DNA from: an uncultured bacterium
GTDB lineage: Bacteria; Vulcanimicrobiota; Xenobia; Xenobiales; Xenobiaceae
Length of the DNA: 36,933 nucleotides
Assembly (NCBI GenBank): GCA_900313515.1
Contig: OMRK01000132.1
Location: 1 to 36,933, forward strand
Direction of reading: 5' to 3'
The first letter of the stretch is position 1, and every line of letters starts with the position of its first letter. Positions 1 to 36,933 of the stretch are shown here, piece by piece. Under the pieces are notes generated by a model. The model did no database searches. It had not been told where the DNA came from and saw nothing but the letters and a program-made list of their open reading frames with translations. The translations under genes and the position numbers were made by a program.

Positions 1-998
1 CACCAGGCCAAATAAATTACCAAGGCCCAAAACACCAGCGAGTACCCCTGGCAGACCTCATTCTCCAACTTAACGCGCCACATACTGAAATCATTAAGCC
101 TAAAAAACCACCCCAAGGTAAAGTTGCCAGCCCCCATGTTGATCACATCGCTGAGCTGGGGTAACCCCAGATTAACTATTTCCCACTCACGCATGCCGCA
201 ACGCTGCGCCACCGGCCAATACAGAGATAACAATGGCCACAAGGCGAGACAAAAAACGGCAACATAAACCAGCGCTTCGGCAATATGTGCACAAAAAAAG
301 CGACCAATCTTCCTAAAATCGACGTTATTTTCAAAATATACGGATATGGCCAAACAAACCAGCCAGACAACCACGAAGAGAACGGCAAAATAAAAGACAT
401 ACCACCCGGAGTAAGCTGTAAGAGCAAGTACGAGCACGCTAGCAATTCCTAAAGCTATGCGCAAAAGAACTCGGTGTTCTTGAACGGCCCAGGCCGCCAG
501 GACTAAAAAAACAGGTAGAAGGCTTAAGGCCATAATTTGCATGCGGCTGTAGGAAAGTATCAGGGCAAAGCCGTTAGCCCAGAAAAAAGCCGACGCACCT
601 AAAAAAGCAGCCTTTCTTTCCAATTTGAGAAAACAGCCTAAAAAAATGAACAGAGCAAGGCAACCGACAGCATGCCAAACCACCATGGTGATCTTGTAAG
701 CAGAAAACATGTCGAAATTGAGCAGCCGCAACGGCACATAAAGAATGGCCTGCCCCAGAAAAGTATCGGTGTATCCTAACGTTCCAGAAAAAGGGTAGAA
801 TTCCGAAAGGGTATCCCAGGGCTCCCGGCCTTGAAAGACATGCAACCAATGTTCCAAAATTAACTGATAGAGGCGCGCATCCCCACCATCTCCCAGCATA
901 GCCCCGGGTGTGAAAAGATCTCTAAAAAAGAACAGCTCACCTAAAACTATTAAAAGAATCCAGCCGAAACTAGAGGCTAGTCTGCTGCAGGTCTTCAA
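1..998 (-). CDS. Polytopic integral membrane protein, partial (C-terminus lies beyond the window start); possibly a GT-C-type glycosyltransferase-like protein
   Basis: Not in the supplied ORF track. In the frame of TTG 998-996 (minus strand) there is no in-frame TTA/CTA/TCA triplet on the plus strand from 998 down to position 3, giving at least 332 open codons that run off the window. An in-frame TAA at 1004-1002 bounds it upstream, and GGAAGGG lies 8 nt upstream of the TTG. The translation LKTCSRLASSFGWILLIVLGELFFFRDLFTPGAMLGDGGDARLYQLILEHW... continues as successive hydrophobic helices. The listed ORFs 176..445 and 574..849 are in the other two frames. The functional call is weak. Confidence 0.7.
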   Translation of the reverse strand, partial: MKTCSRLASSFGWILLIVLGELFFFRDLFTPGAMLGDGGDARLYQLILEHWLHVFQGREPWDTLSEFYPFSGTLGYTDTFLGQAILYVPLRLLNFDMFSAYKITMVVWHAVGCLALFIFLGCFLKLERKAAFLGASAFFWANGFALILSYSRMQIMALSLLPVFLVLAAWAVQEHRVLLRIALGIASVLVLALTAYSGWYVFYFAVLFVVVWLVCLAISVYFENNVDFRKIGRFFCAHIAEALVYVAVFCLALWPLLSLYWPVAQRCGMREWEIVNLGLPQLSDVINMGAGNFTLGWFFRLNDFSMWRVKLENEVCQGYSLVFWALVIYLAW

Positions 999-1014
999 GG
1001 CTTAAACCCTTCCG

Positions 1015-2379
1015 CTAGAGCACAAAATAGGGCTCAAATCGGGCGTAATTAGCCTCACCTACCCCTATAACCTGTTTAAGCTGTTCCTTGGAAGTAAACT
1101 TTCCATCCGGCAAAGAGGAGCGAAAATCAACTATAGACTTGGAGATAGAAGGACCTATGCCAGGCACCCTCTGCATTTCTTCTTCGGTGGCCAAATTGAG
1201 GTTTAAAGTAAACTCCACCCCGCCTGCTTCTTGAGCAGCATTTTCACCACTCGCTGCTCCACCGCCAGATTGAACCTCACCATTTCCTCCGGCACTACCA
1301 ACGCCTACTCCATCAGCTGAGCCGCCGTTTGCAGCGCTGGCTCTCTTGGCTGAACGACCAGCCCGCCGGCCACCCCGAGGAGGAACTACTTCGGAATAAC
1401 CTCGATCCACCACACCGGAGCTACTCACTATTCTGGTCTCGGTAAGGTTAACATCACTATCCGCTTCCGTACCGTTCTTGGAAGCAACAAAGATTTTATC
1501 TTCATCCTTAACACGCTTGGCTAAATTAACACGCAAGGGATCGGCATCCTGGGTCATACCGCCGGCCGCCTCAATGGCATCGTTCACCCTGGATTCGAAA
1601 GGCAATGAAACCATGCCCGGCTTCTTAACTGCGCCCACTACATAAACCTTGATAGTGCCGGGTTGGCCCCTGTACTCGTCTAAGTTGCTCCTGTTGGTTT
1701 CGATAACTTCCAACCCACCAGAATTACCGGAATCGAGAGCGGCTCCTCCACCAGACCATGATTTGGCACCATCCAAACCAGGAGAAGCCGTACCGGAAGC
1801 AACTGTCTTACCATTTTTGCCCGCCTTATCCGGTTCTTGCTCGTTTAAAGGCGAATAAATGTAAGTAATAAGGATAGCCCCTATCAAGAAACAGAGTATA
1901 CCCAAGCCGACGATAAAATGATTGGCTTCCTTGCTCAGCGCACCGCCCTCACCACCGGAATCGGAGCCATCTCCATCGGCGCGCTGCTTATCTCGGCTAC
2001 CCTCGCGGCTGGAGCGAGTACTGGAAGAACTACTATTGTCCCCACCCTTCACAGAGCTGCGATGCGAGGAAGAGCTGGATGAATTCGAAGAGCCATCGGA
2101 AGCAGCAACCGACTTAATCAGATCCTGCTGGCTGGGTACAAATCGATCCTTGGTCCCCTCCCCAGCGACTGACTCGGCCGATTTTTCCTTAATGGGAATG
2201 GGAATGAAGCTACCGCTGGTGCTACCCTCACTCCAAGAGCGGGTATGCACCTCCTCGTCGGGGGTCATCTGACTGAGCAACTTCTGGACGTTCGGATTGC
2301 CAAACCTGGCATTGGCGTCACTGCCCTGCCCAAAATTCTCTTCCAAATTTCTTTTATAGCTCTCGTTCAACTTAACCAT
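1015..2379 (-). CDS. comEA: ComEA-like DNA-binding protein: long Ser/Gly/Asp-rich N-terminal region, one TM helix, SLBB-type domain, C-terminal tandem helix-hairpin-helix
   Basis: The ORF is 1015..2400 with TTG at 2400. I prefer ATG 2379 (MVKLNESYK...), which has GGGAGG about 12 nt upstream. TM segment FIVGLGILCFLIGAILITYIY. IKVYVVGAVKKPGMVSLPFESRVNDAIEAAGG matches the ComEA/SLBB block. The C-terminal EEEMQRVPGIGPSISKSIVDF...LKQVIGVGEANYARF is a (HhH)2 motif. Confidence 0.8.
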   Translation of the reverse strand: MVKLNESYKRNLEENFGQGSDANARFGNPNVQKLLSQMTPDEEVHTRSWSEGSTSGSFIPIPIKEKSAESVAGEGTKDRFVPSQQDLIKSVAASDGSSNSSSSSSHRSSVKGGDNSSSSSTRSSREGSRDKQRADGDGSDSGGEGGALSKEANHFIVGLGILCFLIGAILITYIYSPLNEQEPDKAGKNGKTVASGTASPGLDGAKSWSGGGAALDSGNSGGLEVIETNRSNLDEYRGQPGTIKVYVVGAVKKPGMVSLPFESRVNDAIEAAGGMTQDADPLRVNLAKRVKDEDKIFVASKNGTEADSDVNLTETRIVSSSGVVDRGYSEVVPPRGGRRAGRSAKRASAANGGSADGVGVGSAGGNGEVQSGGGAASGENAAQEAGGVEFTLNLNLATEEEMQRVPGIGPSISKSIVDFRSSLPDGKFTSKEQLKQVIGVGEANYARFEPYFVL

Positions 2380-2616
2380 ATCACCACAAGACCTCCCCAA
2401 GATATCCTATTGACGACAAATTAAGGATGCAGCTCCCCCCTCTTGGCTGTATAAAAACACGAGAGCTAAAGCATCCTAAAAAAACGTGACGGCACTACCT
2501 TCCAGATTCCCGCGAGAATGGCCAGAGATTCGCCGCTTCGTAAACACGCAATCTTACCATTTCCAAGCCTTCTCTGCAGAAAAAACCGAAAACTTCAACC
2601 GTTTTCAAACCAAGGC

Positions 2617-3618
2617 TCACACCACCTTCATACCTTCAGTGTCGATGGTCGCCTCCAAAATTTCCGCACCTCGGTTGCGCAGAGCCTCCAGCACTTGGGC
2701 ACGCTTATCTGGTGCACAAAGGGTTAGCATACAACCACCGCCACCGGCGCCGCAAATTTTAGAAGCCAAAGCTCCGGCGTTCTTGGCCGCCAAAACCATA
2801 GCATCGATACGCTCATTAGTAACCCCTTCGGCCAAGCCACGCCGATTCTGCCACTCGCGATCCAAGGCCGCGGCCACTCGGTTCATGTCCTCACAGATCA
2901 GAGCATCCCACATCTGGTGAGCAGTATCCTCTATGGCCTCCATACGCTTGACGGTATCCCCCTCGTTGTCTACGTAACGCTTGAGCATGTTCCAGTTACT
3001 GGTACCAGAGAAATGACTCTGTCCAGTAAAAGAAATAATCATGAACTCAGTAAGCTGACGGAAGAAATCCGGCGAAGAATAAAGGGTACGAATATTGTGC
3101 CCGTCCACTTTAAATTCCAGCCCATTCACTCCACCCAGGCAGGCACCATAGTAATCCTGGTAGCCAGTGGGGATGCGCAAGTTCTGAGCCTCCAAGCTAG
3201 CTCCGTACATGATTATGTCATGAATGGAATCCTCGCGTTCGGAAAAAAGACCGAGGGCTCTAGACATAGACATAAGCAAGCTCGACGAAGCCCCCAAACC
3301 GGACCCTTTTGGAGCCTGGCTTCTGGTGCGCAGTTCCAAACCACCTTGGGGTGCATAAAATTTCACTGCCCTAACCAGAAGATCCAGAGAACCGCCCAGG
3401 GGCAGTTCGGCAGTATTTTCCGCTTCCAAGGTTTCATTGAGATCCTCAGATATGAGCCTAACCCGGTTGCCTTCTATGGGGGTAACCTTGGCCTGTGAAC
3501 AAATGGTGATGGAAGCAGTTACCGTCAAGGGCCGTTCCAAAAAAAGGTACAGAGGATGCAGATCTAGGGTTCCCCCTGCTAAATCTATGCGCATGGGGGC
3601 AGTGACCGTAATACTCAT
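2617..3618 (-). CDS. GHMP-family kinase (sugar / sugar-phosphate kinase-like branch)
   Basis: N-terminal MRIDLAGGTLD, motif II PKGSGLGASSSL and motif III KICGAGGGGC are the three GHMP kinase signatures. ATG 3618 lies 12 nt after the upstream gene's stop, with AAGGGA 8 nt upstream. Confidence 0.85.
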   Translation of the reverse strand: MSITVTAPMRIDLAGGTLDLHPLYLFLERPLTVTASITICSQAKVTPIEGNRVRLISEDLNETLEAENTAELPLGGSLDLLVRAVKFYAPQGGLELRTRSQAPKGSGLGASSSLLMSMSRALGLFSEREDSIHDIIMYGASLEAQNLRIPTGYQDYYGACLGGVNGLEFKVDGHNIRTLYSSPDFFRQLTEFMIISFTGQSHFSGTSNWNMLKRYVDNEGDTVKRMEAIEDTAHQMWDALICEDMNRVAAALDREWQNRRGLAEGVTNERIDAMVLAAKNAGALASKICGAGGGGCMLTLCAPDKRAQVLEALRNRGAEILEATIDTEGMKVV

Positions 3619-3630
3619 AAATTAATCCCT

Positions 3631-5025
3631 TCAGTCGATCATAAAGCAGGGCAAAGAACCACCGCCGGAGGTTACGTTGCAGAGCGAAGAGAGAGATAAC
3701 CTGGCAGTAGCGCCGGACATGTGGTAGTTGAACACGTAAGGATCCAAATCTACTATGTACTCGCCCCACTCCAAGCCATTCTCAGAGCTCCAAGAGGGGA
3801 ACAACTCACGAGTGACGGGAATGCGCTCCTGCACCAGGTAATCGTGCCCCAGGGCAGCATCCATGGAACGCTCCCAATCGTTCTCTTTCTGCTCCCAGCC
3901 GAAATAAATGCCATGGCCGCCGTAAGAATCGTTAGGCTTTAAGACCAGCTCATTGCGGTGCTTGCGCACGTAATTTAGCAGCTCAACTTCATTGCCGCTG
4001 GGATCAGTTGTCCTAATGTCAGCAAAACGGCGAGTCCAAGAGATCGAGGACTTTATAGCCTGGGTCTGCTCAGTGGTCAAGCGCTCCTGATACTTAGGAT
4101 CAGTCAGTAAAGCAAATATGGATTTTTTGTGGAGAATCTTGGAGCGGAAGGAATTTACCATGCAAATATTGCCATCCTTTACAGCCTGGTACATGGGCCT
4201 GGCCTCGTCCATCTTCTCTATAAACTCGTTGGTCAGAACCCGGCGGTAAAGCACATCGATATTCTCACCTTCAAAGCTCAAATGCTCACCATCGTACTCC
4301 AAGCTACGGTGATCGGTAACTACAGTTTTGCAACCGTGCGCGTCAAAATACTCCCCAAGCATATAAAACTCGTGATGAGTTGGAACCCCGGCAAAGTCAA
4401 CTATTGCAATAGTAGGTTTGCGATTGCTGTTGTTGCTCCACTCCCTCCAACACTCCAAAATGGTTTCCAAAAGCACTTTGGAAAGGTCGAAGGGCACAAT
4501 GTTATTCTCTTGAGCAAACTCACGGAACTCGGGACGACGCATAAAAATTGCGCTCATAGCGTCGGTGTATCCTATGCCAGCCGGGCTTTCAGCGTTATAT
4601 TCCACAAAGTTGCACGAACCGCCATTTAGAAAACTGTCAAAACGGGCAGTGGTGGAAATCCCTTTATATCCAGGGTCAAAGGAGATAAGCTCGCGCTCAA
4701 TGTCTGTGAGCCCTAAAAAATCCTGCAATGACCTATCGTGCAACACATACTCCACCATTATCTGCATGGCAGTAGCTACAGCATGTACACGTTCACGCAA
4801 TAGCTCGAACTGGGCCCGCGTAACAAAGCTAGGACGCAGAAATGGGCACACAACACGATCGCCGTACATAACCTTGTGCTTGACCATTTCGTCATGTAAT
4901 TTACGGGCGAAACCGCCTAAATCTATATGCTCCAACATTGCGTGGTAGCTGGCTATGCACTGACGCCGCTTAGACTCACCAGCCATAGCGGCCTTGGTCA
5001 GATTGGATTCATGTTCCACCAACAT
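3631..5025 (-). CDS. ATP-grasp superfamily amidoligase-like protein (circularly permuted type 2 / glutathionylspermidine-synthase-like)
   Basis: 464-aa ORF with AGGAG 9 nt upstream of ATG 5025. ARFDSFLNGGSCNFVEYNAESPAGIGY resembles the R-x-D...E-x-N-x-x-x-P-(S/A)-G-x-x-Y block of circularly permuted ATP-grasp proteins. This is recognised from memory, not searched. The CDS call is strong; the family call is moderate. Confidence 0.65.
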   Translation of the reverse strand: MLVEHESNLTKAAMAGESKRRQCIASYHAMLEHIDLGGFARKLHDEMVKHKVMYGDRVVCPFLRPSFVTRAQFELLRERVHAVATAMQIMVEYVLHDRSLQDFLGLTDIERELISFDPGYKGISTTARFDSFLNGGSCNFVEYNAESPAGIGYTDAMSAIFMRRPEFREFAQENNIVPFDLSKVLLETILECWREWSNNSNRKPTIAIVDFAGVPTHHEFYMLGEYFDAHGCKTVVTDHRSLEYDGEHLSFEGENIDVLYRRVLTNEFIEKMDEARPMYQAVKDGNICMVNSFRSKILHKKSIFALLTDPKYQERLTTEQTQAIKSSISWTRRFADIRTTDPSGNEVELLNYVRKHRNELVLKPNDSYGGHGIYFGWEQKENDWERSMDAALGHDYLVQERIPVTRELFPSWSSENGLEWGEYIVDLDPYVFNYHMSGATARLSLSSLCNVTSGGGSLPCFMID

Positions 5026-5078
5026 AAAACAACGCTCCTAAAATTGCAAATTAGAAAGACTTCCCTCAAGCAACAGTG

Positions 5079-8000
5079 CTATTCCTGGCTGTTGGAGGCC
5101 AAAGGGGGCAGATTGAGCTGGCCAGTTAAGACATCCTTTATAGGATAGCCTATCTTGGTCAGGGATTCGGTAATGGCCTTGCGATCATTGGAGAGGCTGA
5201 CCCACTTAGAAATAAGAATGTCAGCGCAAGTTTCATCCTCCATGGCCATAAGTGTGAGCTCGGTAAGGGTATTTAAAGCCGCCGTCCGCTTAGAAGACAG
5301 CCTGCCTCGCATAAGTTCCTCACTGCACTCCCGCACTCCGCGCATACGCTCCATAAAAATGGGGATGCTAGCCAAAAGCTTCAAGGCCGCTTCAGGGTTG
5401 TTCTTTATGGCTTCGACCGCCATACTGATTTTGGCCTCGGATTTTATCTCGATATCATTAATTTCCAGATACTCGACTCTAGCATTGTCGTAATCACCCA
5501 AAGCTAACCAGCACTTAACTGCGAGCAGAAGGGCCTTCTGGTACTTGTAAGGCTTCAGACTCTTGATGCCTCGGCGCACCTTTTTAAGAAGTTTGACCAG
5601 AATTTCTTTCGACTTCGGCTCAGAGGCAAGCTTAGCCAAAGCGCACAGATCGGAGGCACTGCTCAACTCCTCAAGCTCTAACTTCTCCACTTCGCCTATA
5701 ACTTCAGAAATTATGCTCCTGGCGCCCAATTCATCACCACCGCTACGCTTGGCAGAAGCAATAGTGAGCAGAGCTTCACGACGCCGGGCAGCCACTTCTT
5801 CCGAACGCGCCGAACCTTCAGCCTCCTTTAAAACCTGATCGAAGGAAGATACATTACCGCACAAAGATTCATGCACGGCCAACTTGGCCAAAGTGGTGGC
5901 TTGCGAGTAGCCGGAATCCATAGAACGGGCCACTTCTAAGGCCTGATCTTGGGTGCGACGCGCCCAATCGTCCTCACCCATCTTGTACAAATTCCCAGCC
6001 AAAGCTGCAAGGAGGCTGGCTCGCACCCGTTTGTCGGGAATTTCCAAGGCCACCTTTATAGAGGAATCGTAATACTCCAGAGAGCGTTCCTCGCTGTTAT
6101 TGGCGGTGATCCCCATAACCATAGCCGCCTTTGTTTCCGTGTCGACTCGATTCAGGGCGGGCGATTCCCAAGCCTGCAGGGCATGGAAGGCCAGTTCACG
6201 GGCTTTGGCCGGCATACCAATGGAGGCCGCACAACTGGAAAGCAAAGACAAGGCCCCAGCCTGTTCCTCCAGATTGGTAATATGGAAGGCCAGTGCCGCT
6301 GTCTGATTCAAAGTATCCTGCGCGCCCTTGTAATCGCGGGCCTCGTAACGTGCCAAAGAGAGCCACACCCAAGCTCCCACTCGCAATGCAGGATCCTCAA
6401 TGGTCTCAATAACCGCACCCAGGCGCACAAAAACGTCGCGCCAACCCTTGGTGCGAGGAACACCAGTTATAAGGCGAGCAGTGGCAATGATGGCTCGCTG
6501 TCTGAGCACAGGTGAATGCAGAGCGACGATGGTGGTAATCAAGTCTTCAAAGGAAGATATAATCCAGTTCTCCTCACTGTACTTAATAATTTCCACCACG
6601 AGGCGAGAAACGGCCTCCACGCGCTTAGCTTCCTCCTTGTAGGATGCGCCTACAAATTCCAAGGCGGCACGGAAAGCCTGAGATTTATCGCTATCTTCAG
6701 CATTTACGATATCAGCAATCTTCTCGTCCAATCCCTCCAGAGGCTCTGCCTCGATATTCACAGCATTAACCTCGGCAACCAAGGCTCGGCCCAGATCGTA
6801 TTCAGAAGGTTTAGAGCGACGCCAATTGGCGATATCCTCATTCAAACGCTTAATGCAGCGCTCTTTTGCTTCGGGATCGGTCAAATTTTCTGCGCAGCGC
6901 AAGCCCAACTTCAGCACTTCCAGACGCTCATTTTTGGGCAAGCCGTCCATAATACTGAGGCGCCACAGAACAGAAACGCTGTGATGTTGGTTGCGGCAAT
7001 TCAAGAAAATAGGAGCCAAATCGCTTAAGCTTACCACCTGCAGAAGATCAGCCATAACGAAGGCAAAAAGCAAACGATCCTCCCGAATGATGTCGGCGTT
7101 TAAAATGCCGGCCGCTCTACCTACCAAATCCCGAGCGACCTCGGCATGACCTTCACCTAATGCCTGCCAAGCTAAGAGCAACAGAGCCTTGAGGCGAGAA
7201 GCTTCCCTCTGCAGCAACATGGCTCGATCGGCTGCCAAATCAAACTCACCCTCATCGGCTAAGTCATGCAGACCATTCATAACCTCTTTGGCTCTGAGTC
7301 TGGGAATGCGCAAACCGTAACTTACAATGCGCGGAAGATCGCGCTCTTCCAGGGCCGCCCGCAGACAGCGGGAAAGATCGTCAAGCACAGCCCTAAGAGA
7401 GCGAGTGCGAGTCAACTTCGTACGGATAAATGGCCCCTCTCCCAGCCAATGCAGGGTAGAGAAATCACGACGCCTAGAGGTACGGGCAAAGCGATCACAA
7501 TGGTACCCCAGGTAGAACCAGCCGTAGTGATCATCCATCTCATCCCAGGAAGGATAAGAATCGCGGAAGAACGAGATAACTTGTTCGTGCACCTGCACCA
7601 GATCACGGCGGTAACGCTCAGCTATAAGCTGGCTCAAACGCTTGCTGAAGAAGGAAAGGACTTCACCACGATCATCAAATTCACTAGTCTTCCTGTGGTG
7701 CAAAAGTGGACGCAAAAAGGTCAGAACGCGGTCCACACGGCTGGCTGAAAATCCCAGGAAATCGGCAATACTCACCACCGGCAAAGGCTCGCCAGCCTCT
7801 GCGACAAGGCAAGCCACAAAAACTAAGTCATCACGAATTTCAAACGGTGCCTGCTCGTACTGACCTTCCCAAAGCACGGAAAGGGCAGCTTCTAGAGCCC
7901 GCGGCATGCCGCCTACCTCATGGGCCTCCAGCTCTCCGCTGCGGATAGCAGCAAAAATGTGGCGGGCTATCAGGAAATTTCCTTCTGTACCCTCTATAAG

Positions 8001-9077
8001 TGTATTGAGATACTCCTGCGGAGCATCGGGGAACTGCGCAACGGCCCAGGCCTTAAGCTCGGCCCTATTTTCCGGACAACCACTATCCATCCATTCGACT
8101 CGAGCTCCTGAGGCCTCCAGAACATCCAAATGACGGCCCGGCCTGGTGCCTATGACTATAACAACCCCCTCTGGAACATCATCCAAGCCAGCTAAACCAG
8201 AGTCATCAATTAATTCTGTAGCGCGCTCCAAGGAGTCGATGACCACCAGGCGCATCCGGCCATCTGACATAGGCATATAAGTTCGGGCCAAAGAAGCCGC
8301 TTCGTATGGAGAATCAGGAATTTTCAGACCATTTAAATTTAACTGAGAGAGCAAAGCATGCCAGAAGCCTTTGGAAGTGTTAGTGGCCAGCGGACGGCGT
8401 ATTTCCACGTACACGGAGCCTTCGTAGTCCTTGGCCAAGCTCTTCAGGAAAGCGCTCTTGCCCATGCCAGGCTCTGCAGCAAAAACGATAACCCGAGCAC
8501 CCGCCTGACAATCTTGAATAAAACGTTCCTTGAGCCAGCGGCGCTCCAAAAGGTGGTGTGCCAGCTCTTCGGACTTGGGCTGAACCTGAGGAGCAGATTT
8601 CAAGGCAGAAACTAAAGAGCTCCCTTGCTCCACTTCTCGACCGGAAAAGGGAACAGCGGCAGAAACCGATTGCGAGCCAATCTCCCCAGCGACAGAGGCA
8701 ACTGTCTTCTTCGATCGCGCTTTGGCCTCGACCCTGGCTCTAGGCCGCGTTTTTGATTGAGACCTTTGCTTTTCGGCAACCGCCCCCTCCCTTCCGTTCA
8801 GCTCGGCCGCTTCGTGCACACCCGCGCTCTCCTCTTTTCCGGAAGACGCCTCATTTTGCTGAACAGAATCCACTCCAGAAAGATCGGACTGTTTCGAGCC
8901 ATCCGATTCCTCGGCCTTCGGTTTACCTGTTTTCTGGTCAGCTGACTCCTGCAAAACAGATTCCACAGGAGCATCCCCTGCAGAAGCGACACTCTCCACG
9001 CCGCCTACGGCCTCCGTCGCATTGTTACCAGCCATTTCCACAGCCTGAGAATCTTCCGTTACGTTGCTGTTGCTCAT
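5079..9077 (-). CDS. Large STAND/AAA-type P-loop NTPase with a disordered N-terminus and a long C-terminal helical-repeat (TPR-like) region
   Basis: 1332-aa ORF with GAGAGGGAG just upstream of ATG 9077. Walker A is AAEPGMGKSAF (K207 = 8457-8459). Walker B is RLVVIDSLE (D281 = 8235-8237). IVIGTRP and GNFLIARHI follow, as in NACHT/NB-ARC-like STAND modules. Residues 1 to about 170 are acidic/Ser-rich then basic low complexity. The C-terminal roughly 800 aa are Leu/Ala-rich helical repeats. Confidence 0.8.
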   Translation of the reverse strand: MSNSNVTEDSQAVEMAGNNATEAVGGVESVASAGDAPVESVLQESADQKTGKPKAEESDGSKQSDLSGVDSVQQNEASSGKEESAGVHEAAELNGREGAVAEKQRSQSKTRPRARVEAKARSKKTVASVAGEIGSQSVSAAVPFSGREVEQGSSLVSALKSAPQVQPKSEELAHHLLERRWLKERFIQDCQAGARVIVFAAEPGMGKSAFLKSLAKDYEGSVYVEIRRPLATNTSKGFWHALLSQLNLNGLKIPDSPYEAASLARTYMPMSDGRMRLVVIDSLERATELIDDSGLAGLDDVPEGVVIVIGTRPGRHLDVLEASGARVEWMDSGCPENRAELKAWAVAQFPDAPQEYLNTLIEGTEGNFLIARHIFAAIRSGELEAHEVGGMPRALEAALSVLWEGQYEQAPFEIRDDLVFVACLVAEAGEPLPVVSIADFLGFSASRVDRVLTFLRPLLHHRKTSEFDDRGEVLSFFSKRLSQLIAERYRRDLVQVHEQVISFFRDSYPSWDEMDDHYGWFYLGYHCDRFARTSRRRDFSTLHWLGEGPFIRTKLTRTRSLRAVLDDLSRCLRAALEERDLPRIVSYGLRIPRLRAKEVMNGLHDLADEGEFDLAADRAMLLQREASRLKALLLLAWQALGEGHAEVARDLVGRAAGILNADIIREDRLLFAFVMADLLQVVSLSDLAPIFLNCRNQHHSVSVLWRLSIMDGLPKNERLEVLKLGLRCAENLTDPEAKERCIKRLNEDIANWRRSKPSEYDLGRALVAEVNAVNIEAEPLEGLDEKIADIVNAEDSDKSQAFRAALEFVGASYKEEAKRVEAVSRLVVEIIKYSEENWIISSFEDLITTIVALHSPVLRQRAIIATARLITGVPRTKGWRDVFVRLGAVIETIEDPALRVGAWVWLSLARYEARDYKGAQDTLNQTAALAFHITNLEEQAGALSLLSSCAASIGMPAKARELAFHALQAWESPALNRVDTETKAAMVMGITANNSEERSLEYYDSSIKVALEIPDKRVRASLLAALAGNLYKMGEDDWARRTQDQALEVARSMDSGYSQATTLAKLAVHESLCGNVSSFDQVLKEAEGSARSEEVAARRREALLTIASAKRSGGDELGARSIISEVIGEVEKLELEELSSASDLCALAKLASEPKSKEILVKLLKKVRRGIKSLKPYKYQKALLLAVKCWLALGDYDNARVEYLEINDIEIKSEAKISMAVEAIKNNPEAALKLLASIPIFMERMRGVRECSEELMRGRLSSKRTAALNTLTELTLMAMEDETCADILISKWVSLSNDRKAITESLTKIGYPIKDVLTGQLNLPPLASNSQE

Positions 9078-9411
9078 GCCACTCCCTCTCGATAAAGCTT
9101 AACGCTACCCAAGAAAAAAACTGCTCCAAAACCTCGTTCTCGCTTCGCTGTCTTCGCTTATCGCACCTGCCTTAATATGCGCAACAGGTGTTAGTTGCCA
9201 CACATGTATGCCCCTCTTTTAAGCCACTCCTATCCTGCATTTTGCTCAATTTGCTTTCCTGGCTCTGCAGGCAGCCAGCCTAAAAATGGCGAAGTTGTCG
9301 CGGTTGGTTTTTAGACTAGCTTTTGAGGGTCGGTATCGGCTTTTTTTTTCAACAAATGGCTGTACAGCCCTCGGGGTTCCCTACTTCAAGAAGAAAGGTG
9401 TTTTTAGTTCC

Positions 9412-10707
9412 ATGGGACGATTTACCGGACTGCTAGGCATGGCCTTCATCCTAGGCATGGCCTACCTATTCTCTCACAACCGCAAAGCCATAAATTGGCG
9501 GACCGTGGGCTGGGGGCTTGGGTTACAGATTCTTTTAGGACTTTTTGTATTAAAAACAAGCTGGGGAAGCGGCCTCTTCAGCTGGTTAGGCAGGCTGGTC
9601 AATAAGCTGCTGGAATTCAACAAGGCCGGTTCTAATTTTGTATTTGGCAACATAGTGCCAATCGGGGCTCCCCAAGAGCCTTTCGGATTCATATTCGCTT
9701 TCCAGGTACTGCCAGCCATCATCTTCGTAGGCTCGTTGATATCTATTGCCTATTACTTGGGCATTATGCAATGGATCGTCAGCGTAGTATCCAAGCTAGT
9801 GGTAAAGACCATGCAGACTTCCGGTGCAGAAAGCCTTTATGCCATCGCCACAATTTTTGTGGGTCAGAGTGAAGCCCCACTTATGATTAAGCCTTACGTG
9901 GAAAAAATGACCAAGTCCGAGCTCAATACCATCATGACCGGTGGTATGGCCACCATTGCCGGTTCCGTACTCTTTTCCTACGTAGCTATGTTAGGTGAGG
10001 AATGGGCTCCCCATATAATCACAGCTTCTATCATGGGAGCTCCAGCCGGTCTTCTGCTCTCCAAGATGCTTTATCCCGAGGAAGAGACTCCTGAGACATC
10101 TTCAGCGGTCACACTAAAAAAGGAGACTACTCATGGCTCGATCATCGAAGCCATCTCCAGCGGTGCTATAGATGGCATGCACCTAGCCTTCATAGTGGGA
10201 ACTTCTCTTATCGCCTTCATCGCCATTATCGCCATGCTGAACGGCTTCCTTGGCTGGTGCGGCGGTTACATGGATATGATTGCTGGCCATTTCGGCATGA
10301 CCTTCATTCCCGGCGAGAATTTCTCCATTCAGACTATTTTAGGCTGGATTCTTTGTCCTATTGCCTTCCTAGTGGGTGCCCCCTGGCAAGATGCCCAGAT
10401 TGTCGGTTCCCTCATTGGTGAAAAGATCGTGTTAAACGAGTTCGTAGCCTATTCTGACCTCTTAAACCACATGACCGTCAACAACATACCGGCCACTGCT
10501 CAAGAGTTGACCCAGAAAGGCAAACTGATCGCCACCTTTGCTCTGTGCGGCTTTGCCAACTTCTCCTCGATAGGCATTAACGTAGGCTGCATAGGCGGTC
10601 TGGCTCCCAGCCGAAAGTCTGATCTAGCTAAGCTCGGCATGCGAGCTATGTGCGGCGGCGCCATGGCTTCCTTGATGACCGCAAGCTTAGTAGGCATGCT
10701 TATGTAA
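9412..10707 (+). CDS. nupC: NupC/CNT-family concentrative nucleoside transporter
   Basis: The ORF opens at 9286, but the family-typical N-terminus MGRFTGLLGMAFILGMAYLFSHNRKAINWRTV starts at ATG 9412, with GAAAGG 13 nt upstream. The preceding 42 codons contain a T9 run and hairpins and look like a leader. The protein is polytopic with typical NupC blocks (FVFGN..., GQSEAPL, FALCGFANFSSIG). Confidence 0.85.
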   Translation: MGRFTGLLGMAFILGMAYLFSHNRKAINWRTVGWGLGLQILLGLFVLKTSWGSGLFSWLGRLVNKLLEFNKAGSNFVFGNIVPIGAPQEPFGFIFAFQVLPAIIFVGSLISIAYYLGIMQWIVSVVSKLVVKTMQTSGAESLYAIATIFVGQSEAPLMIKPYVEKMTKSELNTIMTGGMATIAGSVLFSYVAMLGEEWAPHIITASIMGAPAGLLLSKMLYPEEETPETSSAVTLKKETTHGSIIEAISSGAIDGMHLAFIVGTSLIAFIAIIAMLNGFLGWCGGYMDMIAGHFGMTFIPGENFSIQTILGWILCPIAFLVGAPWQDAQIVGSLIGEKIVLNEFVAYSDLLNHMTVNNIPATAQELTQKGKLIATFALCGFANFSSIGINVGCIGGLAPSRKSDLAKLGMRAMCGGAMASLMTASLVGMLM

Positions 10708-10727
10708 ATAGGTTCACTACAGATGAA

Positions 10728-10760
10728 AGCCGACGGGGACTCCTTCCCCCGTCGGTTGAT
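10728..10760 (+). terminator. Hairpin downstream of nupC (candidate intrinsic terminator)
   Basis: Perfect 9-bp stem CCGACGGGG (10730-10738) / CCCCGTCGG (10747-10755) with an 8-nt loop, 23 nt after the nupC stop. The tail is only TTGAT, so the U-tract is weak. Confidence 0.5.
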
Positions 10761-10762
10761 AA

Positions 10763-10879
10763 ACTAGGAAAATAGTTGGTCGAAAAAGTACACCTTAGCG
10801 GCCCCCTTTCTAACAACTAGGAAATAGGAAAATTTTCACTGGAATGGGGCGAAATTTTCAGAAGCCCCTTTCTAAACAA
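10763..10879. repeat. Two-copy imperfect tandem direct repeat (54 and 64 nt units)
   Basis: Each unit begins ACTAGGAAA(A)TAG (10763-10775; 10816-10827) and ends GCCCC(C)TTTCTAA(A)CAA (10801-10816; 10864-10879). The second unit contains the hairpin GGGGC(10846-10850)/GCCCC(10864-10868) followed by TTTCT. Confidence 0.45.
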
Positions 10880-11056
10880 AAAATCATGCCTTCCGCTTTT
10901 TTGTAGTTCTACACGTAATTTTAGCTACAGTATTTCTCCGTTTTTTGCGCATTATTGTATTTTCGAATTTATTTCTGCATATCATCTCGCACTTAGTATG
11001 CACAAAAAAAACAAAAAATTTTGCGAAAAATTATTGTTTTTTGCTTCTTTTACGCT

Positions 11057-11123
11057 GCAAAACGATTGTTTATTGCAGAAAATTGCGCTAAAATATAGCA
11101 GTTGCTTTGGAAAATCGTTTTGC
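11057..11123. promoter_or_regulatory. 11-bp perfect inverted repeat within the AT-rich intergenic region
   Basis: GCAAAACGATT (11057-11067) and AATCGTTTTGC (11113-11123) are separated by 45 nt. It could be an RNA stem or a pair of protein-binding half-sites. Function unknown. Confidence 0.3.
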
Positions 11124-11208
11124 CAACAGTAATATTGTATTAAGTTGCCGTGTGTTTTGCACTCTAATCAGTTTTTGTAAGTTTTTTAGACGCCTTAGGC
11201 GGGACAGA

Positions 11209-11299
11209 GTGACAATAAACATATTTAACGGTATGTTGGCGGACGCGGTGGAGCTCTCGGGTCGGCAACAGACGGAGCGAGAGCGCGGTTTTGTTGTTT
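11209..11299 (+). promoter_or_regulatory. Candidate sigma70-like promoter plus leader hairpin/U-tract upstream of the TPR gene
   Basis: GTGACA (11209-11214), a 17-nt spacer, then TATGTT (11232-11237). Downstream is the stem GCTCTCG (11253-11259) / CGAGAGC (11278-11284), optionally extended by CGC (11244-11246) / GCG (11285-11287), followed by GTTTTGTTGTTT (11288-11299), about 45 nt before ATG 11344. This is pattern matching only. Confidence 0.3.
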
Positions 11300-11343
11300 A
11301 TATTTAAATTTATGTAAAGTATAGAAAGAGCTGATTTTTCAGG

Positions 11344-12639
11344 ATGCCTAACTCTGAATCCTCGGTAAAAAAGGATATTGTTGTTGGTGCGGTTGGTTCT
11401 GGTTCTAAGCAGAGCAGCAGGCTTCTTTATTTTGCCAATTACAATAGTAGCGTTAATTTCCGCTACTATCGGGAGATGGGGGACTGTCTGCGCGGCAGGG
11501 GCAAATTTCAGGAGGCCAGGATAGCTTGGGAGCGTGCTGCTGAACTGGAGCCTAACGATATAGACATTCATCTGGATTTGGGGGCTTTATTAGCAGAAAA
11601 CGGTGAGCTGGAGGCGGCCATTTCGCACTTCGAAAAGGCGGTCAAGTTAGATTCTGACAACATCGACGCGAACTATTTTTTAGGTTTGGCTCATTTCAGG
11701 CTTGAACATTTTAGACAGGCCTTAAAGTTTTGGAAGCACTGCTTCAAATGTAAAGCAGAGGATTTGGATGAAGTCGGTTTGCGCATGTGTTTGGCCGAAG
11801 CTTACCGAGCCTTGGGTCGTTTCAAAAAGGCTATTTTCCAGCTTTACGAAATACTGGGACAGAGCCCTTACAACCTCGATGCTTACAATGTTCTTTCCAT
11901 GGTCTTTTTCGAAATGGGGGAAGAGGTGTTGGCCATGGAGGTTCTGCAGAAGGCCATCGCCTACGGTCCCGATTTTTACCGTTCCCATCTCAACCTGGGT
12001 GTGATTTATTTCAGCCGCGGTGCCATAGATATGGCCATTCATGAGTTCAGGAAGGCATGCAAGTGCAATCCACTGGATGCCGATTCCTTCTACAACTTAG
12101 CTCGTTCCCTGTCTGTGCGCGGCGATATAGATGGAGCCTGCGTGGCTCTGTACCGTTCCATAGAGCTGGATTCTACTCAGCTCGATGGCCTGAGTCTTCT
12201 TGGAAATCTTGAACTCGTGCGCGGTCGATATAACGAGGCTCGTAGCCACTTTGCTAAAATTCTCGAAACCGATCCGGACAATGTGGATATCCTTTGTGCT
12301 ATGGCCGAAGCTGAACACCTTCTCTATAACTACCAGGAAGCTGAAACCTATCTGCAGAAGGCCCTCAAGCTGGAGCCCAAGAATCCCATGGTTCACTACT
12401 CTTTGGCACTTCTTTACAGGGATCAGAGCAAAATGTTATCAAAATCTTTGAGTCACATGCGCATGGCTGTAGAGTTGGCTGAAGAGACCCCAGAGTTGCA
12501 ATTGCTTTATGGCGATATTCTGGCAGATAGCGGCAAAATGGGAAAGGCCATGGAAGCTTGGGGAAGAGCTGTTGAACTCGATCCCCAGCTGGCTGATGAT
12601 GTAAACTCCAGGCTTAAAAGTAGAAACCAACGAGAGTAG
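11344..12639 (+). CDS. Tetratricopeptide (TPR) repeat protein
   Basis: 431 aa with about ten consecutive 34-residue units carrying the W/L-G-Y-A-F-A-P pattern (for example AWERAAELEPNDIDIHLDLGALLAENGELEAAISHFEKAVKLDSDN). GAAAGAG lies 13 nt upstream of the ATG. Confidence 0.85.
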   Translation: MPNSESSVKKDIVVGAVGSGSKQSSRLLYFANYNSSVNFRYYREMGDCLRGRGKFQEARIAWERAAELEPNDIDIHLDLGALLAENGELEAAISHFEKAVKLDSDNIDANYFLGLAHFRLEHFRQALKFWKHCFKCKAEDLDEVGLRMCLAEAYRALGRFKKAIFQLYEILGQSPYNLDAYNVLSMVFFEMGEEVLAMEVLQKAIAYGPDFYRSHLNLGVIYFSRGAIDMAIHEFRKACKCNPLDADSFYNLARSLSVRGDIDGACVALYRSIELDSTQLDGLSLLGNLELVRGRYNEARSHFAKILETDPDNVDILCAMAEAEHLLYNYQEAETYLQKALKLEPKNPMVHYSLALLYRDQSKMLSKSLSHMRMAVELAEETPELQLLYGDILADSGKMGKAMEAWGRAVELDPQLADDVNSRLKSRNQRE

Positions 12640-12669
12640 TAAAAAGCGGAAGTTCGGTCGAACATACCT

Positions 12670-12716
12670 AAGGGCCAACGGAGAAACTCCCACCAGGAGA
12701 TTCTCGGCTGGCCCTT
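12670..12716 (+). other. Long imperfect hairpin in the TPR-kamD intergenic region
   Basis: Nested complementary segments: AAGGGCCA (12670-12677)/TGGCCCTT (12709-12716), GAGAA/TTCTC and CTCC/GGAG, about 17 bp in total with small internal loops. No U-tract follows, so it is not a canonical terminator. Confidence 0.4.
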
Positions 12717-12745
12717 CAATTCGTTACAAAAGGAAAGATCACTGT

Positions 12746-14377
12746 ATGGAAAATGTTAAGGCTTCTAAGCTAGGCCTCTCTCCGGAAAAGATTGCCCGGG
12801 CGAGAGAACTGGCCGCTTCTATTGCCAAACCCATAGAGGAATTTATCGACAACCACACTACTGTTACCGTGGAACGCGCCACCCTGCGCTTGGCCGGAGC
12901 CGATGGTGCCGATTCCCAAGGGGTGCCCGTCCCGAATATATTAGTTGATCAGGTCAGGGAACATTTGGAAGATGGAGCTCTGCTCCCCTACGTCAATGCC
13001 CTAGTCAAGCTAGGCCTTACCGTAGAAGAGTTAAATCGTCAGGTTGCCGAGAAAGGCCTTAACATTGCCCAGATTCCCATGGGGGACCGCGCGGCCCTGG
13101 AAGCCAAAGCCCAGGAGTTAGTTGAATCCTTTGCCGAACGTGTGGGAAGAACCAGACGTAAGCGTCAAGAACTTCAAGCCAAGTACAGTGGCAAAAATAA
13201 CGATCCCTTACTCTATCTCATTGTGGCCACCGGCAACATTTACGAGGATGTCGAACAGGCTAAAGCTGCCGCTTCCCAAGGCGCCGATGTTATCGCCGTC
13301 ATTCGCACCACAGCTCAGAGTCTTTTGGATTACGTCCCCTACGGTGCCACCACCGAAGGTTTCGGCGGTACCTACGCCACCCAGGAGAACTTCCGCATAA
13401 TGCGCAAGGCCTTGGACGAAGCTATCGAGAAGGAAGGCCGCTACATCTACCTCACCAACTACGCATCGGGCCTATGCATGCCAGAAATTGCCGCCATGGG
13501 CGCCGTTGAACGTCTGGATATGATGCTCAACGATTCCATCTATGGCATTCTCTTCCGCGACATCAACATGTACCGCACTTTCGTAGATCAGCGTTTCTCC
13601 AGGATGATTGACTCCTACGCCGGCATTATTATCAATACCGGTGAGGATAACTACCTGACGACCTCCGACGCTGTAGAAAAGGCCTACACCGTAACGGCTA
13701 GCCAATTCTTAAATGAGCGCTTCGCCTACAACGCCGGCCTGCCCGCCCGCCTCATGGGTTTAGGTCACGCCTTCGAAATGGATCCCTCCATTAAGAACGG
13801 CTTCTTAATGGAGCTGGCCCAGGCCCAACTGGCCCGCGAGCTCTTCCCCGAACACCCACTCAAATACATGCCTCCCACCAAATGGATGACCGGCAACATC
13901 TTCAAGGGCCACGTTCAAGATGCAATGTTCAATTTCGTCTCAAAGGCAACCAACCAGGGGATCCATCTTCTGGGCATGCTCACTGAAGCGATCCACACAC
14001 CTTTCATGATGGATCGCGGCTTATCTCTGGAAAATGCCAAATATGTTATGAATAACATGGCCGATTTCGCCTCGGAAATCGAGTTCAAACCCGATGGTAT
14101 AATCGTTCGCCGCGCCCACCAGGTTTTCGATGAAGCCATAGAGTTTATGGAGCAACTGGATAAGATCGGCCTGATGAGCGGTATAGAAGAAGGACTCTTT
14201 GCCGACATTAAGAGACCCAAAAACGGCGGTAAGGGCCTGGATGGCCTCGAAGAAAAGGGCCCAGGCTACTATAATCCTTTTGCCGATTTCTTAATGGAAC
14301 AGCTGCATATCGACAAGAACCACCGCGAAGCCTCCGACCGCGCCTTCGGACTGCAAGAGGACGCCAGCCGCGCCTAA
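12746..14377 (+). CDS. kamD: Lysine 5,6-aminomutase alpha subunit (KamD)
   Basis: Long blocks match the Clostridium sticklandii KamD sequence as I remember it: HTTVTVERA, LLYLIVATGNIYEDVEQA, GADVIAVIRTTAQSLLDYVPYGATTEGFGGTYATQENFR, CMPEIAAMGA, INTGEDNYLTT, LKYMPPTKWMTGNIFKGH, HLLGMLTEAIHTPF, KRPKNGGKGL. Confidence 0.9.
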   Translation: MENVKASKLGLSPEKIARARELAASIAKPIEEFIDNHTTVTVERATLRLAGADGADSQGVPVPNILVDQVREHLEDGALLPYVNALVKLGLTVEELNRQVAEKGLNIAQIPMGDRAALEAKAQELVESFAERVGRTRRKRQELQAKYSGKNNDPLLYLIVATGNIYEDVEQAKAAASQGADVIAVIRTTAQSLLDYVPYGATTEGFGGTYATQENFRIMRKALDEAIEKEGRYIYLTNYASGLCMPEIAAMGAVERLDMMLNDSIYGILFRDINMYRTFVDQRFSRMIDSYAGIIINTGEDNYLTTSDAVEKAYTVTASQFLNERFAYNAGLPARLMGLGHAFEMDPSIKNGFLMELAQAQLARELFPEHPLKYMPPTKWMTGNIFKGHVQDAMFNFVSKATNQGIHLLGMLTEAIHTPFMMDRGLSLENAKYVMNNMADFASEIEFKPDGIIVRRAHQVFDEAIEFMEQLDKIGLMSGIEEGLFADIKRPKNGGKGLDGLEEKGPGYYNPFADFLMEQLHIDKNHREASDRAFGLQEDASRA

Positions 14378-14398
14378 AAAGAGAGGGAAGAAGAAAAT

Positions 14399-15124
14399 AT
14401 GATCGTTAAACCTTATGGAGATACCCTTAATGATGGTGCGGTACAGCTTTCTTTTACTCTGCCCATACCCTTAGATGCCAAAGGCCGCGAGGCTGCCCGG
14501 CTTCTGGTCGAGAAATGGGGGCTGGAGCAGGTTGAAGTAGTTCACGCCCACGCCTTATCGGATAATTACTCCTTCTACGCGGTATATGCTCACAGCCCCG
14601 TAGGCATTGAAATGGACAATGTTTATGTGGAAGATGTCCAGAGCGCCAAAGTCTACACTATGGACGAAACCGATGCCATCATTGCCGAGCAATTCGGTCG
14701 CAAGGTGGTGGTGGTGGGGGCCTGCACCGGCTTTGATGCCCACACCGTCGGTATCGATGCCATCATGAACATGAAGGGTTACAACCACCACTTCGGCTTG
14801 GAGCGCTACAGCCAGATCGAGGCTCACAATCTTGGAGCCCAGGTTCCCAATGAGAAGCTCATAGATTACGCCGTGAAGGTAAATGCCGATGCTATACTGG
14901 TTTCACAGATAGTAACTCAGAAAGATATTCACATCAAAAACCTGACCGAGTTCATTGAACTTTTGGAAGCCAGAGGTTTGCGCGAACGCTTCATTCTGAT
15001 TGTGGGCGGAAGCCGCATAAGCAACAAGCTGGCCCTGGAGCTGGGCTTCGATGCTGGATTCGGCCAGGGCACTTACGCCGATGATGTGGCTACATTTATT
15101 GTGGACAGGCTGCTGGAAAAATAA
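14399..15124 (+). CDS. kamE: Lysine 5,6-aminomutase beta subunit (KamE), cobalamin-binding
   Basis: VKPYGDTLNDGAVQLSFTLP, the DxHxxG cobalamin motif in GFDAHTVGIDAIMNMKGY, and SQIVTQKDIHIKNLTEFIELLEARGLRERF all match KamE. It starts 21 nt after kamD, with GAGAGGGAAG upstream. Confidence 0.9.
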   Translation: MIVKPYGDTLNDGAVQLSFTLPIPLDAKGREAARLLVEKWGLEQVEVVHAHALSDNYSFYAVYAHSPVGIEMDNVYVEDVQSAKVYTMDETDAIIAEQFGRKVVVVGACTGFDAHTVGIDAIMNMKGYNHHFGLERYSQIEAHNLGAQVPNEKLIDYAVKVNADAILVSQIVTQKDIHIKNLTEFIELLEARGLRERFILIVGGSRISNKLALELGFDAGFGQGTYADDVATFIVDRLLEK

Positions 15125-15181
15125 GAGGGCCTGACAGAACGGCATGCGGGTTAGGCTCCGTTCCGTATCTGGATCAAGACA

Positions 15182-17443
15182 GTGGCAGATTTTTTTCCAA
15201 AAACCAGCGGGCCTCTGAACGAGCTTTACGAGGTCCTCTTCGAACATTGCGATGCCTCTCAAGGTGAAGAAGCCCGCAGAAGCTTGAGTAGGCTAGGCGT
15301 GCGCCTGGCCTTCTGCCTATGTGCCGAAGCCTACGGACTCTTCCACTGCCAAGGCGCTTTACGCACTTATCTAGAAAATTCGGCTACCAGCAACTTCAGT
15401 GAATTGCTAGTTCAGTTGTTCCGTGTTTTAGGCACCCCGAAAAAACAGCGTCCCCATAACTTAGAAGCTGAGCTGATGGCGTTTCCCTATGTAAGCGGCG
15501 GCTTGTTCAAAGAGGTAGACGACCCTCCCCTACTCGGCGACTCCGTGCGCACGGTGTTTTTAAACCATACTCGTGAAAGTTACGCTTGGGGTGACCTGCC
15601 TTGCACTGTTTTAGGCGACATTTTTGAAAGTGCCTTGAGTCCCAGCATCCGCCGCCAAGGCGGTATACACTATACTAACATTGAAAATATACACAAGTTA
15701 ATAGGTCCTCTCTTTTTGGACGATTTGAAATCCGAATTCATCGCCATAAAAACGGGCTATCCAAAATCACCAGAGGCCAAAATTGAGGCTTTCAAAAAAT
15801 TTCAGCAGAAACTGAGTTGTTTGACCTTTTTGGATCCAGCCTGCGGTGCGGGAAGTTTTTTAGTCGAGGCTTACATTTCTCTACGGCATCTGGAGAACGA
15901 AGTTATTAAAGAACTAAAGGCTATCGGGACCGAACCGAACTTTCCCATCTCTGTTAGCCTCAGCCAATTTTACGGTCTTGAGCTTCACACCTTTGCTGCA
16001 GCAACTGCTCGGGCCACCTTGTGGCTTGCCGAAGGTTACCTGCAAGCCCAAACCCAACATATTACCGGCCCAATAAGCGGATTTCAGCCCTTCACAAGCC
16101 GCCTAAATATACATGAAGGCAATGCCCTACGCCTGGACTGGGCCAAATTCATCGCTCCGGCCAACCTCAATTACATAATGGGGAACCCACCTTTCGTGGG
16201 CCATCAATGGCGCAGCAAGGAGCAGGTAGAAGACATGCGAGTGGCCTTTCCAGATTTACCTCGACATGGCAAACTAGATTATGTCTGTGCCTGGTATGCT
16301 AAAGCCGCAACCTACATGCAAGGTACTTCCATTTCAGCGGCTTTCGTTTCCACTAATTCTATATGCCAAGGTGAATCGGTGGGAATTCTGTGGCCTTATT
16401 TAATAGAGAAAAAACATGTAGAAATTCAGTTTGCTCACACTTCCTTTGCCTGGTCAGGTACCCTTCCCGGGCAGGCTGCTGTTTACGTGGTGATAGTTGG
16501 ATTTGGTCAAACTCCACTAACTCACCCCCGAAAGCTCTACTCGGAGGGCCACGCAGAAACAGTTCCTCACATCAACGGCTTCCTGATCAATGCTCCAGAT
16601 ATTTTCATAAAAGCCCGCGGCCGTTCTCTGAGCGGCCTACCTAAAATGAGCAAGGGTAGCCAAGCCACCGATGGCGGCTGGCTAATTATGTCTTCTCAGG
16701 AGCGGGACGAACTTCTGAATCGTTACATCCAAGCCGCTCCCTTTGTGCGCCGCTTTGCCAGCGGGGAAGATTACGTAAACAACAAAATTCGCTACTGTCT
16801 ATGGCTAGAAGGCGTACCATCGCAAACTTACAGTCAGATTCCGCCCATAATGGAGCGCCTGCGGAAAGTGACCATGGTACGTTCCCAAAGTCCCACAGCT
16901 TCAGTGAGAAGTGCGGCCCAAACTCCGGCCCTCTTCACCCAGATCCGTCAACCCAGAACCCCTTACCTAGCCGTCCCCGTTGTCTCCTCGCACCAGCGAC
17001 GCTATATTCCCATAGGCTACCTGCCCCCTGACATTATCGGTAGTGATCAAATTTACATTATTCCCAACGCTGGGCTCTATCTGTTTGGGGTATTAATTTC
17101 CAGCCTCCACATGACCTGGACGCGCATCTTTGCCGGTCGATTGGGCCTAGGTTTCCGCTACTCTCCGGCTATATACAACAATTTTCCTTGGCTCTGTCTC
17201 AATCCCGTCCAAAGGGCGGATATAGAAACAAGTGCTCTAGCCATCCTCAAGGCCCGAGCCCTCTATCCAGATCGTAGCCTGGCCGCTCTGTACAACGACC
17301 AGACCATGCCCCCGGAGCTAAAGGTCGCTCATCAAGCCAACGACCTAAATGTTATGCAAGCCTACGGATTTAAGCAGAACCTAACTGAAGCTGAAAGTAT
17401 AGCTAGGTTAATAGAGTTATATCGAAAACAGGTCGGGTACTAA
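15182..17443 (+). CDS. MmeI-family (type IIL/IIG-like) N6-adenine DNA methyltransferase lacking the N-terminal endonuclease domain
   Basis: Motif I is FLDPACGAGSFL (from D218, 15833). Motif IV is NPPF (16184-16195, N335). The N-terminal LAFCLCAEAYGLF resembles the MmeI helical-spacer signature. The C-terminal RYIPIGY...GRLGLGFRYSPAIYNNFPW...SLAALYNDQTMPPELKVAHQANDLNVMQAYGF is the MmeI-type TRD/C-terminal signature. It has a GTG start, no convincing SD, and an in-frame TAG at 15152-15154. Confidence 0.85.
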   Translation: MADFFPKTSGPLNELYEVLFEHCDASQGEEARRSLSRLGVRLAFCLCAEAYGLFHCQGALRTYLENSATSNFSELLVQLFRVLGTPKKQRPHNLEAELMAFPYVSGGLFKEVDDPPLLGDSVRTVFLNHTRESYAWGDLPCTVLGDIFESALSPSIRRQGGIHYTNIENIHKLIGPLFLDDLKSEFIAIKTGYPKSPEAKIEAFKKFQQKLSCLTFLDPACGAGSFLVEAYISLRHLENEVIKELKAIGTEPNFPISVSLSQFYGLELHTFAAATARATLWLAEGYLQAQTQHITGPISGFQPFTSRLNIHEGNALRLDWAKFIAPANLNYIMGNPPFVGHQWRSKEQVEDMRVAFPDLPRHGKLDYVCAWYAKAATYMQGTSISAAFVSTNSICQGESVGILWPYLIEKKHVEIQFAHTSFAWSGTLPGQAAVYVVIVGFGQTPLTHPRKLYSEGHAETVPHINGFLINAPDIFIKARGRSLSGLPKMSKGSQATDGGWLIMSSQERDELLNRYIQAAPFVRRFASGEDYVNNKIRYCLWLEGVPSQTYSQIPPIMERLRKVTMVRSQSPTASVRSAAQTPALFTQIRQPRTPYLAVPVVSSHQRRYIPIGYLPPDIIGSDQIYIIPNAGLYLFGVLISSLHMTWTRIFAGRLGLGFRYSPAIYNNFPWLCLNPVQRADIETSALAILKARALYPDRSLAALYNDQTMPPELKVAHQANDLNVMQAYGFKQNLTEAESIARLIELYRKQVGY

Positions 17444-17515
17444 GAATTTAATAACTTTTTCAAACACATTGGCTTTTAGATTATGTTACATTCAGATGCA
17501 GCTGCCTCGGCCACC

Positions 17516-19075
17516 CTAATAATAAATCTTTTCTAAGCATAAAAAGCCCCAGTGATTGGTGCGAACTCCCTGCAAGCTGTGCCTGTAAGCGTGGACTGTG
17601 CTAGTCCAAACCAAGCTGCAATTTACCGCGCTGTCGTTAAACTTGTCTTGAATGTCCGAATAGCAGGCTTGCCGGGAGGCAACATCGATATTGAAGCGGG
17701 CAGCTTCTAAAAGACAAGAGATGCGTCCATTGTGGTAATTGGAACGAATCAGGGAAAGCTCGAGAGCCGGATCCAGCTTAGGCACACTTTCCAACTGAAG
17801 AATGAGATCACCATGTCGTCCAGTAAGGAAGCGATAATATTCGGCAGGATCAGCTGGTTTCAGTTTAACTTTAAAGCCAGCATCTTTAAGGTGGATGTTT
17901 AAAAAGGTAGCCAATTTTTCCGTATCGGCCCATACGGAGCTGCCGCGCGGATAAATTAAGCTAAGTTCCCGCTCCCCGCGATGATCCGAGCCGTACAAAC
18001 GTCCCAAAAGCCTCCTGGCCCTTTGGGGCTCGTATTCAATCTGTTTCAAATTATTTACGTAAGCCCAACTTCTAGGAGAAAGGACGCTATTCCCCACAAC
18101 TCCTCTGTTCAGACACAGCTGGTGCAGTAATTGCTTTTTAGGTAGGCCAGCTGCCAAAGCTATGCGACCACGAATATCATTGAAGGGACGCACAGAACAA
18201 TTTACCACCAAAGCGATCTTTGCCAAGGAAGAAGTGTTGATAAGCTTAAGGCCAGGATTGTGTTTGAGACGGTCAATATCGCTGACAGGAACAGTCATGG
18301 CCAGATCGATATTACCACGTTCCAGCTCGCGCAAACGCAAAGCGGGATCCTCAAGAACTACAAATATTACCTGATTTAACCTTGGAACATCGCGCCAACA
18401 AGATGGGAAAGCGCTCAGAACCAAGCGCTGACCTGGCCTCCACTCATTAAGCTGGAAGGGCCCGGTACCTATGGGCCGGAAGGATGGGCGACCAGAATCG
18501 GTCATAGCCACACCGGAAGGTGCGGTAACGGCCATGGCAGGCGCAGATAAAAGTTCCAAAAAGTTCGCCAGGGGACGTCTTAAGGTGAACTGTACCTCGT
18601 GTTCATTGAGTGCGACCACTTTAACCAGTAGCGGCTGCTTCCCAGCAAAATTCGCAGTAAAAAAATTGTACCCGGGCGCCCGCCCTGCCTGATAACGGCT
18701 GTTGTAGCGCAGATAATCAATCCATAAAACAACCGCCTGGGCATTGAAGACTGTGCCATCGTGAAAATAGACCCCAGAACGTAATTTGAATGTCCAAACC
18801 AGGTGATCAGGTGAATTTTTCCAGCTTTCGGCCAAGGCGGGCTCGATCTTACCGTTACTATCAAAGGCCGTTAAATTATCAAAAACGGAGCTGAGCGGAC
18901 CAGCTGAAGCTAGATCTGGCTCGGCCGCTGGATCTAGGCTGAGCGGCAGACTGGGAACAGCTATAACTAAATTTTTTGATTCAGCCTGAAAAGCAGGACA
19001 GGCCACATTCCAAACAACTAGTCCCAGGAAAACGACTAGAGATACCCAGCAAAAAATTTTGAATTTGGCAATCAT
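17516..19075 (-). CDS. ABC-transporter substrate-binding protein, family 5 (peptide/nickel/opine type), with no cognate permease or ATPase in the window
   Basis: N-terminal hydrophobic signal/anchor IFCWVSLVVFLGLVVW. PALAESWKNSPDHLVWTFKLRSGVYFHDGTVFNAQAV is the family-5 SBP signature region. The ATG (19075-19073) overlaps the nfo stop in an ATGA arrangement. Confidence 0.85.
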   Translation of the reverse strand: MIAKFKIFCWVSLVVFLGLVVWNVACPAFQAESKNLVIAVPSLPLSLDPAAEPDLASAGPLSSVFDNLTAFDSNGKIEPALAESWKNSPDHLVWTFKLRSGVYFHDGTVFNAQAVVLWIDYLRYNSRYQAGRAPGYNFFTANFAGKQPLLVKVVALNEHEVQFTLRRPLANFLELLSAPAMAVTAPSGVAMTDSGRPSFRPIGTGPFQLNEWRPGQRLVLSAFPSCWRDVPRLNQVIFVVLEDPALRLRELERGNIDLAMTVPVSDIDRLKHNPGLKLINTSSLAKIALVVNCSVRPFNDIRGRIALAAGLPKKQLLHQLCLNRGVVGNSVLSPRSWAYVNNLKQIEYEPQRARRLLGRLYGSDHRGERELSLIYPRGSSVWADTEKLATFLNIHLKDAGFKVKLKPADPAEYYRFLTGRHGDLILQLESVPKLDPALELSLIRSNYHNGRISCLLEAARFNIDVASRQACYSDIQDKFNDSAVNCSLVWTSTVHAYRHSLQGVRTNHWGFLCLEKIYY

Positions 19076-19911
19076 AGAGATTCTTTAAATAACCCGCGTA
19101 AAACCTCTATTTCCTGGGCATACCCAGGCAACTCGTTAGGAGTTTCCAAATAGAAGGGCAGATCACGCAGGACAGGGTGATTTATGATATTCCCCAGACC
19201 CTCTAAACCAATATTACCCTCCCCAATCTTGGCGTGACGATCCTTATGCTTTCCCAAAACATTGAGGCTGTCGTTTAAATGAATGGCCTTAAGCTTATCT
19301 AAGCCAATTACGCCATCAAACTCCCGCAGAACGCCATCTAGATCACCAACAATATCATATCCACCATCCCACACATGACAGGTATCTAGACATACACCCA
19401 AATGTTCAGAATACTCTACCAAGTCAATAATGGCTCGTAATTCCTCGAAGGTGCGCCCCAATTCAGTACCCTTGCCAGCCATAGTCTCCAACAAAATCCA
19501 ATTACTTTGGCCCGGCTTAATTAAAAAGTTGAGGGTTGAGGCTATGTTTTCAATGCCCTCTTGCGGCGTGCGCTTCAGATAATTGCCAGGGTGAAAATTG
19601 TACATGGCATGAGGAAATATACCGGCAAATTCTAGATCCTGCTGCATTACTTCCCTGGTTGTTTCCAAAACCTGCGGCTCGACCGAGGCCGGATTGATCA
19701 CAAAAGGACTGTGGATAAGGATAGGACCTATATCGTTGGCAGCCAGCAACTCCTTTAAATCTTCAATATCTTGAACGCCAAACTTCACCTGGCCTCGGCC
19801 ACGAGGATTGCGACAGAAAAACTGAAATACATTGGCTCCCACCGATAGGGCATCGCGCCCCATGGCAGCTAAACCTTTAGATATGGAAAGATGACAGCCT
19901 ATCTTAAACAT
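19072..19911 (-). CDS. nfo: Endonuclease IV (AP endonuclease, deoxyribonuclease IV)
   Basis: Colinear with E. coli Nfo: IGCHLSIS..., HSPFVIN, NFHPG, LETMAGKGTELG, VCLDTCHVWDGGYD, HLNDS...DRHAKIGEGNIG, YLETP (metal-binding His/Asp/Glu positions conserved). Confidence 0.9.
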   Translation of the reverse strand: MFKIGCHLSISKGLAAMGRDALSVGANVFQFFCRNPRGRGQVKFGVQDIEDLKELLAANDIGPILIHSPFVINPASVEPQVLETTREVMQQDLEFAGIFPHAMYNFHPGNYLKRTPQEGIENIASTLNFLIKPGQSNWILLETMAGKGTELGRTFEELRAIIDLVEYSEHLGVCLDTCHVWDGGYDIVGDLDGVLREFDGVIGLDKLKAIHLNDSLNVLGKHKDRHAKIGEGNIGLEGLGNIINHPVLRDLPFYLETPNELPGYAQEIEVLRGLFKESL

Positions 19912-20053
19912 GACACCGCTTCACGCTTCTTTAATTTGCCCACTCTTGCCTTTTTTATGCCCGCTCTCGCCCCATCCGCCGCAACTGCAGTTGATTCCCG
20001 CTAAAAAAATGTTCTTCCTGCCCCTATGATCTGCGGCTTTAGCAGGCAAAATC

Positions 20054-22441
20054 CTAAAGTGGACTGGCCAACTCAGCCTCATCGCTAGGTACCGGCAGAA
20101 CCTGTTTAGGATCGCTATGGAAACGCACCCACAATTTGTTGCTAGCAATGAAACGCACTTCACCTAGCCCATACTTAGAATGTTTTATAGTGCAACCGGG
20201 AGGAAACTTGCTGGCTATGGCTTTGCGCCTGAAGCGGCGCTCACTACTGAACTTGATCTCCGGCTTTTCCCTGGAAGAATCTCCACTACTTGACGAACTA
20301 GCTCCCAAGCCTCCCGACATGGCACCGTTATAAAGAGCGCCTCTACCCACCAGCTCTACTACGCCCTTCCGACTAACAAATTCGCTTAACTGCTCTTCAA
20401 CTTCCCTACGTGCCCCTCTAAAGCCCTTGCCAGAACGCAACTCGGCAATGAAGGTTTCAGAACGCGGATGCCCATCACTCTTAACATCCATACATTCAAT
20501 AGGCATCTCATAAACAAAGCGCGACAACTCCGATTCCTGCCCATATCTACGGCCGGAAGCCGAGGCGGTAATATAGAGCATATCTTTGGCACGAGTTAAG
20601 CCCACATAGCAGAGCCGCCGCTCCTCTTCTATGTTTTGCTCACTATCCAAAGAGCGGTGATGAGGCAGCAGCCCATCTTCGAGGCCCACCAAAAACACAA
20701 CGGGGAACTCCAAACCCTTGGAAGTATGGATAGTCATGAGCACCAGGCGATCGCTGCCATTTTCATCTTCTTCAAGCTCATCCTGGGTGGAAATTAGGGA
20801 AACCTCATTTAAAAAGGCTCGCAAAGGCGGATCACCTCCACTACTCTCCGTAACGTGATGATGCGCATCGAAAGTTCGCAAAATTTCCAAAAGTTCGTTG
20901 ATATTGTCCAGGCGATCCTTATCCTCTTCCTGCTCACTATTTAAAAGACGTTCCTTGTAACCGGTATCTTCCAAAACGCAATTGGCTAGATCGTAAAGCG
21001 AACAATCAAAGTTCTGGGCATATTCACTGCGGGCAACTAACCACTCGTAAAGCTTATGACAACGACCAGCTATCCCCTTACCTATCCCCGCCTGCTCAGC
21101 CAGAGCCAAAGCGTGCATAATAGGCACTTGAGAGCGAGCGGAAAAATCGATGATTTTGTTAAAGGTGCCCTCCCCAATACCGGGAGTGTTGGTAATAATG
21201 CGCCCCAGGGCCACTGAATCGCTTGGATTATTGAAAACGTAAAGATAAGCTAGGATATCGCGGACTTCCTTGCGATCGTAAAAGCGACGACCACCCACTA
21301 TCTCGTAACTTATGCCCTCCTCGCGCAAAAGTACTTCTTCGAAGCTGCGACTTTGGAAGTTAGCCCGATAGAGGATGGCTATATCGGAGTATCGGTAACC
21401 GCACTGATTGACTAAGGCCTTGCAGACCTGCACCACACAGCGGGCCTCGCAGGTTTGATCCCGGGTTACGTAAAGGCAGGGCTTGTTGTTGCCCTCCACT
21501 CGATCACTCCAGAGCTTCTTATCCTTGCGGTCGGAATTGTTGCTAACCACAGCGTTAGCTACATCCAGAATCTGCTGGGTGGAGCGGTAATTTCGTTCCA
21601 ACTTCACCACCACAGCCTCGGGAAAATCTTCTTCAAAACGCAGAATTATAGAGATATCCGCACCGCGAAAGCCGTAAATGCTCTGATCATCGTCGCCAAC
21701 GGCGCAGAAGTTGTGATGTTCGCCCAGAATGAGTCGGAGCAACTCATACTGGATGGGATTCACATCCTGGAACTCATCGACCAAAATATAATGGAGCCGA
21801 CTGCGGTATTTCTCACAGACCTCGGGATTTTTTAGAAAAAGCTCCACCGTATAGACCAAAATGTCATCAAAATCTAAGGAATCGTTGGCCCGCAAACGCT
21901 CATTATAAGCCTTGTAGATAGGAATTAGAAAACGTTCCTGCTTGAGAAGTTGGCTCAAATCGTCTGGACCGAGGCGCTTATTCTTGTAACGGCTGATCTG
22001 AGCCAGAAGATCGCGGGGCTTAAATTTTTCGCTATCCACATTTTGATCGCGCAGAATTTCCCGCATCAGGGCTATCTGGGATTCGGTATCGTAGATGGAA
22101 AAGCTTGAAGTTACATCCAGGTACTTGGCTTCGCGGCGCAGCCAACGGGCGCAGACGGCATGGAAGGTACCTACATTAGGAAAATAACCTTCACCGCAAA
22201 GTCCCTCTATACGCTCGGTCATTTCCCGAGCGGCCTTGTTAGTGAAAGTTACCGCCAAAATTTGGGAACGCTGAGCCAGACCGGATTCCAAAATCCAGGC
22301 AATGCGCTTGGTTAGAACGGTGGTCTTACCGCTGCCGGCACCGGCCAAAATAAGCAAAGGCCCCTCAGTGGTGGTGACAGCCTCCTCCTGCTGTGGATTT
22401 AACCCATCCAAAATGGCAGCCCCAGAGACGGAACTCAGCAT
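20054..22441 (-). CDS. SF1A ATP-dependent DNA helicase, PcrA/UvrD family
   Basis: Q motif LNPQQEEAV, Walker A AGAGSGKTT, motif II VDEFQD, and later helicase motifs (TIHTSKGLEF, YVGLTRA). C-terminal Tudor-like IKHSKYGLGEV. The ORF opens at TTG 22447, but ATG 22441 has GAGG 7 nt upstream and is preferred. Confidence 0.9.
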   Translation of the reverse strand: MLSSVSGAAILDGLNPQQEEAVTTTEGPLLILAGAGSGKTTVLTKRIAWILESGLAQRSQILAVTFTNKAAREMTERIEGLCGEGYFPNVGTFHAVCARWLRREAKYLDVTSSFSIYDTESQIALMREILRDQNVDSEKFKPRDLLAQISRYKNKRLGPDDLSQLLKQERFLIPIYKAYNERLRANDSLDFDDILVYTVELFLKNPEVCEKYRSRLHYILVDEFQDVNPIQYELLRLILGEHHNFCAVGDDDQSIYGFRGADISIILRFEEDFPEAVVVKLERNYRSTQQILDVANAVVSNNSDRKDKKLWSDRVEGNNKPCLYVTRDQTCEARCVVQVCKALVNQCGYRYSDIAILYRANFQSRSFEEVLLREEGISYEIVGGRRFYDRKEVRDILAYLYVFNNPSDSVALGRIITNTPGIGEGTFNKIIDFSARSQVPIMHALALAEQAGIGKGIAGRCHKLYEWLVARSEYAQNFDCSLYDLANCVLEDTGYKERLLNSEQEEDKDRLDNINELLEILRTFDAHHHVTESSGGDPPLRAFLNEVSLISTQDELEEDENGSDRLVLMTIHTSKGLEFPVVFLVGLEDGLLPHHRSLDSEQNIEEERRLCYVGLTRAKDMLYITASASGRRYGQESELSRFVYEMPIECMDVKSDGHPRSETFIAELRSGKGFRGARREVEEQLSEFVSRKGVVELVGRGALYNGAMSGGLGASSSSSGDSSREKPEIKFSSERRFRRKAIASKFPPGCTIKHSKYGLGEVRFIASNKLWVRFHSDPKQVLPVPSDEAELASPL

Positions 22442-22450
22442 CTTCAAACC

Positions 22451-25294
22451 TCACTTCAGCCTTACACTGTAGCCAAAACGATCTCGGAGAACGTTGAGCA
22501 CAGCCGGAAGAAAAACTGCCGAGCTCAGCAAATTGCAGCCGACTCCCACGGTCATAACCAACCCCAGAGAGGCCACGCCCTGGTGCTGAGCCGATATCAT
22601 AGAAGCGAAGCCAATCATGGTAGTAAGGGCCGACAAAGTTATGGATGGACCGGTGGAGTGGCTAAAAATGCCCGTCTCCCCTTCTTCGGCTACGCGGTTA
22701 ATAATATGGAGACCAAAGACCAGGCCTATTCCTAAAATTAAGGGCAGAGCCAAGAAATTGGCGCTGTTAAAGTTCACCCCTAAATAGCCCATCACCCCTG
22801 CCATCCACACTATACCAATAACCTTAGGCATAAGGGCTAAAAGGGCCACGCCAATTTTGCGAAAATGCACGAAAAGCAGAATCCAGACGGCAATCAAGGC
22901 CCACATACCGGCCTTTTCATTGGAGACGCGCAATTCCTGACAGTCGTAATAACTCATAACCGGCATGCCCACCACATCGGGATCGACACTCTGCATATCT
23001 TTAACAAAGCGCTCTTGGGCTGGGCGTTCCCAAACATTACCTTTGGGGAAAATGCGGATCTGGATAGCCCCATTCCGACCTATTTCACGGTTGCGCAGTC
23101 CGTCGGGAAGATCTTTAATATCCAAAGGCGGAGCCTCGACCTGCATATGCAGGAGATTTATCACCTCGCCCAGGCTTTTGTAGAAATGATCTTCAAAGGC
23201 AGTCAGACCGTTCTCTATGGCCCCTGGTCCCATATTGGACATTGTCTTAAACAACTTATCGAGCTTTAGAGAGATCCTTTGGGCAGATTTTCTGACGTTA
23301 GGATCTTGGCTCTTAGAGAGCTTACCTAAGACGTCGTCGATCATATTCTGATCCTGGCCAATACTGTCTCCAAGACTCCTGAACATGGCGATGCGGCTGA
23401 CCTCGTTATCACGCACTATCCCTTTAGGAACGGGGATATCTGAGGCAACCCCGACAATGCGTTTTAAATAAGCAGCTTTGTCACCATAACGGCTAGGGAT
23501 AATCATGGCGACACTATCAACACTGGCCACAGTGGGCAATTTGGAGAACTCTTCCACCCTTCTGCCGGCCTCGGGTATATCTTTAGCCAGAGAAATACCG
23601 CAAAGCAAAGAGTGATCGCTGGATTTGATCAAATGCATCTCTGTGTTTACGGACTGCAGGCCTTTGGCTTGCAGGTTCAACAGGTTATAGTCGTAATGAA
23701 CCCTGGTACTGTAAACAACAGACACTACTGTGAGCACTATTCCTGCAGTCACAACCAAGCCAGAACGAGCCAACAGCCATTTCTCAATACTAGCCAGAAA
23801 AGCAAATTGACCGATAGCTTTGGCCTCGTGGGCAGCTTTGCCATTTAGAGGATCTTCGGCTTTACTGTAAGGCATGAAGAGAAGTGAGGGCAGCACAAAC
23901 ATCATAGCCAAATAGCAGAGAATGATGCCGCTTCCGGCGATAAGCCCCAATTCGGCTATGCCGGTAAAATCGGTGAAAATAAGCACCAGGAAAGCCAGAG
24001 CCGTGCTCATTGCACCAGTGAAATTTTCATAACCGGCCCCACACAGAACAGCCTTGCCCGCCTCCAAGACATTACCATTACGCACACACTCTTCATCGTA
24101 ACGGTAAAGGGCATGGATACCGAAATCGATACCTAGCCCCATGAGAATGGTGGCGCAGGTAACAGTAAGCAGATTCAAATGACCGATAACCAACGTGGTA
24201 AAACCCATCGTCCAGCCAACCCCAATTACCAAGGTCACAACAGCTTTCAAGGGCTTAACAACCTCACGGAAGGCCCAAATGAAAACGGCAGCAATCAAGA
24301 CTAGAGATAAAATTGCCGAACGTATGGAATCGTTAGTGGAAGCTTCGGCCTCGTCAACATTTAGGACCAGTTCACCAGTAAGACCAACGATAACATCTCT
24401 GTGAGAAAGCTCAAGTTTAGCTAATATCTCCCGGAGGCGAGTCACTGCACGAGTGACGGAAACATCAGCGCTCTCGCCCGCCCGGTAGGTTGGACGGCAT
24501 AGAAGAGTATAAAAACGGCCCTGGCCTACGGTGTTGTACTGTACCATAGATTCATGAGACATAACATCGGTTATCGACTCATCGGCGTCTTCGGCCTGAT
24601 CGAAATTACCGATCAAAGCCTCAGTCCAAGGGGAAACATAGGAGAAGCGCCCTCTGGTCTCCATGCTCAAAATGAACATGTCTAAAAAGCTCTCTACGGT
24701 AGGTAGAGCTGAACCAATGTTGTCAATATCAGGCTCTTGGACTTGCTTCTTCCCGTCTTTCTTGGTAGAGCTGCTTTTCATCACCAGCTTCGGCATCTTT
24801 TGCATAAGATCAATAAGGCCACGAGATCCCGCAAAGGTGATAAGATAACTCTTATAACTTTCCAAATCACCGGCAATGTCACGCAGCTGTTCCGGCTGCA
24901 GATAGTGGAGCGCGTAGCGTCTCAGAAAAGTAACATCGACCTTTTCAAATACATCACTGAAAGTCTCCGGCTCACTGCGCAAAATTTGAGCCAACTCATC
25001 AACAAAGGCCTGGCGCTGGCGGGCCGTGCCATCTTCAACTATAACCACCATATCCTCGGCCTTGGGGAATTCGCGGTTATAACGTTCCTGCCCAGCTTGA
25101 ACTGCAGCCGCACGCTTAATAAGGTTAGCCTGATCGGCATCAAACTTGAGATATTTAGCCGTGTAGAGCAGACTAATTAAACACGTAATCACACTTACAA
25201 GCACAATCAAGCGCGGATGGTGGAAATCGAATTCGGCTATCCTGCTAAAAAGGCTTATGATGTACGATGGAGCGGGAGAATCTTTTGCGGCCAT
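22451..25294 (-). CDS. MMPL/RND-superfamily exporter (HpnN-like architecture)
   Basis: 947 aa. Two clusters of about 5-6 TM helices each follow a large soluble loop and an N-terminal TM. The N-terminal block DMVVIVEDGTARQRQAFVDELAQILRSEPETFSDVFEKVDVTFLRRYALHYL resembles HpnN-type lipid exporters (from memory). It is separated by 3 nt from the genes on both sides. Confidence 0.8.
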   Translation of the reverse strand: MAAKDSPAPSYIISLFSRIAEFDFHHPRLIVLVSVITCLISLLYTAKYLKFDADQANLIKRAAAVQAGQERYNREFPKAEDMVVIVEDGTARQRQAFVDELAQILRSEPETFSDVFEKVDVTFLRRYALHYLQPEQLRDIAGDLESYKSYLITFAGSRGLIDLMQKMPKLVMKSSSTKKDGKKQVQEPDIDNIGSALPTVESFLDMFILSMETRGRFSYVSPWTEALIGNFDQAEDADESITDVMSHESMVQYNTVGQGRFYTLLCRPTYRAGESADVSVTRAVTRLREILAKLELSHRDVIVGLTGELVLNVDEAEASTNDSIRSAILSLVLIAAVFIWAFREVVKPLKAVVTLVIGVGWTMGFTTLVIGHLNLLTVTCATILMGLGIDFGIHALYRYDEECVRNGNVLEAGKAVLCGAGYENFTGAMSTALAFLVLIFTDFTGIAELGLIAGSGIILCYLAMMFVLPSLLFMPYSKAEDPLNGKAAHEAKAIGQFAFLASIEKWLLARSGLVVTAGIVLTVVSVVYSTRVHYDYNLLNLQAKGLQSVNTEMHLIKSSDHSLLCGISLAKDIPEAGRRVEEFSKLPTVASVDSVAMIIPSRYGDKAAYLKRIVGVASDIPVPKGIVRDNEVSRIAMFRSLGDSIGQDQNMIDDVLGKLSKSQDPNVRKSAQRISLKLDKLFKTMSNMGPGAIENGLTAFEDHFYKSLGEVINLLHMQVEAPPLDIKDLPDGLRNREIGRNGAIQIRIFPKGNVWERPAQERFVKDMQSVDPDVVGMPVMSYYDCQELRVSNEKAGMWALIAVWILLFVHFRKIGVALLALMPKVIGIVWMAGVMGYLGVNFNSANFLALPLILGIGLVFGLHIINRVAEEGETGIFSHSTGPSITLSALTTMIGFASMISAQHQGVASLGLVMTVGVGCNLLSSAVFLPAVLNVLRDRFGYSVRLK

Positions 25295-25297
25295 AAC

Positions 25298-26575
25298 TTA
25301 CAAATTATCCAACCAGTGGCTACTTTCCAGAACAGCTCCCCACGAACGCATATTGCTCATGTTGAACAGATGTTTAGCGCACAAGGACCAGCGGTTAAAG
25401 CAAGCAGCATGCACTGCATCGGCCAATGAAACGGCGCAAGCTTGCATTACGCTGGCGTCGCGGTAGCAATCGATCATACATTCGGTGCAACCATCGCGGA
25501 TAATCTGGCTACCATTAAATTCAAAGACATGGCACATGGGGCGGCGCCAATTGCAACAACGCCACAGTTGCAGATTCCAATCCAAGTAGAACTGTTTAAA
25601 ACCGCCCAAACATGGGAACTCCTGGGGCTTTTTATCTAGGAAGCGGTGCATGTCTTCCAAAGAGGCGCTGGGATTGAGAACCGCATAAGATTTTTTCAAA
25701 TCCATCACATCGTCTATAAGCTTATGCATCTCCTCCGGCGTATAGCTGACCAAATCGGAATCTTTATACCCCAAATAATTGGAATCCAGCTTGACAAGTG
25801 GAAAGGAAAAGGTAACAGCCTGAAAGCCCAAACTCTTCAAGGTTTGCGGAAGCAACGTCAGATCGCCCAAAATTTTGCTCAAAGTAACGGAAGCAACTCG
25901 ACCTACCCCATTGTCGGCAAAAATCTTATTGGCCTCTACAATTCGCTGAGTAACTCCAGGCAAACCGCGATTATTTTCGCTTACTTGCGGATCCACAGAA
26001 TCAATGGAGATAATAATCTCTCTAAGCCCGCTCTCGATAAGCCCCTCAACCTTTTCAGGAGAAAGAGTGGAACCGTTAGTGACAACTAGACTTTCCATAC
26101 CTAGTTCTTGGGCATGCTGCATAAATTTCTCAAGATATGGGTTTATAGTCGGCTCGCCGCCCGTGAAAATCAAAAAGCGCACGCCGTTACGGTACAGACA
26201 ATCGATGGCATTTAAACCGGGCGAAAGCTGAACCAGGGTTTTTGGAGAGACAGGTGGCTTAGTAGAAGGATTAGAAGTGGGCGTAACCTGGCTAACAGCC
26301 TGCTCACAGGCAGGAGCTGCTGTCGGTAAAGATTCACAAGTCGAGCTTGGAAAAGCCTTAGCAAGGCCTAAAGGCCCAGAGGAGCTTGAAACGGCATCAG
26401 CGGAGGAGTTCAAACCAACAGGGCCAAAATTCTGAACGGAGTCAGCTTTAGGGCTATGTTCACGGGAGAAACTGCAAAAACCGCACTTGGCGTTGCAGGC
26501 ATTGGTAATGGCGAACTGGCAGGTAGAAGGGCCGCCATCTAAAAAAACCTGTCCCAAAATTTCTTTCCAATTCAT
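25298..26575 (-). CDS. Radical SAM enzyme with a Cys-rich C-terminal auxiliary domain and a large low-complexity insertion
   Basis: CNAKCGFC (C27/C31/C34, CxxxCxxC). The GGEP motif is at 139-142. C-terminal pattern C-x17-CC-x6-C-x14-C-x2-C-x3-C. GGAGG lies 8 nt upstream of ATG 26575. Confidence 0.85.
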   Translation of the reverse strand: MNWKEILGQVFLDGGPSTCQFAITNACNAKCGFCSFSREHSPKADSVQNFGPVGLNSSADAVSSSSGPLGLAKAFPSSTCESLPTAAPACEQAVSQVTPTSNPSTKPPVSPKTLVQLSPGLNAIDCLYRNGVRFLIFTGGEPTINPYLEKFMQHAQELGMESLVVTNGSTLSPEKVEGLIESGLREIIISIDSVDPQVSENNRGLPGVTQRIVEANKIFADNGVGRVASVTLSKILGDLTLLPQTLKSLGFQAVTFSFPLVKLDSNYLGYKDSDLVSYTPEEMHKLIDDVMDLKKSYAVLNPSASLEDMHRFLDKKPQEFPCLGGFKQFYLDWNLQLWRCCNWRRPMCHVFEFNGSQIIRDGCTECMIDCYRDASVMQACAVSLADAVHAACFNRWSLCAKHLFNMSNMRSWGAVLESSHWLDNL

Positions 26576-26867
26576 ATTTCAATTCCTCCAACCATTTCCA
26601 AACACTTAAGCAAAAAACAAAACCTGCCTAAACCTAAAGCACCTCAAAGTGCTAGCCTCACCCTCCCCCTATTTTTCGACTGAACTGCAGTCCAAATTTT
26701 CTAGGCGTCCTTCCAGCAACTTATAGCGTTCAAATCCAAATGTAACGTGTGGTTCTCGCCGCTGTGTCCCCGCTTCCAATAACTCGCAAAAATCAAACTC
26801 GAACCACTCCAGAAGCAGAGCCATTCAGAAACTTCTTAAAACTCTTGTTCAAAAGCAACAACCACCT

Positions 26868-27236
26868 TCAGGAAGCAACCACTACAGCCACTCCCAAGAA
26901 TATAACCACCGTTCCCAGCCATCTCAAGGGCGAAACATGCTCATTTAGATAAACCTTGGCTAAGAAAGCATTAACCACGTAATCCAGTGCAGTCATGGGC
27001 AAAAGCAGTGAAAGATCGGCCATTGAGAGCATAATCATCCACAAAATAAAGGAACAAATTAGAAGTCCCGTTCCTACCATAACCCAGCCACTGCTAACAA
27101 CACAGACTAATGTTTTGACCAAATCCCTCCAGCTATGAAGGGACACATCCACAGAGCGCATCCCTTTGGAGACAAAGATATTGCCCCAGGCTGTAACAAA
27201 AACTCCCGTGAGTATCAGAATCACTAACTTTAGCAT
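26868..27236 (-). CDS. Small single-EamA-domain (DMT-superfamily, ArnE/ArnF-sized) membrane protein
   Basis: 122 aa with four predicted TM helices. The C-terminal LNEHVSPLRWLGTVVIFLGVAVV is typical of an EamA repeat end. The family call is from general resemblance only. Confidence 0.65.
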   Translation of the reverse strand: MLKLVILILTGVFVTAWGNIFVSKGMRSVDVSLHSWRDLVKTLVCVVSSGWVMVGTGLLICSFILWMIMLSMADLSLLLPMTALDYVVNAFLAKVYLNEHVSPLRWLGTVVIFLGVAVVVAS

Positions 27237-27389
27237 GCTATGTTTCCATCCAAATCAGCCCCCGCCTCTTCGCTTTCCATAAGTTCTGCCCTCTATAATG
27301 ACTTTCAAGCAGGCATTTACCACTTTTTTAAAGAATTCACATGGAAATAGGAAAACTCGAAGAGTGTTTTGTAAAGGAATGGTGTTTTT

Positions 27390-28640
27390 ATGCGCCGGTT
27401 GATGATGCTTTTGTTTACTGCAATGTTGGGGCTGTTGCTGGGGCTTCTTCCATGCGGCCATATTGACGGCGTCAAAGCAGCGGGAGCGGGCTCTCCAGTG
27501 TTGCTATTGCAGTCGGAGATTGGTGGAAAACTAGTAATTGCCAACGCTGTGATTGTTAAAAAAGAAGCAGAGAACAGCTTGGCTCTCACCAGCTACGAAG
27601 CCATCAAGGGAGCAGCCAGAATAACCGCTCTAGTGCATGGTAGCCGCTCTCCGCTTCCGGCTAAGCTGTTAAAATTTGCACCAGAGGCCAATTTAGCTCT
27701 TTTAGAAGTTCCGACTACAGAAGTTTTGCCAGCCAGTCTGGGCGACAGTGAGGTCGTTAAGCTGAAGACTCCGGCTCGAATTGAGTTTGCCGGCCCTATT
27801 ATGAGCGGCGACGTAGCCACCTCTTTTGAGGTTATTAAGCGTTCTGCCAACGTCGATAACATAGCCAATCGCCCAAACGGTTCCGTAATGCGCCTGCTCC
27901 TTGCGCAACCATCCGATGACAACACCAGTGGTGCGCCTGTTTTCCTTCCAAGTACCGGCGAATTAGTGGCTATATCCTTCTCTGCTGATGCCTCAGGAGG
28001 CAATAATAATTATAGGTTTGCCGTACCTACTTCTATGGTGGGAGCCCTCTCCGACAAGCTTAAGGTCTCCGGCGATTCCGTTGCCAATATTCGAGTTTTA
28101 GATGGCAAAGATGCTCCCATTTTAGATGGTGGCGAATCCGGCGCCAATGGTGATGGCGGCGGTCTTTTAGTGCCCATTATCGTAGTTGTTGTGGCAGTAG
28201 TAATATTGGGTGGTACCGCCTACACCCTCTTCTTTAAAGGCAAAGGCAAAAGCAGCAGTGCCGTTGAGCCCTTCTCAGTCATGCCGATTCTGCCAGAGAG
28301 TATGGAGATGGCCTTCATTACCTCTGAAGGTGTGCTTCTGCCCATGGATAAAGATCCCATCACGATAGGCCGTTCCGATACCAATGATTGGTGCTTTACC
28401 GAGTCTAGCGTCTCCGGTCGTCACGCCCGCATTCGCAAAGCTCGTAGCGGTTCGGGGTACGAAGTTGAAGATTTGAGTAGCACCAATGGAACCTTTGTGA
28501 GAGGCCGCCAGGTGGGAAGAAGCGAGATCATTAATCCTGGTGACGTTGTAAAATTCGGTCGCAAGATCGAGGTTAAACTTGTTAGCAGAGCAGAGACCTT
28601 GCTGAGAAATTCGAAAAAGACAGCGGTGGCTCCAGAGTAA
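27390..28640 (+). CDS. Membrane protein: signal peptide, trypsin-fold domain with a degenerate catalytic triad, TM helix, cytoplasmic FHA domain
   Basis: N-terminal MRRLMMLLFTAMLGLLLGLL. The Trypsin_2-like blocks are LALTSYEAIKG, EANLALLEV and DNTSGAPVF..GELVAISF. TM segment LLVPIIVVVVAVVILGGTAYTLFF. The FHA signature is ITIGRSDTNDWCF..SVSGRHARI......YEVEDLSSTNGTFVRGRQV...PGDVVKFG. Confidence 0.8.
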   Translation: MRRLMMLLFTAMLGLLLGLLPCGHIDGVKAAGAGSPVLLLQSEIGGKLVIANAVIVKKEAENSLALTSYEAIKGAARITALVHGSRSPLPAKLLKFAPEANLALLEVPTTEVLPASLGDSEVVKLKTPARIEFAGPIMSGDVATSFEVIKRSANVDNIANRPNGSVMRLLLAQPSDDNTSGAPVFLPSTGELVAISFSADASGGNNNYRFAVPTSMVGALSDKLKVSGDSVANIRVLDGKDAPILDGGESGANGDGGGLLVPIIVVVVAVVILGGTAYTLFFKGKGKSSSAVEPFSVMPILPESMEMAFITSEGVLLPMDKDPITIGRSDTNDWCFTESSVSGRHARIRKARSGSGYEVEDLSSTNGTFVRGRQVGRSEIINPGDVVKFGRKIEVKLVSRAETLLRNSKKTAVAPE

Positions 28641-28789
28641 TCTGAAGTCTAGTTTGTGAATAGTTTTGCAGACTGGCTCGAGCCGAAGGCCCGCCGATCT
28701 GAGGGGGGGATCGAGCTTAATAAGGACAGGTTTACGCAAAAAAGCATAGCACTGTCAAAAAAAACTAGGACGGGGAGCATTTTTAGGAT

Positions 28790-30028
28790 ATGAGTACGCC
28801 TTTTACCTGTTATGATGTTTTCTTGGCCGTGGCAGGACGCCAAAAGCCCATAAGCAGAGAAGCCTTAATAAAGGCTATGTGGATCGAAGATACCGATTTG
28901 GCTACACTTGACAGTGTTTTAGGAGATTTGCTCAAGCAGCACCTTTTGGATGGCGATGCCTCAGGGTACGTGAAGGGCTCTCATTCCAAGGCTTCCGACC
29001 TTTTGGAACTACTTCTTGTGGCCGTAGGATACGAGTTCAACTATAACTTGTACCTTTCGGAGGACATGCAAAACTTTCTGCAATCGGTCTATAAGTTGGA
29101 GAGTTTTTCCGATAGCGAACTGGATTCTTTACCCCAAAAGCGTGAATTTTTGCACAACATGATCAAGGATCGGCTTATTCTGTTTATTAGCTATGAGCCG
29201 TTAGTTATGCGCCTTCCCCACGTTCTTTTTTTTGACTTGATTTGCTCCTACTTCGGCATCAAGCCGCGTACCAAATTTTTTGATAGGAAACTGAATTTAG
29301 ATCGAATTATAAGCGATAAGCTCAGTACTATAGAAGCCAAAGAAATGCTTCCATTTTCCATGGGCTCACGTTATATTTTTGCTTCCGGTAGCAGTACCAT
29401 CGAACGTAGTATCCCTAAAATGCAAAGGCTTATAACCTACGATATTGTCCCCGAGCAGGGAGAAGTTTTCGATCAAGTTACCAAAGAAAATTTTGCCAAA
29501 GCTAAGCAGTTGGTCGAACGCAATTCGGTCCTTCTCAAGCGTAGTCTCAGTATAGAAATAATCCATCAATATCACTCTGTGGCTTTGGCTCTGAACGCAA
29601 AGGAAGATGGATACCGCACCTTCGAGGTGGAGATTCGCTCGAATCCATATTTCAAAACTGCTCAAGCCAAGCGCATCCCGGAACTCATAGATAAATTACT
29701 GGCAGATTATAGGAAAGCTATTTCGACCTCAGCCGGATTATTGTCTATAATCGCTGCCGCTTCCTATTTCTACAATGGATTTATTCATATTCACCCTTTT
29801 GAAGACGGTAACAGTCGAACGGCCTTCTTGGCTATGTTGCACATCTTCAACCTTTTTGGCGTAGATTTTGATGTTCCCGAATGTTTCGATTACAGCTTCA
29901 TTAAGGTAACTAAAGGACAGAGAAAGCGCAATGACAACGAATTGCAGGAACTGCTCAAAGAAATCTACATATCGACGCTCAATAAGAAAGAACTGGAGCT
30001 CATGACCAATTTAGCCAAGAAGCTTTAA
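28790..30028 (+). CDS. Fic/Doc-fold protein with a non-canonical active-site motif
   Basis: HPFEDGNSRTAF at residues 335-346 (29792-29827), preceded by the typical AASYFYNGFIHIHPF context. The N-terminal 60 aa or so (ISREALIKAM...LGDLLKQHLLDGDASGYV) look winged-helix-like (weak). The gene is about 40% GC by hand count. Confidence 0.85.
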   Translation: MSTPFTCYDVFLAVAGRQKPISREALIKAMWIEDTDLATLDSVLGDLLKQHLLDGDASGYVKGSHSKASDLLELLLVAVGYEFNYNLYLSEDMQNFLQSVYKLESFSDSELDSLPQKREFLHNMIKDRLILFISYEPLVMRLPHVLFFDLICSYFGIKPRTKFFDRKLNLDRIISDKLSTIEAKEMLPFSMGSRYIFASGSSTIERSIPKMQRLITYDIVPEQGEVFDQVTKENFAKAKQLVERNSVLLKRSLSIEIIHQYHSVALALNAKEDGYRTFEVEIRSNPYFKTAQAKRIPELIDKLLADYRKAISTSAGLLSIIAAASYFYNGFIHIHPFEDGNSRTAFLAMLHIFNLFGVDFDVPECFDYSFIKVTKGQRKRNDNELQELLKEIYISTLNKKELELMTNLAKKL

Positions 30029-30034
30029 GTAGTT

Positions 30035-30931
30035 ATGACTACTTTGGTAGCTAACGATATTATAGACCAGCGCTACCAAGTGATCCGACCGCTGGGTGAG
30101 GGAGCTCAAAGTTGCGTTTATCTGGTTAGCGATTTTGCCCGTCCCCTGGCCAGGTGGGCTCTTAAACAGTTGCGCTTAAGCGAGCTTCCCCAAAGCGAGC
30201 AGAAACCAGCTTTAGCCATGTTTGCCCGTGAAGCGGACATACTTCGCAGGCTCCACCATCAGGCTCTGCCCAAGCTCATTGATTATGCAGAGCCTGCCAA
30301 TGAGAATCCTTATATTGTCATGGAACGCGTGTCCGGACATCCCTTAGATGAGGTCCTCGACCGCCGTTCTACCCCCCTGCGACTAGAAGAAGCCCTGCCT
30401 ATCGCACTGCAACTTACCCATTTGCTGTGCACGTTGCACAGTCAAAATCCGCCTATCATCTACAGAGATTTAAAGCCATCTAACCTGATACTGGCTGACA
30501 GTGGCATGGTGCGGTTAATCGATTTCGGCATCGCCCGTTTTCGCAGTGATCGCTCTGCCAAAGACACACAAGAACTAGGCACTCCCGGTTACTCCGCCCC
30601 AGAGCAATACCGGGGCAATTCCAGTCCACGCAGCGATATATACTCACTGGGGGTTACCCTATACTACATGCTGACTTTCAAAGATCCGCAGGACCAGAAC
30701 TTTAATTTTCCACCTCTAGAAGACGTGATCGATGTTCCCAAGGAATTGAGCGATATAGTGGCTAGATGCCTGGAGGTGGATGCCGAAAAGCGTCCCACCT
30801 CCGCTCTGGACGTGCAAAAACAGTTGTTGCGTGTACTCGATAGTTGTGAAAATAGAAAAAGCCATCAGACTCAGCCACTTGAGCCCGGCTTGCTTCATTT
30901 AAGCAAACACCTAGCCATGCTAAACAGCTAA
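30035..30931 (+). CDS. Hanks-type Ser/Thr protein kinase, kinase domain only
   Basis: Gly-rich loop LGEGAQSCVY, the lysine in WALKQL, catalytic loop YRDLKPSNLIL (Y143 at 30461 replaces the usual H), DFGIA, and GTPGYSAPE. No TM or sensor domain. It starts 6 nt after the Fic stop. Confidence 0.9.
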   Translation: MTTLVANDIIDQRYQVIRPLGEGAQSCVYLVSDFARPLARWALKQLRLSELPQSEQKPALAMFAREADILRRLHHQALPKLIDYAEPANENPYIVMERVSGHPLDEVLDRRSTPLRLEEALPIALQLTHLLCTLHSQNPPIIYRDLKPSNLILADSGMVRLIDFGIARFRSDRSAKDTQELGTPGYSAPEQYRGNSSPRSDIYSLGVTLYYMLTFKDPQDQNFNFPPLEDVIDVPKELSDIVARCLEVDAEKRPTSALDVQKQLLRVLDSCENRKSHQTQPLEPGLLHLSKHLAMLNS

Positions 30932-31097
30932 AGAAGCAAAGCCCGCCAACTACTCAAAATGCCGCCTGGTGGCGTATGTTTCCCGAATTTTCAAGACCTG
31001 ATAGCAAAACACCTGGCTGGGTTACCAACAATCCGATAACCCCTTCCCAGGGCTTCTTGTGACCTTAAGCAAATGTACGAAAATACAAGAATAAGCA

Positions 31098-31146
31098 GAA
31101 AAATGCTAAAAAATAATCGGGCTGAACAAACTAAAGAAAAAGCCCG
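31098..31146 (-). terminator. Candidate intrinsic terminator overlapping the 3' end of the FtsB-like gene
   Basis: On the minus strand, the stem CGGGCT/AGCCCG (31141-31146 / 31118-31123) has a 17-nt loop and is followed by ATTATTTTTTAGCATTTTT. The TAG stop lies inside the U-tract. Confidence 0.45.
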
Positions 31147-31606
31147 AAGGACGGTGCCCCTTCTTGCAAGTTCCAGCGACAACACCACTGCCGGCTGGCT
31201 TTGCAGGCATGCTAGGAGCGCCATCAACTATATAGGCGACCTCACCTTTGGCCACCATGCCCAGCTTTTCTCTGGCAACATCCTTGACACCTTCGGGCCG
31301 CTGCAATCTGGCCTGCTTTTTCTCCAGGACCGTAATTTCCGTCCTAACCTGAGCGACATCACGCTCACACTGTTCCAGCTCTGCTAGCTTATCTCTATAC
31401 TCCTGACGTTGTTCACCCAGTATGCTTACAAAGTAATATACCCCCGCCGCCAGCAAAAAAGCCAGGACACACCCCAAAACACTGTTACGGAACAAAGCCG
31501 ATCTAAAGAAACGCCTGATCTTATTGAACACCCCTGCAAACCCTAGCCCTTCCGCAGCCAACTCATCAAGCAAACCTCTACAAAAAAAAAGGCCGCAGCC
31601 CGCCAC
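31106..31606 (-). CDS. FtsB/DivIC-family septum formation initiator-like protein
   Basis: TM helix VLGCVLAFLLAAGVYYFVSIL, a coiled coil (YRDKLAELEQCERDVAQVRTEITVLEKKQARL), and the family signature VKDVAREKLGMVAKGEVAYIV. The true start is probably downstream of GTG 31606, for example GTG 31531 (VFNKIRRFF...) preceded by GGAAGGG. The first 25 codons include a T9 run on the coding strand. Confidence 0.75.
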   Translation of the reverse strand: MAGCGLFFCRGLLDELAAEGLGFAGVFNKIRRFFRSALFRNSVLGCVLAFLLAAGVYYFVSILGEQRQEYRDKLAELEQCERDVAQVRTEITVLEKKQARLQRPEGVKDVAREKLGMVAKGEVAYIVDGAPSMPAKPAGSGVVAGTCKKGHRPSGFFFSLFSPIIF

Positions 31607-31704
31607 GCTTACGCTTATGGGATTCGACCTCAGGTGGGTTATTATCCTGCCACATTAAAATTTTTTTTGCCTTGCTCCCTTACCATCTGTACTAAGACGC
31701 AGTG

Positions 31705-31762
31705 CACAGAAACGACAACAGCTCCCACCCGCTACACTAAAAAAACAGCAGGGCTGGGAGCT
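31705..31762 (-). terminator. Candidate terminator hairpin downstream of the zinc-ribbon gene
   Basis: AGCTCCCA (31720-31727) / TGGGAGCT (31755-31762) form a perfect 8-bp stem, extendable by CCC/GGG and GCT/AGC with two bulges. On the minus strand it is followed by GTTGTCGTTTCTGTG, which is only moderately U-rich. Confidence 0.4.
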
Positions 31763-31805
31763 ACCAATCTAAACACTCATCTATTAAAAGAAAGCGAAAC
31801 TTCTC

Positions 31806-32357
31806 TTACCAATCGTCACGATCGCGGTCACGATTGCGATCGCGGTCACGACCGCGGTCGCGCTTACGATTGCGTCCGTTCAAGCTTGGCGGCGGATACA
31901 CATCGGCGAAACTGGATAGGTCAAAATCTGCAGCACCAAATGACGAAGCTGACGAGCTGCGGTTGTTAGAACGAGGGGCACTAGAACGTCCGCTACTGGG
32001 ACGCGCTCCAGCGGCTTTGGTACTGCCGCCATTGGCACGGTAGCAGTCAGAGCAATAAACGGGACGACCGTTGTTAGGTTGGAAAGGTACTTGAGTTTCC
32101 TTGCCGCATTCAGCGCAGACCGCGCTGTACATCTGGCGGGGAGAGTGTGGGCTAGCAGCAGCAGTTTGGTCTGCATCGACATTGCGGGGAGCTTTCACAT
32201 TGCCAGCGACCTGGCCGGCTTTGGTGGCCTTGCGGGCAGCCCTGCATTCAGGGCAACGACGCGGCTCTGAAAAGCCATGAGATGCGTAAAATTCTTGATC
32301 ACCTTCCGTGAACACAAACTCCGCGCCACAATCGACGCACTTTAGGGACTTATCCAC
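31806..32357 (-). CDS. Double zinc-ribbon protein (N-terminal CxxC...CxxC ribbon plus a CxxC-x17-CxxC domain) with an Arg/Asp repeat tail
   Basis: CVDCGAEFVFTEGDQEFYASHGFSEPRRCPEC, then CAECGKETQVPFQPNNGRPVYCSDC with exactly 17 residues between the CxxC pairs. GTG start at 32357 with GGAG 12 nt upstream. Confidence 0.8.
   Translation of the reverse strand: MDKSLKCVDCGAEFVFTEGDQEFYASHGFSEPRRCPECRAARKATKAGQVAGNVKAPRNVDADQTAAASPHSPRQMYSAVCAECGKETQVPFQPNNGRPVYCSDCYRANGGSTKAAGARPSSGRSSAPRSNNRSSSASSFGAADFDLSSFADVYPPPSLNGRNRKRDRGRDRDRNRDRDRDDW
31809..31874 (-). repeat. Coding 18-nt-period repeat specifying the RNRKRDRGRDRDRNRDRDRDDW tail
   Basis: GATCGCGGTCACGA occurs at 31820-31833 and 31838-31851 (plus-strand reading), within a run of CG-rich R/D codons. 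Confidence 0.6.
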
Positions 32358-32591
32358 TCCGATTTATATCTCCAGTATAATATGCAAAGGCAGAATTCCA
32401 AACGCTCGACAAGAGAATCTAATTTTCTGCTCGCTAACAATACCATTTTTAAGGCTGGCTTTCAATAGTCAAAAGAGAGAAAATTACGCTGATACCTAAA
32501 TTATTCCAAACTTCACACAAAACTGGGTCACAAATATTTTAGTAACTGAAAAGATACAGGAACTTGCAATGCCTGCAGCAAAATTTTTACT

Positions 32592-34457
32592 ATGAGTAAT
32601 ACGGGCGCAGCCTCCAGAAAAACTCCCCATAAAGGTCTACAAACGCTTCTTGTCGGTTTGCTGCTCTATGTATCAATAACCTTGTATAAATCCGGGCTTT
32701 GGCTAATTATTTACGATGGAGGAACTGCTAGAAACAGCCTAAGTGAAGTGATAGCCATAATGCGGTGCCTGTTTGCTTCTAGACCACTTATTGCAGCCTT
32801 CGAAGTCGCCGCCTGCGCCTACTTCGCCCATTGTTTTCTCAGGGAAACATTCAAGTGGCCTGCTCATTTGACAGCTTTCCTCGTCTCGGCAGGCTCCATA
32901 TTGGGGCAAGCTTACGCAACCCATGAAGCCCTCCGCGTTCGCCAAATGGATTGGCTAATTTTGGCTATTTTAGCAGTAATATTAGCTGGACTCTATTTGA
33001 TGACGCGTTGCCTTATATCTGTTGCCCAAGAACTGGGCATTTATCTTTCCAAAATTCAAATACCCACAACCAATTTGGCTTCAATAATACAAAAGTTTGA
33101 AAGACACCCATTCATCTGTAGTTGGATAACCATTTTCACCAGTTGGATGCCTACAGCCTTTATAAAATACCCTGGAGGCTTAGGGTACGACGCTTATTTT
33201 CAAATAGAGGAATATTTTGGCTTTGCTCCTCTAGCCCACAAATACTGGCCGGTTGCTTCCAGCGTATTTATGGGCGCTATGGTTGATTTAGGCCACAAAT
33301 TATTCGGTTCATTAGATGCCGGATTATTCTGCTTGACCTTGGTTCAGGCGGCAGCCTGCTCCGCCATATTGGCCTACAGTTTGTCGGCGGGAAAAGAGTT
33401 ACAGATTCCCAGACGCTGGCGCTGCTTCATGCTATTTTTGTACTCTATAGCCCCCATATATTATTCGCAATGCACCTCTATAATTAAGGACATGATTTAC
33501 ACCTGCCTGGTGGTCTTGCTGATAGTGCTTCTAGCCAGGAATTTGTTTAAAGATCACTTTAGCATGATCGACTACGGCTGCTTAACGTTCACCTCATTTC
33601 TAGTGTGCATATTTCGCAGCAACGGTATAAGCATCATTCTGTTGGGCCTACTGGTTCTGTTGATCCACAATTTATTCAGCACACCCAAGCGCTGGCCGCT
33701 TTGCTGGGCTTTAATGGGAGCAACCGGACTCTTTTGCGCTTATTCTTGGTTTATTTCTCATGCTATAGATTTACCCAAGGATGGAATCAAGGAAGGGCTG
33801 TCTTTGCCATTTCAACAGACAGCTCACTACGTCAAGGAATACGGTCATGAAGTTACAGCCCAGGAAAGGGAAGCAATAAACGCTGTGTTGGATTATGAGG
33901 CGTTGCCTAGCATTTATGACTGTCTTCTAAGTGATAACGTCAAGGCCACCTATCGCGGTGACTCCAACAAACTGCCCGCTTATTTCAAAATATGGATCGC
34001 TCAGTTCTTGAGGCACCCAGCCGCATATCTGGAATCTCCAGTAGCCAATACCGGCGGTTTCTTTTACGTAGATGCAGAATCTATGTGGACTTGTAGCGAT
34101 CCCGGCAATTGGAATAAGTTGATTTACACATATGAGCCTTCCGTTTTTTTTGTGCGGCTGAAGGCTCTATGTTTAAACGCCACCGAATGCCTGGCCAGGA
34201 TGCCGCTCTTCAACCTAATTAACAGTGTGGCTACATCCATTTTTATAACTTTAGGACTAGCCTTAGAGTGCCTGCGCCAAAAAAATTGGAAAATGCTTTT
34301 CCTCTTGCTGCCTTCAATCATGGGAATTTTGACCTGTGTGGCTTCGCCAACTTTCTACAACGGTGGGATCCGCTATGCCTTCCCCATCGTTTACGCCCTG
34401 CCATTTCTTTGGGGGCTGTACCTCAAAGAAAAATTACAACGCTCTGTAGTAAGCTAG
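32592..34457 (+). CDS. Large polytopic membrane protein (paralog 1), possibly a DUF6020-like / GT-C-like family member
   Basis: 621 aa with many TM helices. Conserved loop KYPGGLGYDAYFQIEEYFGFAPLAHKYWPVASSVFMGAMVDLG. About 60% identical to the 35329.. ORF over a stretch of about 130 aa that I aligned by eye (81/133). The family name is from memory only. Confidence 0.8.
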   Translation: MSNTGAASRKTPHKGLQTLLVGLLLYVSITLYKSGLWLIIYDGGTARNSLSEVIAIMRCLFASRPLIAAFEVAACAYFAHCFLRETFKWPAHLTAFLVSAGSILGQAYATHEALRVRQMDWLILAILAVILAGLYLMTRCLISVAQELGIYLSKIQIPTTNLASIIQKFERHPFICSWITIFTSWMPTAFIKYPGGLGYDAYFQIEEYFGFAPLAHKYWPVASSVFMGAMVDLGHKLFGSLDAGLFCLTLVQAAACSAILAYSLSAGKELQIPRRWRCFMLFLYSIAPIYYSQCTSIIKDMIYTCLVVLLIVLLARNLFKDHFSMIDYGCLTFTSFLVCIFRSNGISIILLGLLVLLIHNLFSTPKRWPLCWALMGATGLFCAYSWFISHAIDLPKDGIKEGLSLPFQQTAHYVKEYGHEVTAQEREAINAVLDYEALPSIYDCLLSDNVKATYRGDSNKLPAYFKIWIAQFLRHPAAYLESPVANTGGFFYVDAESMWTCSDPGNWNKLIYTYEPSVFFVRLKALCLNATECLARMPLFNLINSVATSIFITLGLALECLRQKNWKMLFLLLPSIMGILTCVASPTFYNGGIRYAFPIVYALPFLWGLYLKEKLQRSVVS

Positions 34458-34529
34458 CTTGCTTCACCATTTATTCCGTTCCATCCCTATTTAGCACCGC
34501 CCCCCCCAATCACAGAAGGCCTTGATGAT

Positions 34530-35249
34530 ATGCACCAATTATTCGATAACAAAAGTTCAGAAAAAAGAATACTTGCTATATTTGCTGTACTATATGTGCT
34601 GCTTGCTCTTACAACTATCGGCCTCAAGGTTTACACCAGCCTCGAAGAAATTAAGTTCTCTCAGGCTGTTCCTCGCACTAAGTCGTCCAATTACAGAGAA
34701 TTTATGAACTTTTATAGTATCAACGACAAACCTGTAAACCATGTTCAAGTTGTAAACAGTTCGGATGCTTTTCTCGAGGCCCCAGGATGTCGTTTGCAGC
34801 TGTCCGCCCCCTTAGACTCTGTTCCTGTGCGCTATGCCGTAAGGAATGAGTGTATAGCCGAACTTACTTTGCAATATAAAGGCTATCTCTATCAGTACAA
34901 CGCCACCCGTGATCCCTACCAAAATATTACCAGTCTCAGTTTCTGTACCTACAGTTCAATGGTACGTAGCCGTGATAAAATAAAGCTAGATTTTGCTACT
35001 CCAGAATGGATTTTGCACTTTCCCTCTTCAAGCGGAAGAATTGTATCGGCTGCATTTCGGCGCTACGATGTATACGCTAGAGAAGTGTCCTGGAAGTCGG
35101 ATGGAGTACGCTACAACATGATAATTTATAGAAACATGAATCCTAGGCCGGGCAGACCTATTGATGAGGAGAATGCCTACAAATCCATCGATAACTATGC
35201 CGATCTGATCGCTTTAGCCCGAGAGGCAATCTTCAGAGATGTGCGCTAG
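34530..35249 (+). CDS. Hypothetical N-terminally membrane-anchored protein
   Basis: 239 aa. A single TM (ILAIFAVLYVLLALTTIGLKVY) is followed by a soluble region with four Cys. GAAGG lies 11 nt upstream. I recognise no motif. Confidence 0.6.
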   Translation: MHQLFDNKSSEKRILAIFAVLYVLLALTTIGLKVYTSLEEIKFSQAVPRTKSSNYREFMNFYSINDKPVNHVQVVNSSDAFLEAPGCRLQLSAPLDSVPVRYAVRNECIAELTLQYKGYLYQYNATRDPYQNITSLSFCTYSSMVRSRDKIKLDFATPEWILHFPSSSGRIVSAAFRRYDVYAREVSWKSDGVRYNMIIYRNMNPRPGRPIDEENAYKSIDNYADLIALAREAIFRDVR

Positions 35250-35328
35250 ATTCGTAAAAGTTGAAGCTACAGTTTTAAAATATTCCGATTTATAAAATAA
35301 GGCTGCTTAACAGCTACCGAAGGAAAAA

Positions 35329-36933
35329 ATGCCAGAATCAGACAAATTGGGAAAATCAATTGGGCTAAGCTTGCTTATTTATGCGGCCATAGCCTTCTAC
35401 AAGGCCGATATGTGGATAGTTTTACACAATGATGGAAGCCGAGGACTTCCCCTGTGCGAACTAACTAGCTTATGGCAATGTCTGTGGATAGACTGCATCT
35501 GCACCTGTACCTTTAAATTATTTGCCTTTGCTTACTTAATATATAAACTGCTCAATTGTAAATTAAAATGGTATGAAAATTTAACTGTCTTTTTGGCTGC
35601 CCTGGGACTGGCTGCAGATAAAATTTATGGATATGAGGGTACTCTATTTAGCGGCAAAACGGACAGCATCAGCGCACTAGTCCTGATTGTAGCTACATTA
35701 GGCTTATATGAACTAATCTATTACCTGTTGCTGTTTTTCAAGGTAGCGCTAAACTGGCTGAACAATCTTCCAGATGCTTTTTCAGGATGGCTGGGCCACT
35801 GGCACCTTCAGTTGGAACAAAACCCTCTTGTCTGTAGCTGGTTAATTATCTTTGCTTGCTGGCTTCCCTGGGCTATAGTCAAATATCCTTTGGGAATAGA
35901 TGAGGATGCCTACTACCAAATAGAAGAATATTTCGGATATTCTCCCCTGGCTTCAAGGTATTTTCCCGTAACCTCCAGCCTGTTTATGGGAGCCATGGTT
36001 GACCTGGGAAGAGTTATATTCGGCTCTATCGACAGAGGTGGGTTCTTCTTGGTTTTAGTTCAAATGGCTATATGTTCGGCTTGCCTAGCTTACACAATTG
36101 CAGCCGGGTTTAAGCTGCAATTTCCAAAGCGATGGAATTACCTAATGCTCGTGGTCTACAGTGTCGCTCCCATCTACTCCTCTTACTGCACCTCTATTCT
36201 CAAGGATAACCTTTACGCATGCTCAGTGGTACTTTTTACGGCTATATCAGCGGTAATTTTGTTAAGTGAGCCAAAAAATCTCATTTACCCAACTATTCTG
36301 ATAGCATCCGCTTTCTCTATGTGTGCCTTGAGAAATAATGGGATATTTATAGTTCTTTTTTGCCTTGTGTTCGTTTTGGCCCACATCTTATTCTTTAAAA
36401 CAGTTAAAGCTGGCGCATATAAGCAGTTGGGATTGGCTCTAGCCGCAACCGCCATCATGTTCGGAGGATACACTCATCTTCTCACTCACATGATTCATTA
36501 TCCGCCCGGCGGCCTAAAGGAAGCCCTGTCCCTCCCCTTCCAGCAAACCGCCAGGTACATAACCTACCATGGCTCTGAAATAACACCCGAAGAAATCGAA
36601 GCTATAGATGCAGTTATAGATTACTCGCTACCTTACGGTTACAACAGCCTACACAGTAACAATGTCAAAAAGACTTACCGCGGCCGCAATCAAAAGTTGC
36701 CAGCCTACTTTGCCGTATGGGCAAAACAATTCATCAAGCATCCCTTCACCTGTATAGAAGCCACCATAGCCTGCCAGTTTGGATTTTTCAGCATAGACGC
36801 AGAGTGTATATATATTCACAACGTTTGTAGAGACATCAATAGAATGATCTATCACGCGCCACAATTTCTAATTAAACCTAAGGCTATAGCCATGAATTTA
36901 ACCGAGTGCTTATGGAGAGCCCCGCTTCTCAAC
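35329..36933 (+). CDS. Large polytopic membrane protein (paralog 2), partial, running off the window end
   Basis: Not in the ORF track. I translated ATG 35329 through 36933 (535 codons) by hand and found no stop. GAAGGA lies 5 nt upstream. MPESDKLGKSIGLSLLIYAAIAFYKADMWIV... and KYPLGIDEDAYYQIEEYFGYSPLASRYFPVTSSLFMGAMVDLG are colinear with paralog 1. Confidence 0.8.
   Translation, partial: MPESDKLGKSIGLSLLIYAAIAFYKADMWIVLHNDGSRGLPLCELTSLWQCLWIDCICTCTFKLFAFAYLIYKLLNCKLKWYENLTVFLAALGLAADKIYGYEGTLFSGKTDSISALVLIVATLGLYELIYYLLLFFKVALNWLNNLPDAFSGWLGHWHLQLEQNPLVCSWLIIFACWLPWAIVKYPLGIDEDAYYQIEEYFGYSPLASRYFPVTSSLFMGAMVDLGRVIFGSIDRGGFFLVLVQMAICSACLAYTIAAGFKLQFPKRWNYLMLVVYSVAPIYSSYCTSILKDNLYACSVVLFTAISAVILLSEPKNLIYPTILIASAFSMCALRNNGIFIVLFCLVFVLAHILFFKTVKAGAYKQLGLALAATAIMFGGYTHLLTHMIHYPPGGLKEALSLPFQQTARYITYHGSEITPEEIEAIDAVIDYSLPYGYNSLHSNNVKKTYRGRNQKLPAYFAVWAKQFIKHPFTCIEATIACQFGFFSIDAECIYIHNVCRDINRMIYHAPQFLIKPKAIAMNLTECLWRAPLLN

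What the first reader, a model, noticed from the sequence alone, without database searches (positions are those of the whole stretch)
27390..30931. FHA adaptor / atypical Fic / minimal Ser-Thr kinase three-gene module: top candidate for an undescribed signalling or defence system
Three co-directional genes sit between a divergent promoter region (27237-27389) and a convergent gene (31106). Gene 1 tethers an extracytoplasmic trypsin-fold domain with a degenerate triad, which looks like a sensor rather than an enzyme, through one TM helix to a cytoplasmic FHA domain (a phosphothreonine reader). Gene 2 is a Fic-fold enzyme with a non-canonical active site. Gene 3 is a kinase-domain-only Hanks kinase that starts 6 nt after the Fic stop. 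The module therefore holds a pThr writer, a membrane-tethered pThr reader and a second nucleotide-dependent protein modifier. The window contains no PP2C phosphatase. Standalone Fic proteins and Ser/Thr kinases have each been reported as anti-phage genes, but I know of no described system with this three-part architecture.
Basis: partly seen in the sequence, partly recalled or inferred. Interest (0 to 1): 0.7.

Follow-up and report, generated by a model that had tools for sequence, protein, structure and literature searches.

The report
FHA sensor–kinase pair with optional Fic
The three genes are real, but comparison with related uncultured gut and fermenter bacteria shows that the conserved unit is a membrane sensor with a phosphothreonine-reading domain plus a small soluble kinase, while the Fic gene between them is optional and decaying, and nothing points to phage defence.

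Summary
Gene 1 (27390-28640) encodes a signal peptide, an HtrA-fold ectodomain with a dead catalytic triad (His->Glu70, Asp->Asn101), one TM helix and an intact FHA domain. Gene 2 (28790-30028) encodes two winged-helix units plus a Fic fold with the motif HPFEDGNSRTAF. Gene 3 (30035-30931) encodes an intact 298-aa Hanks kinase that starts 6 nt after the Fic stop.

The locus is chromosomal and vertically inherited within one family, Xenobiaceae (Vulcanimicrobiota/Eremiobacterota). In 11 distinct loci the FHA sensor and the kinase are always present, next to a divergent EamA / HpnN-like MMPL / UvrD block. The Fic gene lies between them in only 8 of 11. In two of those eight its catalytic His is Gln. 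Fic is also the fastest-diverging of the three proteins and has a stand-alone paralogue elsewhere in the same genome.

The best reading is a lineage-specific split receptor Ser/Thr kinase, in which a pseudo-protease sensor docks a soluble kinase through FHA-pThr binding. The Fic-fold protein is a facultative accessory of uncertain activity.

Four results argue against defence. No PADLOC or NCBIfam defence model is met. The genes sit in a stable housekeeping context. Their GC3 matches the host. No family member occurs in viral contigs.

Verdict: new variant of a known kind, moderate interest.

The parts
27237..27389 (.). Divergent intergenic region between the EamA-like gene (-) and gene 1 (+); presumed promoters
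   Evidence: ORF map and sequence. The divergent EamA <> gene 1 arrangement is conserved in most surveyed loci: L003, L093, L095, L096, L097, L098, L099, L101. No strong sigma-70-like site was found on the + strand.
27390..28640 (+). Gene 1: membrane-anchored pseudo-HtrA sensor with a cytoplasmic FHA domain (416 aa)
27492..28133 (+). Gene 1 ectodomain (aa 35-248): HtrA/DegP (S1C) fold with a dead triad (Glu70 for His, Asn101 for Asp)
   Evidence: Trypsin_2 at 28 bits. Alignments to DegQ 6z05 and MucD 8k2y. Family conservation. Foldseek match to DegQ at E 3e-10, and also to the RsgI9 S1C sensor 7sjy.
28152..28235 (+). Gene 1 single TM helix (aa about 255-282) followed by a basic KGKGK stretch (cytoplasmic side)
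   Evidence: Hydropathy; AF2 helix 262-282.
28308..28586 (+). Gene 1 FHA domain (aa about 307-399) with pThr-binding residues G327, R328, S342, H345 and N366-G367-T368
   Evidence: Pfam FHA at E 5e-18; invariant columns in the 22-sequence family alignment.
28641..28789 (+). 149-nt gene 1-gene 2 spacer. It has a 12-bp hairpin just after the stop codon with no U-tract, and no antitoxin-like small ORF
   Evidence: Orthologous spacers range from a 4-nt overlap to 96 nt.
28790..30028 (+). Gene 2: protein with two winged-helix units and a Fic fold (412 aa)
28808..29212 (+). Gene 2 N-terminal half: two H-H-H-strand-strand (winged-helix-like) units, aa 7-62 and 85-141
   Evidence: Secondary structure of the AF2 model, pLDDT above 90 in this region. 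The region is conserved in archaeal full-length relatives. The fold assignment was made by eye and not by a domain-level fold search.
29792..29827 (+). Fic active-site motif H335-PFEDGNSRTA-F346. The second Gly is Ser across the whole family. The last Arg is Phe only in the window's clade
30035..30931 (+). Gene 3: soluble Hanks-type Ser/Thr kinase with a kinase domain only (298 aa), starting 6 nt after the gene 2 stop
30521..30604 (+). Kinase activation segment from DFG163 to APE190, with invariant KDTQELGTPG (T178-x-x-L181)
   Evidence: Alignment of 6 orthologues.
30869..30910 (+). Kinase C-terminal tail motif T279-x-x-L282...L286..L289..H292. It is invariant within an otherwise variable tail and is a candidate pT-x-x-L docking site for the FHA domain (inference)
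20054..27236 (-). Conserved upstream context: UvrD (20054-22447), HpnN/BstA-like MMPL transporter (22451-25294), radical SAM (25298-26575), half-size EamA/ArnE-like (26868-27236)
   Evidence: Pfam and NCBIfam scans. The same block lies upstream of gene 1 orthologues in the other loci.

Best explanation
This is a lineage-specific, chromosomally fixed transmembrane Ser/Thr-phosphorylation module of Xenobiaceae (Vulcanimicrobiota/Eremiobacterota). Its conserved core has two parts.

Gene 1 places a catalytically dead HtrA-fold domain outside the membrane as a ligand or peptide sensor and an intact FHA domain inside. Gene 3 is a sensor-less soluble Hanks kinase.

I infer that the pair works as a split receptor kinase. 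The kinase autophosphorylates a conserved Thr, either the tail T279-x-x-L or the activation-loop T178-x-x-L. The FHA domain of gene 1 binds that pThr and brings the kinase to the membrane sensor. Occupancy of the ectodomain then modulates kinase output.

Gene 2 (two winged-helix units plus a Fic fold) is a facultative third component that was inserted ancestrally between the two core genes. Its family has lost the class II inhibitory glutamate that the archaeal relatives keep. In the window's clade it has also lost the last Arg of the motif. In other lineages it has lost the catalytic His or the whole gene.

In the window the Fic catalytic core (His, Asp/Glu, Asn, Arg) is still present, so it may still transfer a nucleotide-derived group. 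It could act on the pathway (for example on the kinase) or be a phospho-regulated effector. That link is inferred from adjacency and is not demonstrated.

Shown here: the domain identities, the residue states, and the synteny and its exceptions. Inferred: FHA-kinase docking, the sensor role of the ectodomain, and any Fic activity or target.
For: Core pair. Gene 1 and kinase orthologues co-occur in 11 of 11 distinct loci. The downstream flank changes from lineage to lineage: DivIC here, ClpB-like, AsnB, GlnA, a CHASE2 cyclase, an aminotransferase.

Constraint on the core. The kinase catalytic residues, the activation loop and the tail TxxL motif are invariant. The FHA pThr-binding residues are invariant. 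The kinase is the best conserved of the three proteins: 45-68% identity, against 41-58% for gene 1 and 34-54% for Fic.

Sensor role of the ectodomain. It has the HtrA fold with His->Glu and Asp->Asn. A protease-like S1C ectodomain that acts as a binding sensor has a precedent in the anti-sigma factor RsgI9 (Foldseek hit 7sjy; PMC12203970).

FHA-kinase interaction. Adjacent FHA and kinase genes whose products interact through kinase phospho-sites have a precedent in PknQ-MupFHA (PMC4238996).

Fic as an ancestral but dispensable member. Fic is present in both deep branches of the gene 1 tree. The Fic-less loci nest beside Fic-bearing ones. Their gaps are clean, 78-135 nt, with no Fic remnant.

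Decay of the Fic active site. Archaeal relatives carry HPFxDGNSRxxR plus (S/T)xxxE(G/N), and Xenobiaceae members lack the Glu. The window clade has R->F. L093 and L094 have H->Q.

Tight spacing. Fic and the kinase are 6-31 nt apart where adjacent. Gene 1 and Fic overlap by 4 nt in L003 and L095.
Against: All the evidence is comparative and comes from one bacterial family. The upstream flank is conserved too, so gene order alone cannot separate functional coupling from phylogenetic inertia.

No experiment and no complex model links the FHA domain to the kinase. T178 and T279 are candidate sites only. The tail motif could equally be a structural helix.

In the Fic-less loci the gene 1-kinase gaps contain terminator-like hairpins, so the two core genes may not be co-transcribed there. 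The window has a 149-nt gene 1-Fic gap with a hairpin.

A profile search with the ectodomain alone found no fusion of this ectodomain to a kinase, so there is no Rosetta-stone support.

A stand-alone Fic paralogue exists in the same genome as a trio (L013 and L093 are both from MAG JAUNIO01). Fic function in this family therefore does not need the neighbours in cis.
Confidence: 0.5

Rival explanations
1. The Fic gene is a syntenic passenger. It was inserted between the sensor and the kinase in the Xenobiaceae ancestor, is functionally independent of them, and is slowly degenerating. Only the FHA-kinase pair forms a system.
For: Fic is absent from 3 of 11 loci with no scar. The catalytic His is Gln in L093 and L094. 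Fic is the fastest-evolving of the three proteins. A stand-alone paralogue sits in a different, conserved housekeeping context next to yjbQ-rluB-dnaG-rpoD. Archaeal full-length relatives have no FHA or kinase neighbour. Two unrelated genes lie between Fic and the kinase in Xenobium-type loci.
Against: Fic has kept the same slot between the same two genes across lineages that are only 34-37% identical, while the downstream flank turned over repeatedly. Gene 1-Fic overlaps of 4 nt and a Fic-kinase spacing of 6-9 nt suggest translational coupling. Even the H->Q copies keep full-length, otherwise conserved proteins.
Confidence: 0.3
2. Fic is the negative regulator of the kinase and stands in for the missing PP2C phosphatase. 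On this view it NMPylates the invariant activation-loop Thr residues and so blocks their phosphorylation, as the Fic effector XopAC/AvrAC does to plant receptor-like cytoplasmic kinases.
For: The window has no PP2C. The kinase activation loop KDTQELGTPG is invariant. In the window Fic retains His, Asp/Glu, Asn and Arg and lacks an inhibitory Glu, so it is predicted not to be auto-inhibited. Fic and the kinase are 6 nt apart. There is a weak domain-level XopAC hit at E 1e-4. XopAC uridylylation of the kinases BIK1 and PBL1 is described in the abstract of PMC3739749.
Against: This rests purely on analogy. Lineages with no Fic, or with H->Q Fic, keep an unchanged kinase, so the kinase does not depend on this regulation. 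The XopAC score is 20.9 against a cut-off of 450.
Confidence: 0.1
3. This is an anti-phage defence or abortive-infection system. The sensor or kinase detects infection and releases a toxic Fic.
For: PADLOC models for SoFic, PDC-S04, PD-T4-6 and mad6 give hits. Fic shows presence/absence polymorphism. The Fic protein lacks an inhibitory Glu.
Against: The hits are generic domain matches. NCBIfam scores are SoFic 25.9 against a cut-off of 550, MAD6 138 against 460, and PglW 67 against 990. Gene 1 has no PADLOC hit. The locus holds a fixed chromosomal position among housekeeping genes across a whole family and co-diverges with them. GC3 of all three genes tracks the host from 44% to 67% genome GC. 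No family member occurs in viral contigs. An extracytoplasmic sensor is an odd way to detect an intracellular phage. The H->Q variants would be non-toxic.
Confidence: 0.04
4. This is a Fic toxin-antitoxin-like module in which a neighbouring protein supplies the missing inhibitory helix.
For: The Xenobiaceae Fic proteins have lost the intramolecular inhibitory Glu. Class I FicTA systems supply it in trans (PMC3667792, abstract).
Against: No (S/T)xxxE(G/N) motif occurs in gene 1 or gene 3, or in any reading frame of the gene 1-Fic spacer. There is no small upstream ORF. The stand-alone paralogue has no partner either.
Confidence: 0.03

Closest known systems
Actinobacterial FHA-STPK pairs: FhaB/FipA (Rv0019c) and FhaA with PknA/PknB; M. 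ulcerans PknQ-MupFHA
   Same: A Hanks kinase is encoded beside an FHA-domain protein, and the FHA protein can be membrane-anchored. The FHA domain is expected to dock on kinase or substrate pThr. The best NCBIfam hit of the gene 1 FHA domain is FhaB_Rv0019c, E 1.4e-16. PknQ-MupFHA interact through activation-loop phospho-sites (PMC4238996).
   Different: Here the extracytoplasmic sensor sits on the FHA protein and the kinase is soluble and has a kinase domain only. In PknB-type systems the kinase itself is the receptor. There is no PP2C (PstP-like) gene in cis. The FhaB model score of 60.9 is below its cut-off of 125. The phylum is different.
RsgI9-type anti-sigma factor with an S1C protease-like ectodomain (Clostridium thermocellum)
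   Same: It is a single-pass membrane signalling protein whose extracytoplasmic domain has an HtrA/S1C fold and is used as a binding sensor rather than a protease (Foldseek hit 7sjy; PMC12203970).
   Different: The cytoplasmic output of RsgI9 is an anti-sigma domain released by regulated proteolysis. Here the output is an FHA domain. The match is at the level of fold only.
Class II Fic proteins (BT_2513, FICD/HYPE, SoFic) and the 'GNTR, last Arg absent' variant clade of Khater & Mohanty 2015
   Same: The Fic fold and the core His-Phe-(Asp/Glu)-Gly-Asn-x-Arg are shared. The archaeal relatives of this family have the class II N-terminal inhibitory motif at the usual distance, 124-134 aa before the His. 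A variant with Thr in place of the second Gly and no last Arg is already catalogued but uncharacterised (PMC4454073).
   Different: Ser replaces the second Gly throughout the family. The Xenobiaceae members lack the inhibitory Glu. Two N-terminal winged-helix units replace the C-terminal wHTH of SoFic. Some orthologues have Gln in place of the catalytic His. No substrate or activity is known.
T6SS threonine-phosphorylation pathway (PpkA-Fha1/TagH-PppA)
   Same: A Hanks kinase and an FHA protein act together as a post-translational switch tied to an envelope signal. There is a weak TagH FHA hit, TIGR03354 at E 2e-9.
   Different: The window and the related loci contain no T6SS genes. The score of 37.7 is below the cut-off of 120. 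PpkA is itself membrane-bound.

Membership tests
FHA domain (PF00498) | Profile match above the gathering score, plus pThr-binding Arg, Ser, His and Asn | tested here: met
   65.7 bits against a cut-off of 20.7. G327, R328, S342 and H345 are invariant in the family, and N366-G367-T368 is present in the window protein.
Hanks-type Ser/Thr kinase (PF00069) | Catalytic Lys, HRD-type catalytic loop with Asp and Asn, DFG, APE | tested here: met
   137 bits. K44, Y-R-D145-LKPSN150, DFG163 and APE188 are present, and all are invariant in 6 orthologues.
HtrA/DegP S1C serine protease | Chymotrypsin fold | tested here: met
   Trypsin_2 at 28.0 against a cut-off of 27.6. Foldseek match to DegQ, DegP and MucD at E about 1e-9 to 3e-10.
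HtrA/DegP S1C serine protease | His-Asp-Ser catalytic triad | tested here: not met
   Glu70 aligns with the His and Asn101 with the Asp. Both substitutions are fixed in the family, and the Ser position varies among S, T and D.
Fic/Fido (PF02661), AMPylating type | Fic fold | tested here: met
   45.4 bits against a cut-off of 24. Foldseek probability 1.00 to BT_2513 and FICD.
Fic/Fido (PF02661), AMPylating type | Complete motif HxFx(D/E)GNGRxxR | tested here: not met
   The motif is HPFEDGNSRTAF: the second Gly is Ser and the last Arg is Phe. Transferase activity could not be tested.
Class II Fic (auto-inhibited) | N-terminal (S/T)xxxE(G/N) inhibitory helix | tested here: not met
   The window protein has no such motif. 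Archaeal relatives have it, and the aligned Xenobiaceae positions have no conserved Glu. E205 of the window protein falls in that column but is not conserved.
Class I FicTA toxin-antitoxin | Small adjacent antitoxin carrying the inhibitory motif | tested here: not met
   There is no such ORF or motif in the spacer or in genes 1 and 3.
Doc (kinase-type Fido) | HxFx(D/N)(A/G)NKR with Lys in place of the second Gly; TIGR01550 above its cut-off | tested here: not met
   The residue is Ser, not Lys. The score is 24.7 against a cut-off of 38.65.
SoFic anti-phage defence gene (PADLOC PDLC03963 / NF046030) | Full-length equivalog match | tested here: not met
   NCBIfam gives 25.9 against a cut-off of 550. 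The PADLOC hit covers profile positions 61-204 of 361 only.
Defence kinases (PD-T4-6, MADS MAD6, BREX PglW) | Match beyond the generic kinase domain, or the associated system genes | tested here: not met
   MAD6 scores 138 against 460 and PglW 67 against 990. The PADLOC hits cover the kinase domain only. The window has no MADS or BREX partner genes next to the trio.
FhaB/FipA (Rv0019c) | Equivalog score | tested here: not met
   60.9 against a cut-off of 125.
T6SS TagH/Fha | Equivalog score and T6SS context | tested here: not met
   37.7 against a cut-off of 120. No T6SS genes were seen.

The most novel reading that the evidence does not exclude
The trio is a true three-component cassette that couples Hanks-type phosphorylation to Fic-mediated nucleotide-derived modification in a core physiological pathway. 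On this reading, a Fic enzyme that has lost its intramolecular inhibitory glutamate is controlled instead by, or itself controls, a kinase docked on a membrane pseudo-protease sensor through FHA-pThr binding. Such crosstalk between the two modification systems has not been described in bacteria.
Probability: 0.15. Interest if true: 0.7.

Novelty: new variant of a known kind. Interest (0 to 1): 0.42.

Why it matters
If the core inference holds, Xenobiaceae build a receptor Ser/Thr kinase from two polypeptides: a dead-protease sensor carrying an FHA domain, and a bare kinase. That would be a simple, testable example of FHA-mediated receptor assembly, in a phylum that until recently had no cultured members.

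The Fic family found here is rare: about 38 representatives among 1.84 billion clustered proteins. It shows an ordered series of active-site losses: inhibitory Glu, then last Arg, then catalytic His, then the whole gene. That makes it a useful natural experiment on how Fic enzymes turn into pseudoenzymes or are discarded.

The result also removes this locus from the list of defence-system candidates.

Tried and rejected
(1) Defence membership was rejected. PADLOC, NCBIfam and PHROG scans gave domain-level hits only.

It returned mostly generic Fic cores and only one bacterial family member. It did reveal archaeal full-length relatives and the same-genome paralogue.

(3) The metagenome scan with the gene 1 profile gave only four further family loci. 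The other hits were generic FHA domains.

(4) The Rosetta-stone test was negative. A profile search with the ectodomain alone found only true HtrA/DegQ proteases outside the family and no kinase fusion.

(5) I considered whether the N-terminal T6-x-x-D9 of Fic is a pTxxD ligand for the FHA domain, and rejected it. The motif is equally conserved in the stand-alone paralogue and in archaeal relatives that have no FHA neighbour. It also sits at the N-cap of helix 1.

(6) A search for Ser/Thr positions specific to the trio-linked Fic clade gave nothing convincing.

(7) The low GC of the Fic gene (42.5%) is not a sign of horizontal transfer. It comes from codon positions 1-2, and GC3 equals that of the neighbours.

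(8) E222 in VPE[NQ] might be the inhibitory Glu, since the paralogues literally read SVIPEN. This stays unresolved. HMMER and BLAST alignments to FICD and to a Bacteroidales class II Fic place the canonical helix 17-25 residues upstream.

(9) The two genes inserted between Fic and the kinase in Xenobium-type loci are a Gly-zipper protein and a 480-aa Zn-ribbon protein. Neither is a phosphatase.

(10) The promoter and terminator scan of the locus was uninformative: counts were near shuffle expectation (terminator-like sites 10 found against 6.1 ± 2.4 expected) and no site lay in the gene 1-Fic gap on the + strand.

Full report
OBSERVATION

All are on the + strand. They follow a 153-nt divergent gap shared with an EamA-like gene and precede a convergent gene at 31106-31606, which is a DivIC/FtsB homologue.

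Pfam confirms FHA (E 5e-18) and, marginally, Trypsin_2 (28.0 bits, cut-off 27.6) in gene 1. It confirms Fic (E 1.5e-11) in gene 2 and Pkinase (E 7.5e-40) in gene 3.

Gene 1 has an N-terminal signal-like helix and one TM segment (aa about 255-282) followed by KGKGK. An AlphaFold2 model built on 22 homologues (pLDDT 83) gives a beta-barrel ectodomain, a TM helix and an FHA sandwich. By Foldseek the ectodomain matches DegQ, DegP and MucD at E down to 3e-10.

Sequence alignments to DegQ and MucD put Glu70 on the catalytic His, Asn101 on the Asp and a Ser on the Ser. In the family alignment Glu70 is nearly invariant and Asn101 invariant, and the nucleophile position is S, T or D. The 'degenerate triad' reading is therefore correct, and the degeneracy is a fixed family trait.

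The FHA phosphothreonine-binding residues (G327, R328, S342, H345, N366-G367-T368) are intact. The kinase has K44, YRDLKPSN, DFG and APE and no TM segment. Its ATG lies 6 nt after the Fic stop. None of the 22 ORFs of at least 120 aa is a PP2C phosphatase. The partial ORFs at the window ends read as polytopic membrane proteins; they were inspected by eye and not Pfam-scanned.

THE FIC PROTEIN

The AF2 model (pLDDT 90.6) shows two N-terminal helix-helix-helix-hairpin units (aa 7-62 and 85-141), which I read as winged helices, followed by a Fic core (aa about 210-411). The best structural matches are BT_2513 (3cuc) and FICD.

The motif is HPFEDGNSRTAF. Against HxFx(D/E)GNGRxxR, the second Gly is Ser and the last Arg is Phe. 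The Ser is invariant across the whole family. The Arg-to-Phe change is confined to the window's clade.

The family is small. There are 29 proteins among 5.8 billion in the word-indexed search. An exhaustive HMMER pass over 1.84 billion sequences found 38 representatives at E <= 1e-30.

About twenty of those representatives resemble the full-length relatives that the genome-contig scan found only in DPANN and Methanomicrobia MAGs. They read HPFxDGNSRxxR and carry a canonical class II inhibitory motif (S/T)xxxE(G/N) 124-134 residues upstream of the His. The bacterial members mostly lack that motif.

Aligning the window protein to the archaeal relatives puts the inhibitory Glu column on a variable loop. 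The window has E205 there, but close relatives have K, H, N or G. An independent BLAST alignment to a Bacteroidales class II Fic puts it on Phe197. Either way there is no conserved inhibitory glutamate.

A variant with Thr for the second Gly and no last Arg is already catalogued, uncharacterised, by Khater & Mohanty (PMC4454073). The active-site variation is therefore unusual but not unprecedented.

WHERE IT OCCURS

Source names attached to homologues are Candidatus Bruticola and Candidatus Xenobium. Both belong to Xenobiaceae, class Xenobia, phylum Vulcanimicrobiota (= Eremiobacterota). Samples include human (Hadza) gut and biogas fermenters.

I collected 11 distinct loci that carry a gene 1 orthologue: the window, L001/L002, L003/L004, L093, L094, L095, L096, L097, L098, L099 and L101. 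I checked them with phmmer on six-frame ORFs.

In every locus gene 1 is followed, co-directionally, by an orthologous kinase with 45-68% identity to the window's. Wherever the upstream side is on the contig and called, gene 1 is transcribed divergently from EamA, sometimes a radical SAM gene, an HpnN/BstA-like MMPL transporter and UvrD. The downstream flank differs in almost every lineage: DivIC here, a 306-aa protein plus a small FHA protein plus a ClpB-like protein in L001, two asparagine synthases in L003, GlnA in L093 and L094, a CHASE2 cyclase in L095, and an aminotransferase plus GroEL in L096.

THE FIC GENE IS FACULTATIVE

Fic lies between gene 1 and the kinase in 8 of the 11 loci.
- It is directly adjacent to both in the window, L001, L098, L093 and L094.
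- A Gly-zipper gene and a 480-aa Zn-ribbon gene lie between it and the kinase in L003, L101 and L095.
- In L096, L097 and L099, gene 1 is followed after 78-135 nt by the kinase, and a family-profile search of those loci finds no Fic.

L099 belongs to the same close clade as L001 and L098 (55% gene 1 identity to the window), which have Fic. A neighbour-joining tree of gene 1 places the Fic-less L096 and L097 lineages beside Fic-bearing ones, and the deep sister group is entirely Fic-bearing. The parsimonious reading is an ancestral Fic with two or three independent losses.

In L093 and L094 the Fic catalytic His is Gln (IQPFEDGNSRLSM, IQPYEDGNSRMSM) and the last Arg is Met. Further representatives show the same change. 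The kinases and FHA domains of those same loci keep every catalytic or binding residue.

Fic is also the fastest-diverging of the three proteins: 34-54% identity, against 41-58% for gene 1 and 45-68% for the kinase.

A second Fic clade, about 32% identical, stands alone, divergent from yjbQ-rluB-dnaG-rpoD, with no FHA or kinase nearby. One MAG (JAUNIO01) carries both a trio (L093) and this paralogue (L013).

NOT A MOBILE OR DEFENCE LOCUS

PADLOC hits are generic. Gene 1 has none. Fic hits SoFic over 144 of 361 profile positions. The kinase hits every PD-T4-6 and mad6 kinase model. The NCBIfam equivalogs are far below cut-off: SoFic 25.9 against 550, MAD6 138 against 460, PglW 67 against 990. 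PHROG hits are domain-level.

No family member occurs in IMG/VR contigs; only Fic-core fragments match. The Fic gene's lower GC (42.5%) comes from codon positions 1 and 2, and its GC3 (0.487) equals that of its neighbours. In orthologous loci from 44% to 67% GC, all three genes follow the host GC3.

No small antitoxin-like ORF and no inhibitory motif exists in the gene 1-Fic spacer or in genes 1 and 3.

MECHANISM

What is shown is a strictly conserved pair: a membrane protein with a dead HtrA-fold ectodomain and an intact cytoplasmic FHA domain, and a sensor-less, catalytically intact Hanks kinase.

What I infer is a split receptor kinase. The kinase alignment has two invariant Thr-x-x-Leu motifs. 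One is in the activation loop (KDT178QEL181GTPG). The other is in an otherwise variable C-terminal tail (T279-x-x-L282...L286..L289..H292). pT-x-x-(I/L/V) is a common FHA ligand class (established knowledge). FHA binding to kinase activation-loop phospho-sites has been reported for the neighbouring pair PknQ-MupFHA (PMC4238996).

A protease-like S1C ectodomain used as a binding sensor has a precedent in the anti-sigma factor RsgI9 (Foldseek hit 7sjy; PMC12203970). What the sensor detects is unknown. The invariant neighbourhood with an HpnN-like lipid exporter and an ArnE-like half transporter hints at the envelope, but that could be inherited gene order.

For Fic, the window copy keeps His335, Asp/Glu, Asn and Arg343. 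It lacks both partners of the inhibitory Glu-Arg pair. It could therefore be an un-inhibited transferase with altered nucleotide handling.

The losses and the H->Q orthologues show that catalysis, and the gene itself, are dispensable to the module. I put about 0.45 on Fic being functionally tied to the pair. That includes about 0.1 for the attractive idea that it modifies the kinase activation loop as XopAC does with plant kinases. I put about 0.3 on it being a passenger.

COMPARISON WITH KNOWN SYSTEMS AND NOVELTY

The core works like actinobacterial FHA-STPK pairs (FhaA/FhaB with PknA/PknB, and PknQ-MupFHA). It is not a member of any curated family: FhaB_Rv0019c scores 60.9 against 125 and TagH 37.7 against 120. 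It also differs in putting the sensor on the FHA protein, in having a bare kinase, and in lacking a PP2C in cis.

A full-text search found no paper that treats Fic and FHA domains together. The combination is therefore a new variant of known signalling parts. It is restricted, as far as these searches reach, to one family of an under-studied phylum.

LIMITS

All inference is comparative. Operon structure is unresolved. The window's 149-nt gene 1-Fic spacer folds into a hairpin without a U-tract (z = -2.0). The Fic-less loci have terminator-like hairpins between gene 1 and the kinase.

Noticed in passing
L093 9130-10380; L094 2937-4187: Fic orthologues inside intact FHA-Fic-kinase trios have Gln in place of the catalytic His (IQPFEDGNSRLSM, IQPYEDGNSRMSM), yet remain full-length and otherwise conserved. 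They are likely pseudoenzymes. Several 50%-identity cluster representatives (P0090-P0093, P0098) show the same change.
   Followed up: partly
L014-L018 (DPANN and Methanomicrobia MAGs), match at about 10001-11250 in each: Full-length relatives (23-27% identity) of the winged-helix + Fic protein occur in Nanoarchaeota, Micrarchaeota and a Methanomicrobia MAG. They carry HPFxDGNSRxxR plus a canonical (S/T)xxxEGN inhibitory motif and have no FHA or kinase neighbour. This raises the question of inter-domain transfer of this rare Fic family.
   Followed up: partly
window 29453-29455 (Glu222 of gene 2): Glu222, in the motif VPE[NQ], is invariant in all Xenobiaceae Fic proteins. The paralogues read SVIPEN there, which is a literal (S/T)xxxE(G/N). 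The archaeal relatives, which keep the canonical inhibitory Glu, have no Glu at this position. It may be a relocated regulatory Glu. This could not be tested without model coordinates.
   Followed up: partly
L096 5435-5512; L097 9261-9395: In the Fic-less loci the short gene 1-kinase spacers contain GC-rich hairpins followed by T-runs, which look like intrinsic terminators. Sensor and kinase may therefore be separate transcripts there.
   Followed up: no
L093 10415-11398, L094 4352-5233, L003 9407-10402, L095 12675-13583: Kinase orthologues outside the window's clade carry an extra Trp-rich C-terminal tail (WRFWxxWxxRTF), possibly a membrane-binding amphipathic segment. The tail is absent from the window and from L001.
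   Followed up: no
L005-L013 (for example L009 6001-7251): The stand-alone Fic paralogue is always divergent from yjbQ-rluB-dnaG-rpoD, which is a conserved housekeeping position.
   Followed up: partly
L001 9237-9515 (-): A 92-aa stand-alone FHA protein, next to a ClpB-like AAA+ gene, lies just downstream of the trio in the Bruticola-like locus. It is not present in the window.
   Followed up: no
window 15182-17443 (+): A 753-aa MmeI-family protein has helicase-spacer, methyltransferase, TRD and C-terminal domains but no hit to an N-terminal nuclease domain. It may be a methylase-only or truncated type IIL enzyme, and lies 10 kb from the trio.
   Followed up: no
window 22451-27236 (-): An HpnN/BstA-like MMPL transporter (TIGR03480 at 524 bits, below its cut-off of 752), a radical SAM protein and a half-size EamA/ArnE-like protein form a block conserved next to gene 1 in most surveyed loci. 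The radical SAM protein is about 65 residues longer than its L001/L097 orthologues, with a Ser/Pro-rich stretch after its Cys cluster. The block suggests lipid export.
   Followed up: partly
window 32592-34457 (+), 35311-36933 (+), 3-1001 (-): There are two tandem DUF6020-type polytopic membrane proteins, the second running off the window end, plus another large membrane protein at the left edge. They are possibly glycosyl or lipid transferases.
   Followed up: no
window 5079-9077 (-): A 1332-aa protein has only a weak AAA_22 hit and no NCBIfam family.
   Followed up: no
window 12746-15124 (+): D-lysine 5,6-aminomutase alpha and beta subunits (Lys-AminoMut_A at E 3e-247, plus OAM_dimer and B12-binding domains), indicating lysine fermentation capacity.
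   Followed up: no
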